Assembly (NCBI GenBank): GCA_023245035.1
Contig: JAHFLD010000002.1
Coordinates: forward strand, 1,501-65,500
Reading direction: 5' to 3'
DNA from: Candidatus Harrisonbacteria bacterium
Lineage (GTDB): Bacteria > Patescibacteriota > Minisyncoccia > UBA6257 > 1-14-0-10-40-38
DNA: 64,000 bases
The notes under the pieces are model-generated. The model did no database searches. It saw only the letters and a list, made by a program, of their open reading frames with translations, and was not told the origin of the DNA. Position numbers and translations under genes: made by a program. Shown one piece after another: positions 1 to 64,000 of this stretch (the first letter of the stretch is position 1; every line of letters begins with the position of its first letter).

Positions 1-3000
1 GCGGTTTCGGGACTCCTCACGCTCTACTCGGGATTTATCTCGAGTGCCTCTTCGAGCGTCTCATCAAACCTTAATGTCTCGGGGGCCTTGAACGCCTCCT
101 CGACCTTGGCTGTTGGCGGCATCGCGACCTTAACCGGACTCGTCTCAACCGCCTCGAGCACGCTGCTCAACGTCAGCAACTTGAGCGGAACGAACGCGAC
201 TACGACCAATCTTTATGTTACAGATGTAGCCTCGCTCAACGGCGCTTCAACCACAATTACCAATCTGGTGACCGTCAATGCCTCAAGCACTAATTCAACA
301 ACGACTAATTTTTATATTGGAAATGGATTCGTATCCAATGGCAGCACGTCGGCCTCGTCCACGATTTTGGGCCGATTGAACATTCCTCAATCCGGTTCGG
401 CGGTTGGAGTTAGTATTTCCGGAGTGAGTACCGGCAGTGGTTTGCTTTTGGGGGCGCCGACAACCGGGAAGAGCATTGATGTTACGGCGGGATCTCTCAC
501 TTCAGGAAGCGTTCTTAGTTATAGCGGAAATACTAATGGCACTTTCGGAACGAGAAGTGGTAACTATATTAATATTGTGCCAACAAGAAATTTGACTTCC
601 AGTGATTCAACCAATTCTGGAAGCTTTATCAACTTGGAGGAGCGTTTACAAAATACCGGAACCGGTATAATGAGTATTACCGGGACGCTGATTACCGCCT
701 CTTCAACTTGTTTTGGTTCCGGACAATGCTATGACGGCGGCGGTTTGATTCTTTTGCGACAAAACAACGCGAACGCGACCGGAACGGTGGCGCGTCTTAT
801 CAGTAACGCATCATCAACGGTGCTCTTGTCGCTTGAGAATGCGGCGAATGTTCTTTATTCAATTGCTCCAACAACCAGTTCGTCCACGTCAATCACTATT
901 AGAACCGGTGGGGCGGCGACGACGACGATTCCGGATCTCTACACTAATATTTGGTCAATCGCAACCAACACCGCTTCCACTCCAGTCTTTACGATTTCAA
1001 CGCTTTCCGGTCCGCGGATTGGAATTGGTACGACGACGCCAAGCGCCGCGCTCGCGGTCAATGGCAGTTTTTACGTAACTGGAAGAAGCATAGCCGATGT
1101 TTTGCTCGCAACCTCAATTGGTATCGGCACCTCTTCACCGGCAGCGACATTTTCTATTCATGGTAATGAGTTGATTTCCGGCACGACGACAGTTGGCGGA
1201 ATTGTGGCGACATCATCAATCGATACCAGCAACAAGTCCGGCTTTACCTGGCTGACTGCCAGCGGTTTGAATGCCCTAGTTTTTGCCACCAATACGCAGG
1301 GAACCTCGGGACAGTATCCAATCTTTTCGATTGGAGCGACGACGACGTCTAACGGTGGTTTGGACTACGCGCGCGTGGCCGTTGGTACGACTACCGATGC
1401 TTTAAACAATGGATTGCGAGAGCAATTTACGGTTGCCGGTCGTCTGCGGCAGACGTGGGCGGTTTACGATAACGACTTCATGTCGGTTGGTGGAGGCAAC
1501 CCGGGCGCGGCAATCGCGAACTCGGATACGGCCAACGTTATTAACGGGGCCTTCCACTTTGATTCCGAAGGTCAGTGTCAATTGACTCAAATCCCGTCAA
1601 CAAATACAGTTGGTAATTCCAAAGGTATTATCGGGCTTCGGGCGTCTTCCGGAACGGGTACCACGGCTCCGGGAAATGGCTGTATTCTTTCGGCCGCCGC
1701 CAATACCGGGGCGACATCAAGTCCGGTTTTTGAGACCAAAGTGGCGATGAGTGCTACCAATAATTCACACGCTTTTGTTGGTTTGGGCTATGTTTCTGCG
1801 GTTGGCGGCGATGCCAATGCCAGTTCTACATTTGAGGTTGGTTTCAAATATGGAACTTCCAGTAACTGGTTTGCCGAGGCGAACGACAATGGCACGGCGA
1901 CGATGGTGGATACCGGAGTTGTGCCGTCAACTTCAGCTTTTCAGACTTTGAGGTTTGAGTTTGATTCCAATAGCAAGGTTTCTTTCTTTATTGATGGAGT
2001 TTTACGGGGTGTTATTACAACCAATATTCCTTCAGGAAGTATGGGGATGCTGTTTAAGTTGGAGCAGACGATTGATACATCTAACCCCGGTATGAGCATT
2101 GATTATGTTAAGTTGTGGGCGGACGATCCACCAGGCGGCAACGGACCCAATAGCGGTGGCGGCGGTAACGATCCGAACTTTAACTTACCACCAAACTTGT
2201 CATCGCTGGACATGATTTATCAGAGCGCGGTAGTTGAGCGTTACAACACCGCGGTGAATGCCCTTAACTATCCGCTTGGCACAGTGATGGCTTTTGATGC
2301 CACTAGTTCGCCGGTCTATGCCGGAGTTTATGTGAAACCAGCGGCTACGACTTATGGCGATTTGGTGATGGGGGTGGTAGCGCATAACGAGGCGGCCAAA
2401 ATTGAACTTGGTTTCGGTAACTTGCCACTGGTTAAAAGTGGTCGAGGGTATGTTCGAGTTCAGGGTCAAGTTAATGCCGGCGATTTGTTGACGATCTCTA
2501 CCACGCCAGGTGTTGCCGAAAAGGCGAATAATTCAAATCTTTTGCTGGGTCGCGCTTTGACTGCCGTGGGTAATAGCGGGTTAGTTTTGGCCGATATAGA
2601 GATTAAACATGAGTCGTCCACAACGACATATTCCAATGCGGTTTTCACGCAATCGAGCTTTACAAGTGCCACGACAACTAATGCCACCTCGACCTCCTTG
2701 TATGTTTCGGGTGCTTTGCGAGTAGCGACCACAACCGCCGGACTTGGTTCAGTTTTTGCCTTGCAGGGCAACGCGCTTTTCTCCGGCGATCTCTCTTTGG
2801 CTAACTTGATTGCGACCGGTACGACCAGATTTGGCGGAATTACATATACCTGGCCGACGACGCAGTCGGCGGCGTGTTTGAAAAATGACGGCGCCGGAGT
2901 TTTGAGCTGGGGCTCGTGCGGTGGAGCCTCCGGATCACAGACGCCGTGGGCGCAAAACATTGATGCCTCCGGCTTCAGCCTTTCCAATGTAACCAACATT

Positions 3001-6000
3001 ACCGCAACCGGAAGTTTGTTGGTTGCGAACGCGACTTCCACCATCACTAATCTGACGACGGTCAATGCCACTTCCACCAACGCGACCTCGACGACTCTTT
3101 ACGTTTCCGGTTCGGCGATATTTGCCGGCGCCTCGACCACGATCACCAACCTCAATGCCACCTTCGCCTCGCTTGTCTCCACAGGCGGCGTCTTCGCTTC
3201 GGGCACTGGCGCGGTTTCGGGACTCCTCACGCTCTACTCGGGCTTTATATCCTCGGCCTCCTCGAGTATCTCTTCGAACCTGAACGTCTCGGGGGCGCTC
3301 AACGCCTCCTCAACTCTGGCCGTAGGCGGACTTGCGACCTTGACCGGTCTGCAGTCAACCGCCTCGAGCACGCTGCTCAATGTGACCAACTTCAGCGGAA
3401 CGAACGGCACCACGAGCAATGAGGCGATTACCGGTTCGCTGGCCGTGACCGGAGCCTCCTCGAGCATCGCCAATCTCAATTTGGTGAACGCGACCTCGAC
3501 GACGCTCTACACCTCCGGACAGTTCCTCGCCGGGGGCGCCAGCAACACGATCTTGGGGACGCTCTACGGCTCAACCTTCAATCCGCAGACCTTGACCTCG
3601 ACTGGGAGTGTCAACGCCTCGGGCACCTTGGCCGTCTCGGGACTGGCCTCGCTCTACTCGGGCTTTATATCCTCGGCCTCCTCGAGCGTCTCCTCGAACC
3701 TGAACGTCTCGGGGGCGCTCAATGCCTCCTCAACTCTGGCCGTAGGCGGACTTGCGACCTTGACCGGTCTGCAGTCAACCGCCTCGAGCACGCTGCTCAA
3801 TGTCAGCAACTTTACCGCGACCAACGGCACCACGACCTCGGCCACCTCGACCTCCTTGTATGTTTCGGGCTCCTTGGGTGTCAACGGCGCCTCGACCACT
3901 ATCACGAACCTTGTAACCGTGAACGCCACGACAACTAATGCCACCTCGACCTCCTTGTATGTTTCGGGTGCTTTGCGAGTAGCGACCACAACCGCCGGAC
4001 TTGGTTCAGTTTTTGCCTTGCAGGGCAACGCGCTTTTCTCCGGCGATCTCTCTTTGGCTAACTTGATTGCGACCGGTACGACCAGATTTGGCGGAATTAC
4101 ATATACCTGGCCGACGACGCAGTCGGCGGCGTGTTTGAAAAATGACGGCGCCGGAGTTTTGAGCTGGGGCTCGTGCGGTGGAGCCTCCGGATCACAGACG
4201 CCGTGGGCGCAAAACATTGATGCCTCCGGCTTCAGCCTTTCCAATGTAACCAACATTACCGCGACGAATAGCATTCTAATCGCGGCTTCTGGTGGGAATA
4301 TTGGAGGACAACTCTCGGTAGTGGCGACTTCGACCGATAGCATGTTATTCATGGGCAGAGCCGCCTCTGGGCAAACGGGGCATTTGTTTGCTTTGCAAGA
4401 TTCAAGCGGGGTTAATTTGTTCAGTGTGAGCGCTACCGGCAATACCTTTGCTTCATCGTCATTGCAAGTTTCGGCGACGACGACCTTGTATGGCGATATT
4501 GTTTTGGACTACACGACGACCGACAGACCGCGTGTTTTGAAGATTGGCGCGCCTAACGGAAATCCCCGAGGTTTGTGGATTGCCACTACGACTGGTGCGG
4601 CCTTAAATACTCCAGGAACTTGGCCATTACTTGTGGTGCAGTCAACTACGACTGGGATGTTGGATTACGCACGAGTTGGGATCGGTACTTCTACAACCTG
4701 GGGTGAGGCGGGCTTGCGGGATCAGTTGACTGTTGCCGGAAGAGCCTACACAACTTGGCAGTACGCGTCGTGTGACTTTGCGGGAGCGTCGCTTACAGCC
4801 GCCGTCGCCGCGGCAACGAGCAATGTTTGCGGTCCCTTTGGATTCTTTATCCATCAAGCCGGTTCGTTGAGTCCTGGTACCACGACACCAACATATGTGA
4901 AGCTCAATTCTACGGGAGGCAGTATTGGTCAGGGGGCGATGCTTGGTACCGTGCCAAACTTTATTTCGGCGACCACCAGTCCGGTACTTGAGGCCTGGGT
5001 TTCGGTGACGAGTATTACAAACGGACATTATCAAGTTGGTTTCTTCGGTGCCACGAGCACGACTTGGGATCCGGCTTGGCAGATGAATAACGGCATCTTC
5101 TTTGTGGCGGAACAAAACTTGAATGGTGGTAACTGGACGGCGGTTAACAAGCGGACGAATATTGATGGCACGGTGGCGAGTACCACAATCGATACCGGCA
5201 TTCCCGGGGCGAGTGGTTTTTCGGCGAGTGGCGTGGCCCAGTATCGGCGCCTTAGAATTGAGGTTAGTACCAGCACAATTTATTACCTGATCAATGGGAG
5301 AATTGTGGCACAGTTGAGTACCACAACTCCGTCCAGGAATTTAACCCCGGCGGTAACGGTGGCCAGTGTTTACGCCGCTGCTAGAAAGGATCTCAACTTA
5401 AGATTGTTGCGCCTATGGAATGACGATCCGGTTGGGGGCGAGGTTGTCGGGGCTCCAGCTTTGGACGACTCAACTCCGGAAGTTTCCGATTTGGATCGCA
5501 ATCATACCGCCGGCAAGTTCTTCTTTACCGGAACTACGACGCCACCCGAGGGCAGTCTGGTTTCCTATGATTACGGGGCATCGACTCATAAGAGTGGATT
5601 GTGGGTAGGTTACGCCACAACAACTTACGAATCCGGTTTGGCTGGCGTCGTGGCCAGTGAGGGTAATTCGGCTCTGCGCTTTGGTTCGGGCGATATTGAT
5701 GTGGCTTTGAGTGGCAAGGCGATGGTGCGAGTAAGCGCTGTGAACGGTGAAATTCATGCCGGGGATTATCTGACTTCGAGCGAGGTTCCAGGTGTGGCGG
5801 TTAAGGCGACGCAATCGGGCTGGATTATTGGTCAGGCCTTTGAGAGTTATTCCGGAGGCGGCGAAGGGGCGGTCTTGGCGAATATCGCCCCCGAATTTAT
5901 GACGGTTGATAAACAGTCAGCTTCCGGCGTGATTGATTCTATTACCGAGACGGTTTCGGAATTGGCGGATTTTGTGGCGCAGAATAGCGCGAAGCTAGTG

Positions 6001-6729
6001 AAGGTTTTTTACGGTAAAATTGTGGCCGCGATCGCGGTGGTTAATAACCTTTTTGTGCACACGGTTACCATCTTGCCGGATGGCGAGCTTGCGGTGCCCG
6101 AGGGCGCGAATCAGATTTCCGGAACTGCGACTATTCAGTCCGGCGCTTCGGAGGTGACGATTTACAACACCAAGGTTACTTCTACTAGCAAGATATTTAT
6201 TACTCCGACAACATTGACCAGTTTGCCGCTTTCGGTGACCAATAAGACGTCGGGGCAGAGCTTTACGGTTAGCGTTCAGGGTACCTTGGTTAATTCGATA
6301 GACTTTGATTGGCTGATAATCGGAGCCTATCCTGCTGGTTTGGGAAATCCGCAGACGCAGCAGAATCAGGCGCCCAATAATTCGGGTGGACAGAGCGGTA
6401 ATTCCGGAGGCCTGGCTCCAGATCAGAATCTTGGCAATGGTTCAGGCGGGGATTCTACCGGTGGAACCGGGGCGGTGATTGTTCCGCCGCCGGATTCGCC
6501 CTTAACGCCACCGGATAGTGGATTAAATAATTCTTCGGGAGACGGTTCTTTGCCGATAATTCCGCCTCCAGATGCCGGACAAGTTAATTCACCGCCAGAT
6601 GCGGGAGTTTCAGCGCCGCCCCCAGATAATGGTTCGGGGCAAGTAACTCCACCACCGGACGCGGGAGTGAATAGCGGTGGCGCTGGCAGCGGGGAGCCGC
6701 CGGATGCCGGTTCGGCGCCGAATCCGTAA
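1..6729 (+). CDS. Very large repetitive S/T/N/G-rich cell-surface protein, 5'-truncated; two ConA/LamG-like lectin modules and a proline-rich C-terminal tail
   Basis: The reading frame is open from base 1, and bases 1-190 repeat bases 3211-3400, so the protein starts upstream of the window. The listed TTG at 88 is probably not the true start. It has ~22-aa periodic repeats (ASTTITNLxTVNATSTNATSTSLYVSG) and IGIGTTTPSAALAVNGS-type motifs. Two blocks end in DYVKLWADDP / LRLWNDDP, resembling ConA-like lectin/LamG folds. The C-terminus carries PPDAG repeats. Antisense ORFs in the track are low-complexity artefacts. Confidence 0.8.
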   Translation, partial: AVSGLLTLYSGFISSASSSVSSNLNVSGALNASSTLAVGGIATLTGLVSTASSTLLNVSNLSGTNATTTNLYVTDVASLNGASTTITNLVTVNASSTNSTTTNFYIGNGFVSNGSTSASSTILGRLNIPQSGSAVGVSISGVSTGSGLLLGAPTTGKSIDVTAGSLTSGSVLSYSGNTNGTFGTRSGNYINIVPTRNLTSSDSTNSGSFINLEERLQNTGTGIMSITGTLITASSTCFGSGQCYDGGGLILLRQNNANATGTVARLISNASSTVLLSLENAANVLYSIAPTTSSSTSITIRTGGAATTTIPDLYTNIWSIATNTASTPVFTISTLSGPRIGIGTTTPSAALAVNGSFYVTGRSIADVLLATSIGIGTSSPAATFSIHGNELISGTTTVGGIVATSSIDTSNKSGFTWLTASGLNALVFATNTQGTSGQYPIFSIGATTTSNGGLDYARVAVGTTTDALNNGLREQFTVAGRLRQTWAVYDNDFMSVGGGNPGAAIANSDTANVINGAFHFDSEGQCQLTQIPSTNTVGNSKGIIGLRASSGTGTTAPGNGCILSAAANTGATSSPVFETKVAMSATNNSHAFVGLGYVSAVGGDANASSTFEVGFKYGTSSNWFAEANDNGTATMVDTGVVPSTSAFQTLRFEFDSNSKVSFFIDGVLRGVITTNIPSGSMGMLFKLEQTIDTSNPGMSIDYVKLWADDPPGGNGPNSGGGGNDPNFNLPPNLSSLDMIYQSAVVERYNTAVNALNYPLGTVMAFDATSSPVYAGVYVKPAATTYGDLVMGVVAHNEAAKIELGFGNLPLVKSGRGYVRVQGQVNAGDLLTISTTPGVAEKANNSNLLLGRALTAVGNSGLVLADIEIKHESSTTTYSNAVFTQSSFTSATTTNATSTSLYVSGALRVATTTAGLGSVFALQGNALFSGDLSLANLIATGTTRFGGITYTWPTTQSAACLKNDGAGVLSWGSCGGASGSQTPWAQNIDASGFSLSNVTNITATGSLLVANATSTITNLTTVNATSTNATSTTLYVSGSAIFAGASTTITNLNATFASLVSTGGVFASGTGAVSGLLTLYSGFISSASSSISSNLNVSGALNASSTLAVGGLATLTGLQSTASSTLLNVTNFSGTNGTTSNEAITGSLAVTGASSSIANLNLVNATSTTLYTSGQFLAGGASNTILGTLYGSTFNPQTLTSTGSVNASGTLAVSGLASLYSGFISSASSSVSSNLNVSGALNASSTLAVGGLATLTGLQSTASSTLLNVSNFTATNGTTTSATSTSLYVSGSLGVNGASTTITNLVTVNATTTNATSTSLYVSGALRVATTTAGLGSVFALQGNALFSGDLSLANLIATGTTRFGGITYTWPTTQSAACLKNDGAGVLSWGSCGGASGSQTPWAQNIDASGFSLSNVTNITATNSILIAASGGNIGGQLSVVATSTDSMLFMGRAASGQTGHLFALQDSSGVNLFSVSATGNTFASSSLQVSATTTLYGDIVLDYTTTDRPRVLKIGAPNGNPRGLWIATTTGAALNTPGTWPLLVVQSTTTGMLDYARVGIGTSTTWGEAGLRDQLTVAGRAYTTWQYASCDFAGASLTAAVAAATSNVCGPFGFFIHQAGSLSPGTTTPTYVKLNSTGGSIGQGAMLGTVPNFISATTSPVLEAWVSVTSITNGHYQVGFFGATSTTWDPAWQMNNGIFFVAEQNLNGGNWTAVNKRTNIDGTVASTTIDTGIPGASGFSASGVAQYRRLRIEVSTSTIYYLINGRIVAQLSTTTPSRNLTPAVTVASVYAAARKDLNLRLLRLWNDDPVGGEVVGAPALDDSTPEVSDLDRNHTAGKFFFTGTTTPPEGSLVSYDYGASTHKSGLWVGYATTTYESGLAGVVASEGNSALRFGSGDIDVALSGKAMVRVSAVNGEIHAGDYLTSSEVPGVAVKATQSGWIIGQAFESYSGGGEGAVLANIAPEFMTVDKQSASGVIDSITETVSELADFVAQNSAKLVKVFYGKIVAAIAVVNNLFVHTVTILPDGELAVPEGANQISGTATIQSGASEVTIYNTKVTSTSKIFITPTTLTSLPLSVTNKTSGQSFTVSVQGTLVNSIDFDWLIIGAYPAGLGNPQTQQNQAPNNSGGQSGNSGGLAPDQNLGNGSGGDSTGGTGAVIVPPPDSPLTPPDSGLNNSSGDGSLPIIPPPDAGQVNSPPDAGVSAPPPDNGSGQVTPPPDAGVNSGGAGSGEPPDAGSAPNP

Positions 6730-6829
6730 GTCTTGCCGATGGGGATGGCTTGGCTTGAACTCTGTTTCCGATCTGTTAAACTTTATCCATTGAAGCTATT
6801 TTGGTTCACATAAATTATTTAATAAACTT

Positions 6830-7249
6830 ATGAAAAAAGATAAAATTATTTTTTCGCTGGTTCTTTTAGTGGTCGTGATTATGCTTGGTATTTTTTGGAA
6901 GACAGGTTCAATCTCTTTGACCGGGGATGAGGCGGTGAAGGCGGTTTTTTTGGCGAACGGGCAGGTTTATTTCGGCAAGGTCAGCGCCCAGAACAGCCAG
7001 TTTCTTCGCTTGACCGATATTTTTTATTTACAGGTTAGTCAGACGTTGCAGCCGCCGCAATCCGGCGTTCAGCCCCAGCAGAAAATTGATCTGGTGAAGT
7101 TGGGCAATGAGTTGCATGGGCCGCAGGATTTGATGGAGATTAACCGCGACCAGATATTATTTATTGAGAAGCTTCGCGATGATTCTAAAATTCTTAAGGC
7201 CATCCATGATTTTAAGAATCCTGGTACAAGTGGCCAGCCGGCTAATTAG
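6830..7249 (+). CDS. Hypothetical membrane-anchored protein (N-terminal TM helix)
   Basis: 139-aa ORF with N-terminal hydrophobic helix FSLVLLVVVIMLGIFW. No recognisable catalytic motif. Confidence 0.5.
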   Translation: MKKDKIIFSLVLLVVVIMLGIFWKTGSISLTGDEAVKAVFLANGQVYFGKVSAQNSQFLRLTDIFYLQVSQTLQPPQSGVQPQQKIDLVKLGNELHGPQDLMEINRDQILFIEKLRDDSKILKAIHDFKNPGTSGQPAN

Positions 7250-8036
7250 TGTTTTTCGCCGATCAGTTTTCGGAACAGGGGGGTTGTGGTTAATCCCTCT
7301 GTTTCTTGTTTTTTGGTTGGTGACACCGGTTTTGGCCACGGACTTTTCGGGAACGAATTTTATTATCAAGGATCCCGTGTTGAACGGTTCTTCCGGCTCG
7401 GCCACTTCCAGCAGTTTTGGTTTGCGGGGAACAATCGGGGAGCTTGGCGTGGGGCTTGGAACTTCAACTAACTTTGGTCTTCGCTCCGGTTCGCTTTATT
7501 TTCCGACACCGCCAAGCCCAAGCCCATCACCAACGCCGAGCCCATCGCCATCGCCAAGTACCGGCGGCAGTCCGTTTATTCCCCAGGTAGGAGTCGTGCC
7601 GCCGCTTTCGGCTAATATTTTGGTGAACTTGGCGAATATTATTCCGGTTTCCAATTGCAAGAATCCGGCTTTGAGGCGTTCGGATTATAATTGCGACGGC
7701 AAGGTAAATTTGAGAGATTTAAGCATTCTTTTTTCGGCTTCAGTTAAAAACGTGGCGCGCAATTTGAGCTTCTTGTTCTCTGACTGGACCGAGATTTTGC
7801 CGCGCTTTGCCACGCCGGAGACCTCCTCGCCAAAACAAATTGCCACGACACCGACGAATTTTGGCCGCGGGGTTTCGCCGACATCCCAGTTGGCGCAAGT
7901 GGGCGGAGCCGCTCAACGACCGGTTGATCTTCCTTCCTCTGGTGTGCAGTCTTTTTTTGGTAAGGTTAAGCAGTTGGTTAAGGATGTCTTATCTTTAGTA
8001 TTAACTGTTTTTCGCCTGTTGCCATTTCGGTTTTAG
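7164..8036 (+). CDS. Secreted Pro/Thr-linker protein with a single dockerin-like calcium-binding repeat; start uncertain
   Basis: Signal-peptide-like segment LWLIPLFLVFWLVTPVLA, then a PSPSPSPTPSPSPSPS linker and the motif DYNCDGKVNLRDLSILF, which matches the dockerin D-x-N-x-D-G-x-V-N-x-x-D consensus. The ATG at 7164 overlaps the previous ORF; TTG 7284 is an alternative start. Confidence 0.5.
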   Translation: MRSFAMILKFLRPSMILRILVQVASRLISVFRRSVFGTGGLWLIPLFLVFWLVTPVLATDFSGTNFIIKDPVLNGSSGSATSSSFGLRGTIGELGVGLGTSTNFGLRSGSLYFPTPPSPSPSPTPSPSPSPSTGGSPFIPQVGVVPPLSANILVNLANIIPVSNCKNPALRRSDYNCDGKVNLRDLSILFSASVKNVARNLSFLFSDWTEILPRFATPETSSPKQIATTPTNFGRGVSPTSQLAQVGGAAQRPVDLPSSGVQSFFGKVKQLVKDVLSLVLTVFRLLPFRF

Positions 8037-8082
8037 TCTTTTTCTCACAGGCCGAGATCGGCAGATACTATATACTAGTGGG

Positions 8083-9339
8083 GTGGCTATTCGTCGGATT
8101 GTTTTGGTTGGGTGTTGTTCTTTAATGTTTTTTGCCGCGCCCTTAGCTTTGGCGGCTACTATGCGGCTGACTCCGGCTACGGGAAGCTTTATTTTGGGCA
8201 GCACTTTTGACTTAGCGGTCGTAATGAATACCGGCGGAGTAGCGGTTAACACCATTGAGGCCGACTTGCGTTTTCCTCCGGATAAACTTCAACTGGTTAA
8301 TCCATCGCTCGGAAAATCAATCGTACAGATTTGGGCCAGTCCGCCGACCTATTCCAATCAAGAGGGGCGAATTTATTTTATCGGCGGGATTCCGTCGCCG
8401 GGAATTACGACCTCGGAGGGCATTGTTCAGTCGTTTACCTTTCGGGTAACGGCTCCCGGAGCGGCACAGATTGATTTCGGCAAAAATAATTCTATTTTGG
8501 CGAACGATGGGTTGGGGACTAATGTTCTACAGCAAACTTCGCCAGCTTCGTTTCGGCTGTTGTTGCCACCGGCGCAGGGTCCGAAGATTTTTTCGCCATC
8601 GCATCCGGAGCAGGGCAAGTGGTACAAGGATCCCAATCCAATTTTTCAATGGGAGGCTTCGCCGGGAACCAATGGTTTTAGCTATGCTTTGGATCATGAT
8701 CCCAATGGCGCGCCGGATAACGTGGTGGAGACTGCCGAGGCGCAGGCATCGTTTACCGCCATCGAAAGCGGGGTTTGGTATTTTCATGTCAAAGAGCGGG
8801 CGGGTAACAGCTGGAGCGGGGTCAGCCATTTTTTTGTTAATCTGGACACATTGCCTCCGGCAGAGTTTGGCGTTAAGGCTTCGCCGGGATTGCGGACTTC
8901 CAACAAGAGTCCGATTCTGCGATTTTTTACCACGGATTCGTTGTCGGGATTTGATCATTTTGAGTTGAAGTCGGTGGCGCTAAAAGACGGCCCGAGCCAG
9001 TCTTCGTTTTTCTTTGAGGCATCCAGTCCATATCAACTTTCCGGTTTAAAAAGCGGGCGTTATGAAATTGTGGTCCGGGCTTACGACAAGGCCGGCAACT
9101 TTCGCGATGAATCGGTGACAATGAATATTCTTTCTTCGCTTGTCCAATTTGTGAGTCCGGAGGGAGTGGATTTTGTCTTGTTCTTTGTGCCCTGGGCCAG
9201 ATTCATCCCGACGCTCTTGGTGTTTTTGGTTTTCTTAGTCGGTTTTGTGATTTTTGTGTTGCACCGGCATCATCACCACCTACGGCATATTATTCGCGAG
9301 GATTTGCAGATTAAAAAACCTCGCCCCGGAAGGCGATAA
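8083..9339 (+). CDS. Membrane-anchored cohesin-like / FN3-like surface protein with C-terminal TM helix and His-rich tail
   Basis: Signal peptide MFFAAPLALAA. The N-terminal ~140 aa (TGSFILGSTFDLAVVMNTGGVAVNTIEADLRFPPDKLQLVN...) resemble a cohesin beta-sandwich. FN3-like repeats follow, then a C-terminal TM helix (LLVFLVFLVGFVIFVL) and HRHHHH. Confidence 0.5.
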   Translation: MAIRRIVLVGCCSLMFFAAPLALAATMRLTPATGSFILGSTFDLAVVMNTGGVAVNTIEADLRFPPDKLQLVNPSLGKSIVQIWASPPTYSNQEGRIYFIGGIPSPGITTSEGIVQSFTFRVTAPGAAQIDFGKNNSILANDGLGTNVLQQTSPASFRLLLPPAQGPKIFSPSHPEQGKWYKDPNPIFQWEASPGTNGFSYALDHDPNGAPDNVVETAEAQASFTAIESGVWYFHVKERAGNSWSGVSHFFVNLDTLPPAEFGVKASPGLRTSNKSPILRFFTTDSLSGFDHFELKSVALKDGPSQSSFFFEASSPYQLSGLKSGRYEIVVRAYDKAGNFRDESVTMNILSSLVQFVSPEGVDFVLFFVPWARFIPTLLVFLVFLVGFVIFVLHRHHHHLRHIIREDLQIKKPRPGRR

Positions 9340-9343
9340 AATT

Positions 9344-10075
9344 ATGCGACGATTTTCAATCATCTTATTCTTGGTGTTGCTATTGTCCGCTCGTGACGTT
9401 CCGTTTGTTTTGGCGGAGGATCGAGAGATTCCGCAGCCGTCGGTGACGGTAGTGCCGGATTACTACTATCCCTTTGAGGAATTTTTGCATTTAGAGGGAC
9501 GAGCGGAGCCACGAGCGATTGTGAGCGTGGAGCTCGAGAGACAGGCCGAAAAGCCGGTTAAGTTTACGGTTTCCGCCGATTCAGCCGGGGAATGGGTAGT
9601 GTGGCCGACCAGCCGAGTTTACCTCTCCGCCGGTTCCTGGGTGGTTCGGGCGCGCCAGCAAGTAGGGACTTCAACCGGTTTTTCTGATTGGTCTAATCCG
9701 CAAGTTATTCAATCGGTGATCACCGGATTTACGATTTTTGGAATCAACGTGCGCTATGCCTTGATCGGGGTTATCTTATTCGTCTTTGTTCTTATTTTGG
9801 CTTTTGTTTTCTTTTACTTCGCGAGAAAGATTCGCCGTTTAAAGCGCCAGGTTTTTGAGAAGCGCTTGCGGGAGACGACGGATCAAGTGCGGCGAGGTTT
9901 TTCGGAAATTCATAAAGATTTGATGCAGGAGCTTTTAATGCTGACCACGAAGGCGCAGACTCAGCCATTGTCCCCGGAAGAAATTCAACGCAAAGATCAT
10001 GTGTTGCGCGAGCTGGAAGAGTTGGAAAAAAATGTCAGTGACGGCATGGCGAACATGAATCGCGATATTGATTGA
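9344..10075 (+). CDS. Hypothetical secreted protein, single-pass membrane, cytoplasmic coiled coil
   Basis: Internal ATG at 9344 gives MRRFSIILFLVLLLSARDVPFVLA (signal peptide). A TM helix (IGVILFVFVLILAFVFFYF) follows, then a basic stretch and a coiled-coil tail. Confidence 0.55.
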   Translation: MRRFSIILFLVLLLSARDVPFVLAEDREIPQPSVTVVPDYYYPFEEFLHLEGRAEPRAIVSVELERQAEKPVKFTVSADSAGEWVVWPTSRVYLSAGSWVVRARQQVGTSTGFSDWSNPQVIQSVITGFTIFGINVRYALIGVILFVFVLILAFVFFYFARKIRRLKRQVFEKRLRETTDQVRRGFSEIHKDLMQELLMLTTKAQTQPLSPEEIQRKDHVLRELEELEKNVSDGMANMNRDID

Positions 10076-10198
10076 TTTCGGTTAATCGGGTATGGTTTTT
10101 TTAGTAGTGTTTTTTTTGGTGGAGTAGCGGAATGGTTTGAGACGACAGTTTTGCTTTTCTGTAGTGGTCTCCTACAGGAGAAACTTACCGATCAGCGC

Positions 10199-10285
10199 GG
10201 AGGGGTGGCAGAGCGGTCTAACGCGCCGCACTTGAAATGCGGTATACCCGAAACGGTATCGTGAGTTCGAATCTCACCCCCTCCG
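10199..10285 (+). tRNA. tRNA-Ser (anticodon TGA), CCA not encoded
   Basis: GGAGGGG acceptor pairs with CCCCTCC. Anticodon stem-loop CCGCA-CTTGAAA-TGCGG, long variable arm, T-arm GTGAG-TTCGAAT-CTCAC. Confidence 0.85.
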
Positions 10286-10323
10286 CGCTGGGCAGTAAAC
10301 TAATACATTTTGGGTTGATCTCG

Positions 10324-10827
10324 TTATGTCGTTGAGTTTTTTTCCGACTTTATATCCACGGCATCTTGCAAAATACCTTCCAATACATTGGCGGTGGCGG
10401 CAGTAACGAAAGAGATAAAAATTATCAAAAGACCAATAAAAACACCGCCTGCGATGTCATCGCCAGGCCGAACTATAAATAGATAAGCTTCTGTCGTCGC
10501 ATCAAAACCGATAATAGTCATCGCGCAGTATTTTATGGTGCGCAGGGCTTTTACGGAGTTTTGGGAAAATACTTTATTTTTTGCTACGTATCCCAAAAGC
10601 TTGAGCGCCTGATAAATCGCTATGAAAAAGGCGATAGAGGCAGCGTAGGCGTAGGCCAAAAATGGATCGTTGAAGTAAATTTCAAAAAGCGTGGCTTGGG
10701 CGTTTCTGCCTTCGATGTGCGGTTCCCAAAGCATAAAAGCCAGAGCGCCGATGCCGATGAGAACTATGACTATTCGAAGAAATATAATAGAACTTCGTTT
10801 TGTAAATCCCGATTTTAGGATGATCAT
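10324..10827 (-). CDS. Hypothetical polytopic membrane protein
   Basis: 167 aa with four hydrophobic helices. No catalytic motif. Confidence 0.55.
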   Translation of the reverse strand: MIILKSGFTKRSSIIFLRIVIVLIGIGALAFMLWEPHIEGRNAQATLFEIYFNDPFLAYAYAASIAFFIAIYQALKLLGYVAKNKVFSQNSVKALRTIKYCAMTIIGFDATTEAYLFIVRPGDDIAGGVFIGLLIIFISFVTAATANVLEGILQDAVDIKSEKNSTT

Positions 10828-10940
10828 AATTTAATCTTAATTTAGTGCTTGTCGTTTATCAATTTAGAGGTGGTTTGCTTAAGAGCTGGTTTGATGTTAC
10901 GATTCGGGCGTCTACGGTTTTTGATTTTTGGGGGAGTCGA

Positions 10941-11219
10941 ATGACCAAGGAACAAATCGGTGCCTTGTTGCGTCTTTATCTCGAAAAGTTGCAGGGGATG
11001 CATATCCCGCGGAGAAGTCTTTCGCTCACCGCGGTGCTGGGTCCAGATTCAGCAGGGGCGGCGCTGGCTCATTGCCACCAGATGCTTACCGAAATGCAAG
11101 TTTTTCTGGCCGAAGATCGGATGGATAAGCTTTTTCGCTGGTTGGGTTTTGTGCAGGGATGTTTTTGGTCAGCCGGACTTTTTACGATTGATGAGATGAG
11201 AGAACACAACCGCTCTTAG
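10941..11219 (+). CDS. Hypothetical small protein
   Basis: ATG at 10941 preceded by GGGGAG. Product MTKEQIGALLRLYLEKLQG... The longer track ORF from 10845 is probably 5' over-extension. Confidence 0.45.
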   Translation: MTKEQIGALLRLYLEKLQGMHIPRRSLSLTAVLGPDSAGAALAHCHQMLTEMQVFLAEDRMDKLFRWLGFVQGCFWSAGLFTIDEMREHNRS

Positions 11220-11233
11220 GAGCGGTTCTTTTT

Positions 11234-11295
11234 AATGACTACGAATTTACGAATTTTTACGAATATACGAATAGGATTGCATCAACGAACCCGCC
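11234..11295 (+). repeat. Direct repeat copy 1: tandem TACGAAT heptamer array (gactacgaatttacgaatttttacgaatatacgaatagg...catcaacgaa)
   Basis: Near-identical to 13249-13315. Four TACGAAT heptamers at 8-10 bp spacing. Lies 190 bp upstream of the 11482 CDS. Confidence 0.8.
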
Positions 11296-11481
11296 TCCGC
11301 TTGACCTGCCTTCCGGCAGGCAGGGCTACGGGCGGGCAAGTTTACGACTAAAACAATATACTCATTGTTCGTCCGGCCAAATGAGTACATTTTTGGCCAA
11401 AAAACTTGCTTTTCGTGAGGTTTTCCTCATATACTGCGCTTGGTTCGTTGACATATCAGCGGTTTTTAATTTGGAGATACC

Positions 11482-13212
11482 ATGTTCTTGGATAAGGCGT
11501 TTCTGGATCGGGCAATACCGATTGCTCGACAGTTCGTAAGAGCCCCAGTTCCGTATCAGTTTTCGGTTCGCGAGACTGAAGCCCTGAAATTGTTTTTTAC
11601 CAGTGCGACTTCGAGAGTTTTTTTCTTCCGGAATATGCCGCCGAATTTTTCGGCGGCGCTGCTCGCGATGTATTCGCGGCTCAAGAATCAGCGAGGGATT
11701 CGCGGTCATTTTGTTGATACGCTCTTGCCGCTTTTGCTAACGGGGCTTTTGGAGAATTTCTCCGAAGTTTCGCCAAGCGGAGCGATTCATGCCTATCAGG
11801 CTTATCTGACCGGATTGGGCATTAGGTCGCTTGATCAGTTCTGCGAAGCCAAGATAGAGCATCTGGCGGTATTTAAGGATTTCGTGGCGAATGCCACGGG
11901 CGATCCACGACTTGAAAAACAGTTGGCGGATTCACCGAAGATGAAGGCGTTGCTTGATGTGTTTTTGGACAAGTACGGGCACAATTCCATCGCGCGCGGA
12001 GCGGCTCTCACGTTCGCAGTGGAAGACATTTCCATTCTCGCGGCCAAGTCCATTGAGTGGAATCGTCCGGGTTCGGGGTTTATTGAGTTGAGCACGCGGT
12101 TTGTGGATATTTCGCGCGCCAGACAGTATCCAATCTGGGACGAGATTGCCTTAGTTTGCGAAGAGGCGGCGTGCGCGGCCAGAGAGGCGATTGTTCAGGC
12201 GAGCGCGGCTTATCGAACCTTGATTGGTGTGGCGTTTGACGGAATCTTGCCGAAGTTTTTTGAGCAACACTTCGCCCCGCTTTTGCCGGTCAAGGACTTG
12301 AAGTCCGCGGTTCAGGGCGAGGCGTGCGACGTGGCGGGCAATGTTTTGCCGTGCGCGACTTTGACTTCGGTTGGGGTGGCGATTTCCGGCGAGGCTTTTG
12401 ACTCTCTGCTTAAGCATCTGTTGCTTGACGCGACTCCGGAGAACTTTGCTCTGGTTGAATTGATTTTGGCCGAAGCCGCGAAGGTTGGCGGGGATCAGTT
12501 TGCCCGACACTACGAGCCGTCGCCGTGGGAAGTTGAGGGGTGGAGATACTTATCCTCGCAGAATATCATCCAAGGTTTCGGCACGACTTCGCTCTTGATT
12601 GCCGAGGATGTTTTGTGGAATTATTTTCGTTCCGATGGCACGTCCAACGGTTCCGCGGTGTTTGAAGATGTGCTGAGAAAGTTGCCGTTTGAAGAGAGGG
12701 GAGAACACGATCGCTTGCCCTATCATTTTGAAACGGTTTTTGGCACTAGCTTTGGAAAGATGTCTTTTCGTGGTTGGCGAGATTTGCAGAGGCATGTGCT
12801 CGCGACTCACGCGCGGACATTGGTTGATCCGAGTCTCGGTTTTTACCATTACGACAAGCCGGCACCCACCGAATTGGCCGACGTGTTTGACGAGATTCAC
12901 CTGATGAATCGAGCCACGTGGACGGCACTCTGCGGTCGCGGAGTCGCTCCGCTTATCGCGCAGTATGCCATGGCGATGGGTAATCTGGTTGGATTCCTGT
13001 GCGGTGCCAATTTGCGCGAATGGGAGTTCATCCTGTGGCAGAGAAGCGACTTTCAAGTGAATCACGAGGTGCGACAGGTGGCGCTGGGGATTGATCGCGC
13101 CCTGCAGATTCAGTTTCCGTGGTGGCGAAAAATTTCCCGTACCGATCTGACTCCGGCTTATGTGGCCGCTCGTAGTGAAGTTGGCGTGCCGTTGCCGACA
13201 AGTGTTGGTTGA
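11482..13212 (+). CDS. Hypothetical 576-aa protein, bracketed by TACGAAT direct repeats; weak tandem ThyX-like signature (speculative)
   Basis: GGAG RBS 5 nt upstream of the ATG. Two halves carry faint TFAVEDIS...ELSTRF and SFRGWRDLQRHVLATHART segments, reminiscent of the ThyX TFxxEGxS...RHR...SQRY signature. No confident assignment. Confidence 0.5.
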   Translation: MFLDKAFLDRAIPIARQFVRAPVPYQFSVRETEALKLFFTSATSRVFFFRNMPPNFSAALLAMYSRLKNQRGIRGHFVDTLLPLLLTGLLENFSEVSPSGAIHAYQAYLTGLGIRSLDQFCEAKIEHLAVFKDFVANATGDPRLEKQLADSPKMKALLDVFLDKYGHNSIARGAALTFAVEDISILAAKSIEWNRPGSGFIELSTRFVDISRARQYPIWDEIALVCEEAACAAREAIVQASAAYRTLIGVAFDGILPKFFEQHFAPLLPVKDLKSAVQGEACDVAGNVLPCATLTSVGVAISGEAFDSLLKHLLLDATPENFALVELILAEAAKVGGDQFARHYEPSPWEVEGWRYLSSQNIIQGFGTTSLLIAEDVLWNYFRSDGTSNGSAVFEDVLRKLPFEERGEHDRLPYHFETVFGTSFGKMSFRGWRDLQRHVLATHARTLVDPSLGFYHYDKPAPTELADVFDEIHLMNRATWTALCGRGVAPLIAQYAMAMGNLVGFLCGANLREWEFILWQRSDFQVNHEVRQVALGIDRALQIQFPWWRKISRTDLTPAYVAARSEVGVPLPTSVG

Positions 13213-13214
13213 TA

Positions 13215-13248
13215 GCAGAGCCCTGATTTACACTCGGGGCTTTTTTAT
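13215..13248 (+). terminator. Rho-independent terminator (agcccc...ggggct + T-run)
   Basis: GC stem agagccc/gggcttt followed by ttttt, immediately after the stop of the 11482 CDS. Confidence 0.55.
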
Positions 13249-13360
13249 ATGATTACGAATTTACGAATTTTTACGAATATACGAATGGGTACAGGGTGGA
13301 TTACATCAACGAATAACGAATCCTTTGCGAATGTACGAATGGGGAAAAAGATAAGGGTTA
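13249..13360 (+). repeat. Direct repeat copy 2: extended TACGAAT/ACGAAT array (8 CGAAT units)
   Basis: gattacgaatttacgaatttttacgaatatacgaatggg ... aacgaataacgaat ... gcgaatgtacgaatgggg. Matches copy 1 over ~55 bp. Confidence 0.8.
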
Positions 13361-13459
13361 CGAGGTACTGCTTGCTCCTAGCCCACGCCTTGAACTACGC
13401 CTAAATACGGAGGTTTTCTAGCAGACCCACATGTTTATTAAAAGACGCATTTTGGTTTT

Positions 13460-14194
13460 TTAAGCTCTGGCGGCGACGAGAGCGATAATGTTTTTTCCGC
13501 CGGCGCGTTTGATGGTGAGCGCGGCTTCGCGCAGAGTGGCGCCGGAGGTCGTGACGTCATCTACAAGAATTATATTTTTTCCGCGAACTTGTTCCGGTTT
13601 TTTTATGAGAAAGCTGTGCTGAATGTTTAGGACGCGTTCGGCGCGACTTACGCATTCGGCTTGGGGCTTGATGTAGCGAACTCGCCGGAGGGTGGAAGAG
13701 TTTATCGGCAAGCCGGTTTTCTGCGCAAAGCGGCGGGCCAAAAGTTCCGCCTGGTTGAAGCCCCGGATCTTGAGGCGGCGGCGATGCAGGGGGAGTGGGA
13801 TGACTAGCGGGTTTTTTGTTTGATTAGCGACTTCCTTCCAGTAGCGGGACATCAGGTGCGCCAAAGGGCGGGCCGCGACTGTCTGGCCCCGATATTTTAA
13901 TTGCCAGATTAGTCTTTGAACAGTCTCGTTTTCATATTTAGCGGCGGCGGCGAGCAGGTAGGGGCTTTCGGGGTGGCAGATTTTTTTACCGTCGGGGAGG
14001 CGGGCGCCGCAGATGGCGCATTCAAGCGCGTCGCCAAGTTTAATGTTTTCTTCGCAGGCCGCGCAAAGATTGTAGGTTTTGCGAAGATCCGCGACGACGG
14101 TTTCGCAGACTACGCAAAGTGGCGGGAAGATCAGATCAACGGCTGTTGCGGCGAGGCGCCGGAAGACGCTCATGGTATACTTTGAATATATCAT
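13460..14194 (-). CDS. comFC: Competence protein ComFC (phosphoribosyltransferase-type, N-terminal zinc finger)
   Basis: N-terminal CxxC...CxxC pairs and C-terminal PRTase motif ILVDDVTTSGATL. Divergent from pilM with only 8 bp between start codons. Confidence 0.8.
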   Translation of the reverse strand: MIYSKYTMSVFRRLAATAVDLIFPPLCVVCETVVADLRKTYNLCAACEENIKLGDALECAICGARLPDGKKICHPESPYLLAAAAKYENETVQRLIWQLKYRGQTVAARPLAHLMSRYWKEVANQTKNPLVIPLPLHRRRLKIRGFNQAELLARRFAQKTGLPINSSTLRRVRYIKPQAECVSRAERVLNIQHSFLIKKPEQVRGKNIILVDDVTTSGATLREAALTIKRAGGKNIIALVAARA

Positions 14195-14202
14195 TTTGAG
14201 CT

Positions 14203-15276
14203 ATGTCATTTTTGGAATCGCTAATTCACCACAAGCAGTTTTTTAGTTTGGATATCGGCACCACTTCCATGAAGGCGGTTGAGATGACCCGCCAGGGAGA
14301 GACGTTTGCTTTGAAAAATTACGCGATTCTGGAAACTTTCGGTTATTTGGAGCGTTCCAACAACGCTTTGCAAACCAGCAATCTGAAACTTTTGGAAAAT
14401 GAAGTGGCTTTGTATTTGTCGCTGCTTTTAAAGCGCTTGAATCCGACTTCCGGCGCGGCGGTGCTGTCGGTGCCGACTTTTTCCACTTTTTCCACTTTGG
14501 TAGAATTGCCGGCGGTGCAGGAGCATGAGATCGCTAAGATTATGCAGTACCAAGCGCAGCAATATATTCCGTTGCCGATTGCTTCAGTGACGGTGGACTG
14601 GATTAAGGTCGGGGAGCGAGTTGATGATTCGGGGGCGCGCAAGTTGCAGATTTTGCTAATGTCGATTGTTAACGATCACATTGAGAAGTATCGCAAGATT
14701 TTGCAGTCAGTTGGGATTAGGATGTTGGGAGTGGAGGTTGAGGGTTTGAGCTTGGCAAGAGCGCTGACATCCGGATCTAAAGAGCCGACCTTGATTTTGG
14801 ACATTGGCGGGCGTTCTACCGGTATTTTTGTGGCCCAGGAGGGTTTTTTGAAGTTTGCCGGACAGACTGATTTTTCCGGCGGATCGCTCACGCAGACCAT
14901 TTCCACCGGGCTCACGATCTCACCGCGCCGTTCCGAGGATCTGAAGCGAGAGCGCGGTTTGCTGGGTTCCGGCGGGGAGCAGGAGTTATCCACACTAATT
15001 GAGCCGATTTTGGATGTTATAATTGCCGAAGGAGTGCGGGTTCGGACGAATTACGAAAAGGCCTATCAGCAAACCGTAACCAGGGCGATTCTTTCCGGCG
15101 GCGCTTCCAATCTTTTGGGTATTGAGGAATATTTTACCCGAGAGCTTGGGTTGCCGACGACCAAGGCCGATCCTTTTAAATTCGTGACTTATAACCAGGC
15201 ACTGGCTCCGGTGGTCAAAGATCTGGGTCCGCATCTTTCGGTAGCCGTGGGTCTTGGCATGAAGGATCTCCGTTAG
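14203..15276 (+). CDS. pilM: Type IV pilus assembly ATPase-fold protein PilM
   Basis: Actin-like fold motifs FSLDIGTTSMKAV and LILDIGGRSTGIFV. Sits upstream of PilN/PilO-like genes. Confidence 0.8.
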   Translation: MSFLESLIHHKQFFSLDIGTTSMKAVEMTRQGETFALKNYAILETFGYLERSNNALQTSNLKLLENEVALYLSLLLKRLNPTSGAAVLSVPTFSTFSTLVELPAVQEHEIAKIMQYQAQQYIPLPIASVTVDWIKVGERVDDSGARKLQILLMSIVNDHIEKYRKILQSVGIRMLGVEVEGLSLARALTSGSKEPTLILDIGGRSTGIFVAQEGFLKFAGQTDFSGGSLTQTISTGLTISPRRSEDLKRERGLLGSGGEQELSTLIEPILDVIIAEGVRVRTNYEKAYQQTVTRAILSGGASNLLGIEEYFTRELGLPTTKADPFKFVTYNQALAPVVKDLGPHLSVAVGLGMKDLR

Positions 15277-15284
15277 CTTTTCAC

Positions 15285-15836
15285 ATGCCCCTTCCACAAA
15301 ATAATTTTAATATTAATTCCGGCGTCGCGCCGGCCGCGAGTGGCGGAACCTGGCGGCTTTTTTTGTTTTTTTTCTCCATCCTGATGCTTTTGGTGCTGGG
15401 TTATGTCGGCTTACTGTTCGGTTACAAGCCATATTTGAAGCGCGAGATCGTGGCGCGGGAGCAATCGCTGGCCGATTTGGCGGCCCAGGTTTCGCAAGCC
15501 GAACAGGAAGATTTTTTGAGTTTTTATTTTCAGCTGGTTGATATCAAAAATTTGCTTGCTTCGCATGTGATGTCTTCGCGGGCGCTTGGTCTGTTGCAGG
15601 CCAGGGTCGTACCGAGGGTTTATTTTTCCAATCTCACTTTTAGCTCGCTTGAAAGCAAGTTGACGATTGAGGCCTTTGCCGATTCTTACGATTCTTTCAC
15701 CGAACAGTTGCAGGCTTTTGCCACCACTAAGGAGATTGCTTCATACGCGGTCAGCAACGCGGTGCAAGACAAGGGGTTGGTTAAGTTTCAAGCGGTGCTA
15801 ACACTTAAGCCGGAGGCCTATAAAAATAAGAATTGA
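15285..15836 (+). CDS. pilN: Type IV pilus assembly protein PilN-like (single TM)
   Basis: N-terminal TM helix then periplasmic coiled-coil domain. Position between pilM and pilO. Confidence 0.6.
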   Translation: MPLPQNNFNINSGVAPAASGGTWRLFLFFFSILMLLVLGYVGLLFGYKPYLKREIVAREQSLADLAAQVSQAEQEDFLSFYFQLVDIKNLLASHVMSSRALGLLQARVVPRVYFSNLTFSSLESKLTIEAFADSYDSFTEQLQAFATTKEIASYAVSNAVQDKGLVKFQAVLTLKPEAYKNKN

Positions 15837-15839
15837 TAT

Positions 15840-16424
15840 ATGCGCGCTTCAACCCAACGGATCTACGTTTTTCTTTTAAGCCTGTTTTGCTTCGTGGCCT
15901 CGTTTGTGGTCTACGCTCTTTTGCTCAAGCCGGCTTATGCCGATTTGAATATGTTGCGCGGTATTTTGAGTTCCAAAACCGAGGCGCTGGACGTACATGG
16001 ACAGATCGCCCTAAAAGTTAAGGATCTCATCGCCAACTACAAGGGAGTCCAAAATCTGCAGGAAAATATTTCGCTCGCTCTGCCCAAAGAGCAGTCCCTC
16101 GCGACGCTTTATAATCAGTTTTATGCCTTGGCCAGCGATACCAATCTAAATTTGAAGTCACTTTCCGCTGGCGCGGGAACTTTGCGGGCGACCTCCGAGG
16201 ATCGCAGTACTTCACAGACTCCGGCCAAGGTCGGAACCGTGCAGGTGACTCTGACTCTTGCCGGAACTTACGAAGCTTTTAGAAATTTTTTGGAGAAACT
16301 GGAGACTAATATTCGCATTTTGGATGTGGCCAGTTTTACCGTGGCGGCGCCACAGGGGCAATCAAGGAGCGCTAATTCATTCGATTTTACAGCGATCGTC
16401 GTTGCTTATTACCAATCGAGATAA
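15840..16424 (+). CDS. pilO: Type IV pilus assembly protein PilO-like
   Basis: N-terminal TM helix (YVFLLSLFCFVASFVVYALLL). Position in the pilMNO cluster. Confidence 0.55.
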   Translation: MRASTQRIYVFLLSLFCFVASFVVYALLLKPAYADLNMLRGILSSKTEALDVHGQIALKVKDLIANYKGVQNLQENISLALPKEQSLATLYNQFYALASDTNLNLKSLSAGAGTLRATSEDRSTSQTPAKVGTVQVTLTLAGTYEAFRNFLEKLETNIRILDVASFTVAAPQGQSRSANSFDFTAIVVAYYQSR

Positions 16425-16429
16425 ATATT

Positions 16430-16723
16430 ATGGCCATTGTCTTTGAAAAAGAAAAAAAGAGATTTAACTGGTTCGCGATTCTGCTGACGCTGGTGGTTTT
16501 GGTTTTTGTCGGCGCCGCGGCTTATTATCTTTTTTTCGCCCCGTCCCCGAAAATTGAGGCGATTATTCCCAAGGAGTTGCAGCGCGCGGGCGAGGTGTCG
16601 CAGATTGATTTTACCGACCCGTCGTTTGTGATTAACAGCCAGGCTTATCGCAATCTTCGGCTTTATGTCGGTACGCCGGTTTTGGGGAGTCTAGGACGGA
16701 ATAATCCATTTTTGCCGTTATGA
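16430..16723 (+). CDS. Small membrane protein in pilus cluster (possible PilP-like)
   Basis: 97 aa, single TM helix (FAILLTLVVLVFVGAAAYYLFF). Located between pilO and pilB. Confidence 0.45.
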   Translation: MAIVFEKEKKRFNWFAILLTLVVLVFVGAAAYYLFFAPSPKIEAIIPKELQRAGEVSQIDFTDPSFVINSQAYRNLRLYVGTPVLGSLGRNNPFLPL

Positions 16724-16786
16724 TCAGTCCCTGGTATTTGCCACATTTTTGCCTACGCCGGACAGGTCTTTATTCATAACTTATTC

Positions 16787-18520
16787 ATGGACGACAAGGC
16801 ACTTTTTGACGCGTTGGTTTCGCAAGGGTCGCTCAAGCGGGAGGCGGCCGATTTATTATTGCGGGAGGCGCAGTCTATCAAACGGCGGCCGGAGGATTTG
16901 CTTTATAGCCGCCGGCTGGTAGATGACGGTGAAGTGGCTCGACTGAAGAGCGCTTTGCTAAAAATCCCGTATAAAAAAGTTGATCTTGACGCGGTTACGC
17001 CCGAGGTTTTGAAATCAATTCCGGGAGAAACCGCGCGAACTTATCGGATTGTTCCGATTGCCCGAAGCCAGGATTTGCTGGTGGCGGGGATGTTGAATCC
17101 CGACGACAACGCGGCGCGAGAGGCGTTGCGTTTTTTGGCCAAACAACAGCGAATCAATTTGGGCGTTTATGTTGTCTCCGCGTCGGATGTTGAATCGGTC
17201 CTCAAAAAATACTTCTTGTTTGGCGAAGATATCGCGGCGGCCCTTCAGTCAATGAACCTGAAGCCGGGAGAGGGTCTGACGGATATTCAAAGAATCGTAA
17301 AATTAGAGGAGGGAATGACCGAAAACGACAAGGCGCCGGTTATCCGCATCGTAAGCTCATTGCTCAAAGAGGCGGTAAATATCGGAGCGTCTGATATTCA
17401 TATTGAACCGGGGCGATCCAAACTGCGAGTGCGTTTTAGGATTGATGGCAGTTTGCGTGAAGTCTCGGCCTTGCCGGTGGAATTGCAGCAGCCAGTTATT
17501 TCCAGGGTAAAAGTTTTATCCAGCTTGAAATTGGACGAGAATCGAATGCCCCAGGACGGACGTTTTCGCAGTATTATTTTTGACCGCGAGATTGATTTTC
17601 GCGTGGCGACTTTTCCGACGCCGAATGGCGAGAAGGTGGCCTTGCGCGTGCTCGATCCCACGACCGGACTTAAGAGTCTGGATGATTTGGGCGTGGCCGG
17701 CAGGAATTTGGAAATTTTAAAGGCGGGGCTAGCCAAGCCTTATGGCGCGGTTTTGCTGACCGGTCCGACCGGTTCGGGAAAGACCACAACGCTTTATGCT
17801 TTGATGCAGATTCTAAACAAGCAGGAGGTTAACATTGTGAGCTTGGAGGATCCGGTGGAGTACACGCTCGACGGAGTTAACCAATCACAGGTTAAGCCGG
17901 AGATTGGTTATGATTTTGCTTCGGGTTTGAGGGAGATCTTGCGCCAAGATCCGGATATTATCATGGTTGGTGAAATCCGAGACAAGGAGACCGCCGAGCT
18001 TTCGGTGCACGCCGCTTTAACCGGACACATTGTGCTGGCCACCTTGCACACTAACAGCGCGGCCGGAGTCATTCCGCGTTTGGTGGACATGGGCGTGGAG
18101 CCGTTCTTGTTGCCGTCGGCGCTCAACCTGATGGCCGCTCAGCGTTTGGTTGGTCGATTGTGTTCCAAATGCCGCAAGGCCGAAGACCCATCGCCGCAGC
18201 TTTTGGAAATAATCAAAACAGAGCTCAAGCTAATACCGCCAGAGGCGGTGTCTAGCTTGGCAACGCCATATAAGATTTATCACGCGCCGGGTTGCAGCGC
18301 GTGCGGTGGCAAGGGAATCGTGGGACGCGTCGCGATCTTTGAAGTTTTCCAGATGACGCCCCAACTGGCCGATGTTCTGAATTCTGGAATCAATGAAAAT
18401 AAGATTTTGGAAGAGATGCGCCGCCAGAAGACGGTTTTTCTGCGATCCGATGGAATTCTTAAGGCTTTGCAGGGTTTGGTGCCGATTGAAGATGTGCTCA
18501 AGGAAACCAAGGAGTCTTAA
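16787..18520 (+). CDS. pilB: Type IV pilus assembly ATPase PilB (GspE family)
   Basis: Walker A GPTGSGKTTT. Asp/His boxes. C-terminal tetracysteine CSKC...CSAC. Confidence 0.9.
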   Translation: MDDKALFDALVSQGSLKREAADLLLREAQSIKRRPEDLLYSRRLVDDGEVARLKSALLKIPYKKVDLDAVTPEVLKSIPGETARTYRIVPIARSQDLLVAGMLNPDDNAAREALRFLAKQQRINLGVYVVSASDVESVLKKYFLFGEDIAAALQSMNLKPGEGLTDIQRIVKLEEGMTENDKAPVIRIVSSLLKEAVNIGASDIHIEPGRSKLRVRFRIDGSLREVSALPVELQQPVISRVKVLSSLKLDENRMPQDGRFRSIIFDREIDFRVATFPTPNGEKVALRVLDPTTGLKSLDDLGVAGRNLEILKAGLAKPYGAVLLTGPTGSGKTTTLYALMQILNKQEVNIVSLEDPVEYTLDGVNQSQVKPEIGYDFASGLREILRQDPDIIMVGEIRDKETAELSVHAALTGHIVLATLHTNSAAGVIPRLVDMGVEPFLLPSALNLMAAQRLVGRLCSKCRKAEDPSPQLLEIIKTELKLIPPEAVSSLATPYKIYHAPGCSACGGKGIVGRVAIFEVFQMTPQLADVLNSGINENKILEEMRRQKTVFLRSDGILKALQGLVPIEDVLKETKES

Positions 18521-18566
18521 GGCGCGCCCATGTGGTTGACGAGTGGCGCGGGTGTGAAGAACGTCT

Positions 18567-19667
18567 TTGGCCAGTCTGATATATACTTTAACTATGGATG
18601 CAATACAACAAAAATTAAGCGACTTGCTTTTGACCACGGCGCGGCAGAACGCTTCCGATTTGCATATTTCCGTTGGGCGCAAGCCGACCTTGCGGATTGA
18701 TGGAGTTTTGATTCCGCTCCAGAAGGAGCCGGCGATTACGCCCGAGGTTGCCGAGGGGCTGATTATGGCGCTTTTGACGCCGGAACAAAAGGAGCTTTTT
18801 TTGCAAAACAAGGAGTTTGATTTTTCTTTTGCTTTTGAAGATAAGGCCAGGTTTCGGGTGAATGTTTATAACCAGCGCGGATTTAAGGCGGCGGCTTTGC
18901 GTTTAATTCCGGCGGAGGTGCGAACCGTTGAGGCCTTGGGTTTGCCGCCGGTATTGCATGATTTTACCAAGTTATCGCAGGGCTTTATCTTGGTTGTCGG
19001 TCCGGCCGGACACGGAAAATCAACCACGCTCGCGGCTTTGCTTGACGAAATAAATCATAACCGGATGGATCATATTATTACCATTGAGGATCCGATTGAG
19101 TATTTATTCGTTCAGGATCGGGCGATTATTTCGCAACGCGAAGTAGGGGCGGACACGATGTCTTTTACGGCCGGGCTGCGATCTATTCTGCGACAGGATC
19201 CAGACGTGATTATGGTGGGCGAGATGCGCGATCCGTCTTCAATCGCGACGGCGATGACGGCGGCGGAGACCGGGCATTTGGTTTTTTCCACTCTGCATAC
19301 TAATTCGGCGGCGCAGACGATTGACCGGATTATTGATACTTTTCCAGCGGATCAACAAAGCCAGGTGACCTCGCAGTTGGCGGCGACCTTGGTAGCCATT
19401 GTTTCCGAGCGGTTGGTGCCGAGAGTAAACGGCGGACGGGTTCCGGCGTGCGAGATTATGATCGTCAATTCGGCGATTCGCAACTTAATTCGCGAGCGCA
19501 AGGCGTATCAGATTGATTTGGTGATTGAGACTTCTTTGCAAGAGGGCATGGTGACACTCAACCGCTCGCTTGCGACGCTCGTCAAGCGCAAAGAGATATC
19601 GCTGGAGAACGGGGAGCTTTACTCGATGAATCCATCCGAGCTTAAAATCTTGCTGGATAGAGTATAA
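18567..19667 (+). CDS. pilT: Twitching motility / pilus retraction ATPase PilT
   Basis: Walker A GPAGHGKSTT. Motifs IITIEDPIEY and MVGEMRD, ~360 aa. Confidence 0.9.
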   Translation: MASLIYTLTMDAIQQKLSDLLLTTARQNASDLHISVGRKPTLRIDGVLIPLQKEPAITPEVAEGLIMALLTPEQKELFLQNKEFDFSFAFEDKARFRVNVYNQRGFKAAALRLIPAEVRTVEALGLPPVLHDFTKLSQGFILVVGPAGHGKSTTLAALLDEINHNRMDHIITIEDPIEYLFVQDRAIISQREVGADTMSFTAGLRSILRQDPDVIMVGEMRDPSSIATAMTAAETGHLVFSTLHTNSAAQTIDRIIDTFPADQQSQVTSQLAATLVAIVSERLVPRVNGGRVPACEIMIVNSAIRNLIRERKAYQIDLVIETSLQEGMVTLNRSLATLVKRKEISLENGELYSMNPSELKILLDRV

Positions 19668-19756
19668 ATATAAGTTACTAATGTGCGAATAATTAAGAAT
19701 ATACGAATGTACTTTTTTCGCATCATTCGCATTATCAATTTTCGCATCGGTCTTCT

Positions 19757-20965
19757 ATGAAATTCCGTTACAGCGCCAGAACTAAATCAGGTGAGCTCCA
19801 AGTGGGTTATGTGGAGGCGCTCCATCAAGACGCGGCCTCCAATATTTTGACCGGCCACGGCCTATACGTGCTGTCACTCGAGAGCATTCGCGAGCATCGC
19901 ACCTTTAGGGCGTTTTTCAACTTTTTGAATCGGGTTAAGGCCAAGGATTTGGTGATTTTTACCCGCCAGTTTGCCACCATGTTGGAGGCGAAGGTGCGGA
20001 TTGACGAGGGTTTGCGGACGCTCTTTTCTCAGACCAAAAATCCCATTCTTAAAGAGGCGATTTTTGAGGTTTCCGCGGATATTGACGCCGGTTTGTCGCT
20101 GTCGCAGGCAATGGAGCGGCAGAGCGCCGTGTTTTCCGAATTCTACGTTAATTTAATTCGCTCGGCGGAGGTGACAGGTAGAATTGAGGAGGCGATGCAA
20201 TTTTTGGCGGATCACTTGGAAAAAGAATTTGTCCTGACGACCAAGGTCAAAAACGCCATGATTTATCCGGTATTCGTCATCTTGCTGTTTTTTGTGGTCG
20301 GCGGAATTCTTATCGGTTTGGTTTTTCCTCAAATCACCCCAATTTTTACCGAATCGCAGGTAGAGCTGCCCTTTTTGACCAAGATATTACTTAATTCCGG
20401 TATATTTTTGAGCCATTGGTGGGTAGCGGTTGTAGCTACGGCTGGTTTTTTGGGGGCGGGGCTCTATGCCTACATTAAGACCGCCGAGGGCCGGGCGCTG
20501 GTTGATCAGTTTTCGCTCCAGGCGCCGGTTATGGGCAATTTGTTTAAAAAATTGTATTTGGCCAGATTTTCGGAGACGGCGAGCGTTTTGATCAAGGGTG
20601 GAATTCCAATCGCGCAGGCGATGGAGATTACCAGCCGGACAATCGGGAGCACTTTTTATGGCGAGATGCTTCACGATGTGGCCGAGGGGGTTCGGCGGGG
20701 CGAGCTGCTGTCGCAGGCTCTCGAAAAAAATCCACGTTATTTTTTGCCGCTCTTGACGCAGATGGTGGCGGTGGGGGAGAAGACCGGTAAGTTGGAGGAG
20801 ATGTTTATTCGGGTTTTTAGATTTTATTCCCGCGAGGTGGATACGGTGATTGATAACCTAGTGGAGTTTATTCAACCGGCTTTGATTGTGGTAATCGGCG
20901 GGGCGGTGGGGGCGCTGTTTGCGTCGGTGTTGTATCCCCTCTACTCCCTCATCCAGAAGTTCTAG
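19757..20965 (+). CDS. pilC: Type IV pilus inner-membrane platform protein PilC (GspF family)
   Basis: Two T2SS-F-like repeats, three TM segments, 402 aa. Follows pilT. Confidence 0.85.
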   Translation: MKFRYSARTKSGELQVGYVEALHQDAASNILTGHGLYVLSLESIREHRTFRAFFNFLNRVKAKDLVIFTRQFATMLEAKVRIDEGLRTLFSQTKNPILKEAIFEVSADIDAGLSLSQAMERQSAVFSEFYVNLIRSAEVTGRIEEAMQFLADHLEKEFVLTTKVKNAMIYPVFVILLFFVVGGILIGLVFPQITPIFTESQVELPFLTKILLNSGIFLSHWWVAVVATAGFLGAGLYAYIKTAEGRALVDQFSLQAPVMGNLFKKLYLARFSETASVLIKGGIPIAQAMEITSRTIGSTFYGEMLHDVAEGVRRGELLSQALEKNPRYFLPLLTQMVAVGEKTGKLEEMFIRVFRFYSREVDTVIDNLVEFIQPALIVVIGGAVGALFASVLYPLYSLIQKF

Positions 20966-21279
20966 GTTAAAACATCCGCATTCGGCGCATTTTTTTGTTG
21001 CGAGCTGTGGTGCTCAACGCAGTACTTGAATAAAGTACAGCTTATTCCGCTCCTCGCCTGCGCCTCAAACTGCGCACGAATGCGGATGTTTCAAGTCACG
21101 ATTGTCGTTCGCGCCTCGTATTTGTTCTTTTTAAATTAAGATACAGTATGCGAAAACTTTTTAGCCTGCCAAGCTTTCCATTCATTCTCCTCGCCCGCGC
21201 CTCAAACTGCATGCCCGAACGATTATATTTAGTCGGGCGGGCGCACGAACGCGGATGTTTCGAGACAACTCTTATTTTT

Positions 21280-21385
21280 CGCGAATTATTTTGTTGTTCG
21301 TTCCGTTACTCAGTCGGCGCACTTGGTTAAAGCGCGCCTTCCTCCTTACTCGCTCACTCCTTGTACTTCGCGAAAAATCTAGAAA
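21280..21385 (+). repeat. Conserved ~90-bp intergenic module, copy A (upstream of pilin genes)
   Basis: Aligns with 41725-41825 and 56598-56695: ...gtcgg-[hairpin]-cttcctcctt(t)actcg-ttactcct-gaact...aaaat. The hairpin sequence differs but base-pairing is preserved. Confidence 0.7.
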
Positions 21386-21662
21386 ATTCTTTGCTGTGTG
21401 TGTGTCGATTAGTAGATTATCTTTGCTTCTTGTCTTGTGTTTTATATTACAAACATAGGATTTGTTCATTATCTAAACCCTGTACCCTTCACCCTAGACC
21501 CTACCCAATGCCCTGTGAATATCTTAATTGCGGTGTTGGGTTTTTAGCGTGCTATAATTGGGTCAAATCTTTGAAAGGTCGGTTTCTCTTGTTTTGAGAA
21601 AGTTTAATTTCCAAAGATATAAAGATATTTTGATTATTCCGGTAAAAATTACTTAACTTACA

Positions 21663-22094
21663 ATGAATACAACATCCAAGAAAGGTTTTACGATTATTGA
21701 GCTTTTGGTGGTTATCGCCATCATTGGCCTTTTGGCTTCGGTGGTTTTGGTTGGTTTGGGTGGCGCGCGCCGATCAGGAAGAGATGCGAAAAGAATTGCT
21801 GATTTGAGGCAATTGCAGGTTGGTTTGGAGGCTTATTTTACCAAGAATGGAGTCTACCCAGCGACGCTTAGCGCTTTGACCACTGCTGGTGTCGGCGTGA
21901 CTGTAGTTCCTACTGATCCTGCTGGTGCGGCCTATGGCTATGGAGTAGCTAGCCCGGCAACTACCTATACTCTTAGTGCTCAACTTGAAGATGCGGGAAA
22001 CCAGGCGTTAAATAACGACATCGATGGTACTTCGAATGGTCTTAGCTGTGGAACGGCTGGTCCGACCGATCTCACGTATTGTGTTTCTCTCTAA
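21663..22094 (+). CDS. pilA: Type IV pilin (class III signal peptide G|FTIIELLVVIAIIGLLA)
   Basis: Prepilin leader KKGFTIIELLVVIAIIGLL. C-terminal Cys pair (CGTAG...YCV). Confidence 0.85.
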   Translation: MNTTSKKGFTIIELLVVIAIIGLLASVVLVGLGGARRSGRDAKRIADLRQLQVGLEAYFTKNGVYPATLSALTTAGVGVTVVPTDPAGAAYGYGVASPATTYTLSAQLEDAGNQALNNDIDGTSNGLSCGTAGPTDLTYCVSL

Positions 22095-22118
22095 GTTTTT
22101 ACTTGATTCCTTGGTCTG

Positions 22119-22580
22119 ATGTCTCTAATTTCTTACAGACGAGGTTTTACACTCATAGAACTACTGGTTGCCATTGCTATTGTTGGGCTTTTGGCTTCGG
22201 TAGTTCTTTTGGGTTTGGGAGGTGCGCGTCTCAAGGGTCGGGATGCGCGACGAATTGCCGATTTGCGGACGGTGCAAAATGCTTTGGAGTTTTATATCAA
22301 CCGGAATGGAGTCTATCCCAACAATACCGGCAACTGGATTGCGCTAACTACGGCTCTAAATAACGCCGGCGCGGGTCGTATTCCAACCGATCCGCTAAAT
22401 AGCGGTGTTAATGTTTATAGTTATTACACGAATTCAGGAACGCAGGATTTTTATGTCTTAAAGGCGATGCTGGAGGATATTTCTAATCCGGCTTTGCAAA
22501 ATGACACTGATGGAACTTTTGGTTCTCTAACTTGTGACGATACGGTGACCGCTGCCTATTGTGTTCGTGGTGGCTTATGA
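22119..22580 (+). CDS. pilA: Type IV pilin paralog
   Basis: RRGFTLIELLVAIAIVGLLASVVLLGLGGAR shares the GARxxGRDAxRIADLR motif with the upstream pilin. C-terminal Cys pair. Confidence 0.85.
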   Translation: MSLISYRRGFTLIELLVAIAIVGLLASVVLLGLGGARLKGRDARRIADLRTVQNALEFYINRNGVYPNNTGNWIALTTALNNAGAGRIPTDPLNSGVNVYSYYTNSGTQDFYVLKAMLEDISNPALQNDTDGTFGSLTCDDTVTAAYCVRGGL

Positions 22581-23467
22581 GCTTTTTTATTTTATTATTG
22601 CTTTTTTTTATCGGCTTGGCGGTTGGCAGTTTTTTAAACGTACTGGCGGTTCGATATGATCCCGAGCGGCCTATTTTTTCCGGGCCATCGCTCCTAGGTC
22701 GCTCTCACTGTCCGCATTGCGGTAAGACGCTTTCGGCTTTTGAACTTATTCCACTGGTCAGCTTTTTGTGGCAGAGGGGAAGATGTCGCGGTTGTCGGCA
22801 TTCAATTTCCAGTCAATATTTTTTGGTGGAGTTGTTTACGGGCATTTACTTTGTTGCGGTGCCTTTGTTTTTGACTTCTTTTTACGCGCTCACGCCAAAA
22901 CTGGCGCTTCATGGAGGTCCGTTTGTTTTTGCCGCTGGTTTATGGATTTTAGTCGGCCTGACCCTGCTTTTAATGTCGCTAATTGATTTGCGTCTGATGC
23001 TGATTCCGGATCAGCTGACGGTGTTTATCGGCCTTGTTGGTTTAGTTCAGGTTTTCTTTCTTAGACGTTACGGACTTTTTGGCTCGTTCGACGGGTCCTT
23101 TTTGGGAAGCGCCGCCGGTATATTTGCTTTTCGCGAGAATATTTTTTGGAATCATATTTTGGCGGCATTGGTTGGAGGAGGGGTATTCGGTTTGGTTTGG
23201 GCCTTGTCGCGGGGTCGCGGCATGGGTTTTGGCGACGTCAAGCTGGCGGCGGCGCTCGGTTTTCTTTTTGGCTGGCCGGATGTCTTATTGATCTTGATGC
23301 TGGCGGTCGTCATCGGCGCGGGTTTCGGGTTGGGACTTATTTTTTCTCGCAAAAAGGGTTTTAGGGATGGGATCCCGTTCGGGCCATTTTTGGCCCTCGG
23401 CGCGATGTTGGTGTTTTTCTGGGGTGAGACGATTTTTACCGGCTACCTGAAATTTTTCGGACTTTGA
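22577..23467 (+). CDS. pilD: Prepilin peptidase PilD (A24 family) with N-terminal zinc-binding CxxC...CxxC
   Basis: CPHCGKTLSAFELIPLVSFLWQRGRCRGCRHSIS. Multiple TM helices. Conserved GFGDVKL and GPFLALG motifs. The ATG at 22577 overlaps the pilin stop (ATGA). Confidence 0.85.
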   Translation: MSFFILLLLFFIGLAVGSFLNVLAVRYDPERPIFSGPSLLGRSHCPHCGKTLSAFELIPLVSFLWQRGRCRGCRHSISSQYFLVELFTGIYFVAVPLFLTSFYALTPKLALHGGPFVFAAGLWILVGLTLLLMSLIDLRLMLIPDQLTVFIGLVGLVQVFFLRRYGLFGSFDGSFLGSAAGIFAFRENIFWNHILAALVGGGVFGLVWALSRGRGMGFGDVKLAAALGFLFGWPDVLLILMLAVVIGAGFGLGLIFSRKKGFRDGIPFGPFLALGAMLVFFWGETIFTGYLKFFGL

Positions 23468-23605
23468 TCTAGAGTTTGCGAACCAGCCTTTGTTCTGGGA
23501 GCTGTGGCGGGCAGGTTTAAAAAATAGAAATGGCAAGACGGATGGGTGCAGACTTGTACGATGCTGTGTTTTGGTCTTTTGACCGGCGAGGATTATACTT
23601 AAGCT

Positions 23606-24229
23606 ATGCGTTTTTTGCCAAATAAATCCAGTTTTGGATTTTCTACAGTTGAGATTTTAGTGGTGGCGGCGGTTTTGGGAATGTTGATTACGATTTCCAT
23701 CCAATATTCGCGGCGAAGCGAACAGCAAATCGTCTTGTCCACCGCTCGGGCGGCTTTGGTGCAGACGATTTTACGCAGTAAGGCGCTGACGATTCAAACT
23801 TTTCGAGACGGCTTGCCGGTATGTGGTTACGGAGTGCGTTTTACTTCTACCGGCTACACGCTTTTTCGCGATTTTCCCGCTCCGCAACCGCCGCTCTCAA
23901 GCGGAGCGCCGCCGCCGATTGACTGCAGTGGTTCATTGGCTTTTGGGCCAAAGTATTCCGGTTCCGATGAGGATTTTTCGGTAACCGTGCTTGATCCAAG
24001 ATTGCAGATTCAGGTTTGTTTTCCGCCGGATGTGAGCGGTGGTTTTACCACTAATATCTTGTCGTGCCCCGGTGTTGAAGGCGAGGTGCTTTTTGTGCCG
24101 CCAGATCCAACGGTGTTTTTTGACCCCGGTTTGTCAGGGGATTACATGTCGTTGGTTCTTTCGCTGGTTGATGGAAGCGCGTCATCGCAAATCGATATCG
24201 GTTCCGGCGGTCAAGTTTCTATCCAGTAG
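23606..24229 (+). CDS. Minor pilin / pseudopilin-like protein (prepilin-type N-terminus)
   Basis: N-terminus FGFSTVEILVVAAVLGMLITISI resembles a class III signal peptide. Confidence 0.55.
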   Translation: MRFLPNKSSFGFSTVEILVVAAVLGMLITISIQYSRRSEQQIVLSTARAALVQTILRSKALTIQTFRDGLPVCGYGVRFTSTGYTLFRDFPAPQPPLSSGAPPPIDCSGSLAFGPKYSGSDEDFSVTVLDPRLQIQVCFPPDVSGGFTTNILSCPGVEGEVLFVPPDPTVFFDPGLSGDYMSLVLSLVDGSASSQIDIGSGGQVSIQ

Positions 24230-24235
24230 GCAGAT

Positions 24236-24817
24236 ATGACATTTTTCAAAAACAAATTAGGCGATCGGCGGGGGCAATTAATTGTGGAGTCTATGGTGGC
24301 TATCGCGGTTATGGTGACTGGCATCTTGGGTCTTTTTGTCTTGCTTTCTAAATCACTGGCCGCGACGAAGCTGGTTTCCAGCCAATATGTCGCCGTTCAT
24401 TTAGCCGGAGAGGGAATTGAATTGGTTAAAAATTTGCTGGATAAAAACGCCATTACGCGCCGAGCGACCGGCGGGGCTAATTCACTCACTCCCTGGAATC
24501 AAAATATGGGACCGGGAACTTTTGAGATGGATTTTAACGATGGGGCGCTGACGCCGGTTGTGCCCGGGCAGGCTCATTTGCTGTCGTTTGATGAACAAAG
24601 CGGCCACTATTTTTATGCTTCAAGCGCCGGTGGCACTGGTATTGATGAAGGGCAATCACTCACAACACCGTCAATCTACAAGCGAGAAATCGCCATTACT
24701 TGGTTGCCGGCGGCGAGCCCTAATTCTATGAGTGTTGTTTCCACGGTGTGGTGGTCAATTCGCGGTACTGATTATTCGGTGGTGTTGGAAGATGTCTTTA
24801 CCAATTGGCGTCCTTAA
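24236..24817 (+). CDS. Minor pilin-like protein
   Basis: GQLIVESMVAIAVMVTGILGLFVLL N-terminal helix. Confidence 0.5.
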   Translation: MTFFKNKLGDRRGQLIVESMVAIAVMVTGILGLFVLLSKSLAATKLVSSQYVAVHLAGEGIELVKNLLDKNAITRRATGGANSLTPWNQNMGPGTFEMDFNDGALTPVVPGQAHLLSFDEQSGHYFYASSAGGTGIDEGQSLTTPSIYKREIAITWLPAASPNSMSVVSTVWWSIRGTDYSVVLEDVFTNWRP

Positions 24818-24826
24818 ATTAAGACC

Positions 24827-25348
24827 ATGATTCTTTTTGCTAAAAATTCAGAGGCGCGTCGAGGATTTACCCTGGTTGAACTGATTGTGGCAGTCGGTAT
24901 TTTTGGCATGGTGATGGCTTTGGCAGTCGGTATTTTTGTGAAGCTGTTGCGAACTCAGCGGGCGGTAGTGGCCTTGATTGCCATGAATGATAACGCGAGC
25001 TTGGCGTTGGAGCAGGTGGCGCGCGAGATTCGTACTGGTTCTGGTTTTTCTTTGACGCAGGGAGGATTGAATTTTTTTAACGCGAAGGGGGAGGCGGTGA
25101 GATATGCGTTGGATCAAAATGCCATAGGACGATCCGTGGCTCAGGGTCCGATACGTCATATTACCGGCAACAATGTTATGGTTGATCGGCTGGATTTTAC
25201 CTTGACCGGATCCGCGCCGAATGGTTTGCCCGACGGGTTGCAACCCAGAATCGTCATCGTGCTTAGCGTGAGCGCGGTGGCTTCGGAGGCTGCTGGCGTC
25301 GTCAATCATTATCAAACCGCGGTCAGTCCGCGTTTACTGGATTCTTAG
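24827..25348 (+). CDS. Minor pilin / pseudopilin (prepilin-type cleavage/methylation N-terminus)
   Basis: RRGFTLVELIVAVGIFGMVMALAVGIF. Confidence 0.65.
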   Translation: MILFAKNSEARRGFTLVELIVAVGIFGMVMALAVGIFVKLLRTQRAVVALIAMNDNASLALEQVAREIRTGSGFSLTQGGLNFFNAKGEAVRYALDQNAIGRSVAQGPIRHITGNNVMVDRLDFTLTGSAPNGLPDGLQPRIVIVLSVSAVASEAAGVVNHYQTAVSPRLLDS

Positions 25349-25356
25349 TTTTTATT

Positions 25357-25827
25357 ATGAGACGACTTATTTTTAATAAATTTTTTAGACGCTCGGCGGA
25401 AAGCCGGGTCTCGGGGCAAAGTGGCCAGGTGCTTTTGTTCTCGGTTTTGATTCTCTCCGGAGCGCTTTTAAGCGTTACCGTTATCGCCGGATTGTTGACG
25501 CTTTATCAGTTGAGGCAGGCGGGGGACGTGGCGCGTTCGGCGCAGGCGATTTATGCCGCGGATGCCGGACTCGAGATGGAGTTTTATCGCTGGTTTAAAG
25601 ATTTTGATAATTGCCATGCTCCTTCGGCGGATCTTTTTGTGGTTCCCGGCTCTTATCCCACGACGCCGGCTTGCTTTACGATTGCGAATCCGCTAATAAA
25701 CGGCGCCCAGTTTGTGACTTTGATAGAGTATCGACCAGGCTCCGGTTCGTTGCCGGTTACGCTTGGGGTGATTCGCTCCACCGGACAATCAGCCAGATCA
25801 TTCCGCGCTTTTCGGGCGGATTTTTAG
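25357..25827 (+). CDS. Pilus-associated PilX-like hypothetical protein
   Basis: N-terminal TM helix (VLLFSVLILSGALLSVTVIAGLL). Last gene of the pilin block. Confidence 0.45.
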   Translation: MRRLIFNKFFRRSAESRVSGQSGQVLLFSVLILSGALLSVTVIAGLLTLYQLRQAGDVARSAQAIYAADAGLEMEFYRWFKDFDNCHAPSADLFVVPGSYPTTPACFTIANPLINGAQFVTLIEYRPGSGSLPVTLGVIRSTGQSARSFRAFRADF

Positions 25828-25953
25828 ATGATATTTAGCGCAAGGTTTTTGGCGTTTAGAATGGCCAAAGATGAGGCTTGTTGCTGAATTCGGCGTTTAC
25901 GGCATCCAGGCAGGGCCGTTTTTCGGCGTGGCTTTTGCTGATATACTTTCCCT

Positions 25954-28017
25954 ATGTCGTTTTCGACCACAAAAAAAGCCGCCGCGGAGCGAATCGCTGT
26001 TTTGCGCGAGGCCATCAATAAGTTTCGCTATCATTATCATGTTTTGAACGAATCGCTGATTTCCGATGAGGCTTTGGATACGCTCAAAAAAGAACTGTTT
26101 GATTTGGAGGGGCGTTTTCCAGAGCTCGTGACGCCGGATTCGCCGACTCAAAGAGTGGCGGGCGAGCCGCTCCAGAAGTTTAATAAGGTGAGCCACGAGG
26201 TGAGAATGATTTCGTTAAACGACGCTTTTTCGGAGGCCGATCTTCGCGCCTGGTTTGAGCGTCTGGCTAATTTTTTGGGACGCGAGCCAAAGCCTGAATT
26301 TTATTGCGAGCTTAAAATTGACGGCTTAGCGATTGAATTAATATATGAAAATGGCGTTTTGGCGCGGGCTTCCACTCGGGGCGATGGGCTGGTCGGCGAG
26401 GAGGTGACGCAAAACTTAAAAACGGTGGAGGCGATTCCACTCCGTTTGCGCGGTAATTATCCAAAAAAATTAACGGTTCGCGGAGAAGTTTTTTTGACCA
26501 GGCAGGAGTTTGAGCGCATTAACCGAGAACAAGTTGCTCGTGGTGAAAAGCCGTATGCCAATCCGCGAAATGTGGCGGCGGGGGCGGTGCGCCAGCTTGA
26601 TCCGAGGATTACCGCCTCGCGCCGTTTGGATTCTTTCGCTTATTCCATAGTAACCGACTTAGGGCAAGCGACACATGAAGAAGAGCATCGCTTATTGCAT
26701 TCGTTTGGTTTTAAGACAAACCAGCACAACGCGTTAGCCGGCTCGCTGGAGAAGGTGATTGCTTTTCGCAACCACTGGGAATCGCATCGGGAAAAATTGG
26801 CTTATGAGATTGACGGGGTGGTGGTTATTTTGAACGACAACGAACTTTTCGCGCGAGCGGGGATTATCGGCAAGTCGCCGCGAGCAGCCATGGCTTATAA
26901 GTTTGCTTCACGGGAAGCGACGACGATAGTTCGGGAAATTGTCGTTCAGGTTGGAAGAACCGGAGTTTTGACGCCAGTCGCGATTTTGGATCCGGTGAAT
27001 GTTGGCGGAGTTACCATTACTCATGCCACTTTGCATAATGCCGATGAGATTGAGCGATTAGGGTTGAAGCTTGGAGATACGGTGGTAGTAAGCCGAGCCG
27101 GAGATGTGATTCCGAAAATTATTAAGGTTTTGCCGGAATTGCGAACCGGCAAGGAGCATGGTTTTAAGATGCCGCAAGTTTGTCCGGTTGACGAGTCTCC
27201 GGTTTTGCGCGACGGGGCTTTATATCGTTGCGGTAATCCGGTTTGCGGAGGGCGACATCGCGAGGCTCTTTATCATTTTGTGGGACGATCCGCTTTTAAT
27301 ATTGAAGGCATGGGGCCGAAGATTATTGACCGTTTTCTGGATGAGGGCTTGGTGGCCGATGCCGCTGATATTTTTTCGTTGCGTGAGGGTGATATCGCGG
27401 CCTTGCCGAGATTTGGCGAGAAGTCCGCGGCTAATTTGATTAATGAAATCGCCGGACGCAAGCAGATCACCCTGACCCGTTTTTTGTTCGCGTTGGGCAT
27501 TCTTCATGTGGGCGAAGAAACGGCTAGGGTTTTGGCCGAATGGCTGGTATCCCGTTTGCCGAAGCGAGGCACGACTTTTAATCCGGAGGTCTTAGGGTCC
27601 TTGATGAAGGAAATCAGCGTGGATGATTTGCAAATGATTCCCGATGTTGGTCCGGCGGTGGCGCAGAGCATTGCTTTGTGGTTTACGCAGTCGCGAAACC
27701 AAACCCTGCTGAAGCGACTGGGAGGGGTTGGCGTGGTGTTTCAAGTTTCCTCGCCCAAAGAAAAAGGAGCGCTTACTGGGAAGTCATTTGTGATTACCGG
27801 TACCTTGTCTCAAATGAGCCGTCAAGAAGCCAAAGAGCGAATTCGGAATTTGGGAGGAGTGGTTCACGAGTCGGTTTCAAAGGCGACGAGCTATGTGGTT
27901 GTTGGCGCGGATCCAGGTTCAAAGGCTCGCAAGGCCGGGGAGTTGGGACTTACGATACTTTCCGAGGAGGAGCTGGGATCATTGCTTAACGTTGCCCAAA
28001 AGAAGAACGCGTCGTAA
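25954..28017 (+). CDS. ligA: NAD-dependent DNA ligase LigA
   Basis: KxDG adenylation motif (ELKIDGLAIEL). Zn finger CPVDESPVLRDGALYRCGNPVCGG. C-terminal BRCT. Confidence 0.92.
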   Translation: MSFSTTKKAAAERIAVLREAINKFRYHYHVLNESLISDEALDTLKKELFDLEGRFPELVTPDSPTQRVAGEPLQKFNKVSHEVRMISLNDAFSEADLRAWFERLANFLGREPKPEFYCELKIDGLAIELIYENGVLARASTRGDGLVGEEVTQNLKTVEAIPLRLRGNYPKKLTVRGEVFLTRQEFERINREQVARGEKPYANPRNVAAGAVRQLDPRITASRRLDSFAYSIVTDLGQATHEEEHRLLHSFGFKTNQHNALAGSLEKVIAFRNHWESHREKLAYEIDGVVVILNDNELFARAGIIGKSPRAAMAYKFASREATTIVREIVVQVGRTGVLTPVAILDPVNVGGVTITHATLHNADEIERLGLKLGDTVVVSRAGDVIPKIIKVLPELRTGKEHGFKMPQVCPVDESPVLRDGALYRCGNPVCGGRHREALYHFVGRSAFNIEGMGPKIIDRFLDEGLVADAADIFSLREGDIAALPRFGEKSAANLINEIAGRKQITLTRFLFALGILHVGEETARVLAEWLVSRLPKRGTTFNPEVLGSLMKEISVDDLQMIPDVGPAVAQSIALWFTQSRNQTLLKRLGGVGVVFQVSSPKEKGALTGKSFVITGTLSQMSRQEAKERIRNLGGVVHESVSKATSYVVVGADPGSKARKAGELGLTILSEEELGSLLNVAQKKNAS

Positions 28018-28028
28018 GATGTTAGAGT

Positions 28029-28661
28029 ATGTTGCGCGAAGGAGGTTTTTTATTGCCAGAGAAAAAATACAGTGGCCATGAACTGGAGTGGGATTTATTG
28101 GGTTATGGCGTGCCACGCGAGGCTCGCTATGATGGGCGCTATCTTAATTTTAGGGAGGCGATGAGGCTTGTTCGCGAGCATCAGCCGGAGGGTTGGGATC
28201 CGGCTGATCCGCCGGCGCATCCGACTTCGTTTCCTAATGATTTACACTTTGCTGTGGGCGAGGAGATCACTCAACGGCTCGCGGAGCGATCGGATGACTT
28301 GTCGCCGGAGGTCGCGGCAACGTTAAGCGAGGCTTTAGAACGTCACGGCCTGCAACTTTTTAACGCGCTTGGCAGCCACTTAGACCGGCTTCACGGAGTT
28401 GACGCGTTTTTTGACTTTACTATCCCCGTGGCGCGTGGCGCCGGTTTGGCGGGTGAAAAGCGAATCACCATCACTCTGGATTTAACGCAAAATCCGGAAA
28501 AGGCGGAGCGAGGCGCCAAGGCTAACGCGGTTTTGTATATTCCTTCGTTTGAAGATTATACCGCGATGAATCCGGAGGAGCGGACTAATTTTATGAAACG
28601 CCAGGCGGAAGGCGTTGTCAGCAGTTTGATATTTGAGTTAAAATATTCACACGCCGCTTAG
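28029..28661 (+). CDS. Hypothetical protein (alternative TTG start at 28053 with GGAGG RBS)
   Basis: 210-aa ORF with no recognised motif. GAAGGAGG at 28038-28045 favours TTG 28053 as the start. Confidence 0.5.
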   Translation: MLREGGFLLPEKKYSGHELEWDLLGYGVPREARYDGRYLNFREAMRLVREHQPEGWDPADPPAHPTSFPNDLHFAVGEEITQRLAERSDDLSPEVAATLSEALERHGLQLFNALGSHLDRLHGVDAFFDFTIPVARGAGLAGEKRITITLDLTQNPEKAERGAKANAVLYIPSFEDYTAMNPEERTNFMKRQAEGVVSSLIFELKYSHAA

Positions 28662-28666
28662 TTCTT

Positions 28667-28960
28667 ATGGCCGAAATAACCGCTCAATCTTTGGCGCACT
28701 TGGCGAAGCTTGCCCGCCTACATCTTAATCCGGAGGAATCCGGAGTTTTGTTGCGTGATCTAAAAAAGATTCTAGATCATTTCGCGGAGCTGACGGCCAT
28801 ACCCACCGAAGGCGTGATTCCGGTTGCGGGCGGCACTGATTTGAAAAACGTGTTTCGGGAAGATGTCGCGGCTGATGCGCCGTTTTCGTCCGAGATTTTA
28901 AGACAAGCTTTTTCGGAAAGGCGTGATGATTTTTTGGCGGTTCCGCCGGTTTTTGAGTAA
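28667..28960 (+). CDS. gatC: Asp-tRNA(Asn)/Glu-tRNA(Gln) amidotransferase subunit C
   Basis: 97 aa immediately upstream of gatA. Motif LAHLAKLARLHLNPEE. Confidence 0.8.
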   Translation: MAEITAQSLAHLAKLARLHLNPEESGVLLRDLKKILDHFAELTAIPTEGVIPVAGGTDLKNVFREDVAADAPFSSEILRQAFSERRDDFLAVPPVFE

Positions 28961-29005
28961 GCTACGGATTTACGAACAGAGCGAGTGTAAAAAAATAGGG
29001 ATTCT

Positions 29006-30466
29006 ATGACTACTCTCCACAATTTAACCATTAAAAAATTTCATGAAGGGCTTAGACTTAAGGACTTTAGCGCGCTAGAAATTACCAAGGCTTATTTGGA
29101 CCATATTGACGCTCGCGATTCGGAGATTGGCGCCTATCTTTCGCTTAGCGCGAAAGAGGCATTACTACAGGCGGAGCAGGCAGATCTTGTTTTGGCGCGC
29201 GGAGAGAATCTAGCTCCGCTGGCCGGAGTGCCGTTTGGAATTAAGGACGCGATCTTGGTTCAAGGTGAGCCGGCGACATCAGGTTCAAAAATTTTGGCTG
29301 ATTATCGCGCGGCATATGACGCGACGGTGACTTCCAAGATGCGTTTGAGCGGGGCTGTTTTTTTGGGTAAGACCAATATGGATGAATTTGCCATGGGATC
29401 TTCTACCGAAAATTCGGCTTTTAAGAAGACCAAAAATCCTCATGACACATCGCGAGTTCCGGGCGGTTCTTCCGGTGGTTCGGCGGCGGCGGTGGCCGCG
29501 CACATGGCGCTCGCGGCTTTGGGATCGGATACCGGCGGATCAATTCGCCAGCCGGCGGCTTTTTGCGGAGTGGTCGGATTGAAACCGACTTACGGCGCGG
29601 TTTCTCGTTACGGTCTGACAGCGATGGCCTCCAGCTTGGATCAGATTGGTCCTATTACGCGGACGGTGGCCGATGCCGGTATTGTTTTTCGCGCCATAGC
29701 AGGACGAGATGTTAAGGACGCTACTACTGCCGACGTTTCGTATTCGGCCGAGGACTTTGAGCCAAATTTTGAAAAGTTGCGGAACATGACTTTTGGTCTT
29801 CCCGATGAGTATTTTATTGATGGTCTCGCGACTTCGGTTCGGGAGGCGATTGATCGAGTTGTCCAAATCTATAACAGTTTTGGCGTGAAGTTTAAAAAGA
29901 TTTCTTTGCCACATACCAGGTACGCGCTTTCGGATTATTACATCATTATGCCGGCGGAGGTTAGCGCCAATTTGGCTCGGTTTGATGGCTTGCGTTACGC
30001 GCCGGTCTCGGGTGTCGATCGCCATTCAAAACTGGAGGAGCTTTACGTGGCGAATCGCAGTCAGGGATTTGGGCGCGAGGCCAAGCGGAGAATTATTTTG
30101 GGAACTTTTGTGCTGTCATCGGGATATTACGACGCTTATTACGGCAAGGCGCAAAAAGTTCGCCGGTTGATTAAAAATGATTTTCTGGAGGCTTTTCGCG
30201 GGGTTGATTTGATTTTGGCGCCAACTACACCCACGCCGGCCTTTAAGCTTGGCGAGAAGGTTGAGGATCCGCTCGCGATGTATCTTTCCGATGTTTTTAC
30301 CATTCCGGCTAGTTTGGCCGGGATTCCGGCAATTTCCATTCCGGCCGCTTTGTCGCCTGGAGATTTGCCAATTGCTTTTCAGTTAATGGCGCCGCATTTT
30401 GGCGAGGCGAAACTGATTAACGCCGGCAATTATTATGAGCAGGCGGTTAGCGGTCAAGCCATATGA
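29006..30466 (+). CDS. gatA: Glutamyl-tRNA(Gln) amidotransferase subunit A (amidase signature)
   Basis: GGSSGGSAAAVAA amidase signature. Ser-cisSer-Lys triad context. 486 aa. Confidence 0.92.
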   Translation: MTTLHNLTIKKFHEGLRLKDFSALEITKAYLDHIDARDSEIGAYLSLSAKEALLQAEQADLVLARGENLAPLAGVPFGIKDAILVQGEPATSGSKILADYRAAYDATVTSKMRLSGAVFLGKTNMDEFAMGSSTENSAFKKTKNPHDTSRVPGGSSGGSAAAVAAHMALAALGSDTGGSIRQPAAFCGVVGLKPTYGAVSRYGLTAMASSLDQIGPITRTVADAGIVFRAIAGRDVKDATTADVSYSAEDFEPNFEKLRNMTFGLPDEYFIDGLATSVREAIDRVVQIYNSFGVKFKKISLPHTRYALSDYYIIMPAEVSANLARFDGLRYAPVSGVDRHSKLEELYVANRSQGFGREAKRRIILGTFVLSSGYYDAYYGKAQKVRRLIKNDFLEAFRGVDLILAPTTPTPAFKLGEKVEDPLAMYLSDVFTIPASLAGIPAISIPAALSPGDLPIAFQLMAPHFGEAKLINAGNYYEQAVSGQAI

Positions 30467-30987
30467 TTCTTCTAAATTTTTTAATCAGGATTCGTGTTTT
30501 TTTTGAGCTGATTCTCGGTCCGGCTTTGCCGACGTTGAAATTAATTTCGATTTTGCTGTCGCTGGCTTTTTTGATCGCGATTATCTGGATTAGCGTTAAA
30601 GCAAAATATGTTTTCGATCTATATGATGTCTATACTCAAATTTTTCGCGGTGGGAATCTGCATCGCAAGGATTCAATTCGCGGTTGGAAAAAGGTTTTGC
30701 GTTTGATCCGCTCAAATGATTCCGCAGAATGGCGAAAGGCCTTAGAGTTGTCGGTTAGGATTTTTGACGAGGTGTTGAAATTGGCCGGTTACCGCGGAAC
30801 CAGTTTGTACGAACGTTTGGAGCAAGTCACCCCAGAGGTGGTTAAAAACATTGAGGCGCTACGGCAAGCGCATGCTTTTGCCGAGCGGGTTAGCGCCGAT
30901 CCGGCAGTAGTGATTACCAAAAAGGAGGTGGTAGGCGCGTTGCGGTCTTATCGCGAGGCCTTTCGCGATTTGCAATTACTGGATTAA
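30463..30987 (+). CDS. Hypothetical membrane protein
   Basis: N-terminal TM helix ISILLSLAFLIAIIWI. Confidence 0.45.
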   Translation: MILLNFLIRIRVFFELILGPALPTLKLISILLSLAFLIAIIWISVKAKYVFDLYDVYTQIFRGGNLHRKDSIRGWKKVLRLIRSNDSAEWRKALELSVRIFDEVLKLAGYRGTSLYERLEQVTPEVVKNIEALRQAHAFAERVSADPAVVITKKEVVGALRSYREAFRDLQLLD

Positions 30988-31706
30988 ATTCCGGCGAGTT
31001 TAATGGCGATATAGAGGACGGCAACTCCCAAAATAGTCATGAAGGTGGTCAGATGGCGCGGGTGATTGTGATAGCTTTCGGGGAGCAGGTCGCTGGTTCC
31101 AATATAAAGAAAGAAGCCACAAAAAATAGCCAGAATGACGCCCAAGATTTCCGCCGGGACACTCCAAAAAAGAGTGGAGACGGCGCCAACAACCGGAGTT
31201 ACGGCATCAATCATTAGCCAGCGAATCGCCTTGGCGCGACTACCTTGATTTTTGAGCACCAGATTTACGGTGTTGAGGCCGTCCGAAAAATCATGGACTA
31301 AAACCGCGGTGGCGATGACCGCGCCGACGGCGTTTGAAACCTGAAAAGCAAGACCGATCGCGATACCATCTAGCAGGCTGTGAATAGAGAGGCTACCGGC
31401 GCCGAGAGTTCCGCGGTGGCTGTGGTGTTTTTCTCCCTCTTCGTCGTGATGGGCATAGAGCATCACGACGCGATCCAAGACCATGAAGACCAAATAGCCC
31501 AGGGCGATGATGGAGGTGATGGCGCTGACACCAAATCGTTCGCCACCCAATTCTATGGCTTCGGGCAGGAGGTCAAAAAAAGTAACGCCGATAATGGCGC
31601 CGGCGCTGAATCCAAGAACCAAGTGAAGCTTGTCTTTAAATTTTAGGGCAAACAGGCCGCCTAAAAAGGTGGTGACGACCGTGGCTAAGCCGAGAATAAT
31701 AACCAT
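30984..31706 (-). CDS. zupT: ZIP-family divalent metal transporter (ZupT-like)
   Basis: Eight hydrophobic segments. His-rich loop HHDEEGEKHHSHRG. Conserved HSLLDGIAIG and HDFSDGL motifs. Confidence 0.75.
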   Translation of the reverse strand: MVIILGLATVVTTFLGGLFALKFKDKLHLVLGFSAGAIIGVTFFDLLPEAIELGGERFGVSAITSIIALGYLVFMVLDRVVMLYAHHDEEGEKHHSHRGTLGAGSLSIHSLLDGIAIGLAFQVSNAVGAVIATAVLVHDFSDGLNTVNLVLKNQGSRAKAIRWLMIDAVTPVVGAVSTLFWSVPAEILGVILAIFCGFFLYIGTSDLLPESYHNHPRHLTTFMTILGVAVLYIAIKLAGI

Positions 31707-31765
31707 GGGTTTTGTCTTTAGCTTCTAAATATTTTGCCTTTTTTGGGCGCGGACGACCGGATTTT

Positions 31766-31896
31766 CACCTCACTTCGTTCTTTAAGAACCCACGGTTCTT
31801 AATCTTTTCCTTCACGGAGGGGACGCAGTTGCTTCCCCTCCGACCCACCCCTCTTTCAAATTCGGTCGACTTTTGCTTTGTGATTTTGTCTTTTTT
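31766..31896 (-). mobile_element. Structured ~130-bp insertion downstream of tRNA-Asp (family copy 1), flanked by a duplicated tRNA 3' end
   Basis: A copy of the tRNA-Asp 3' end (gggcgcggacgaccggatttt) occurs at 31744-31765. In minus-strand reading the order is target end, degenerate reverse-complement of the target end (cgaccgaatttgaa), core aggggtgggtcgg + hairpin ggaggggaagcaactgcgtcccctcc + hairpin ttaagaaccgtgggttcttaa, then the direct copy. Confidence 0.6.
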
Positions 31897-31973
31897 GGCG
31901 CGGACGACCGGATTTGAACCGGCGATCTCTACCGTGACAGGGTAGCGCTTTGGACCAGCTAAGCTACGTCCGC
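31897..31973 (-). tRNA. tRNA-Asp (anticodon GTC), CCA encoded
   Basis: Minus-strand sequence GCGGACGTAGCTTAGCTGGTCCAAAGCGCTACCCTGTCACGGTAGAGATCGCCGGTTCAAATCCGGTCGTCCGCGCCA. Confidence 0.85.
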
Positions 31974-32066
31974 ATAGATGATAGTATTGCAGTATTGGAA
32001 TATTTTTTCAATTCTTGGCATTGCGTATCAGAATATCGTAGCTATAAGTCCATGGATTGGTTGCCT

Positions 32067-33392
32067 TCAACTGAGATTTTTTACCAGTTTTTTGAAATAA
32101 AGGCCGCGTTCTTTAGCGTTGTGAAATTCGTCAAAACTGGCCGAGGCGGGGGAGAGCAGGACGACAATGTTAGAATTTTTGGGGTTTAGGGCGATTTCTT
32201 TTTTAGCCAGGGCATAACCAGAGACGAGGGCGGCGGCTAGATTTTTGCGCGAGCTGATTTTTTGCGACAACCTGGCGGCGGTGAGTTCTTTTAAGATTTT
32301 TTGCTGATTTTCTCCATAGAGTATGATTTTTGAGACTGAGCTTTTTTTAATCACTCGCGCCAATTCTAGGTAGCTAAGATTTTTGTCTTTGCCGCCGAGA
32401 AGTAGAATCGTCGACTGATTTTGAGCGCGGATGGCGGCCATGGTACTACCCGGGTTGGTGGCGGCCGAGTCGTTGATGAATTTTATCGCGCTGTTTTTGG
32501 TTTTGATTTGACGGACAAGTTCCAGCCGGTGCTCCAGTCCTTTGAAGTTTTCAACGACCCTTTGAATCGTGGTTTCCGGAACATTTAAATAACGGCAGAC
32601 TGCCGCGGCAAGAGTCAGATTTTTTCGCGGAGTGTTTTCATCGGGTGTTATCGGATGGCGTTCGGCCGGACTTTGCTTCAAAACCCGGATGACATTTTTA
32701 TTGTCGGCGAAGAAAAAGACCGGCTGATTGGTGGATTGAAAGGCGGTGAGGTTTGATTTGGCTTTAAAATATTCCCCAAGGCTTCGGTGATTGTCTAGGT
32801 GATCGGGAAATATATCCACGAAGACCGCGATATCGGGCGAGGTTTGGAGATCCTGAAGTTGAAAGCTAGAGAGTTCCAAGACGATGATTTTTGGAACTGG
32901 CTTGGCTTGCAGGAGATCCAGCATGGGGATTCCGATGTTGCCGGCGAGCGCGGATTTTTTGCCGGCGCTCCGCAGTATTTGGTGAATAACAGTGCTTGTG
33001 GTGCTCTTGCCCTTGGTGCCGCTCACGCCAATTAAAAGCGGTTGGGGATTTTTCCGGCGAATTTCCTCAAAAAATATTTTGGTGGCGCTGGTCAGGGTCG
33101 CGCCGTTTTTTGCGGCCGCTTGAAGCTCCGGCGTGTTGAACGGAAGACCAGGCGAGCGGATGATTAGGTTATAGTTAGCGATGTCGGAGAGATAGTCTTT
33201 GCCGACGCGCAGTTTTATTTTTTTGGCCAGGGCCGGCGGAATTGCTTTGGATATTTTGGGGTCTCGGTCAAGAATAAAAATTTCGGCCGGGCGGTAGATC
33301 GGATGAGACAAGAGAAAACGCAGAGCTGATTTTCCTTCGGCGCCGAAGCCGGCGATAGCTATTTTCATGGGTTTAGTATAGGTGCTCCACAC
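32067..33392 (-). CDS. murD: UDP-N-acetylmuramoyl-L-alanine--D-glutamate ligase MurD
   Basis: Mur ligase P-loop GVSGTKGKSTT. N-terminal Rossmann IAIAGFGAEGKS. 441 aa. Confidence 0.85.
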   Translation of the reverse strand: MWSTYTKPMKIAIAGFGAEGKSALRFLLSHPIYRPAEIFILDRDPKISKAIPPALAKKIKLRVGKDYLSDIANYNLIIRSPGLPFNTPELQAAAKNGATLTSATKIFFEEIRRKNPQPLLIGVSGTKGKSTTSTVIHQILRSAGKKSALAGNIGIPMLDLLQAKPVPKIIVLELSSFQLQDLQTSPDIAVFVDIFPDHLDNHRSLGEYFKAKSNLTAFQSTNQPVFFFADNKNVIRVLKQSPAERHPITPDENTPRKNLTLAAAVCRYLNVPETTIQRVVENFKGLEHRLELVRQIKTKNSAIKFINDSAATNPGSTMAAIRAQNQSTILLLGGKDKNLSYLELARVIKKSSVSKIILYGENQQKILKELTAARLSQKISSRKNLAAALVSGYALAKKEIALNPKNSNIVVLLSPASASFDEFHNAKERGLYFKKLVKNLS

Positions 33393-33529
33393 TCAAGGTT
33401 TCAAGGTTTGGGATTATCTTGCATGGGTATTTTGGAATACCCCTCGACTACGCTCGGGGTTATATGCGCTTCATCCCCGGCCTAAAACGGCCGGAGTTTG
33501 CTGATGTTGCGCATATAAAAAAACCCGGC

Positions 33530-34294
33530 TTAAAGCCGGGTTGAGCGACGACTGAGTCGTACTCTTTCTAACCAACCTTCAATTTCTCGCAGAGCGACGA
33601 ACTCCGGCGTGTTCGGGTTGACGCCATCTTCGTGAGTTCCAAAAATGCTCTTGTGGGTGAAGTTTTGAGCCGTGATCAGAGTTCTTCCTTGCGCCTTAGT
33701 GGCGGCATCAAAATACATTTGCGGTATTTCGCGCGGAACCACTTCATCGGCGCCCCACTGGAGAACGAGCAATTTTCCATTGAACCCGGCCATGTTGTCC
33801 CAGGCATCAGAATCTTGCCAGCTTCCTTCTCGCCGAATGGCTTCGGTGAACTTGGAGCCGAACGGAATTTTCTCCGCCACAACTTTTTTGTCGTAGGCGG
33901 CCGGCGCCACCAGAATCAGGGTGTCGTCTTTTCCCAGAAGATCAACTAAGTGACTCGCGATATAGCCGCCCATGCTTTCGGCCACGATTACGACTTCGGG
34001 GGGATCGTATTCGTCTTGGAGTTTGGTCAAGTTGGCGCGGGCATCATCAACCCGCGTGTGCAGTCCGCTAACCGAGAAATCTTCGCCTTGGTTCATGCCT
34101 CGAAAATCAAAGGCCGCGATTAAGCCGCCCTTGGTTAACCTTGCGATCTCCATCATGGTCGGCAGAGTCTTGCCACGCCGATTATTGCGCGATCCACCGT
34201 AAAGCGGTACCAGCAAACGAGTGACCTTCTTCGGACTGACGTTGTCAAACATGAGCAACAACTGACCGTTCTTTTCCACTCCCTGGATTTGCAT
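33530..34294 (-). CDS. Alpha/beta-hydrolase fold protein
   Basis: GxSxG nucleophile elbow (AESMGG). 254 aa. Confidence 0.6.
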   Translation of the reverse strand: MQIQGVEKNGQLLLMFDNVSPKKVTRLLVPLYGGSRNNRRGKTLPTMMEIARLTKGGLIAAFDFRGMNQGEDFSVSGLHTRVDDARANLTKLQDEYDPPEVVIVAESMGGYIASHLVDLLGKDDTLILVAPAAYDKKVVAEKIPFGSKFTEAIRREGSWQDSDAWDNMAGFNGKLLVLQWGADEVVPREIPQMYFDAATKAQGRTLITAQNFTHKSIFGTHEDGVNPNTPEFVALREIEGWLERVRLSRRSTRL

Positions 34295-34429
34295 GCGTTA
34301 GCTCCCGATGAGGACGGCGCGCATTCATTTTGAAAGAGCCACGTGCATTCTTCCATATCGTTTACACGATGTCAAAATTAAGATATACTCCTGGCTGTCG
34401 CCAAGCTTAGTTTTTGGCGGCGCTTTTAT

Positions 34430-34503
34430 CCCGGGGTAGAGCAGCCCGGTAGCTCGTCTGGCTCATAACCAGAAGGTCGCAGGTTCAAATCCTGCCCCCG
34501 GAA
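34430..34503 (+). tRNA. tRNA-Met (anticodon CAT), probably initiator (C1 x A72 mismatch)
   Basis: CCCGGGG...CCCCGGA acceptor with an unpaired 1-72 position. CTCATAA anticodon loop. Confidence 0.8.
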
Positions 34504-34590
34504 CAAGGGATAAGTTTTCGCACAGGCGGTTTTTTGGATCGGCGCTATGCTGGGCGTAGGACTTTAAAATTTTTATGAAGGAGTTTTGGA

Positions 34591-35514
34591 ATGAGACTTT
34601 TTAAAACTCGCGCCGCGAAGTGGCTTTTGGTTTTTTTTATTGGTTTGGGGTTTGTTGCTTTGTGCGGAGTTCGTTTTTTTACGGTTGATGCTCGGACTCC
34701 GGTGAGCGTGGCCGCGGGTTATATTCAAGCCAAGCGCGGGGACAGTTGGTGGCTTACTTTGGCTCCAACGCTTTTCTCTGACGAGGATATTTTAAGGTTG
34801 CGGTCACGGCATCAGGGAATTGTGGACGCCATGCATAAATTTCGAGATCTTTCGCCGCAGACGCGAGAGTTGGCGGGGCTTTTACCGCGAGTTGTGCCGA
34901 TGGTGGCGTTAGCCGGTGGTTCGGCCGAATGCTTGCTTCGCGGGGAGAAGGATGGCTTGTTGCCGGCTGGAGCGATTGAGTTTTGCTATATTCCGCGAGA
35001 TTTTGTTGGGGAACATGCCTATCGGTTTTATTGCCGACATGATTGGCCGGCGGTTATAGCTGTCGCACTGGACTATCCGCAATTAGTGGCCGCGGCGCTT
35101 TTTTTCCACGAATTGGGACATTTGGCTTCGAAGTTCGATTGGCATATTTCCAGTTTGGAAGCGGAGCTCAATCCCAAGGTATTAAGCGAGGAGGTTCGGC
35201 TCTACGAGTTGGAGACATTAATTTTTGACGCGGGGACTGGCGGATCTTTTAGCCGTTTTTTGGATGAGGTGCTGGCGCGAGAGCCGATAAGTAGCAAGCG
35301 CGAAGCAGTTCTCGCGCTGACTGCTTCCGACATGAAGCATCTGGATCAATTGTTGGCCGCGGGTGATTCGGGTTACTTGATGGGAGCGATACTGGCGTTT
35401 CGTTATCAGATGGCGATTGGTTTGCGTTATTTGCGAGTAGCAGGAGTGGGGGATTTTGATAGCGAAGCGCTGGCTCTTTACCGCTGGATCGCGGGTGCAG
35501 TTGAGCAGAAATAA
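34591..35514 (+). CDS. Membrane-anchored putative zinc metallopeptidase (HExxH)
   Basis: N-terminal TM helix. HELGH motif in FFHELGHLASKF. Confidence 0.5.
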   Translation: MRLFKTRAAKWLLVFFIGLGFVALCGVRFFTVDARTPVSVAAGYIQAKRGDSWWLTLAPTLFSDEDILRLRSRHQGIVDAMHKFRDLSPQTRELAGLLPRVVPMVALAGGSAECLLRGEKDGLLPAGAIEFCYIPRDFVGEHAYRFYCRHDWPAVIAVALDYPQLVAAALFFHELGHLASKFDWHISSLEAELNPKVLSEEVRLYELETLIFDAGTGGSFSRFLDEVLAREPISSKREAVLALTASDMKHLDQLLAAGDSGYLMGAILAFRYQMAIGLRYLRVAGVGDFDSEALALYRWIAGAVEQK

Positions 35515-35583
35515 ACCGGTCTTAATGGGCCGGTTTTTTGCGCGTTTTCCAAAAATCTAATATGCTGTTCTGGTGCTTAATTT

Positions 35584-35655
35584 GCCGACGTAGCTCAGTG
35601 GTAGAGCGGACGTTTCATAAGCGTTAGGTCGCAGGTTCGATCCCTGCCGTCGGCA
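35584..35655 (+). tRNA. tRNA with CAT anticodon (elongator Met or Ile2/lysidine), CCA not encoded
   Basis: GCCGACG acceptor. D-arm GCTCAGTGGTAGAGC. Anticodon loop TTCATAA. T-arm GCAGGTTCGATCCCTGC. Confidence 0.8.
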
Positions 35656-35656
35656 C

Positions 35657-35801
35657 AAAAAGAAAATTGGGTAGCTTGTCTACCCGGTTTTCTTTTTAAT
35701 GTTTTGAGGCAGGGATCGAACGGGAAAGGGGTCGGGAAACGGTAGTTTCCCGTGGTGGAAATATTAAAACCGCATGGTTTTAAAAGCGAAGCGCGTGAGA
35801 T
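35657..35801 (+). mobile_element. Structured ~145-bp insertion downstream of the CAT tRNA (family copy 2), flanked by a 16-bp duplication of the tRNA 3' end
   Basis: tccctgccgtcggcac occurs at 35641-35656 and again at 35802-35817, the second copy followed by cca. Between them lie a terminator hairpin, the reverse-complement of the tRNA T-arm (ggcagggatcgaac), and the core aaggggtcgggaaacggtagtttcccgtggtggaa...aaaaccgcatggtttt, which has two hairpins. Confidence 0.7.
35669..35698 (+). terminator. Rho-independent terminator after the tRNA (gggtagcttgtctaccc + T-run)
   Basis: Perfect 6-bp GC-rich stem followed by ggttttcttttt. Confidence 0.7.
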
Positions 35802-35913
35802 TCCCTGCCGTCGGCACCACGTAGGGAAGATTGATGCCTCGCGCGGGCTTTGCCTTGTATAGCGCACTGAAGTTGTGTGTATTCTTCAAGCTTTGCGTAC
35901 ATTCTTCAAGCGT

Positions 35914-35948
35914 TGTTGACAATCAGGCATTTATTTGCTATCCTACAA
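35914..35948 (+). promoter_or_regulatory. Sigma70-like promoter (TTGACA-17-TATCCT) for the 36030 ORF
   Basis: ttgacaatcaggcatttatttgctatcct. An AAGGAG RBS lies 10 nt before the GTG start at 36030. Confidence 0.5.
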
Positions 35949-36029
35949 AAGGATAAGCCATAGTGGCTTATTCGCTTCACTTAGCGATCTTGGGACCACT
36001 CAAGACGCAAAGAAGAAAGGAGCAGAGTC

Positions 36030-36476
36030 GTGTCAAGTCTAGTTCTTTTGAATCGCGACGGAAACGTTGCCCGCAAGCTCCAGCTGGTCTCTCTGCCGAA
36101 CGATTACGTCGTTCCGGAGGGGATGATTGTAAGCTGGAAAACGGAGCTTCGCGCTTCTTCCACGGATCCGTTTGCTCGATGGCGCGCTCCTTCTGAGCCG
36201 ATTGAGGCTTTTTTCTATCTTGGCAACGCGCAAGGGCAAGTGTCTCGGAGCGGATTCAGGGAGGTTGAGCGTGGTGCGGAAAACCGTCCCACGAGATTCT
36301 GTGTTCGGGATCTGGTCGTCACCGTGCAGGGCGTTTCCGCGAAGAACGTGATGGAGTTGCGTGACCGCGTCATGGACATCATCAATTCGGGAATCGGCTG
36401 GAATGTCAGCAACGACCTGAATCCCAAGCCGAAGCTTGGAATTTTGTCGAGGTTCAAGAAGTTGTTGGGGCATTAG
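36030..36476 (+). CDS. Hypothetical protein (GTG start, strong RBS)
   Basis: 148 aa. AAGGAG at 36014-36019. The antisense ORF 36039-36473 is judged spurious. Confidence 0.55.
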   Translation: MSSLVLLNRDGNVARKLQLVSLPNDYVVPEGMIVSWKTELRASSTDPFARWRAPSEPIEAFFYLGNAQGQVSRSGFREVERGAENRPTRFCVRDLVVTVQGVSAKNVMELRDRVMDIINSGIGWNVSNDLNPKPKLGILSRFKKLLGH

Positions 36477-36636
36477 ACCGCCACTCCCAACCGGGCCGCT
36501 TAGTAGCGAAAGCGAACAGCGGCCTTTTTTTGAATTTCAAGAAAATTGGCACAATTCTGGACAAGTTCCTTTCTTGACTTTTTTACTATCTATAACGTAC
36601 TATCGTTCTTAGTTCCTTTTTTCAATGGAGGTTTCT

Positions 36637-36993
36637 ATGTGGCAGATGACTTACCTCGTTGCGAAAACTCGGGAAGGATTCAAGAAGGATTGGCCGAGCA
36701 AGTTTTTTGTTGCCGTGCTTTTAGTCGCCTACTATTTTCCGGTTTTCAAGCTGATTGACGCCGGGGTTCTGGCCAAGGACTCGCTTTTGCAACTAGGCCT
36801 AACCTTTAGCATCATGGTTGGCTTTGTAGCCTACTTGGCCCTCGCCTACATCCTAGGGATCGGTTTTCCGCGGTCGCTGAAGACTTTGCGTAATCATCTT
36901 GTGACCTTAGTCTACGGCGTTATTTCTCCGGTTGCTCTTTTCGCCTGGCTTGTGTTTTTTTGCCGCGATGGTTATTACGTGAACAGAGTTTAG
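36637..36993 (+). CDS. Hypothetical membrane protein
   Basis: GGAGG RBS 5 nt before ATG 36637. Three hydrophobic helices. Confidence 0.5.
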   Translation: MWQMTYLVAKTREGFKKDWPSKFFVAVLLVAYYFPVFKLIDAGVLAKDSLLQLGLTFSIMVGFVAYLALAYILGIGFPRSLKTLRNHLVTLVYGVISPVALFAWLVFFCRDGYYVNRV

Positions 36994-37071
36994 TCGGTGG
37001 TTCGCGTGTGCCCGCTTTCGTAGCGGGCGCTTTTTTTGCTTTTTTATGATAGTCTTTTCCTGCGGATTAGA

Positions 37072-37374
37072 ATGAAAATACTTATTAATTCATCGGCGCA
37101 GAAGCCGAAAAATATCAATCTGATTTTGCGCCAAGCCGGTTATCATCCGGAAGTTAAACAGCGCACCGGCGAGTTGTCTTTTGTGCGGAGCGCCACCGGA
37201 CGGCCGTTTCCCAGATTCCATGTTTATGTGGACGAGGTGCCCGAAGGCTGGATGGTGAATTTGCATTTGGATCAAAAACAGCCGACTTACGAGGGAAGTT
37301 CGGCGCATAATGGCGAATATGAGGGGGTGATTATAGAGGAGGAGGCGAGGCGCATTAAATGGGCGGGGAGGTAG
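37072..37374 (+). CDS. Hypothetical small protein
   Basis: MKILINSSAQKP... About 100 aa with no recognised motif. The upstream ATG at 37036 is also possible. Confidence 0.4.
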   Translation: MKILINSSAQKPKNINLILRQAGYHPEVKQRTGELSFVRSATGRPFPRFHVYVDEVPEGWMVNLHLDQKQPTYEGSSAHNGEYEGVIIEEEARRIKWAGR

Positions 37375-37495
37375 TCTTTTTGGTTTGGTGCTCGGCTTTG
37401 TCTCGAATCTCAACTCGCGCAATTCAAAGGCAAAATCTGGTTTGCCAAGCTTTCGCTTTGGCCGATTTTTTGCTAGGTTTTATGGATAGAGTTTT

Positions 37496-38719
37496 ATGGC
37501 ACAGATTATGAAAGACAATTCGGCGGAAAATTACCCTTTCAAGATTGAAGTTGATTCAAAACCAGCTCTGACCGGTGGGGAATTGATTTCTTATAGCGAT
37601 CCGGCGGAGCAGGAAGTTCTGGCCAAGCTAAAGGGGCGCGATGATTTTGAGGCGCAAAGATTGCAGCGCATTTTGGCCTTGCCGGATTTGACGCGGACTA
37701 AAAACTCGCCGGTCAAGTTGGTTATAGACAAGATTCTGACTGTGCCGGATTTGCGCGGTTTTGACGTGGTGAGCATTCCCGAGACTATTAGTCCGGCGAA
37801 TAATTTTGATCTTTTTGATTTTCCGGCTGATCATCCAACGCGGAGACCGACCGATAGTTATTTTTTGACTCCGGAGCGAATGTTGCGCACACAGACAACT
37901 TCCATGTGGATGTATCACCTAAAAAATCCGGCGACGGTTAAAAAAATGGAGTCGCGGGGTTTTATGGGCCTTCTTTCCTACGGCAAGGTTTATCGCAAGG
38001 ACGAGATTGATCGCAAGCACTTTCCGGTTTTTCATCAGATTGACGGCTTGTATCTCGTCAAAAAAAGCCAGAAGGTTTTGACTTTGCAAGATTTGCATAA
38101 TGTTCTGACTTCAATAGTCGGGGCGGTTTTTGGCCAGGCGGCGGTGACCAGGTTTTTGCCGGACGCCTTTCCCTATACCGATCCGAGCACGCAAATGGAG
38201 GTGAAGTTCGGCGAAGACTGGCTGGAGATTTTGGGGGCGGGAATGGCGCGGGGAAGCACCTTGGCCAAACTCGGAATTGATCCTTCGGTTTATGGGGGTT
38301 GGGCTTTTGGTTTTGGGGTGGAGAGGTTAGCTATGCAAAAAATGCAAATTCCGGACATTCGAATCCTATGGTCAACCGATCCGCGAATCACCGGGCAATT
38401 TACAAGCATTGATAGTGTTTACGCGCAGGTTAGCCGCTATCCGGAAATTATTCGCGATATTTCTTTTATTGTTCCTCGAGATGTTGTGCCAAATCGGTTT
38501 TATGAAATTGTCCGCGAGCTTGGCGGCGACTTGGTGGAGGAGGTGAAGTTGATTGATGAGTACGAAAATGAGGCGAAGCTGGGGCCACAGAATAAGAGTT
38601 ACACCTTCCGCACGATTTATCGTTCTTTTGAACGGACTTTGACCGGAGAAGAGGTAAGCAAGATTCACGCGGCGGTGGAGGATTTTTTGAGGCGGGAACT
38701 GGGGGCGGGGATTAGGTGA
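37496..38719 (+). CDS. pheS: Single-chain phenylalanyl-tRNA synthetase-like class II aaRS (PheS-type catalytic core fused to FDX-ACB-like anticodon-binding domain)
   Basis: Motif 1 region DHPTRRPTDSYF. Motif 2 YRKDEIDRKHFPVFHQIDGL. Motif 3 GWAFGFGVERLAM. The C-terminal YPEIIRDISFIVP segment resembles the FDX-ACB domain of mitochondrial-type monomeric PheRS and of PheT. No pheT is adjacent in this window. Confidence 0.7.
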   Translation: MAQIMKDNSAENYPFKIEVDSKPALTGGELISYSDPAEQEVLAKLKGRDDFEAQRLQRILALPDLTRTKNSPVKLVIDKILTVPDLRGFDVVSIPETISPANNFDLFDFPADHPTRRPTDSYFLTPERMLRTQTTSMWMYHLKNPATVKKMESRGFMGLLSYGKVYRKDEIDRKHFPVFHQIDGLYLVKKSQKVLTLQDLHNVLTSIVGAVFGQAAVTRFLPDAFPYTDPSTQMEVKFGEDWLEILGAGMARGSTLAKLGIDPSVYGGWAFGFGVERLAMQKMQIPDIRILWSTDPRITGQFTSIDSVYAQVSRYPEIIRDISFIVPRDVVPNRFYEIVRELGGDLVEEVKLIDEYENEAKLGPQNKSYTFRTIYRSFERTLTGEEVSKIHAAVEDFLRRELGAGIR

Positions 38720-38782
38720 GCGCCTTTGCTTTTGAGGCGGCTTTTTGCTATAATTTGGGTGTAATCGAGTGATGATTTTTAG

Positions 38783-40849
<2,067 letters not shown>

Positions 40850-40937
40850 GCTTGGGGTATGAGCGATTGCGTTTTTTGCTTTTTATTGACCGGATATTAT
40901 TTTACTGATATACTCCAATCCATTAAAGATTCAGCCC

Positions 40938-41126
40938 ATGACTATTCGGTTAAAAAACTTTTGGGAGTCGGCTAAGCAGGAGTTTCGGCGGGTTAATTGG
41001 CCGAACTGGAATGAGACGCGATCACTAACACTGGTAGTGATTGTTTTTTCCGTTGGAACGGCCTTGTTTTTGGGCGTGTTAGATTTTGTGTTTACCTACT
41101 TATTGCAGGTTTTCTTTTTGAGTTAA
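40938..41126 (+). CDS. secE: Preprotein translocase subunit SecE
   Basis: 62 aa, single C-terminal TM helix. Conserved position before nusG. Confidence 0.75.
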   Translation: MTIRLKNFWESAKQEFRRVNWPNWNETRSLTLVVIVFSVGTALFLGVLDFVFTYLLQVFFLS

Positions 41127-41138
41127 CAGCTCGCTTTT

Positions 41139-41705
41139 ATGGATTCATCCTCAAAACAAAAACTTTCCGCAGGAAACAACGAGCGCCATTGGTACGCGAT
41201 TCATACCTATTCCGGCTACGAGGACGCGGTGGTGCGTTACTTGCGCCAGCGCGTGGATTCGCTGGGCATGAACGACAAGATTTTTAACATCATTGTGCCT
41301 TTGGAGAAAAAGGTAAAGATTAAAAACGGCAAGCGTCGCGAGGTTTCCGAGAAAATTTATCCCGGATATGTTTTAGTAGACATGGCCTTGACCGACGATT
41401 CTTGGTACGTGGTGCGCAATACGCCAAGGGTGACCGGTTTTGTTGGGTCTGATAGCACGACACCAGTTCCGCTTTCCAAGTCGGAGATAGACCTTCTGAT
41501 GTCTCGCATGGGCAATCAAGAGACGAAGTTTAAGATTGATCTTCAGGTTGGCGAGTCGGTTAAGATTACCGATGGGCCGTTTAAGGATTATGACGCCAAG
41601 GTTTCGGAAGTTGACGAGGAGAAGGGCAAGGTGAAGGTGTTGGTGCCGATTTTTGGGCGCGACACGGTGGTGGAGTTAGACTCACTTCAAGTCCAGAAGC
41701 TCTAA
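41139..41705 (+). CDS. nusG: Transcription termination/antitermination factor NusG
   Basis: NGN domain WYAIHTYSGYEDAV. C-terminal KOW (GESVKITDGPFKDYDAKV). Confidence 0.9.
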   Translation: MDSSSKQKLSAGNNERHWYAIHTYSGYEDAVVRYLRQRVDSLGMNDKIFNIIVPLEKKVKIKNGKRREVSEKIYPGYVLVDMALTDDSWYVVRNTPRVTGFVGSDSTTPVPLSKSEIDLLMSRMGNQETKFKIDLQVGESVKITDGPFKDYDAKVSEVDEEKGKVKVLVPIFGRDTVVELDSLQVQKL

Positions 41706-41724
41706 GGCGCCCTATCTTTTCTTC

Positions 41725-41825
41725 GCATTTCGTTGTCGTAACCTGCGTCAGTCGGTCGCGGTACTGTGACTTAAGTACCGCTTCCTCCTTTACTCGGTTA
41801 CTCCTAGAACTGCAAAGAAAATACA
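41725..41825 (+). repeat. Conserved ~90-bp intergenic module, copy B (between nusG and rplK)
   Basis: ttcgttgtcgtaacctgcgtcagtcggtcgcggtactgtgacttaagtaccgcttcctcctttactcggttactcctagaactgcaaagaaaatac. Aligns with copies A and C. Confidence 0.75.
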
Positions 41826-41976
41826 CGGGCGGTGTGGGGCGTTGCAAGTTCATTAGTTCTGTCACATATTTTGTTTAGCGAGTTGGAAATTGTAGCTGTC
41901 TTGTTTTTTGCTCGTATTTGTTGGAGTTTGCATTTTTACCCTAAACCCTATAAGCTAATCGCTAAACGCTATTTAT

Positions 41977-42399
41977 ATGGCCAAACCAATCAAAACCGTA
42001 TTAAAACTTCAGCTGGATGCGGGCAAGGCGAATCCCGCGCCGCCAGTCGGAACAGCTTTGGGACCTCACGGCATTAATATCGCCGATTTTTGCAAGAAAT
42101 TTAACGAAGCTACCAAGGACATGATGGGGGATGTGGTTCCGGCGGAAATCACGATTTTCGAGGACCGCACTTTTACTTTTAAGCTCAAAACTCCTCCGGC
42201 GTCTTCGCTTTTAAAAAAGGCGGCGGGAATCGAGAAGGGATCTGGTGAGCCAAACAAGAAAAAAGTGGGAACAGTGACTAAGGCTCAAGTTCGGGAGATT
42301 GCGGAGAAAAAAATGATAGATTTGAATACGACCAACTTGGAGGCGGCGGAGAAGATTATCGCCGGCACGGCGAGAAACATGGGGATCGAAGTTAAATAG
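41977..42399 (+). CDS. rplK: 50S ribosomal protein L11
   Basis: [34 protein letters not shown]. 140 aa. Confidence 0.93.
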
Positions 42400-42571
42400 A
42401 CCCCCATGTTTCTGTGAAGGGGTCGGGAAACGGTAGTTTCCCGTGGCGGAATTATTCAAACCGAGGGGTTTGAAGGAGGAGTGAAGCGACGACGAAACAT
42501 GGGTCTAAACGTTACCGAGTAACGTCGCCCGATCTTTGCTAGGCAAAGATTTAGGGATCGAAGTTAAATAG
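42400..42571 (+). mobile_element. Structured insertion downstream of rplK (family copy 3), with a duplicated rplK 3' end and a 31-nt core identical to copy 2
   Basis: The rplK end agaaacatgggg is followed by its reverse complement ccccatgtttct (42402-42413). The core aaggggtcgggaaacggtagtttcccgtggcgga...caaaccgaggggtttg follows. Direct copies of the rplK end then recur as gaaacatggg (42494-42503) and gggatcgaagttaaatag (42553-42570). rplA does not follow. Confidence 0.65.
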
Positions 42572-42575
42572 GCTC

Positions 42576-42709
42576 GGACTCTTCTTTTGCGGGGACCGGC
42601 TTTGATTTTTTTCCAGCGAAAAATCAAGCCTTCCTCTCGCGCTTCGCAATTCCTGACGGAATACCAAGCTGCGAAGCGCTCCGAGAGCTCCCCGCACAAA
42701 GAAGAGTCC
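42576..42709 (+). repeat. 134-bp nested palindrome (outer arms ggactcttcttttgcgggga / tccccgcacaaagaagagtcc; inner gcgcttcgca / tgcgaagcgc)
   Basis: Read directly from the sequence. Potential long hairpin RNA or cruciform. Confidence 0.7.
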
Positions 42710-42900
42710 TCGCTGGTTAGGGGAGAGAACTAGCGTTTAGGGTTCAGGGTCAAGCGTTTAGGCTTCAAAGCACAAAAGTCCTCGCTGGTGGGGGAATGAA
42801 TAGCGTTTGGCGGTTAGCGTTTAGGTGAATAGCATTAAGCGATTAGTGAGTAGGTCTTAAAATATGAAAGTCCTTGCGGTTCGAGGGTTGGGCTAGCGTT
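42700..42900 (+). repeat. Three degenerate tandem repeats of ~90 bp (unit begins aagtcctcgctggtgggg...tagcgtttagg)
   Basis: Units start at about 42700, 42790 and 42868. The related motif tcctcgctgggtgg recurs at 61872 and 61964. Confidence 0.6.
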
Positions 42901-42972
42901 GAGCGTTTACGGTAAGAAGTGTTTTTTAAATTTTTTGTACACAGCTTGGTTGGGCTTGGTTTATGATATAGT

Positions 42973-43923
42973 TTGGCTATGATCCATAAAAACTTTTGGC
43001 ATTATTTTGGGGTTTTGATGGCGATTATTGTGGTTAATGTGGGGTTTCTTAATTTTTCAACCAGTAAGATTGCCAGCGAGGTTGATACCTTGTCGAGTGT
43101 AATTACATCTACCGGTTCTTCGCCAACAGCGGCGGCTCCGGCCGAAGAAGTCGGTGGAACTTCGGGTGGCGGGTCTTCTCTAACTCAAAGAATTTGCGTT
43201 GACGATCCAAGTCCGGAAAATGACGGAATGAAGCCGGAGTTCGGTAAGGATGGCAAGATAGCCGGCGCCACTTATTCTTTAGAGTTCCAAAATGGAATAC
43301 CAGCCGATCATCGCAATCCAAATGGGACTCCTTTTACAATTGGTCAATATATTGCCGGGGTTAGTGTGTTTGGCGTTGACAGAAGTGAAGCGGGGGGTCT
43401 GGCCGATAGTGATTATAGCTATGACAACAACGATTCGGCTAAATGTGATGGAGTGCAATTAGATAAGGGTCGTCTCTTTAGTCCATCTTCCTACTATGGT
43501 GGTGTCGCTGGCAAGGTAAATGGCAAACCTTTTAGAGCTACCCTTTCCGTTGGTGTTGACCAGGGCAGAGATTGCAAAGAGTTAGGGCCCATTACAGCGG
43601 CAGAAAGCAAGCCGGTAAATACGAGTGGGAGTGCGAATCCAGTACTTAATCCAAATTCTTCGGCGGTAGTAGTTACCGAACAGGGTGGATCTTCCGGACA
43701 GCAGGGTGCGGTTATTAGCTCTGAATCCGGGGCGGTGGTATTGGAATATTTCTGCGGTTCAGATAATCACATCAAGGCGAAATACGTGGCCAAGGTAAAT
43801 AAGAGCGTTAATAAGAGAAAATATGCCCCAACTTTTCCCGCGAGTTCGGGCTTGAACAATCTGCTTAGTGATTTTGGATGGGGTCGGTTATTGGGTAGTT
43901 ATGCTTTTGGTTTTAAGGATTAA
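42973..43923 (+). CDS. Hypothetical secreted/membrane-anchored protein
   Basis: N-terminal TM/signal helix FGVLMAIIVVNVGFLNF. Paralogous N-terminus to the next gene. Confidence 0.55.
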   Translation: MAMIHKNFWHYFGVLMAIIVVNVGFLNFSTSKIASEVDTLSSVITSTGSSPTAAAPAEEVGGTSGGGSSLTQRICVDDPSPENDGMKPEFGKDGKIAGATYSLEFQNGIPADHRNPNGTPFTIGQYIAGVSVFGVDRSEAGGLADSDYSYDNNDSAKCDGVQLDKGRLFSPSSYYGGVAGKVNGKPFRATLSVGVDQGRDCKELGPITAAESKPVNTSGSANPVLNPNSSAVVVTEQGGSSGQQGAVISSESGAVVLEYFCGSDNHIKAKYVAKVNKSVNKRKYAPTFPASSGLNNLLSDFGWGRLLGSYAFGFKD

Positions 43924-43946
43924 ATTCTTTTTGTTCGGTTTTTTTT

Positions 43947-44654
43947 ATGATCCATTCCAGATTTTTAATCTTTTTTAGTATTTTGCTGGGAATTGTGGTT
44001 TTGAATGTTGTTAGTCTTAACATTTTGGTTGATAAAGTGGCGATGCGAGTGAGTGAGGTTAAAAGCGAAGTTTCTTTGGCAAGTGCCAGTTCGGCAGTGT
44101 CTGGACAGGTAGTTAGATTTTGTGCCGATACGGATCATGCGATTGATTACGCGGTGTCGGGGGCGACGATGGAGGTCAGCATTCCGAGTCAAGGAATTTT
44201 TGGCGGGGCGAGTTATCCAAGAAATCCAACTCGGGTAACCGATGCCTTATCGTTGATTCGCGCCGGTCAGCCGACGGTTAGCAATCCCACCAATATTGGC
44301 CCTTGTACGCAGGCTGGCGGCTATTTTACCGATTCAGCCGGGAGGAGGCAGAGTTTTTATTTTCAGCTGTGCCGAGATCAGGGAATTAATACCGGATCTG
44401 GTTCGGTTAAACCCGGCGAGCCGCCGATTCAGGGTTCTGGAATTAAACGCCTTACGGAATTTTATTGCAGTCGTAATTCTTTGACTTCCGTTGATAAAAC
44501 GGTGCCAAACTTCGCGAGCGCAAAAGTGCCTTTGTTCTTTGGTTTTTTTGGGCGATTGGCTGATGCTTTGGGAATTACCTATGCCAATCCGCCGGTGGCT
44601 TCCGGCAATTTGACGACGCAGTGGTTTGTGAATGCCGATCACGAGACGCAGTAG
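43947..44654 (+). CDS. Hypothetical secreted/membrane-anchored protein (paralog of upstream gene)
   Basis: MIHSRFLIFFSILLGIVVLNVVSLNILVDKV parallels MIHKNFWHYFGVLMAIIVVNVGFLNFSTSKI. Cys-containing extracellular domain. Confidence 0.55.
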   Translation: MIHSRFLIFFSILLGIVVLNVVSLNILVDKVAMRVSEVKSEVSLASASSAVSGQVVRFCADTDHAIDYAVSGATMEVSIPSQGIFGGASYPRNPTRVTDALSLIRAGQPTVSNPTNIGPCTQAGGYFTDSAGRRQSFYFQLCRDQGINTGSGSVKPGEPPIQGSGIKRLTEFYCSRNSLTSVDKTVPNFASAKVPLFFGFFGRLADALGITYANPPVASGNLTTQWFVNADHETQ

Positions 44655-44743
44655 ATTTTTTGCCAGACTTGCGTGGTTGGAATTAGTGGAGGAATTGGAT
44701 AATTGCTTAGGAGCTTTTGGCTTGGTAAGATTGCAATATAGTT

Positions 44744-46204
44744 ATGCCTTATATCCCAACAATCGGGCTGGAGATTCATGCCGAGCTTAAGACCAAGACT
44801 AAGATGTTTTGTGATTCGTTGAACGATCCGCTGGAGCGGCGTCCGAACGTAAACATTTGCCCGATTTGTACCGGCCATCCGGGAACTTTGCCGGTCATTA
44901 ACCGTGTGGCGGTGGAATCCATTATTCGCGTTGGTATGGCACTGGGCGGGGATTTGCCGGTGATTTCCAAGTTTGACCGGAAGAATTATTTTTATCCGGA
45001 TATTCCCAAGGCCTATCAAATTTCTCAATATGATCTGCCTTTGGTTTTCGGCGGGATTTTGAATGGCGTTCGGCTGACGAGAGTTCATCTGGAAGAAGAC
45101 ACGGCGAGATTACAGCACGCGGATGGAGGTGATTCTGCTAAAAAATCAGAGCGGCGAGTTTCACTGGTTGATTTTAACCGGGCGGGAGTTCCGCTGATGG
45201 AGCTGGTAACCGAGCCGGATATCAAAAATGCCGACGAGGCCGTGTCTTTTGCCAAGGAATTGCAGTTGCTTTTGCGTTATCTTGGCGTATCGGACGCCGA
45301 TATGGAAAAAGGGCAGATGAGGGTGGAGGCCAATGTTTCCATTCATCCTGATTTTCCCGGGAGTCCTTTGGGAACCAAAGTGGAGGTTAAAAATATCAAT
45401 TCTTTTAAGGCGGTGCATGGAGCGATTCAATACGAGCTTAAACGGCAGGCAGAGGTTTTGGATTCCGGAAAAAAGGTAGTCCAAGAAACGCGCGGTTGGG
45501 ACGATGTTGACCAGGTGACCGTGAGTCAACGCGTTAAGGAGTCGGCTCACGATTATCGTTATTTTCCCGAGCCGGATTTGCCGCCGCTTGATTTGGGCAA
45601 GATAGACTTGAAGGCCTTAAAGATTTCTTTGCCGGAGTTGCCGTGGGAGAAGCGGGCGCGATTTTTGAAGGAGTTTGGACTTTCGGCTGTTGAGACCGAG
45701 TCTTTGATTCAAGATCGCCGGGCGGCGCAATTTTTTGAGGAGGCTTTTTCGGAATTTAAATTAGAACACCGAACTCCGGGGTCGCGCGAAATTAAGCTGC
45801 TGATTAATTATTTGAACACCGATTTGCGGGGGCTTTTGGCGGAGAAGGAATCCAACTGGGATGATTCAAAAATAAGCCCCGAGCACTTCGCGGATTTAAT
45901 AGTTCTCATCTCGGAAAATAAAATCACCAGCCGATCGGCGAAGGATATTTTGCGCCGGATGAGTGAAACCGGACTTGATCCGCACGCCATCTTGGCTACG
46001 GAGGGATTGGAACAAGTTTCGGACGCGGAGGTGCTTCGGGGAATGGCGATGGGGATTATTGCCGCTCATCCACAGCCGGTCGCGGATTTTAAAAAAGGCA
46101 AGGAGAATGCCCTGCAGTTTTTAGTTGGCAAGGCGATGGCGGAGTTAAAAGGCAAGGGAAATCCGGCGGTTTTGCAAAAGGTGTTTAGGGAGTTGCTTGG
46201 GTAA
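44744..46204 (+). CDS. gatB: Asp-tRNA(Asn)/Glu-tRNA(Gln) amidotransferase subunit B
   Basis: MPYIPTIGLEIHAELKTKTKMFC. Motifs CPICTGHPGTLPV and YDLPL. 486 aa. Confidence 0.92.
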   Translation: MPYIPTIGLEIHAELKTKTKMFCDSLNDPLERRPNVNICPICTGHPGTLPVINRVAVESIIRVGMALGGDLPVISKFDRKNYFYPDIPKAYQISQYDLPLVFGGILNGVRLTRVHLEEDTARLQHADGGDSAKKSERRVSLVDFNRAGVPLMELVTEPDIKNADEAVSFAKELQLLLRYLGVSDADMEKGQMRVEANVSIHPDFPGSPLGTKVEVKNINSFKAVHGAIQYELKRQAEVLDSGKKVVQETRGWDDVDQVTVSQRVKESAHDYRYFPEPDLPPLDLGKIDLKALKISLPELPWEKRARFLKEFGLSAVETESLIQDRRAAQFFEEAFSEFKLEHRTPGSREIKLLINYLNTDLRGLLAEKESNWDDSKISPEHFADLIVLISENKITSRSAKDILRRMSETGLDPHAILATEGLEQVSDAEVLRGMAMGIIAAHPQPVADFKKGKENALQFLVGKAMAELKGKGNPAVLQKVFRELLG

Positions 46205-46298
46205 AGGGTTTTGATTTGTATTTGACGTTTTAAGCTTTAATCTGTTATGGTGTTTAAAGTTCTTTGATCTATCTGGAGAGTTTTTTTAGGAGATTCAG

Positions 46299-46742
46299 AT
46301 GACCGAAGAGGTAAAGAAGCTGGCTTGCCGGGTTTGCGAACGCGCAACCGACGAGGCGGGCTATTGCGATGTTTGCGATATTACCACCGTGGAGGCGTGG
46401 GATTGTGTTCGGTGCGGTTTTAGCAACAACGCTCTGGCTTGCGAAAATTGCGGTTTAGCCAAGGCGCCGGAAGATACCACAGCTGGCGTCAAAGAAGAGC
46501 TGCTTTTTGAAGAGGACGATGGCACGCCGACTTCCGGTTTCGGCTGGAAGTGCCCCGAGTGCGGCAGAATGAACTTTGAGAACTATGAAAGCAGGGTTTG
46601 CATATATCCTCACGGGGAAGATTTTAGAGGCGAGGGAATTTTCAAGAAAGACCGCTTTTTGGGTATGAATATTCAGGCTTTGTTCTGGGGTTTGTTTGCA
46701 GTCGGCATGTTCATCCTTTGGTTCGTGATGGCGTCGGTCTAG
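46299..46742 (+). CDS. Multi-zinc-ribbon protein with C-terminal TM helix
   Basis: Four CxxC pairs (CRVCE, CDVCD, CVRCG...CENCG, CPECG). C-terminal hydrophobic helix. A terminator follows at 46762-46790. Confidence 0.55.
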   Translation: MTEEVKKLACRVCERATDEAGYCDVCDITTVEAWDCVRCGFSNNALACENCGLAKAPEDTTAGVKEELLFEEDDGTPTSGFGWKCPECGRMNFENYESRVCIYPHGEDFRGEGIFKKDRFLGMNIQALFWGLFAVGMFILWFVMASV

Positions 46743-46820
46743 GATCTTCTGGCTTAAGTAGTTTTCGGCTTGCCTTTGGCAGGCCGTTTTTTTAACTGAC
46801 GGAGAGAGACGGATTAGAAC

Positions 46821-48563
46821 CTAAGAGGTTTTAGCTTCAATTTCTGATTTTATTTTGGTGATAAATTCTTCTAGCGCAAGCGGTTCCAGATTTTTTCCGT
46901 CTTTGCGCGGGGTAGCGGTCTTATTGGCCATTTCTTTTTCACCGACAACGAGAATGTAGGGGATTTTTTGAAGCTCGGCGTTGCGAACTCTTTTACCGAG
47001 AGTTTCGCTCGCAAGATTGACTTCAACGCGAATGTTTTTTTGGTTGAGCAGATTTTGAATTTCTTTCGCGTAGTCGGCCTGTTTTTCACTGACCGGAACT
47101 ATGGCGACTTGCACCGGAGCGAGCCAGACCGGGAAGCGCCCGGCGTAGTGTTCGATAAGAAAGCCAAAGACGCGTTCAAGGCTTCCTATGGTTGAGCGAT
47201 GAATCATCACCGGGCGCTTTTTTTGACCTTCGGCATCTATGTATTCAACGCCAAATTTTTCCGGCAGTAGAAAGTCGATTTGAGCGGTGAACAAGGTGTC
47301 CTCTTTGCCGTTGACATTTTTTGCTTGGACATCTAGTTTTGGTCCGTAAAACGCCGCTTCATCTTCGGCTTCGACATATTGCAGATCTAGTTCGTCGAGG
47401 GCTTTTTCCATCAGACTTTCGGCGTTGTTCCAAAGAGTGTCGTCGGGATAATATTTGCTCTTGTTTTTTGGATCACGCTTAGAAAAGCGATAAGAAACGA
47501 TGTCGAGTAATCCGAGACCTTTCATGCCCTCAACAATCATCTGGCAAGTTTTTTTAAACTCGTCTTTGAGTCCTTCCGGTGCCACAAAAAGATGGCCATC
47601 GGTGAGTTGAAACTTTCGTACCCGCATCATGCCCATAAGCTCTCCTGATTTTTCGTAACGATTATAGTCGGCAATCTCGGCGTACCGCGCCGGAAGTTCT
47701 TTGTAACTCCACTGACGTCGCTGATACATGCGAATATGGTGCGGGCAGGCCATTGGGCGGAGATAAAATTTATCACCGTCCATGTTTATTGGCGCATACA
47801 TGTTTTGCGAGTAATGTTCGAGATGACCAGAGGTGCGATAAAGTTCTTCGCCACCAAGATAAGGTGTTGTAACATGCTCGTAGCCATATTTCTTTTCGAG
47901 CGAGCGAGTGAATTCTTCCAGGGCGAATTTAACCGCGGTGCCTTTTGGTGTCCACATCGGCAATCCTTTACCAACTTTTTCGTCAATGAAAAACAAATCC
48001 AATTCCGGGCCGAGTTTTTTGTGATCGCGTTTTTTGGCTTCTTCTAGTTGCGCGAGCCGGGCCATAAGTTCTTCCTTGGTATTGAAGGCAAGGGCGTAGA
48101 TGCGGGTCAGCATTGGATTTTTTTCACTGCCTCGCCAATAGGCGCCGGCCAGTCGAGTCAACTTGAAGGCGTTCGGATTTATTTCTTGAGTGTTCTCCAC
48201 ATGACCGCCGCGACAGAGATCTATAAAATTTGCACCGGTTTGGTAGGTGGTCAGTTCTTTGCTTTCTTTGGAAAACTCGTCAACGAGTTCCAGCTTGAAT
48301 GGTTGGTCTTGGAATAGTTTAATGGCTTCGTTCGAGGTAATCTTTTTTCCGGAGAAGGGGAGGTTTTGCTTGATGAGATTTTTCATCTCCGCTTCGAGTT
48401 CCGGCAAGATCTCTTCGGAGATCTGTTCCGAAAACTTAAAGTCATAGTAAAACCCGTCATCAATAACTGGACCAATGCCGAGTTTGACGTCGGGAAACTT
48501 TTTTTGGACAACGGCGGCTAGGACGTGGGCTAGTGAATGGCGGATGTGGTCTAGGTTTGGCAT
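46821..48563 (-). CDS. thrS: Threonyl-tRNA synthetase (lacks N-terminal TGS extension)
   Basis: Class II motifs. Zinc-binding HxxxH. C-terminal anticodon-binding domain. 580 aa. Confidence 0.9.
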   Translation of the reverse strand: MPNLDHIRHSLAHVLAAVVQKKFPDVKLGIGPVIDDGFYYDFKFSEQISEEILPELEAEMKNLIKQNLPFSGKKITSNEAIKLFQDQPFKLELVDEFSKESKELTTYQTGANFIDLCRGGHVENTQEINPNAFKLTRLAGAYWRGSEKNPMLTRIYALAFNTKEELMARLAQLEEAKKRDHKKLGPELDLFFIDEKVGKGLPMWTPKGTAVKFALEEFTRSLEKKYGYEHVTTPYLGGEELYRTSGHLEHYSQNMYAPINMDGDKFYLRPMACPHHIRMYQRRQWSYKELPARYAEIADYNRYEKSGELMGMMRVRKFQLTDGHLFVAPEGLKDEFKKTCQMIVEGMKGLGLLDIVSYRFSKRDPKNKSKYYPDDTLWNNAESLMEKALDELDLQYVEAEDEAAFYGPKLDVQAKNVNGKEDTLFTAQIDFLLPEKFGVEYIDAEGQKKRPVMIHRSTIGSLERVFGFLIEHYAGRFPVWLAPVQVAIVPVSEKQADYAKEIQNLLNQKNIRVEVNLASETLGKRVRNAELQKIPYILVVGEKEMANKTATPRKDGKNLEPLALEEFITKIKSEIEAKTS

Positions 48564-48719
48564 GTAATTATATTCCGCTCTCTAACAGTCATCTGCTTTG
48601 TTGCGTCCTTCGATCCTCCCTCACAGTACCAAAATGGTACAGCTCGGTTCGGTACTTGGACGCGCCTCGCATCTGAATTGTTATAGAGCGGAATTATTTT
48701 TAATTGCTTATTTCATTTA

Positions 48720-51700
48720 TCACACTTCGCGGACGCTGTCGCAGATCAGCTTGGTTTCGCCGTCGCGGGTAGACATCTTGCCGGCGACCAGGATGACCTT
48801 GTTTTCTTCCCAAACTTTTCGGGTTTCATCCAATTTTTCGGGGAAGACGATGACCTCCATAGTATTCCAAAAATCTTGGATTTTCGCAAAGGCCATGGCT
48901 TTGCCAGTTTTGGTGACGATATGCTGAACGCTGGTAATAATTCCGCCGGTAATGACGCTTCGCCGGTTGGGAGTTAACAAGGCATCCTTGATTGGTTTGG
49001 CTTTGATCTTTTCAAACTTTTCGCGATGCTGGTTGAGCGGATGGTCGCTTACATAGAGGCCGAGCAGTTCTTTTTCCCAAATTAGCTTTTGGGCCGAGGG
49101 TGCCGGTTCGGCTGGCTTTAATTGCAGAGCCTGCTTGGAAGTACTGGCGCCGAAGAGTCCCATCTGATTTTGATTGGCTTGTTTTTTGTAGGCGCTGGCG
49201 AATTTGAGGATGTCATCCATATTGGCCAGGGCCGCGGCGCGCTCCACGCCCAAAGAATCAAGAGCGCCACATTTAATCAAACTTTCCAGCGATTTTTTGT
49301 TGAGGTCTTTGTGTTGAACACGGCTTAAGAATGATGGCAAATCCACAAAGTCGCCGGCGCGGTTTCGTTCTTCTATCATGGCTTCCACGATTTTTTGACC
49401 CACGTTTTTGATAGCCGCCAGACCAAAGCGAATTTTGTCGCCTTCCGGCGTAAAATCGGCGTCGCTGCGGTTGATGTCCGGCGCCAAGATTTCGATGTGT
49501 TGTTTTTTGGCTTCGGCGACGAGATAGGTGATTCGGTCAATGTCTTTGGATTCGGCGTTCAAGAGACTCGTCATAAATTCCACCGGATAGTGGGCGCGAA
49601 GATAGGCGGTCTGATAGGCGATCATGGCATAGCAGGCGGCGTGCGAGCGATTGAAGCCATAACGGTCAAACGGTTCCACCAACGCCCAGAACTCATTGGC
49701 GGTTGATTCGGGTATGCCGTTTTTAATACAGCCGTTAATCAGCTTTTCTTTTTGCTCCAGCAGGAGCTTGCGAATTTTTTTACCAACCGCTTTGCGCAGA
49801 ACGTCGGCTTCCGAGAGGGTGAAGTTGGCCAGGGTTCTAGCTCCATTCATCAGCTGCTCCTGATAAATCATGATGCCGTAGGTTTTGTTGAGTACCGGCT
49901 CCAGCTTGGGGTGCAGATAAGTTATGGTTTTCTTGCCGTGCTTGCGAGCGATGTATTCGGGGATGAGTTCCATCGGTCCGGGGCGATAGAGGGCGACCAT
50001 GGCGATTAAGTCTTCAATTTCCGTCGGCTTAAGCTCTTTTAGGTAGCGCGTCATGCCGGAGGATTCAAATTGAAAGACGCCGCTGGTTTCGCCGCGCTGG
50101 AGCATCAGGAAGGTCGGCTTGTCGCCCAGCGGAATTCTATTAATATCGATTTCTTCTCCCTTAACGCTACGGACGAGACGCAGAGTGTTTTCGATAATAG
50201 TCAGGTTGCGCAGACCCAGGAGATCGATTTTAAGCAGTCCCAAGCTTTCCACCGCGTGCATCTCAAATTGCGAGACGATGACGTTGTCGTCTTGCGGAGC
50301 GCGCTGGAGCGGGAGAAAGTTGACCAGCGGTTCGCTCGAGATAACCGTGCCGCAGGCGTGCACCGAGGCGTGGCGAGCGACGCCTTCCAGATGCATGGCC
50401 GCATCCAGGATTTTTTTGGCGTCGGGATTGTTTTCGTAGAGTTCGTGCAGTTCGCGAACTTCTTTAATCGCGCCTTCAAGTCCGGTTTTAACCGATTGGA
50501 CGAAGGGAATTAGTTTGGCGATTTGATCGCAGAAGCTGTAGCTGATACCCAAGGCGCGGCCAACGTCGCGAACCGCGGCGCGCGCCGCCATGGTTCCAAA
50601 GGTAATAATGTTGGCGACGTGATCCTCGCCGTAGGTTTCTTTGAGATAGCCCATGACTTCGTCGCGGCGCGCGTCGGTGATGTCGACATCGATATCCGGC
50701 ATTTGAATTCGGTCGGGATTTAAGAAGCGTTCAAAGATTAAGTCATAGGCAATCGGATCCAAGTTGGTGATGCCCAAAATGTAAGAGACGATACTACCGG
50801 CGGCCGAGCCGCGGCCGGGACCGACGACGATTCCGCGATTTTTGGCCCAGTTGATGAAGTCTTGAACGATCAAGAAGTAATCGGCAAAGCCCATGCGCTC
50901 AATGACACCTTTTTCAAACTCAATGCGAGAGATGACTTCGGCCGATGGATCCGGGTACCGCCATTTGAGCCGATCTTCCAGTAATTTTTTTAGATAAGTG
51001 GTGGCGGTGTAACCTTCGGGGGTGTTGAATTTTGGAATGCGAATCTTATCCAGTTCCAGCTTAACCGAGCAGGCCTCGGCGATTTTGGCCGTGTTTGAGA
51101 CGGCTTCGGGGGTTTCTTTAAAAAGTTCCGCCATTTCCTCCGGACTGCGCATGGAGAAGTCGTCGTTTTTCAAGGTGAGGCGATCGGGATCGTCTAACTT
51201 GTTGCCGGTTTGAACCGCGAGCAAGATGTCGTGGTAGTAGGCGTCATCTTTTTTGAGGTAGTGAATGTCTTGGGTGGCGACCAAGGGAATGCCGGTTTGG
51301 CGAGAGAGAGCGATTAGGTCTTCTTTTACTTGAATGGTTTCTTTAATGCCCGGATGATGGCCGATTTCAAGGTAAAAGTTTTCAGGGCCGAAAATTGATT
51401 GATACTCCAGCGCGGATTTGGCGGCTTCGTCTTTACGGTTGGCCATGAGGTGGCGCGAAACTTCACCGGCAAGACATGCGGAGAGGGCAATCAAGCCTTC
51501 GTGATGGGCGCGAAGCAACTCCTTGTCCATCCGTGGCTTGTAGTAGAAGCCTTCAAGATAGGAGGCGGTTATAAGCTTGAGCAGATTTTTCCAGCCGGTC
51601 TCGTTTTTGGCGAGCAGAATCAGGTGATAATATTTTTCACCGCCGTTTAAACTTTTTTCGAAACGACTGCCGGGGGCGATATAGGCCTCCACGCCAAGTA

Positions 51701-51887
51701 TGGGTTTGATGCCGCTCGCGCTGGCTTTTTTGTAGAACTCAACGGCGGCGTAAAGATTGCCGTGATCGGTGACGGCGAGCGAGGTCATGCCGAGTTCTTT
51801 GGCTCGCTCCACCAGTTCCGGAATTTTTGGCAGGCCGTCGAGTAGAGAATAATGACTATGTGTATGAAGATGAACAAAATTTTCCAT
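48720..51887 (-). CDS. dnaE: DNA polymerase III alpha subunit
   Basis: N-terminal PHP domain HLHTHSHYSLLDGL. Pol III core motifs. 1055 aa. Confidence 0.93.
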   Translation of the reverse strand: MENFVHLHTHSHYSLLDGLPKIPELVERAKELGMTSLAVTDHGNLYAAVEFYKKASASGIKPILGVEAYIAPGSRFEKSLNGGEKYYHLILLAKNETGWKNLLKLITASYLEGFYYKPRMDKELLRAHHEGLIALSACLAGEVSRHLMANRKDEAAKSALEYQSIFGPENFYLEIGHHPGIKETIQVKEDLIALSRQTGIPLVATQDIHYLKKDDAYYHDILLAVQTGNKLDDPDRLTLKNDDFSMRSPEEMAELFKETPEAVSNTAKIAEACSVKLELDKIRIPKFNTPEGYTATTYLKKLLEDRLKWRYPDPSAEVISRIEFEKGVIERMGFADYFLIVQDFINWAKNRGIVVGPGRGSAAGSIVSYILGITNLDPIAYDLIFERFLNPDRIQMPDIDVDITDARRDEVMGYLKETYGEDHVANIITFGTMAARAAVRDVGRALGISYSFCDQIAKLIPFVQSVKTGLEGAIKEVRELHELYENNPDAKKILDAAMHLEGVARHASVHACGTVISSEPLVNFLPLQRAPQDDNVIVSQFEMHAVESLGLLKIDLLGLRNLTIIENTLRLVRSVKGEEIDINRIPLGDKPTFLMLQRGETSGVFQFESSGMTRYLKELKPTEIEDLIAMVALYRPGPMELIPEYIARKHGKKTITYLHPKLEPVLNKTYGIMIYQEQLMNGARTLANFTLSEADVLRKAVGKKIRKLLLEQKEKLINGCIKNGIPESTANEFWALVEPFDRYGFNRSHAACYAMIAYQTAYLRAHYPVEFMTSLLNAESKDIDRITYLVAEAKKQHIEILAPDINRSDADFTPEGDKIRFGLAAIKNVGQKIVEAMIEERNRAGDFVDLPSFLSRVQHKDLNKKSLESLIKCGALDSLGVERAAALANMDDILKFASAYKKQANQNQMGLFGASTSKQALQLKPAEPAPSAQKLIWEKELLGLYVSDHPLNQHREKFEKIKAKPIKDALLTPNRRSVITGGIITSVQHIVTKTGKAMAFAKIQDFWNTMEVIVFPEKLDETRKVWEENKVILVAGKMSTRDGETKLICDSVREV

Positions 51888-52206
51888 GGTATTTCCTCGA
51901 ATTAGACGAGCGATCTACGGCGTTGCCGCCTCCGTTCCTGGTCACTGTATCTTGCTAGATACAGCTTCGGCGGATACTCGGCGGCGCCTTGTATCTCATC
52001 CCGCCTAATTCGAGGAGTGCTTAAAATTATTTTTTTATTATTCTTTGCCGGTTAATTATCTTGCCTTATTATACTTCGTAGCTAGCGGAAAAGACATCAG
52101 TTGACACTATTTATATTTCGTGTATAATTGGGTTAATCCATCTTTGGTGGAGGCTGGCTTCTCGGCAGTTCCGGGAAGGTGTTCTTTGAAAAGCGAGGAG
52201 ATTGTC

Positions 52207-52833
52207 ATGGCGGGAATACCTGTCGCTGGCGATCTGTACCACCGTCTCGACGGCAAGCTTTTTGAGATCAAGCGACAACTTCGTCAACCTGGCGGGTATC
52301 CGTTTGATCCTCGGGATCTTGATGTGGCGCTTCAGCGGGTGATTGAGGGAATGTTTGGAGTAGCCGGAGCAGATGGATTTTATCCAGTTACTCTCAACTA
52401 CGATCTTCCATTTGGCGAGATGGTTCAGGCGGGAAGATTTGACTGGGTGTCTGATCTTGTGAACAGGAGAAGCTTTCCGATTATTGGCCGTGGAACGGAG
52501 GAGGTTCGCCTTGAACTTTTTCATTGCAACTCCGCTCTCTCCATCCGAGGTGCTAGGAGTAAGATTGCGGAACGTGGCTTGATTTGCGCGCGGATTGAAC
52601 ACCTGCTGGCTTTTGCCGCCGCCTATCCAGATGTTCAGTCTAGGTTTCCGGTGATCGCTCTAGATTCCATCTCGCCGGAAGTTGATGCGTGGCATGTGCC
52701 TCTTCTTGGCAGGGATCATCAAGGGCGTACCTTGAGCACGCAAACCTACCTCACTGATTCTGATGAGCTTTGCCCCGGAAGGTTCCGTTTTCTGGCCTAC
52801 CAAATGCCGGCTGTTGCCAAGGGATGGTATTGA
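52207..52833 (+). CDS. Hypothetical protein
   Basis: GAGGAG RBS before ATG 52207. No recognised motif. The minus-strand ORF 52111-52602 is judged antisense noise. Confidence 0.5.
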   Translation: MAGIPVAGDLYHRLDGKLFEIKRQLRQPGGYPFDPRDLDVALQRVIEGMFGVAGADGFYPVTLNYDLPFGEMVQAGRFDWVSDLVNRRSFPIIGRGTEEVRLELFHCNSALSIRGARSKIAERGLICARIEHLLAFAAAYPDVQSRFPVIALDSISPEVDAWHVPLLGRDHQGRTLSTQTYLTDSDELCPGRFRFLAYQMPAVAKGWY

Positions 52834-52969
52834 CCGATAGTTTAGTTCGCTCGCCCCCGACTTGTCTGTCTCTGGCAGATTGCATCGGGGGTGTTTTTTT
52901 ATCTTTATAATCGCGAGTGTAGGTGGTTGACCATTTTTTGGGCCTGCGTTAGTATGGAGAAACTAAATT

Positions 52970-53125
52970 ATGGGAGGCGTACCAGTAAAACATCATTCAA
53001 AATCCAAGGTTGGCCGGCGGCGGTCGCATTTGGCGTTGAAGCCACTCAAACTCATGGTTTGTCCAAAGTGCAAGGCTCCGCGGGTTCCGCATCGAGCCTG
53101 TGCCAGTTGTGGCGTTTATAAGTAA
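52970..53125 (+). CDS. rpmF: 50S ribosomal protein L32 (below the ORF-track length cut-off)
   Basis: Translation MGGVPVKHHSKSKVGRRRSHLALKPLKLMVCPKCKAPRVPHRACASCGVYK has the L32 signature (KRRxSH, CPxC...CxxCG). GGAG lies 10 nt upstream. The track ORF 52891-53121 is in another frame and rejected. Confidence 0.85.
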   Translation: MGGVPVKHHSKSKVGRRRSHLALKPLKLMVCPKCKAPRVPHRACASCGVYK

Positions 53126-53203
53126 CAGGAGTTTTTGGTCGGATTGTGGTATTATTTTTCTGATGGTTGATTTGTCGGCACGTTCGTTTTTTTAGTCGCT
53201 TGT

Positions 53204-53674
53204 ATGGCAACTCGACAACTCGCTCGCTCGGTCGTTTTACAGTCCCTCTACGAATGGGATTTTTATGGTCGCAAAAGCGATTTAGTTTCTTTTTTAGAGA
53301 GAAATCTGGCCGAGTTTGCCCCGGGTCTCGACGAGCCGCAGTTTGCCCGAGATTTGGCTAATGGGGTTGTGGCCAGACAGGAAGAAATTGACATCATTAT
53401 CAGCCGAGCCGCGCCCGACTGGCCGCTTCAACAAATTTCCATCGTTGATCGCAACGCCTTGCGCATCGGTCTTTACGAGTTGCTGTTCGCCAATCCCGAA
53501 GAGGTTCCACCCAAGGTGGCGATTAACGAGGCGATTGAATTGGCTAAAAATTATGGCGGACCGAATTCGGGGAAGTTTATTAACGGGGTTTTGGGCACTG
53601 TTTATAAAGAAGTGGCCAAGGCCAAAGCCGATCAGTTTCCGACGAATAATCAAGATACCAAAGAAACATCCTGA
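53204..53674 (+). CDS. nusB: Transcription antitermination factor NusB
   Basis: [17 protein letters not shown]... All-helical ~150 aa. Sits upstream of rnc. Confidence 0.75.
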
Positions 53675-53679
53675 TATTT

Positions 53680-54366
53680 ATGCCCGACTTGGCTTTGTTT
53701 CAACGCAGTATCGGTTTTTCTTTTTCGAATAACGCGCTGTTGCGCGAGGCGTTGACACACCGCTCGTATTTGAATGAGCGTCCGGACTGGGATGTTCCGA
53801 ACAATGAGCGATTGGAATTTTTGGGCGACGCCGTGCTGGAGCTTGCGGTTACTGAGGAGCTGTTTCATCGCTTTCCGGATCAGCAAGAGGGGATTTTGAC
53901 GAGCTATCGCGCCGCGCTGGTCAATTATCAAATTTTGGCGAAAATTGCCGGCGAGATTCAACTGGAGGCATTTATTTTTTTGTCGCGCGGTGAGGCCAAG
54001 GATACCGGCAAGGCGCGAGAAGTTATTTTGGCCAATGCTTTTGAGGCTTTGGTTGGGGGGCTGTATTTGGATCGCGGTTATGCCGAGGTAAAAAAGTTTA
54101 TTTTGACGAGAGTAATGGTTCACTTGGCGGAAATTATCGCCGAGGGAAGTTTTAAAGACGCCAAAAGTCTATTACAAGAGAAGGCGCAGAGTGTTTTTAA
54201 ATTGACTCCGAAGTACAAGGTTTTGCGGGAAACCGGTCCGGATCACGACCGGATTTTTACCATGGGAGTTTATTTCGGCGAGAAGTTGATTGCTGAAGGA
54301 TTTGGTCCTTCCAAACAGGACGCGGAACTTGAGGCGGCCAAGAGGGCGCTTGAAGGAATGAATTGA
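53680..54366 (+). CDS. rnc: Ribonuclease III
   Basis: Signature ERLEFLGDAVLELAV. C-terminal dsRBD. Confidence 0.92.
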   Translation: MPDLALFQRSIGFSFSNNALLREALTHRSYLNERPDWDVPNNERLEFLGDAVLELAVTEELFHRFPDQQEGILTSYRAALVNYQILAKIAGEIQLEAFIFLSRGEAKDTGKAREVILANAFEALVGGLYLDRGYAEVKKFILTRVMVHLAEIIAEGSFKDAKSLLQEKAQSVFKLTPKYKVLRETGPDHDRIFTMGVYFGEKLIAEGFGPSKQDAELEAAKRALEGMN

Positions 54367-54442
54367 AGCGCAGGGAAGTCGGTCGTTTTTCCGGCGGAGA
54401 AGCGACATGATTCTCTTTGTCGTATATTATTTAAGAGATTAC

Positions 54443-56578
54443 ATGAAACTTAAACGACTGGAGCTCGCGGGTTTTAAATCTTTTGCCAACAAGACCGTTT
54501 TGGATTTTACCGGCGGGATTACCGCGGTTGTGGGTCCCAACGGTTCCGGCAAGTCCAACATCATTGACGCTTTTCGCTGGATTTTGGGCGCGCGCGAGGC
54601 TAAAAATGCCCGCAGTTTGCGAGCCGAGGATGTAATTTTTGCCGGTACTCAAACGGCCTCGCGGATGAGCTTGGCGCAAGTCGCCGTGACTTTTGATAAT
54701 GCCGACCATTTTTTTCCCGTGGATTTCGCGGAGGTTACGGTTCGGCGCAAGATCAGCCGTGACGGCGAGGCGCGCTTTTATTTAAATGACGCCGAAGTTC
54801 GGCTAAAGGATGTTTTGGATTTTTTTGCCAAGTCGCGTCTGGGTTCCAAGGGTTTTTCCATCATTAACCAAGGAGAGAGCGATCTTTTTGTGAGGTCTCT
54901 GCCCAGAGAGCGGCGGATGATGCTGGAGGAAATATTGGGTTTGCGCCAGTTTCATATTAAAAAACACGATGCGGAGTTAAAGCTTGCGACGACGCGCGCT
55001 AATTTGGATAAGGCCAAAGCTCTGATTGAAGAGATGTTGCCTCACGTGCGTTTGTTGCGGCGCCAGACGGCGAAGCTCGCGCGGTTGGATGAGCTTAAAA
55101 GCGAGCTCGACGAAGTCAGCAAGCAATATTTTGGCAAGCGGTTGTCGGCGGCCTTGCACGAGGTCGCGCAGTTTGAACCGCGTTTTAAGATTTTGGATGA
55201 AAAAATGGCCGAGGCCAGGATTGTTTTCAAGGAGGCCGAGGGAGTTTTGCGCAAAGCCGAGGGCTTGGCTTCGCCGCGCGCCGTCTCCGGCGTTGATCAC
55301 TCGCGCGATAGAAAATTTTTAGATGAAAAACTTTTGGCGATGGAGAAGGAACTGAGCCGGATTGAGGCGCAAATTGAGTTTGCCGGAGTCCAAAAATCCG
55401 GAAGGCTTGATGCCGATGAGCTGGCCGATTTTTTGCGTGATTTTAAGATGAACGCGGAAGAGATTTTGGCCGCGGAAGATTTGGATGACTTGCACGCCTA
55501 TATCTTGCAGGTAGTGAAGGAGGTGGAGGCTTTGCTGGAGGCGGAGCAGGAAGTTCGGGGAAGCAACACCGGCGAGCTTAAATCAAAACGGGATAAGATC
55601 GCTATTTCGATTGAGGAGCTAAAGCGGCAGATCGCGCGTTTGGCCGTGGAAGATGAGTCGCGAACAGAGCAACTTCAGACATTTCAAAAAACTTTCAAGG
55701 AGGCTTTTACTTCTTTTGAGGTGGCGAAGGACCGGACGATAGTTTTAGAGAGAGAGCGGCGCGAGTTGGAATTTGCCCGCGAGAGGGTGCTTGGCAAGAT
55801 GCGGGATATTGAGTCCGAGATTGAAACTTTTGGCGGGCGGATAGATGAGTTTAAAACTTTTGCTTTTGATCCGCATTTTGATTTGGTTTCTGGCGAGCGA
55901 CGATTGGCCAAGCTTCGGATGGAGCTTGCGGCGGCGGGCGAGGTTGATCCCAGCTTGGTTCGGGAGGCGGAAGAGGCGGAGAAGCGCTACTCTTTTTTGG
56001 AGCGCGAGTTTGGCGACTTGGAAAAGGCGGCGGGGGATTTGCAGGCCTTGATCGCCGAGCTGGACGCGCGGATTCAGACGCAATTTAACGATTCGCTTAC
56101 GGCGATAAATCGGGAGTTGCAACAATATTTTCACCTGTTGTTTGGCGGCGGCAAGGCGCGTTTGGTGCTGACCAATCGCGAGGCTTTATCGAGCGATGGC
56201 GAGTCCGCCGAAGGTTCGGCTGATTCCGCGGGATCCGCGGATTTGGGCGGACTGGAAGTTGAGCTTTCGATTCCGCGTAAAAAAATTCATGGCTTGGAGA
56301 TGCTTTCCGGCGGGGAGCGCAGTTTGGTTTCGCTCGCCGTTTTATTTGCTTTGATTTCGGTCAGCCCGCCGCCGTTTATAGTTTTGGACGAAGCCGATGC
56401 GGCGCTTGATGAGCAAAACAGCCGCAAGTTTGGCCAGCTAGTTAAAAATTTTTCGGCGGGAACGCAATTTTTGGTGGTAACTCACAATCGCGCGACGATG
56501 GAGTCGGCGGATGCGTTGTATGGGGTTACTATGAGAGAAGATGGAACGTCCCGAATCCTATCGCTGAAGCTCAACTAA
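54443..56578 (+). CDS. smc: Short SMC-family chromosome segregation ATPase (~712 aa)
   Basis: Walker A GPNGSGKSNIIDA. Long coiled coil. Signature LSGGERSLVSLAVLFAL. Walker B FIVLDEADAALD. Confidence 0.8.
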   Translation: MKLKRLELAGFKSFANKTVLDFTGGITAVVGPNGSGKSNIIDAFRWILGAREAKNARSLRAEDVIFAGTQTASRMSLAQVAVTFDNADHFFPVDFAEVTVRRKISRDGEARFYLNDAEVRLKDVLDFFAKSRLGSKGFSIINQGESDLFVRSLPRERRMMLEEILGLRQFHIKKHDAELKLATTRANLDKAKALIEEMLPHVRLLRRQTAKLARLDELKSELDEVSKQYFGKRLSAALHEVAQFEPRFKILDEKMAEARIVFKEAEGVLRKAEGLASPRAVSGVDHSRDRKFLDEKLLAMEKELSRIEAQIEFAGVQKSGRLDADELADFLRDFKMNAEEILAAEDLDDLHAYILQVVKEVEALLEAEQEVRGSNTGELKSKRDKIAISIEELKRQIARLAVEDESRTEQLQTFQKTFKEAFTSFEVAKDRTIVLERERRELEFARERVLGKMRDIESEIETFGGRIDEFKTFAFDPHFDLVSGERRLAKLRMELAAAGEVDPSLVREAEEAEKRYSFLEREFGDLEKAAGDLQALIAELDARIQTQFNDSLTAINRELQQYFHLLFGGGKARLVLTNREALSSDGESAEGSADSAGSADLGGLEVELSIPRKKIHGLEMLSGGERSLVSLAVLFALISVSPPPFIVLDEADAALDEQNSRKFGQLVKNFSAGTQFLVVTHNRATMESADALYGVTMREDGTSRILSLKLN

Positions 56579-56597
56579 GCAACTGGTCTTTTTTGAA

Positions 56598-56695
56598 TAT
56601 TTCTTTGTCGTAATCTCCGTCACTTGTCGCCGTACTTAGTAAAGTACGCCTTCGGCGTTTACTCGCTTACTCCTCGAACTATTCAAAAAATCTTG
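56598..56695 (+). repeat. Conserved ~90-bp intergenic module, copy C (between smc and rpsP)
   Basis: tttctttgtcgtaatctccgtcacttgtcgccgtacttagtaaagtacgccttcggcgtttactcgcttactcctcgaactattcaaaaaatct. Confidence 0.75.
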
Positions 56696-56868
56696 CGTTG
56701 CCGAAGATTTTCGTTCTATAATCTGCCGCGAATTTGACTCCGAAATAAACCGAGGAGAGATTGCTGTATGAACTCTTCATTTTAATTACTCGTAGTGCGA
56801 TGTTGACGAAACTATTCTTGATTTTGGATTCCTTGCCTTTTTTTGGGTCTTTGCTATACTCTTTCTCT

Positions 56869-57159
56869 ATGTTACGGATTAAGTTCAGCCGAATAGGACG
56901 TAAGCGCCAGCCGAATTATCGGCTAGTTGTGGCCGAACGGAAGAGCAAGCTTAATGGCCAGCCGGTGGAGGATATTGGTTGGTACAATCCTAAGGATGAC
57001 AGTAACTTGGTGCAAAAGGATCGTTTGGCTCACTGGATGCAGAAGGGCGCTTTGCCAACCGATACGGTGCACAACTTTTTGGTGCGAGTCGGTATAATCG
57101 CGGGACCGAAGCGTTCCGTGCATTCGGTCAAGAAAGCATCGGCCGAAGCCAAAGCCTAG
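56869..57159 (+). CDS. rpsP: 30S ribosomal protein S16
   Basis: MLRIKFSRIGRKRQPNYRLVVAE. The track ORF starts 108 nt upstream in unlikely sequence. A TATACT -10 lies 9 nt before the ATG, with no SD. Confidence 0.88.
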   Translation: MLRIKFSRIGRKRQPNYRLVVAERKSKLNGQPVEDIGWYNPKDDSNLVQKDRLAHWMQKGALPTDTVHNFLVRVGIIAGPKRSVHSVKKASAEAKA

Positions 57160-57233
57160 CTTTGACATTTATTGATTTGTCGTGCTATTGTTTTTAGACA
57201 AAGGTCGTTTTCTGCCGTGATATTATTTTTCTG

Positions 57234-57542
57234 ATGTCGAATTCTGGACCGGATAAGGATTTTTTGGAATTTTTGGTAAAGGCGATCGTTGATCATCCGG
57301 ATGACGTAGTGACTAAGCGCACCGTTGATGAGATGGGTGTTTTGCTCTCCTTGAGAGTGAATCCCAAAGATATGGGTCAAGTTGTCGGAAGGCAGGGCGC
57401 GACGGCGAAGGCGATTCGCTCGCTATTGCGGATTGTTGGCATTAAAAACAATGCCCGAGTCAATTTGAAGATTGAGGAGCCCGAAGGATCAACTCGCGAG
57501 CCAAGGTTGGAGACGCCTAACGATGGGGCGATGCAACAGTAG
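57234..57542 (+). CDS. KH-domain RNA-binding protein (KhpA/YlqC-like)
   Basis: GxxG KH motif VVGRQGATAKAIRSL. Conserved rpsP-KH-trmD neighbourhood. Confidence 0.8.
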   Translation: MSNSGPDKDFLEFLVKAIVDHPDDVVTKRTVDEMGVLLSLRVNPKDMGQVVGRQGATAKAIRSLLRIVGIKNNARVNLKIEEPEGSTREPRLETPNDGAMQQ

Positions 57543-57717
57543 ACGGCCAGCTGTTCTAGTGTTCGTATCTTTTGCTTCTATCTTTGAAGTTTTTTTGTAG
57601 TATTAATTTCTTCTTTCCCTAATTAGCGCGAATAGTGATATGGGCAATAGGCAATAGATGTGGGGTATGGGGTTTGGAATGCTGCTTTTTTGATGGTGGG
57701 TTTATTGTTTAAATTTT

Positions 57718-58404
57718 ATGCAATTTCATATTATTTCTCTTTTCACCAAACCGCTCAAAGCCTACTTTGGTGAGAGTATTTTAAAACGCGCCCAGGATAA
57801 AGGTTTGATTTCGGTGGTTTTGCATAATTTGCGGGATTTTTCTCCGGATTTGAAGCATCACAAGGTTGACGCGCCGCCTTATGGCGGGGGGCCGGGCATG
57901 GTTTTGCAATTTGAGCCAATGGCAAAAGCCGTTGCTTTCGCGATGGGCGGGGTGGCTGGAGCCGAGGGTAGAAAAAAGGAAAAATCAAAAGTGAGAGTGA
58001 TTCTATTTTCCACCCGTGGAAAAAAATTGGACGCCAAAATGGCGCAGCGATTGGCTAAATACGACTCGCTTGTTTTGCTTTGTGGGCGCTATGAGGGTGT
58101 GGACGAGCGAGTGGCGAAATATTTAGCCGACGAAGAGGTTTCGCTTGGCGATTTCGTGCTTTCCGGGGGAGAGATTCCGGCTATGGCTTTAGTTGACGCG
58201 GTGGCTAGATTTCTGCCCGAAGTTTTGGGCAAAAGAGAGTCTTTGGAGGAGGTTAAGGGCTCGTATCCAACCTACACCCGACCGGAGGTTGTTGAGTATC
58301 TGATTGGCGCGAGAAGTAAAAAACTTAAGGTTCCAGCAGAACTTTTAACTGGCAACCACGCCAAGATTGCCGAGTGGCGGAAGAGGCACAAAATGTCTTT
58401 TTAA
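57718..58404 (+). CDS. trmD: tRNA (guanine37-N1)-methyltransferase
   Basis: SPOUT fold motifs LLCGRYEGVDERV and SLGDFVLSGGE. 228 aa. Confidence 0.9.
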   Translation: MQFHIISLFTKPLKAYFGESILKRAQDKGLISVVLHNLRDFSPDLKHHKVDAPPYGGGPGMVLQFEPMAKAVAFAMGGVAGAEGRKKEKSKVRVILFSTRGKKLDAKMAQRLAKYDSLVLLCGRYEGVDERVAKYLADEEVSLGDFVLSGGEIPAMALVDAVARFLPEVLGKRESLEEVKGSYPTYTRPEVVEYLIGARSKKLKVPAELLTGNHAKIAEWRKRHKMSF

Positions 58405-58775
58405 ATTGGAATATTGACCTTTAAAACCGTCTTGTGCTAATGTTTCCGTAGCTCTTATTAACGGTACGAGGGATGGGTAGGGCCCTCGGCACTGCAAGTG
58501 TATCGACAAAAGGAACTCTCGAAGTTCTCCTGGCGTTACGCGTTGTACTGCACACCTTTTTGGTACTTACTCGATTTGTAGGGGAGGCGATCGGTTTTGG
58601 CTTGGCTCTTCGGGTCCTTCTTGAGAACACGGTCTTTCGCTGGTCATGTGGCTCTGCTTCCTTCGGGTCATTCACGACCGTCGCCTTCCCTGCATTTTCT
58701 TCCAATGACCACGGGTTCCGTTGAGGAATAAATCCCGTCGAGGAATTATCTGCGAGATTTTTAGAAGTCTCGCGC

Positions 58776-58810
58776 TATTTCTGTGGCTCATTGGTGAGCC
58801 ACTTTTTTTT
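58776..58810 (+). terminator. Hairpin + T8 immediately upstream of rplJ (candidate L10-leader attenuator)
   Basis: ctgtggctcattggtgagccac followed by tttttttt, 40 nt before the rplJ ATG. Confidence 0.6.
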
Positions 58811-58848
58811 GCTTCTGGAACGCCCGCGGTCGAGCGGCGCGAGAAAAT

Positions 58849-59379
58849 TTGATTTTTACCATGCTTACAAAACAACAAAAGAAAGAGGAAGTTTCCGCGG
58901 ATAGAACTTTGATTGCCGGAAGCGCCAATCTGATTTTTGCGGATTTTACCGGCGTGCCGACGCTTGCCATTCATAAGTTGAAGACGGCGCTTAAAGCGTC
59001 CGGAGCCAAGTATCGAGTAATTCGCAAGCGACTTTTTGCCGTGGCGCTAAAAGAACAGGGGATTGAGTTTGATCCTTTGCAATTTTCCGCTCAGTTCGGA
59101 GTGGTGTTCGTGCCAAGCGAACTTGGCCCGGCGGCTTCGGCGGTTTATAAGTTTAGCAAGGAGTTGTTAAAAGACGCCAAGAAGGAGTTCAAAGTTTTGG
59201 GCGCGTATGACACTGTGTCGCGTGCGTTTGTGCCGGTCGCGCAGTTTAACGTGATTGCCCAGTTGCCGTCGCGCGAGGTATTGCTTGGTCAGGTGGTTGG
59301 TACGATGATTGCTCCGCTTAAGGCCTTCATGAATATTGTCGATCAGCTGGCGAAACGCGAGGTCGCGCCACAGAATTAA
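58849..59379 (+). CDS. rplJ: 50S ribosomal protein L10
   Basis: 176 aa, conserved L10 N-terminal region. Followed by rplL. Confidence 0.9.
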
Positions 59380-59408
59380 AAGCAAAATTAGAAAATAATA
59401 ATAAAAAT

Positions 59409-59777
59409 ATGGATCAAAAAATGCAGGACATTATAGGGATGGTGGAGAAATTGACCGTGACGGAATTAGCGGCCCTAGTTAAGGCCATGGAGGAGAAGTT
59501 CGGTGTTTCGGCGGCGATGCCGATGGCGGCCGCGGGAGCGGCGGTGGCGGCCGAGGCCGAAGAGAAGACTGCTTGGGATGTGATGCTTAAGGAGGGAGGC
59601 GGGCAAAAAATTCAGGTCATTAAGGTTTTGCGCGAGGTGACCGGCTTGGGCCTTAAAGAGGCCAAGGATTTGGTGGATGCCGCGCCAAAAGTGGTGAAGA
59701 CCGGACTCAAGAAAGACGAGGCCGAGGACTTGAAGAAGAAGTTGGAAGCGGCTGGCGCGACGGTGGAATTGAAATAA
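59409..59777 (+). CDS. rplL: 50S ribosomal protein L7/L12
   Basis: Ala-rich hinge and C-terminal [24 protein letters not shown]. Confidence 0.93.
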
Positions 59778-59797
59778 AATTTTGCCGGCCGAGTTGA

Positions 59798-59832
59798 TAA
59801 AAACACCCCGATTTGCTTCGGGGTGTTTTTAT
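59798..59832 (+). terminator. Rho-independent terminator after rplL
   Basis: aaaaacaccccgatttgcttcggggtgttttt. Confidence 0.8.
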
Positions 59833-59856
59833 TTGTATGCTCAAGATTATCTTCCA

Positions 59857-59928
59857 GCGCTTTTAGCTCAGTGGTAGAGCGTTCCGTTCACATCGGAAAG
59901 GTCGCAGGTTCGATCCCTGCAAAGCGCA
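59857..59928 (+). tRNA. tRNA-Val (anticodon CAC), CCA not encoded
   Basis: GCGCTTT acceptor. Anticodon stem-loop TTCCG-TTCACAT-CGGAA. T-arm GCAGGTTCGATCCCTGC. Confidence 0.8.
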
Positions 59929-59934
59929 CAATTT

Positions 59935-60408
59935 CTAATTTTTCTCGCTTTCAAAGGAATTCAAGATAATGTCTCGGATTTTTTGGCCGGAAAATTCCGA
60001 GTTTGCAACTTTTTTGGGGATTGATATTTCAATCGCGCCGTTTGATATTCGGAAGTTGATAATTTCACCACCAGCTGTGTTTTTTTCGGTGAAATAGGGA
60101 ACACCTTGAGGATTGATTGGTTGAGATGGCCAAAATTCCGGAGTTACTTTCATCAGCTTTTCGCGAATGGTTATTTGGCGTGATTCCAATTTTTGGGTGT
60201 AGGTGATGCTGTTGGAGTCCGTGGTAATCGACCAGTTGTCAAAAAGCGGATAATCAAAAGAGAAGGAATTATCTTCACTCACAAAGTGAACAATCTGATT
60301 TTGCATAAATAGGTTTTGTTTTGTGATTAGGCGCTCTATTCCATAAACCAGCGATATGCTGATAGCTAGGATAAAAACTCCTTTTAATGTTTTTAGCCGG
60401 ACATTCAT
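59935..60408 (-). CDS. Hypothetical secreted protein
   Basis: Signal peptide GVFILAISISLVYG. 157 aa. Confidence 0.5.
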   Translation of the reverse strand: MNVRLKTLKGVFILAISISLVYGIERLITKQNLFMQNQIVHFVSEDNSFSFDYPLFDNWSITTDSNSITYTQKLESRQITIREKLMKVTPEFWPSQPINPQGVPYFTEKNTAGGEIINFRISNGAIEISIPKKVANSEFSGQKIRDIILNSFESEKN

Positions 60409-60519
60409 ATTCTGTTCATCTGTTCTTTATTGTAACACGCGCGTTTTTTGTGCTATTTTCTAAATAGCACTTCTTGATCCACTCATCGACCGGATTTTTC
60501 CAAGCGAAAGGAGTTTGGC

Positions 60520-60855
60520 GTGGCATCAGAAAGTTTTGGTTTTTTTGCTTGGCTGGTGGCGAAGCGAGCGCAACTTTTTTGCCTTGGAGCTTTTTTGTTT
60601 TTGATTCTGGTTGTCGGTTGGGTTGTGGATTCTGATTTGACCGCCAGACGAGAGCGGATGAGCGCCGACATTATCGCTTTGGAGGAGCGAGTTAAAAAAC
60701 TTGATCTACGGATTTTTTCTTTGAAGTTAGCTTTAGATGAGGCGCGGGCCAAGTCGATCACAGCTATTGATGAGACTTACAGCCGAGGATTTGATGAGCT
60801 TCAGAGGCGAATAGCGAAGATGGATTTTGAGCCAAGATTGCCCGAAAGCCGTTGA
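60520..60855 (+). CDS. Hypothetical membrane-anchored coiled-coil protein
   Basis: N-terminal TM helix then heptad region. Confidence 0.45.
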   Translation: MASESFGFFAWLVAKRAQLFCLGAFLFLILVVGWVVDSDLTARRERMSADIIALEERVKKLDLRIFSLKLALDEARAKSITAIDETYSRGFDELQRRIAKMDFEPRLPESR

Positions 60856-61091
60856 GTTGGTGATTGGTCCGCCGGATTGGTTTTCCCGGCGGCTTTTTTT
60901 GGCCAAGAGTTTTTGGTTTGCATTTTTTGGCCAATTTGCTATCCTGGGCTGGCGTTCTAAAAGGGCTCGTTGACATTATGTATAGGTCGCGGTGCTTGAG
61001 TTGGTTTAGTCGGATCGCGGTTTTAGGTTAAGCGTGTCGTTTTCGGAGAAGGTTTACTCATTGAGGGAAGCTCTTTCTAAGGAGGAGGTCT

Positions 61092-61487
61092 ATGAGAAAC
61101 GACTCGTCTGTTGAGGATGGGGTGGATACACTTCATCACAAACGCTACGCGGTTCAGATTTCGGCCAAGGGTACGTTGAAGGTGAATTCGGTTCCGGATG
61201 CGAGCAATAGTCAGAATTCCGATTCGCGGGGTCGGTTGTTCGCCATCAAGGCAAGCAATGTGGATGAACTGGCTCGGCCGAATGGGAAAGATTCCAAGTT
61301 TGGCCCGGGGGATGTTCTGGACGTGGAGTTGGATCGCGCTCAGGTTAGGATTGTGGGTTCGGGCTATGCGATACGCGCTTTGAGCGGTGTTGGCGTTGTG
61401 ATCTACGAAGGCGCTCGTCCTCGTATCCCTCGCCAGCTTGAGGATGCGTGTCCGCGAATCGCGCTTCTGCCTCGTTCTCCGTTTTAG
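61092..61487 (+). CDS. Hypothetical small protein (strong RBS)
   Basis: AAGGAGGAGG 5 nt before the ATG. Terminator hairpin ccacaggtttttaacctgtgg + T-run at 61516-61548. Confidence 0.55.
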   Translation: MRNDSSVEDGVDTLHHKRYAVQISAKGTLKVNSVPDASNSQNSDSRGRLFAIKASNVDELARPNGKDSKFGPGDVLDVELDRAQVRIVGSGYAIRALSGVGVVIYEGARPRIPRQLEDACPRIALLPRSPF

Positions 61488-61684
61488 GGAGTTTAGTACT
61501 TTTTGCCACAGGTTTTTAACCTGTGGCTTTTTGTATTTAGGGGTAAGAGAGTAATCTTGGGTGTGTATAACTTTTTATTTTCTTCTATTTCTGCTTATTT
61601 AGAGCCATTTTTTTGTTGATTTGCCTTGCTTGCTTGATGTTTTTGACCCAATGGGGAGCGGGGTATATACTTGGTGAAGAGTGG

Positions 61685-61775
61685 TGGGTTGTGGATAAGG
61701 GTGGGGATAAGTCCGGAATCTGGGGATAAGTGGGCGCTCGGACACATCTCTCTCAAGAGACGGGATAACATCTTT
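61685..61775 (+). promoter_or_regulatory. Cluster of GGATAAG boxes (TTGTGGATAAGG, TGGGGATAAGT x2, GGGATAACA) upstream of mraZ: candidate MraZ operator direct repeats or DnaA boxes
   Basis: TGTGGATAA matches the DnaA box consensus. TGGGGATAAGT repeats twice at 18-bp spacing. GTGGG-type repeats are the known MraZ operator type. Nested inverted repeats follow at 61741-61869. Confidence 0.45.
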
Positions 61776-62008
61776 TCCAACGAAGCTGTTTCCCTGTCTC
61801 TCGGCGAAATGATTTTGTTATTCAGCAAAAACCCAGCTCATTTCGCCTGCGAGAACCTCTTGAGGAGAGATGTGTCCTCGCTGGGTGGTTGAGCGGAAAA
61901 CCGATCTTTTTAAGTTTCCGAGAGTTGCCCGCCTGTTCGGCGGGCAAGTCCCAAAATACAAGAATCCTCGCTGGGTGGAAGCCAATCCTTATTTTTTAAA
62001 AAATCAAA

Positions 62009-62440
62009 ATGTTCATCGGGGAATATCAACACAATATAGACGACAAGGGGAGAATGGCGTTGCCGGTAAAGTTTCGCAAGGATTTGACCGATGGCGCGAT
62101 TATCACCAAGGGATTGGATGCTTGTCTTTTTGTTTTTACCAAAGCCGAATGGGCCACTTTGGCGGCAAAATTGGCGCAGATGCCTTTGGCCAACGCTCCG
62201 GCCAGAGCTTTTGCCCGTTTAATGCTGGCCGGCGCGATGGATGTTGATATTGACGCGCAAGGCCGAGTGTTGGTGCCGGATTATCTTCGTAAATACGCGG
62301 GACTCAAGAAAGCCACGGTGATTGCCGGTGTGTATAGCCGACTGGAGATTTGGGACGAGGAAGCTTGGAATCGCTACAAGGGCAAGACGGAGTCGGCGTC
62401 GGATGAGATTGCCGAACAGCTTGGCGGTCTTGGTATCTAA
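62009..62440 (+). CDS. mraZ: Transcriptional regulator MraZ
   Basis: MFIGEYQHNIDDKGRMALPVKFR. Two DXXXR-containing halves. Position before rsmH. Confidence 0.9.
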   Translation: MFIGEYQHNIDDKGRMALPVKFRKDLTDGAIITKGLDACLFVFTKAEWATLAAKLAQMPLANAPARAFARLMLAGAMDVDIDAQGRVLVPDYLRKYAGLKKATVIAGVYSRLEIWDEEAWNRYKGKTESASDEIAEQLGGLGI

Positions 62441-62446
62441 AAAAAT

Positions 62447-63364
62447 ATGCACACTCCAGTTTTAACCAATGAAGTTCTTGGTTTGCTTGATCCGAGGCCG
62501 GGACAATTTGTACTGGATGGAACCGTCGGTTCCGGCGGACACGCGCTTGAGTTGCTAAAAAAAATTCTTCCGGATGGAAAACTTTTGGCAATTGACGCGG
62601 ATCGATATTCTATTTTAGCGGCGGAACGGACGCTGGTCGCCGCCTTCGGGCGCGAGATTGTCGGCAGTCATGTGATTTTTGAACACGACACTTACGCGCG
62701 GGCGGCGCAGGCCGTTAGCCGTCATGGGTTTCCTTTGGTGCACGCCGCCTTGTTGGATCTGGGTTTTTCTTCCGATCAGATTGATTCGGCTGATCGTCCG
62801 CCACGCGGTTTTTCTTTTTTGTCTGATGAGCCATTGCTGATGACTTACAATGACGAGACGGTGGCGGTGCGGGATTTTTTACCGGAGTTGAGCGTTGCCG
62901 ACCTGGTAAAAATTCTTCGCGAATTTGGCGAAGAGAGGTACGCGATGAAAATCGCGACAGCGATCAAAGAACGCGAGCGAGTGCGCCCCTTTTTAACCAC
63001 GCGCGATTTGTCGGAAACCATTACCGCCGCGATTCCTCCGCGTTACGCGCGTGGCCGGATTCATCCGGCGACGCGAACTTTTATGGCTTTGCGGATTTAC
63101 GCCAACCAGGAGCTTAATCAGTTAAAACTTTTCTTGGCCGACATTTCTTTGATTGTGGCCACCGGAGGCCGGGTCGGAGTCATCTCCTTTCATTCATTGG
63201 AAGATCGCCTTGTAAAGCGCGACTTTTTGGCATTGGCAAAGGAAAATCGCGGGCGAATTATTACTAAAAAACCGGTAACCGCTTCGGCTAACGAGATCAG
63301 ACAAAATGCTCGCGCCCGTTCGGCAAAATTCCGCGTCTTGGAACTTGGTTCAAACACTTTATGA
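62447..63364 (+). CDS. rsmH: 16S rRNA (cytosine1402-N4)-methyltransferase RsmH
   Basis: PVLTNEVLGLL and DGTVGSGGHA SAM motif. Confidence 0.92.
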   Translation: MHTPVLTNEVLGLLDPRPGQFVLDGTVGSGGHALELLKKILPDGKLLAIDADRYSILAAERTLVAAFGREIVGSHVIFEHDTYARAAQAVSRHGFPLVHAALLDLGFSSDQIDSADRPPRGFSFLSDEPLLMTYNDETVAVRDFLPELSVADLVKILREFGEERYAMKIATAIKERERVRPFLTTRDLSETITAAIPPRYARGRIHPATRTFMALRIYANQELNQLKLFLADISLIVATGGRVGVISFHSLEDRLVKRDFLALAKENRGRIITKKPVTASANEIRQNARARSAKFRVLELGSNTL

Positions 63365-63678
63365 CCATCATGGCTTCAACTAAAAATCGATTTTGGCATT
63401 CGCCATTTATTCTTGGGCTTTTTGGCTTACTTATCCTCATCCTGATTACGGGAATTTCCTTGTATAATAGCAATGTTGATCTTAAACATCGGATCGCGGT
63501 GGCGGAAAAATCAACCGAACGCTTGCGAGTCGACAATGCCGATCTTAAGAATCAACTTTATCGTCTTCTCGATGCCTCCCATCTTTCCGCGGTGGCAGCC
63601 GATTCCGGTTTAGTGATTGAATCTTATCCCAGATATCTTACCGCTTTTCCAAAGCAGACTGCTTCGATTGGGCTATGA
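63361..63678 (+). CDS. ftsL: Cell division protein FtsL-like (TM + coiled coil)
   Basis: 105 aa, single TM helix then leucine-zipper-like region. Between rsmH and the PBP gene. Confidence 0.6.
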   Translation: MTIMASTKNRFWHSPFILGLFGLLILILITGISLYNSNVDLKHRIAVAEKSTERLRVDNADLKNQLYRLLDASHLSAVAADSGLVIESYPRYLTAFPKQTASIGL

Positions 63679-64000
63679 AGTGGCGATTTTCTCTTATTTA
63701 TTTTGTTTTCTTTGCCTCGTTTGCGTTTCTGGCGTTTCATATATACAACCTGCAGATTGAGCAGGGTTCTTATTATCGCGCCAAGGCCGCGCAAAGAAAC
63801 ATTCCGGGTTTTCGTGACGACAGTCGCGGAACTATTTTTTTTAGGGATAAGTTTGATAATTTAATTCCGGTGGCGCTAACTAAAGAGTATCCGGTGGTGT
63901 ACGCCGTGCCAAAAGAAGTTGTGAATCCAAAAGCGACCGCCAAGAATTTGGCCCCGATTCTTGACATTGACGCGGAGCGACTGGCCGTGATGCTTGGCAA
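63675..64000 (+). CDS. ftsI: Penicillin-binding protein (FtsI/PBP2-type), 3'-truncated at window end
   Basis: ATG at 63675 overlaps the ftsL stop. Product MKWRFSLIYFVFFASFAFLAFHIYNLQIEQGSYYRAKAAQRNIPG matches a PBP dimerisation-domain N-terminus. Confidence 0.7.
   Translation, partial: MKWRFSLIYFVFFASFAFLAFHIYNLQIEQGSYYRAKAAQRNIPGFRDDSRGTIFFRDKFDNLIPVALTKEYPVVYAVPKEVVNPKATAKNLAPILDIDAERLAVMLG

Follow-up and report, generated by a model that had tools for sequence, protein, structure and literature searches.

Rickettsia palindromic elements (RPEs), repeats of ~150 bp, insert in frame within open reading frames (PMC10969869). The dispersed three-way-junction repeat described here, which is ~140–150 nt long and for which we use our own label of TWJ element, resembles RPE-1 to RPE-10 in being a dispersed palindromic repeat of ~100–150 bp in a reduced, host-dependent bacterial genome, in occurring both as intergenic copies and as in-frame genic copies that keep the reading frame open within a presumably tolerant host protein, and in having no known associated transposase (PMC10969869). 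RPEs differ in forming a simple hairpin, whereas the TWJ element folds into a three-way junction whose unpaired core is conserved. The two come from different phyla and presumably have no sequence relationship, homology not being expected given the different phylum and the branched fold. Moreover, an RPE family conserves a peptide in one frame, whereas the TWJ element is read in three frames and conserves a nucleic-acid motif; RPEs occupy dozens of unrelated genes, whereas in-frame TWJ copies were found in mnmA only.

Other short bacterial repeats offer partial parallels. Like the Correia/NEMIS, ERIC/IRU, BOX, RUP and SPRITE MITEs, the TWJ element is short, non-coding, multicopy and present in either orientation and, as with co-transcribed MITEs, it often lies just downstream of genes, where long mRNA hairpins are possible. 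In classical MITEs, however, the terminal inverted repeats are conserved in sequence, target-site duplications are present and the copies within a genome are nearly identical, whereas the terminal stems of the two TWJ copies in the genome studied here share no sequence and no target-site duplication was found. A closer parallel in terms of recognition is given by the REP/BIME (REPIN)/RAYT systems and the ends of IS200/IS605 elements, where the enzyme recognises a single-stranded hairpin fold and not a long sequence. REPs are likewise extragenic, abundant and often found behind stop codons, but they are imperfect palindromes of 20–40 nt with a conserved GTAG head and a RAYT gene; the TWJ element is four times longer and branched, and none of the loci examined (2–64 kb) showed a Y1/HUH transposase. 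Integron attC sites, which are recognised as folded single strands, also sit directly after open reading frames and combine a variable sequence with a conserved palindromic fold. Unlike attC, the TWJ element has no R''/R' core boxes, integron integrase or cassette arrays, its hosts are core housekeeping genes and one copy lies inside a gene.

The CPR/Patescibacteria account for much of bacterial diversity and their genomes are regarded as streamlined. To our knowledge, their non-coding DNA is almost unexplored, and the read-through of palindromic repeats within genes has so far been considered a peculiarity of Rickettsia. The DNA analysed here (the window) is a stretch of 64,000 nucleotides from a Candidatus Harrisonbacteria bacterium, in which an original prediction had placed a nested palindrome, followed by three tandem repeats, at the position behind rplK where rplA was expected.

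Structure of the Palindrome behind rplK

The gene upstream of the palindrome encodes ribosomal protein L11, with Pfam Ribosomal_L11_N and Ribosomal_L11 identified on the identical protein in contigs of the same species, and its relatives at 65–85% identity all come from Parcubacteria/Patescibacteria MAGs. The nested palindrome at 42576–42709 was confirmed, with a minimum free energy of −75.8 kcal/mol compared with −47.8 ± 4.3 for shuffled sequences (z = −6.55), a value equalled by none of 200 shuffles. Its outer arms form 20 pairs with one bulged base and its inner stem is a perfect 10 bp, both as originally described. A further hairpin at 42598–42630 had been overlooked and, with this included, the structure is a three-way junction and not a simple nested palindrome. 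The features of this region are as follows.

41977..42399, + strand: rplK (ribosomal protein L11), 140-aa open reading frame
42572..42716, + strand: TWJ element copy 1 (fold z = −6.55; 78 bits with covariance model R1, 84.8 bits with R2)
5' flank of copy 1: GCTCGGAC
42576–42595 with 42689–42709: P1 outer stem
42598–42630: P2 hairpin, loop CCAGCG at 42613–42618
42634–42687: P3, inner stem 42639–42648 with 42670–42679
42663–42669: P3 bulge ACCAAGC, with the inner hairpin at 42649–42662
42707–42716: 3' flank of copy 1, TCCTCGCTGG

A Dispersed, Structure-conserved Family

The palindrome had been treated as specific to its locus; it is instead one member of a dispersed family. A search for it in other genomes, as suggested with the original prediction, returned, with covariance model R2, 27 copies across 601 kb of loci from related Parcubacteria; 24 of these score at least 63.8 bits, where chance pattern matches score no higher than 19.6 bits. 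Several sequences hold more than one copy, with two in the window, three in 8.4 kb of locus L118 and two each in L018 and L139. The TWJ element had not been catalogued before; it is a repeat with a conserved structure that is dispersed across genomes of the Parcubacteria (CPR). The second copy in the window lies in the mraZ leader:

61736..61884, + strand: TWJ element copy 2 (49 bits, E 5e-12 with R1; 78.9 bits with R2)
61965–61974: solo copy of the TWJ 3' motif, after copy 2
62009–62440: mraZ (Pfam)
62447–63364: rsmH (Pfam)

The motif said to recur upstream of mraZ does so, with TCCTCGCTGG found exactly four times in the window (42707, 42779, 61875 and 61965). Copies 1 and 2 share their terminal motifs (GCTCGGAC ... 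GTCCTCGCTGG) and have unrelated stem sequences. Among 55 matches in a metagenome pattern scan, 12 were true homologues with pairing P3 arms, and the P2 loop was conserved in these 12 though it lay outside the search pattern.

An outer stem of 15–25 bp (P1) joins the ends of the element and encloses two hairpins. The stem sequences are completely different between copies, pairing alone being required. Conservation extends to ~35 nucleotides in the junction and loops (GAAAC, the loop CUCCAGCGG, CUCUCG, the bulge ACCAAGC and GGCUCCGAGA) and to the terminal motifs GCTCRG and TCGCT. Over 21 copies, 92.3% of cells are paired compared with 61.7% in shuffles, 29 of the 32 pairs change on both sides, and sliding the partner columns by ±1–3 reduces pairing to 35–52%; RNAalifold identified compensatory changes in 23 of 32 pairs. 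The ortholog in L003, directly behind the rplK stop, has stems entirely different from those of the window copy, yet they pair. Between L003 and L128, where rplK is 94% identical, nine positions of the element differ, including two fully compensatory double changes in P1.

A known RNA family was rejected as an identity for the element on Rfam searches at gathering and permissive thresholds, which covered the window, relatives and other copies: in the window, nothing in Rfam 15 overlapped the TWJ element at the gathering score or at E ≤ 10, and five other TWJ-bearing loci gave no match at E ≤ 1. Carriage by phages or plasmids was likewise set aside, as three scans of viral contigs gave nothing (the first) or chance matches only (the others), with zero covariance-model matches in 182 kb of such contigs. 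A pseudoknot in which the P2 loop (CCAGCG) pairs with the 3' flank (CGCTGG) would suit both window copies and, via a compensatory change, L003, but it is absent from L128, L086, L092, L118, L124 and L130 and is therefore not a family feature.

Occupancy of mnmA

The TWJ element is found in frame inside mnmA, between the sequences encoding GHYVR and KDQSYF, in L086, L088 and L103, and the mnmA genes of L138 and L139 contain it in two further frames, as confirmed with the covariance model, such that three frames are occupied in total. In a sample restricted to intact predicted proteins, peptides derived from the element are present in at least 31 of 105 MnmA homologues (12, 15 and 4 per frame; for example, ...FRKQHNFLPARKFASLSPR... 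spanning the insert), and 12 of the 105 have a short native linker. Two homologues, P0017 and P0040, look like deletion derivatives of the inserted element. Among the 27 TWJ copies, mnmA is the one gene with in-frame occupancy, which could trace to a single ancient insertion. A search for other proteins with the element-encoded peptide gave no candidates, the short query and the word index probably being limiting. A test of reading-frame openness over all copies had no discriminating power because stops are rare in most frames.

Genomic Context and Strand

Most TWJ copies lie just 3' of stop codons, beginning 0–44 nt past the stops of unrelated genes, with some in 5' leaders and a few antisense (in L130 between trmD and rplS, in L118 at 2024–2144 and in L139 at 80–204). 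Local GC skew proved uninformative on replication orientation, and L118 holds both orientations within 3 kb. No consistent direct repeat indicative of a target-site duplication was found at TWJ ends. The terminal inverted repeats, i.e. the P1 arms, are not conserved in sequence across all copies, window copies 1 and 2 included; only the short motifs GCTCRG and TCGCT recur at the ends, and a 9-nt similarity at the mnmA site (GGCTCAGCC / GGCTTCGCC) resembles these terminal motifs of the element itself. Neither a transposase nor another candidate mobilising gene was seen near the copies in loci of 2–64 kb, and the three copies in L118 have ftsH, an S1-domain gene and similar ordinary genes as neighbours, with no transposase nearby.

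Wobble pairs show no strand bias, with 13 cells of G.U type and 19 of A.C type when one conserved U.G position is excluded; this U.G is found on the sense strand as the closing pair of the P2 loop in 15 of 21 copies. The antisense strand folds more stably on average. With no wobble bias and ambiguous folding energies, an RNA strand is not assignable and, as the base-pair statistics carry no RNA-strand signature, the earlier idea of a non-coding RNA locus is neither shown nor excluded. Strong covariation without such a signature also serves as a warning that DNA palindromes can pass covariation tests.

At rplK, a plus-strand scan of 41650–43050 revealed no terminator-like site, no U run follows P1 as in an intrinsic terminator, and the sole promoter-like site, a weak one, is at 42938–42967. 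Relatives carry ordinary hairpin-plus-U terminators at the position of the rplK-side TWJ element. As no canonical terminator is found between rplK and the next gene, copy 1 is probably part of the rplK transcript.

The Neighbouring E1 Element

Between rplK and copy 1 lies a region that had been called a structured insertion, here termed E1:

42400..42553, + strand: E1 element (direct repeat, inverted repeats, covariance model R3)
42400–42413: T' of E1
42414–42491: conserved two-hairpin core of E1
42494–42522: T2 of E1

An exact 18-bp direct repeat, GGGATCGAAGTTAAATAG, flanks E1 at 42382–42399 and 42554–42571, and the element scores 95 bits with R3. The same model identifies further copies after tRNA-Met (35723–35800) and after tRNA-Asp (31766–31850, minus strand), as well as in L030, L021, L039, L064 and L069. 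A second multicopy element alongside TWJ, E1 has integrated into the 3' ends of rplK and gyrB and of tRNA genes. Every E1 carries a segment of 13–16 nt complementary to the 3' part of its host gene (tRNA-Met, tRNA-Asp, rplK or gyrB), followed by a second copy of the gene's 3' end; at gyrB the two 3'-end copies differ at 14 synonymous codons and one non-synonymous codon.

Nature of the TWJ Element

On balance, we lean toward the TWJ element being selfish DNA, a non-autonomous palindromic element of the MITE or Rickettsia-palindromic-element type. Such an element would settle mainly just 3' of stop codons and may persist in frame within a tolerant surface loop of MnmA, where it would be translated. 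It would be, or have been, mobile, with the conserved unpaired nucleotides providing a recognition surface for a trans-acting enzyme on folded single-stranded DNA or RNA, and with pairing kept in part by palindrome correction at the DNA level, through template switching between the arms. In favour of this interpretation we count the covarying multicopy family, the variety of its genomic contexts, the occupancy of mnmA in three frames, the missing strand signature and the RPE precedent. The compensatory changes between L003 and L128, which we also count in its favour, would represent active maintenance of pairing. The copy at rplK would be co-transcribed and would serve incidentally as a 3'-end hairpin. 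With no transposase in sight, the mobilisation route would be of an unknown kind. Several observations run counter to a selfish element: most copies are sense-oriented directly behind stop codons, no mobilising gene lies near the copies, target-site duplications were not found, the terminal inverted repeats are not conserved in sequence and in-frame occupancy was seen in mnmA only. Moreover, the fold is intact in orthologous copies (window and L003; mnmA across many species) over long divergence. Together with ~35 conserved unpaired nucleotides, this exceeds what a decaying selfish element would show and fits a function selected by the host.

It is possible, although rather unlikely, that the TWJ element is such a host-selected, cis-acting RNA module, transcribed at mRNA 3' ends or in leaders, where it would protect the transcript from 3' exonucleases, provide a processing site or be bound by an RNA-binding protein specific to the lineage, with the conserved junction as recognition surface. 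The 8–10 independent sense copies that start 0–44 nt after a stop codon would fit this role, as would the riboswitch-like conservation of unpaired nucleotides combined with strong covariation, the compensatory changes between close relatives and a fold that is intact in orthologs as distant as those of the window and L003 (L11 85% identical). The probable inclusion of copy 1 in the rplK transcript, which has no canonical terminator before the next gene, and the sense-strand U.G at the P2 loop in 15 of 21 copies also agree with a transcribed module. Against this, antisense copies exist in L130, L118 (2024–2144) and L139 (80–204), copies within open reading frames are read in three frames, G.U pairs do not exceed A.C pairs on either strand and it is the antisense strand that folds better on average. 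The host genes are functionally unrelated, relatives have ordinary hairpin-plus-U terminators at the same position, and an Rfam match is absent.

An improbable alternative is a DNA-level site at which a site-specific recombinase or a replication or repair factor would act on a folded single strand or a cruciform, analogous to integron attC or folded phage attP in that structure is recognised and not sequence. The strand-symmetric, almost purely Watson-Crick pairing, the freely varying stems of a fixed structure and the attC-like placement directly behind open reading frames are all consistent with such a site, and the neighbouring E1 has att-like direct repeats of 11–19 bp at gene 3' ends. However, the loci examined showed neither a gene for an integrase or recombinase nor cassette-like arrays, the attC R''/R' boxes (GTTRRRY) are absent from the termini, which were inspected, the neighbours are housekeeping genes and L118 has both orientations within 3 kb.

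A minus-strand tRNA-derived or tRNA-like element is highly improbable and already largely refuted. In the reverse complement of the conserved motifs, GGAGC...GC-AGCUUGGUA...GCGAGAGG, parts look like an acceptor strand, a D-loop and the beginning of a variable region. The metagenome pattern scan also picked up genuine tRNA-Pro genes on the opposite strand, accounting for four of its 55 matches, and the minus strand has the more stable fold on average; yet ARAGORN finds no tRNA at either window copy, RF00005 gives no match at E ≤ 1 in five TWJ loci and the window region, the T-loop and anticodon arm are absent, there are three helices and not four, and the "D-loop" falls within a 10-bp stem beside an extra hairpin.

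The original prediction took rplA to be replaced by the palindrome, an expectation that does not hold for this lineage, where 64 of 82 related loci have no rplA downstream of rplK. The loss of uL1 in a subgroup of Parcubacteria has been published (PMC9297842). As rplA is missing from the whole lineage, it was not displaced by the palindrome. The L1-binding leader GUGGGAG-hairpin-ACCAC occurs in eight relatives with a retained rplA but not in the window; a remnant of this leader was rejected, the motif occurring only in loci that keep rplA, as was a remnant of the L10 leader, a leader seen in L059 alone. The idea that rplA was removed and the L11-L1 operon split by a local recombination hotspot or scar can hardly be sustained, its rplA part being refuted by the lineage-wide absence of the gene: the pile-up of three repeat types, the local duplications, the 18-bp direct repeat and the GCTGGTGG string (E. 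coli Chi) at 42784 would suit it, but rplA is missing from the 64 loci with varied downstream genes, uL1 loss is documented, no L1 leader remnant exists and the Chi-like 8-mer is only weakly over-represented (5 compared with 1.2 expected, a count of 5 being reached by 1 of 100 shuffles), an enrichment too weak for GCTGGTGG within the motif to be retained as a candidate.

The TWJ and E1 elements, considered jointly, raise the doubtful prospect that small structure-defined elements of Parcubacteria move or persist in a nucleic-acid-guided or fold-specific manner, with the TWJ element as the first "coding palindrome" outside Rickettsia and E1 targeted by its arms. If so, the three-way-junction core would be a recognition surface or perhaps a catalytic RNA, and E1, selecting its targets via its own arm sequences, would be a programmable miniature integrative element; base-pairing arms that really pick targets would be of relevance for tool discovery. 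Parcubacteria genomes carry several structured repeat families of 125–150 nt, one of which is predicted to be read through by ribosomes, in three frames, in a conserved tRNA-modification enzyme. For annotation, such elements inflate protein lengths, create spurious open reading frames and mimic "broken operons."

Tandem Units and Heptamer Arrays around rplK

The region downstream of copy 1 and that immediately upstream of rplK contain further repeats:

~42690–42768, 42769–42859 and 42860–42935, + strand: three degenerate tandem units (unit alignment)
42731–42765, 42801–42855 and 42894–42915, + strand: decayed (TAGCGTT)n microsatellite (phased layout, lag-7/14/21 autocorrelation)
41935..41976, + strand: (CTAAACG)n heptamer array abutting the rplK start codon (TRF period 7, 4.4 copies)

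Three tandem units are present as predicted, but they are spaced by 72 and 91 nt and not by ~90 nt each, and the first reads agagtcctcgctggttagggg, not ...ggtgggg. The units start at ~42703, 42775 and 42866, only their first ~55 nt align and Tandem Repeats Finder did not report a unit-length period. Each consists of the P1 3' end, the motif GTCCTCGCTGG, ~14 nt and a (TAGCGTT)n array; exact 10-mers at 42707 and 42779 link units 1 and 2, and unit 2 repeats GCACAAA..GTCCTCGCTGGT from the TWJ 3' arm. The "tandem repeats" are local duplications across the TWJ 3' boundary into a decayed heptamer microsatellite. A CRISPR array had been discounted, rightly so, as the units are degenerate, 72 and 91 nt apart and built of heptamer repeats; the sole match to a CRISPR direct-repeat model scored 21 bits against a cut-off of 50.

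The tagcgttt sub-repeats hold up as a 7-nt periodic array, with a lag-7 autocorrelation of 0.435 compared with 0.267 ± 0.033 for shuffles, and the heptamer motif has 30 matches where 17 are expected, 12 of these within 41940–42911. It is possible that the heptamer arrays form a protein-binding array. The array upstream of rplK (lag-7 autocorrelation 0.525 compared with 0.277 for shuffles) has the inverse orientation of those downstream of the palindrome and is 83% complementary over 30 nt to 42796–42825; in the predicted leader fold it pairs locally with 41873–41890. Heptamer microsatellites form a second class of hairpin-forming repeats that is frequent in the lineage, and analogous, genome-specific heptamer hairpins are found upstream of rplK in L016, L025, L028 and L017.

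Structure and Conservation of the TWJ Element

The palindrome 3′ of rplK, copy 1 of the three-way-junction (TWJ) element, lies where it was originally predicted, with outer arms at 42576–42595 and 42689–42709 and a perfect 10-bp inner stem formed by 42639–42648 and 42670–42679. Its description as a nested palindrome holds for these two stems, but a third helix at 42598–42630 had been overlooked, and the object is therefore a three-way junction. The computed fold (−75.8 kcal/mol) is far better than those of shuffled sequences (z = −6.55).

Helices of TWJ copy 1
P1: outer stem
P2: hairpin
P3: bulged hairpin (7 nt, ACCAAGC) enclosing a small inner hairpin

The nearest other genome (locus L003, L11 85% identical) carries an element of the same architecture directly 3′ of the rplK stop codon, in which all three stems differ in sequence from those in the window yet are fully paired, with the short unpaired motifs kept. 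A metagenome scan with a pattern of three conserved unpaired motifs returned 55 loci, including 12 true homologues with complementary P3 arms and a common P2 loop (CUCCAGCGG or CUCCUGCGG) for which the pattern had not selected. RNAalifold analysis of 13 sequences gave 32 pairs, 23 with compensatory changes. A covariance model of the element (R1) matched copy 2 in the window, immediately 5′ of mraZ (61746–61870, 49 bits, E ∼5e-12), and further copies in loci L018 (two), L118 (three), L028, L029, and L030. Across 21 copies, 92.3% of cells are standard pairs, compared with 61.7 ± 1.2% in shuffles, 29 of the 32 pairs are altered on both sides, and shifting the 3′ partners by 1–3 columns reduces pairing to 35–52%. 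With the rebuilt model, R2, 601 kb of Parcubacteria loci yielded 27 copies, of which 24 scored at least 63.8 bits, and 182 kb of viral contigs yielded none; chance pattern matches score at most 19.6 bits by covariance model. No copy matched any family in Rfam 15.

The rplK genes of loci L003 and L128 are 94.4% identical, and their elements diverge at nine positions; four of these changes make up two double substitutions in P1 that are perfectly compensatory (random chance ∼1e-3, a rough estimate). The TWJ pairing is actively maintained. Its source can be selection or a DNA-level correction of the quasi-palindrome through template switching between the arms, a process established from quasipalindrome mutagenesis in Escherichia coli.

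The 3′ Boundary and Heptamer Arrays

The three tandem units beyond the palindrome have their first ∼55 nt in common.

Tandem units
∼42690–42768: first unit
42769–42859: second unit
42860–42935: third unit

The common part begins with GCACAAA.., the end of the 3′ arm of P1, and continues through the motif GTCCTCGCTGG and ∼14 nt to TAGCGTT heptamers, and the units are local duplications across the TWJ 3′ boundary. The 64 kb contain four exact occurrences of the 10-mer TCCTCGCTGG, each at the 3′ end of a TWJ copy or 72–92 nt beyond; each locus has the TWJ terminal motif and a single further solo copy. The recurrence of the core upstream of mraZ, already recognized in the original prediction, belongs to the end of copy 2 and its solo motif. 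A tRNA-Ser in the window (10199–10286) sits inside a 21-bp extended stem of leader and trailer (10185–10298), and its trailer, TCCGCGCTGG, is one mismatch from TCCTCGCTGG.

A decayed (TAGCGTT)n microsatellite with ∼27 phased units makes up the remainder, and an inverted array of the same unit adjoins the rplK start codon (41935–41976). Relatives have equivalent arrays 5′ of rplK, often as inverted pairs, with a genome-specific unit.

Heptamer hairpin units upstream of rplK, by genome
TAGGGTA/CTAACCC
TTTTAGC/GCTAAAA
TACGAAT/ATTCGTA

In many Parcubacteria (the window at 41873–41976, and L016, L025, L028, L017, L013, and L007), the nusG–rplK interval holds a hairpin with tandem-heptamer arms, whose 3′ arm reaches the start codon with no Shine-Dalgarno sequence; it may be a lineage-specific rplK leader. 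Two near-identical ∼65-nt repeats at 11228–11290 and 13241–13315, each with four TACGAAT units and just past a terminator-like hairpin, flank the gene at 11482–13212.

The rplK Locus and the Absence of rplA

The window is a plus-strand-biased, gene-dense part of a Parcubacteria (Patescibacteria/CPR) genome, and the nearest L11 proteins (65–85% identity) all come from Parcubacteria/Paceibacteria metagenome-assembled genomes. One 2213-residue ORF fills its first 6.6 kb (88–6729).

Local gene order
gyrB, secE, nusG
41977–42399: rplK
573 nt without a credible ORF
42973–43923: membrane-type ORF without a family
43947–44654: membrane-type ORF without a family
gatB

When L1 proteins from loci that have rplA were used as queries, rplA was found 3′ of rplK in 18 of 82 related loci and was missing from the other 64, including all the closest relatives. 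The classical L1-binding leader (GUGGGAG-hairpin-ACCAC) is present in loci retaining rplA and was not found in the window. Loss of uL1 in a Parcubacteria subgroup is established, according to the relevant statement in Tsurumaki et al. (2022, PMC9297842), which cites Brown et al. (2015), and this subgroup overlaps lineages without an anti-Shine-Dalgarno motif (Tsurumaki et al. 2022, PMC9297842). In the window, rplK has no preceding Shine-Dalgarno sequence, in keeping with that overlap. Contrary to what had been supposed, rplA was not displaced by the palindrome or the insertion, and a recombination scar that broke the L11–L1 operon is the least credible of the explanations.

Locus L049 has three tandem structured units of ∼100 nt (..CCAGAGCGAAGCGAAGCTCCCTAAGACCGGTC..GGACCCCCTGGTCCGCCACAGAAA) between rplK and rplA (3423–3890), 5′ of the L1 leader motif. 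Hairpins also span the rplK stop codon (window 42373–42413, L028 3398–3441, L017 3410–3455, and L019 just past rplK), the last codons (..AAYATGGG..) pairing with sequence directly past the stop and covarying among relatives.

E1, a Neighboring Insertion

An exact direct repeat of 18 bp from the 3′ end of rplK flanks E1, the structured insertion between rplK and TWJ copy 1. In L003 the TWJ element is directly 3′ of rplK, which indicates that E1 entered later, between rplK and an older TWJ copy. A covariance model of its core (R3) identified further copies, including one in L064.

Locations of E1
42400–42553: window, after rplK
35700–35820: window, after tRNA-Met (core match 35723–35800)
31766–31850, minus strand: window, after tRNA-Asp
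1618–1910 of L069: after gyrB
L030, L021, and L039: just past rplK

E1 is thus multicopy, ∼150 nt long, with a conserved two-hairpin core, and always 3′ of a gene end (rplK, tRNA-Met, tRNA-Asp, or gyrB). The six copies with readable flanks (the three in the window, L069, L030, and L021) share the layout T–spacer–T′–core–T2, where T lies within the host gene close to its 3′ end, T′ is the reverse complement of T (12/13, 14/14, 14/15, and 16/16 bases matched in the four copies compared), and T2 a second direct copy of the gene 3′ end. The gene-complementary segment measures 13–16 nt and the direct repeats 11–19 bp, with 19 bp at tRNA-Asp. At tRNA-Met, T2 has a CCA that is absent from the gene itself. 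In L069 the last 27 gyrB codons are duplicated, the copies differing at 16 nt (14 synonymous codon changes and one non-synonymous). This pattern looks like integration at gene 3′ ends with the element supplying a replacement 3′ end. Since the arms around the same core vary among four kinds of target, they could possibly specify the target. E1 resembles a miniature integrative element with target-matching arms.

Genomic Contexts of the TWJ Element

Eight to ten independent TWJ copies start 0–44 nt past the stop codon of the upstream gene (rplK, nusB-like, trxB-like, S1-domain-gene-like, and others) in sense orientation. Several occupy 5′ leaders (copy 2 before mraZ, L118 3820–3944, and L011 before rplK), and a few are antisense to both neighbors (L130, between trmD and rplS, and L118 2024–2144). 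On the 5′ side of copy 2 and mraZ (61691–61733), (T)GGGGATAAG is present as three direct repeats, which resemble the TGGG-type direct repeats bound by MraZ in other bacteria; if they are the mraZ operator, copy 2 was inserted in the mraZ leader.

In L086, L088, and L103, the element is contained in the reading frame of mnmA, where it separates the conserved motifs GHYVR and KDQSYF and adds ∼45 residues and no stop codon. Both anchor motifs are present in 105 of the best 120 MnmA homologues; 12 of these 105 have the native linker of 17–25 residues and 47 a linker of more than 45. In at least 31 of the 47, the peptides correspond to the conserved nucleotide motifs translated in any of three frames, such that ACC AAG CTG gives TKL and GAC CAA GCT gives DQA, and the loop CTCCAGCGG gives LPA, APAA, or SSG. 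For the other two frames, one DNA representative each was examined, and the covariance model verified the element in both (L138 10435–10556 and L139 9236–9358). The peptide is thus free to vary, and what is retained is the nucleic-acid fold and an open frame. Two homologues have the look of deletion derivatives, near-precise in P0017 and internal in P0040, and the insert is therefore dispensable. Thirteen further homologues (such as P0050, P0052, P0066, P0067, P0077, and P0087) have peptides such as NSKFKIQNSKF, which in the DNA of L140 (10001–11185) is a heptanucleotide-repeat hairpin, (CCAATTT)n facing (AATTCAA)n, so that heptamer-array hairpins fill the same permissive site. The MnmA loop is a hotspot for in-frame hairpin-forming insertions.

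Nature of the TWJ Element

In an RNA under selection, G·U pairs should far exceed A·C oppositions on the functional strand. The model-defined helices contain 28 G·U-type and 19 A·C-type cells, 15 of the former at one conserved U·G position closing the P2 loop. On free folding the antisense strand is more stable on average, with more G·U pairs, a comparison confounded by its also being G-richer. The RNA strand therefore cannot be assigned, and the pairing looks strand-symmetric and essentially Watson-Crick.

The best-supported account, which we hold to be somewhat better than an even chance, is a non-autonomous selfish palindromic DNA element. It draws on the multiple copies in either orientation, the unrelated host genes, in-frame survival in a tolerant loop, the deletion derivatives, and the strand-symmetric pairing. 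The conserved unpaired core would probably be recognized by some enzyme on the folded single strand. At rplK the element is most likely co-transcribed, as no terminator precedes copy 1, and may have an incidental role as a 3′ hairpin.

Clearly less probable, though the strongest competitor, is an RNA module selected by the host and located in 3′ UTRs and leaders. The positional regularity of the copies, the riboswitch-grade conservation of unpaired bases, and orthologues intact across long divergence speak for it. The selfish and host-selected readings can both be true, since the features of each would be expected in a selfish element that has been domesticated. A role as a DNA recombination site is improbable, and a tRNA-derived element very unlikely. 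The TWJ element fails each defining test of a REP/RAYT element, attC site, terminator, tRNA, or any Rfam family. It likewise fails the CRISPR test, as the original prediction had held, and a classical MITE was rejected because conserved terminal repeats and target-site duplications are both lacking.

Among known systems, the Rickettsia palindromic elements come closest, being ∼150-bp repeats inserted in frame in ORFs (PMC10969869). The TWJ element shares this mode of insertion but differs in its branched fold with a conserved junction, its use of three reading frames, its so far single host gene, and its phylum. The CPR/Patescibacteria literature searched contained no relevant repeat element or structured RNA of this kind. 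The element bears on CPR genomics and mobile-element biology, and is a methodological case in which strong covariation alone does not identify an RNA.

A second palindromic family of ∼125 nt is present in the window at 20967–21094 and 48572–48694, with outer stems of 16–18 bp, fold z ∼−6.6, and the common core TTTGTTGCG ... CAGTAC-loop-GTACAGCT ... CCTCGC. One copy is directly 3′ of a T2SSF/pilC-like gene, and the other occupies the thrS–dnaE interval in antisense orientation to both genes.

Follow-up and report, generated by a model that had tools for sequence, protein, structure and literature searches.

The window, by which we mean the whole 64-kb stretch of DNA analysed here, comes from a genome of the Patescibacteria (Paceibacterota). 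It carries the gene mraZ at the head of a dcw cluster, in which rsmH, an ftsL-like gene, a PBP and mur ligases follow mraZ, and on the 5' side of the region lie rplJ-rplL, one tRNA and three small ORFs. The intergenic region upstream of mraZ spans 61488-62008, the preceding ORF occupying 61092-61487. The closest relatives of the encoded MraZ, with 95% to 60% identity, belong to groundwater MAGs named Paceibacterota, Liptonbacteria, Harrisonbacteria etc. An independent assembly from another sample (L201) is identical to the window over all 504 shared bases (61517-62020), and the region is therefore no assembly artefact. Apart from the folded element treated further below, the locus holds the following features.

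61505-61537, + strand: intrinsic terminator of ORF 61092-61487, GCCACAGGTT-ttt-AACCTGTGGC followed by a T-run
61562-61570, + strand: distal TGTGTATAA box of the TTATNCACA type, ~119 nt 5' of box 1
61643-61671, + strand: predicted sigma-70-type promoter, TTGACC (61643-61648), 17-nt spacer, TATACT (61666-61671)
61681-61704, + strand: probable MraZ operator core, GTGG boxes 1-3 at 61681, 61691 and 61701 with 6-nt spacers
61681-61731, + strand: array-like span of the probable operator including the fourth box (boxes 1-4)
61721-61731, + strand: fourth box, TGGGGATAAGT, 19 nt past the GGATAA of box 3, equal to two helical turns
62009-62440, + strand: mraZ, 143 aa, Pfam MraZ E=2e-39, K13, R15 and R86 present
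62447-63364, + strand: rsmH, directly 3' of mraZ

The terminator scan made a single call in the region (61505-61527, with a T-run after it). The promoter scan returned one strong + strand site with 10/12 matches at 61643-61671, and from its -10 element (61666-61671) the start of transcription is predicted near 61678. Immediately downstream the boxes begin. Box 2 reads TGTGGATAA (61690-61698) and box 3 GTGGGGATAAGT; the longer string TTGTGGATAAGG lies at 61689-61700, and TGGGGATAAGT is found both at 61702-61712 and at 61721-61731. The preliminary description, an earlier reading of the same DNA, had set the two TGGGGATAAGT strings 18 bp apart; their starts are in fact 19 nt apart, with a gap of 8 nt. 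When up to one mismatch is allowed, TGGGGATAAGT has 4 matches against 0.79 expected, a number that 0 of 100 shuffles reached, and the pattern GTGK-N6-GTGK-N6-GTGK occurs a single time in the 64-kb window.

Conservation was assessed in mraZ loci of which 80 came from species-representative genomes and another 80 from metagenomes; 157 were usable. Within 400 nt upstream of mraZ, GTGG-N6-GTGG was present in 146/157 loci, against 29 matches in 3.86 Mb of background. Of the mraZ upstream regions, 73/157 had the strict three-box pattern and 75/157 had GGATAA-N6-GGATAA, each with 2 matches in the background, and a box at the spacing of the fourth was found in 67/157. Across loci the consensus is aaGTGGggaattGTGGATAAntGTGGGGATAAgt, then TG(T/G)GGATAAc 19-20 nt on, and this array always stands ~10 nt 3' of a TAtAAT -10 element. 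The promoter-to-box geometry of the window is repeated in related loci, and distal boxes at a comparable position recur there too. The 95%-identical relative (L001/L088) shares with the window leader nothing beyond the last box and an A/T-rich stretch preceding the ATG.

[quoted passage not shown] The experimentally defined operator of E. coli Pmra, GTGGGaaattGTGGGgcaaaGTGGGaataaGGGG 3' of the -10 element, and the four-box operator of Mycoplasma genitalium share with the window direct GTG(G/T) boxes with 6-nt spacers right after the -10 element, overlapping the predicted start site upstream of mraZ-rsmH. The agreement extends to the third box, which is ...GGGATAAG in the window and GTGGGAATAAG in E. 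coli, and to the protein, where the window translation (...DDK13GR15MALP... and ...DAQGR86VLVP...) keeps all three contact residues. Since phased boxes are conserved and the layout is that of E. coli, 61681-61731 can be taken as the orthologue of known MraZ operators, its boxes tailed by GGATAA and its fourth box set two turns off. The preliminary description had noted a fit to the MraZ operator type, and this assignment is sustained by the canonical 10-bp phasing, the promoter just 5', conservation in ~150 loci, near-identity to E. coli and the intact contact residues. Most likely, judging from these comparisons, the span is an ordinary MraZ self-repression site conserved across Patescibacteria.

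The window array also departs from the known operators. Its boxes carry the GGATAA tail, so that boxes 2 and 4 mimic a DnaA 9-mer; its fourth box is two turns away instead of one; and many relatives have extra boxes, some of them inverted, up to 150 nt upstream. On the alignments, the GGATAA tail is a lineage-specific trait, a Patescibacteria flavour of the MraZ box. By homology to E. coli and Mycoplasma we infer the following course of events. RNA polymerase would bind TTGACC-17-TATACT and initiate near 61678, either within box 1 or slightly 5' of it; an MraZ oligomer, encoded 330 nt downstream, would occupy the phased GTGG boxes at 61681, 61691 and 61701 together with the fourth at 61721; and binding across the start site would repress its own operon. 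The 330-nt distance between operator and start codon is owed to the inserted element. If so, the model of MraZ autoregulation would also cover the Candidate Phyla Radiation, where the boxes follow a clear consensus and additional distal ones are present. The value of such a result lies in that candidate phyla are hard to culture and that almost no transcriptional regulation has been described for them.

A different reading of the same boxes is that they are DnaA boxes, forming a DnaA-regulated promoter, a titrating cluster of the datA/DBC kind or a part of oriC, and thereby coupling replication initiation to division. Like the DnaA-box clusters of oriC, datA and the B. subtilis DBCs, the region holds several TTATNCACA-like 9-mers within 170 bp, namely one perfect TTATCCACA (61690-61698), one TTATACACA (61562-61570) and two TTATCCCCA. 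In related loci TTATNCACA reaches 3.44 per kb over the 400 nt 5' of mraZ vs 0.046 per kb elsewhere (~75-fold), and the boxes there stand in both orientations, also 5' of the -35 element, with C, G or A as the middle base as in the DnaA consensus. Moreover, the distal TTATNCACA boxes around the promoter, GTGC variants included, are closer to the DnaA consensus than to GTG(G/T). However, the feature that never varies between loci is GTGG phased at 10 bp; the ATAA tail is missing from box 1; box 3 is mostly TGGGGATAA (TTATCCCCA), so that the commonest variant breaks with the DnaA consensus; and the same layout, in which phasing and box 1 obey the MraZ rule, is found in the proven E. coli operator. 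The "perfect DnaA-box core" of the preliminary description does exist as a 9-mer, but it is box 2 of the MraZ array. Exact TTATNCACA matches number two in the region (61562-70 and 61690-98), those inside the array are all explained by MraZ phasing, and single 9-mers such as TTATCCACA are expected ~0.5 times per window by chance.

The earlier suggestion of a DnaA-titrating region near oriC, for which a GC-skew check had been proposed, gains no support from the wider sequence either. Between 4 kb and 64 kb the skew of each of the sixteen 4-kb bins is above zero (+0.10 to +0.18), the sign changes nowhere in the window, and a search of the 64 kb for a DnaA signature motif gave no match. Unlike known DnaA-box clusters, the window has neither a skew switch nor adjacent dnaA/dnaN nor an evident unwinding element. 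The literature search found no published link of DnaA boxes to an mraZ promoter. As the window shows neither a switch in GC skew nor a dnaA signature, the DnaA/oriC reading is unsupported, and we regard it as improbable; functional DnaA binding at the mraZ promoter, taken by itself, seems to us similarly improbable on the sequences at hand. Should boxes of this kind nevertheless be read by both MraZ and DnaA, they would link replication initiation to division in minimal cells.

Downstream of box 4 the leader is occupied by a folded element, of which the window contains two copies, A and B. Their parts are as follows.

61736-61884, + strand: structured element copy A, a three-way junction with P0, an internal loop, P1 and the hairpins P2 and P3
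61736-37 with 61880-81, + strand: P0 of copy A, GC/GC, 2 bp, then a symmetric UC x UC internal loop
61740-61759 with 61857-61877, + strand: P1 of copy A, GGACACATCTCTCTCAAGAG / CTCTTGAGGAGAGATGTGTCC, ~20 bp with one bulge
61762-61794, + strand: hairpin P2 of copy A, loop UCCAAC(G) at 61776-61781, family consensus YCCWGCGR
61797-61854, + strand: hairpin P3 of copy A, base CUCG...CUGCGAG, arms ctctcggcgaaatga (61798-61812) / tcatttcgcctgcgaga (61838-61854)
61875-61888, + strand: first copy of TCCTCGCTGGGTGG, the end of P1 plus P0 and hence the 3' terminus of the element
61922-61950, + strand: GC-rich hairpin between the two tcctcgctgggtgg boxes, GAGTTGCCCGCC-tgttc-GGCGGGCAAGTC, with no U-run after it
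61965-61978, + strand: second copy of TCCTCGCTGGGTGG, a duplicate of the 3'-terminal motif of the element, 90 nt downstream
42572-42716, + strand: element copy B, a paralog between rplK and ORF 42973

In copy A, P3 has a 7-nt 3' bulge, ACCCAGC at 61831-61837 (family consensus RACCNWGC), and the 3'-terminal motif is GTCCTCGCTGG. Part of this fold had been recognized in the preliminary description. The inner pair ctctcggcgaaatga / tcatttcgcctgcgaga was correct as given. The pairing of the outer stem is real too, but the helix is longer than had been claimed, running to the ~20 bp of P1; inside it cacatctctc (61743-61752) pairs with gagagatgtg, which lies at 61865-61874 and not at 61858-61867. 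The string GGGATAACA (61762-61770), previously counted with the box cluster, forms the 5' arm of P2 and is not conserved in the paralog. The second inner hairpin at 61762-61794 and the distal TGTGTATAA box at 61562-61570 were absent from that description. Two tcctcgctgggtgg boxes do precede mraZ, as it had said, but they are the 3' terminus of the element and its duplicate, and hence not parts of the operator. With up to two mismatches TCCTCGCTGGGTGG has 4 matches in the window vs 0.25 expected, the other two falling in the paralog at 42.7 kb, and similar downstream duplicates of the 3' motif are also present at copy B and in L092. No intrinsic terminator follows the element, there being no T-run after 61877 or 61950.

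Copy B was located via a search for the TCCTCGCTGG box. Like copy A it is flanked by GCTCGGAC...GTCCTCGCTGG, and it has the loops and architecture of copy A, but different stem sequences, 19 of 43 pairs being compensated between the two copies. Its 3' boxes stand at 42707, 42779 and 42870, the last two being extra. A covariance model built from four copies (A, B and one each in L068 and L069) identified 16 copies in ~2 Mb of Patescibacteria loci, i.e. 14 beyond A and B, all of them in 9 of ~165 sources, with element sizes of 140-190 nt. In the alignment of these copies, which was fitted to the model, paired cells amount to 87.7%, as compared to 55% in shuffles and 42-47% with slid partners; in the same model-fitted alignment, 37 of the 40 modelled pairs show changes on both sides. 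Owing to the conserved loops the model is strongly strand-specific (150-155 bits vs 13-18 bits). An unfiltered search of the window with the model found copies A and B only; the copy number is 2 in ~73 kb of this genome. Other routes were less productive: a regex descriptor search gave mostly false positives in GC-rich coding DNA, and a MAFFT core alignment was too poor for P3 modelling.

The element has no counterpart in the catalogues searched. Rfam 15 gave no match at E<=1 in 60-64 kb and only chance-level matches at E<=10 in 61480-62020, and there was no Rfam match at the element copies in L068, L069 and L092. When gathering and permissive searches were run on the window, both element loci and three related loci, only tRNAs, an L10 leader and chance-level matches were returned. 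A literature search likewise yielded no description of such an element in Patescibacteria. Like the mraW RNA motif (Rfam RF01746) and other Rfam leaders, it is a predicted structured RNA 5' of mraZ/mraW (rsmH); unlike that motif, to which a 541-nt search gave no match at E<=10, it has another architecture and is not restricted to one operon.

The element stands directly 3' of box 4 in the window, L068, L069 and L092, and L096 has at its mraZ leader a shorter, diverged orthologue that the model missed. Further copies are found 5' of the promoter in L123 and in an intercistronic position in L069 (15268-15454), and 14 of the 16 are clearly intergenic, the other two overlapping an uncurated ORF call. 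Twelve copies are co-oriented with their neighbours and four are antisense to both. Conversely, the element is missing from most mraZ leaders, including those of the closer relatives L002, L004 and L129. The ~130-nt structured leader proposed earlier is a true fold, but it does not belong to the division promoter in particular: it is one copy of a multi-copy element that also follows rplK and that most mraZ leaders lack. On the covariation and distribution just described, 61736-61884 is one copy of an uncatalogued, lineage-restricted, multi-copy folded element and not an mraZ-specific leader.

Several simpler accounts were considered and set aside. Coding by the 73-aa and 125-aa ORFs across the element was rejected, as the copies differ completely in sequence while their pairs are kept. 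The bias toward a pyrimidine-rich 5' and a purine-rich 3' strand of P1 proved not to be general. A pseudoknot was considered since the P2 loop CCAGCGA of copy B and the 3' box UCGCUGG, like the P3 bulge ACCCAGC of copy A and GCUGGGU, pair perfectly; other genomes show no conservation or covariation of either pairing. That repeats and stems alike result from chance in local composition is practically impossible, being ruled out by shuffles, by conservation in ~150 loci and by covariation. The box and repeat strings quoted in the preliminary description are all present; the shuffles, the fold of 61730-61990 (z = -6.1 vs shuffles) and the identical L201 sequence show the features to be real and far above chance.

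By being multi-copy, intergenic, folded, patchy in distribution and present in either orientation, the element counts as a dispersed structured intergenic repeat in the broad ERIC/REP-like sense. ERIC/IRU, REP/BIME, pneumococcal BOX and Neisseria Correia elements are similarly intergenic, 100-200 nt in length, often transcribed and folded into long hairpins; they are also multi-copy, found in either orientation and sometimes as inverted pairs, and patchy among strains. Unlike them, the present element is a three-way junction with two conserved loops in which structure, and not stem sequence, is held in common; it shows no duplication of TA or another target, and its copy number is low. Resemblance of another kind exists with the intervening sequences that RNase III excises from rRNA, which include short ORF-less insertions in CPR rRNA genes (PMC11270868). 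Both are ~100-200 nt long and ORF-less, with a long closing basal helix, and are common in reduced genomes, but the window element is placed in mRNA leaders and intergenic spacers and not in rRNA.

What the element does may be approached from these parallels. It would be transcribed as the middle of a ~330-nt 5' UTR leader of mraZ. A 20-bp perfect helix is a textbook substrate of RNase III, and ERIC and Correia elements alter the processing and stability of mRNAs, through RNase E in the case of ERIC and RNase III in that of Correia. The long perfect basal helix P1 (20 bp) could accordingly be a candidate substrate for the RNase III encoded in the window (rnc, 53680-54366); both the ~20-bp basal helix and the host RNase III gene of an IVS-like arrangement are present. 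Our best guess is that the element acts, or is merely tolerated, as an RNA-level module of processing or stability of the ERIC/Correia/IVS kind, and that it is probably no ligand- or MraZ-specific switch.

The main rival to a function of this kind is that the element is mobile or selfish DNA, either MITE-like or a folded single-stranded substrate of recombination or transposition, and that the mraZ leader merely tolerates or attracts its insertion. The restriction of many copies to few lineages, the patchiness at the mraZ leader even among relatives, the occurrence of both orientations and the tail-to-tail pairs between co-directional genes in L007 and L068 would all agree with this, as would the partial duplication of the 3' end downstream. 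Short-read contigs break next to both copies, and in this genome the stems are perfectly Watson-Crick. G.U is furthermore in no clear excess over A.C in the element pairs (36 vs 25, or 24 vs 25 once one conserved U.G is left out), and in 13 of the 16 copies the fold of the reverse strand is at least as good. However, no target-site duplication was found. CTCG on both flanks was considered as one and rejected, since the flanks form an inverted helix around a CUCG/CUCG loop; as P0 they pair with each other and covary between copies (GC/GC, GGGGGGGG/CCACCCCC, ACGGG/CCCGU). Copies within one genome have only loops and junctions in common, and compensatory changes separate their stems, which sets them apart from recently amplified MITEs. 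None of the copies examined has a transposase, integrase or reverse transcriptase in its vicinity. In viral contigs the three-block pattern gave 30 matches, 0 of which were confirmed by the covariance model. The orthologous, diverged versions at the same site in L092 and L096 suggest evolution in place. Covarying inverted flanks, non-identical copies and the lack of mobility genes nearby argue against a classical MITE, and we consider a mobile or selfish origin rather unlikely overall, while still a serious contender. The other alternative is that the element is an mraZ- or dcw-specific cis-regulatory RNA (a riboswitch, an attenuator or a protein-binding leader) tuning division genes. In no fewer than four or five lineages it stands in the 5' UTR immediately 3' of box 4, a placement more frequent than the overall density of the element predicts, and the conserved loops suggest a bound factor. 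But a second copy lies 3' of rplK in this genome, and elsewhere copies stand between unrelated genes, sometimes antisense; the majority of mraZ leaders do without it; there is neither a terminator nor a platform that would sequester a Shine-Dalgarno sequence 3' of it; and it matches no Rfam family, the mraW motif included. A division-specific switch is hence hardly to be expected.

Taken together, it is probable that the locus holds two unrelated features side by side, a dcw promoter with its MraZ operator and a lineage-restricted multi-copy folded element. As to the level at which the latter works, the missing G.U bias, the folding of the reverse strand and the 4/16 antisense copies leave a + strand RNA role open to a DNA-level alternative; an element that is selfish or works as DNA has about the same likelihood as one with such a role. 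We would also entertain, tentatively and with somewhat less than even confidence, that something new is present here: an undescribed, Paceibacteria-specific functional nucleic acid whose loops would serve a dedicated protein or ribonuclease as recognition sites, and of which several copies would be kept per genome, recurrently in the dcw leader. The lesser possibility under the same heading is that the GGATAA-tailed boxes are read by MraZ as well as DnaA.

In either case the element, which shows strong compensatory variation and has no entry in Rfam, is a candidate for a new family; it is placed in the 5' UTR of a cell-division operon and beside genes of ribosomal proteins, and its host genomes have very few regulators. 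If functional, it would represent a layer of control by RNA processing or RNA binding in ultra-small bacteria. If selfish, it would be the group's first described dispersed repeat of such a kind and, in practice, a reason why assemblies break. Two minor observations concern the related leaders. Those without the element often carry ATTCG(C/T)(G/A) repeats instead, and in L092 there are three CCTYCRCT modules, the third of which repeats the 3' strand of P1.

The mraZ leaders of related loci that are devoid of the structured element, the three-way-junction repeat that occupies the mraZ leader of the window as copy A, constitute a second leader type. These often carry three to six copies of the motif ATTCG(C/T)(G/A) between the operator, i.e. 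the phased GTGG boxes that form a putative MraZ site, and the ATG, and a perfect palindrome, ATTCGCGAAT, is found among the copies. Leaders with these repeats are located as follows:

L002, 2880-2995, ATTCG(C/T)(G/A) repeat leader
L004, 2945-2990, ATTCG(C/T)(G/A) repeat leader
L129, 330-420, ATTCG(C/T)(G/A) repeat leader
L021 and L030, leaders with the same repeats

In many relatives (L025, L045, L039 and others), a phased GTGG array surrounds the whole mraZ promoter, from -60 to +30. The GTGG boxes of L025 are placed at 0, 10, 21, 42, 52 and 62, with GTGGTTGAC falling on the -35 element and GTGGnGTAnAAT on the -10 element.

Within the genome of the window each element has one loop with perfect complementarity, over 7 nt, to a downstream box. 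The sequences are ACCCAGC/GCTGGGT in copy A (61831-61837 versus 61880-61886 and 61970-61976) and CCAGCGA/TCGCTGG in copy B, the element that follows rplK (42612-42619 versus 42710-42716). This loop-to-box pairing is confined to the window genome, and is not conserved elsewhere.

ACCCCCATGTTTC and GAAACATGGGT form a long-range stem around a structured region at 42400-42510, directly 3' of the rplK stop codon, and rplA is not the next gene after rplK in the window. The motif (T)AGCGTTTAGG is repeated five or six times between copy B and the promoter of the ORF at 42973-43923 (42730-42913), possibly as an operator or a repeat array. Among Logan contigs, built from short reads, that belong to the strain of the window, one begins 77 nt upstream of mraZ (L200, position 1) and another ends 46 nt after rplK (L198, 3' end), each beside a copy of the element, and these positions are consistent with repeat-induced assembly breaks.

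The related locus L068 contains a match to the L10 leader (2208-2324) that, at 35.7 bits, falls short of the gathering score of 44. It adjoins a copy of the element that lies in antisense orientation at 2015-2185, upstream of rplJ.

A further large folded intergenic element lies at 20972-21264 of the window, downstream of a T2SS-F (pilC-like) gene, and the covariance model of the copy A/B family gives no match to it. Here AAACATCCGCATTCGGCGCA pairs with TGCGCACGAATGCGGATGTTT in a stem of 20 bp, the fold has a z-score of -4.8, and a second copy of the 3' half together with a CTCCTCGCC box is present at 21188-21264. Elsewhere in the window, an RNase III gene (53680-54366; signature NERLEFLGD) is directly followed by an SMC-family gene (54407-56578).
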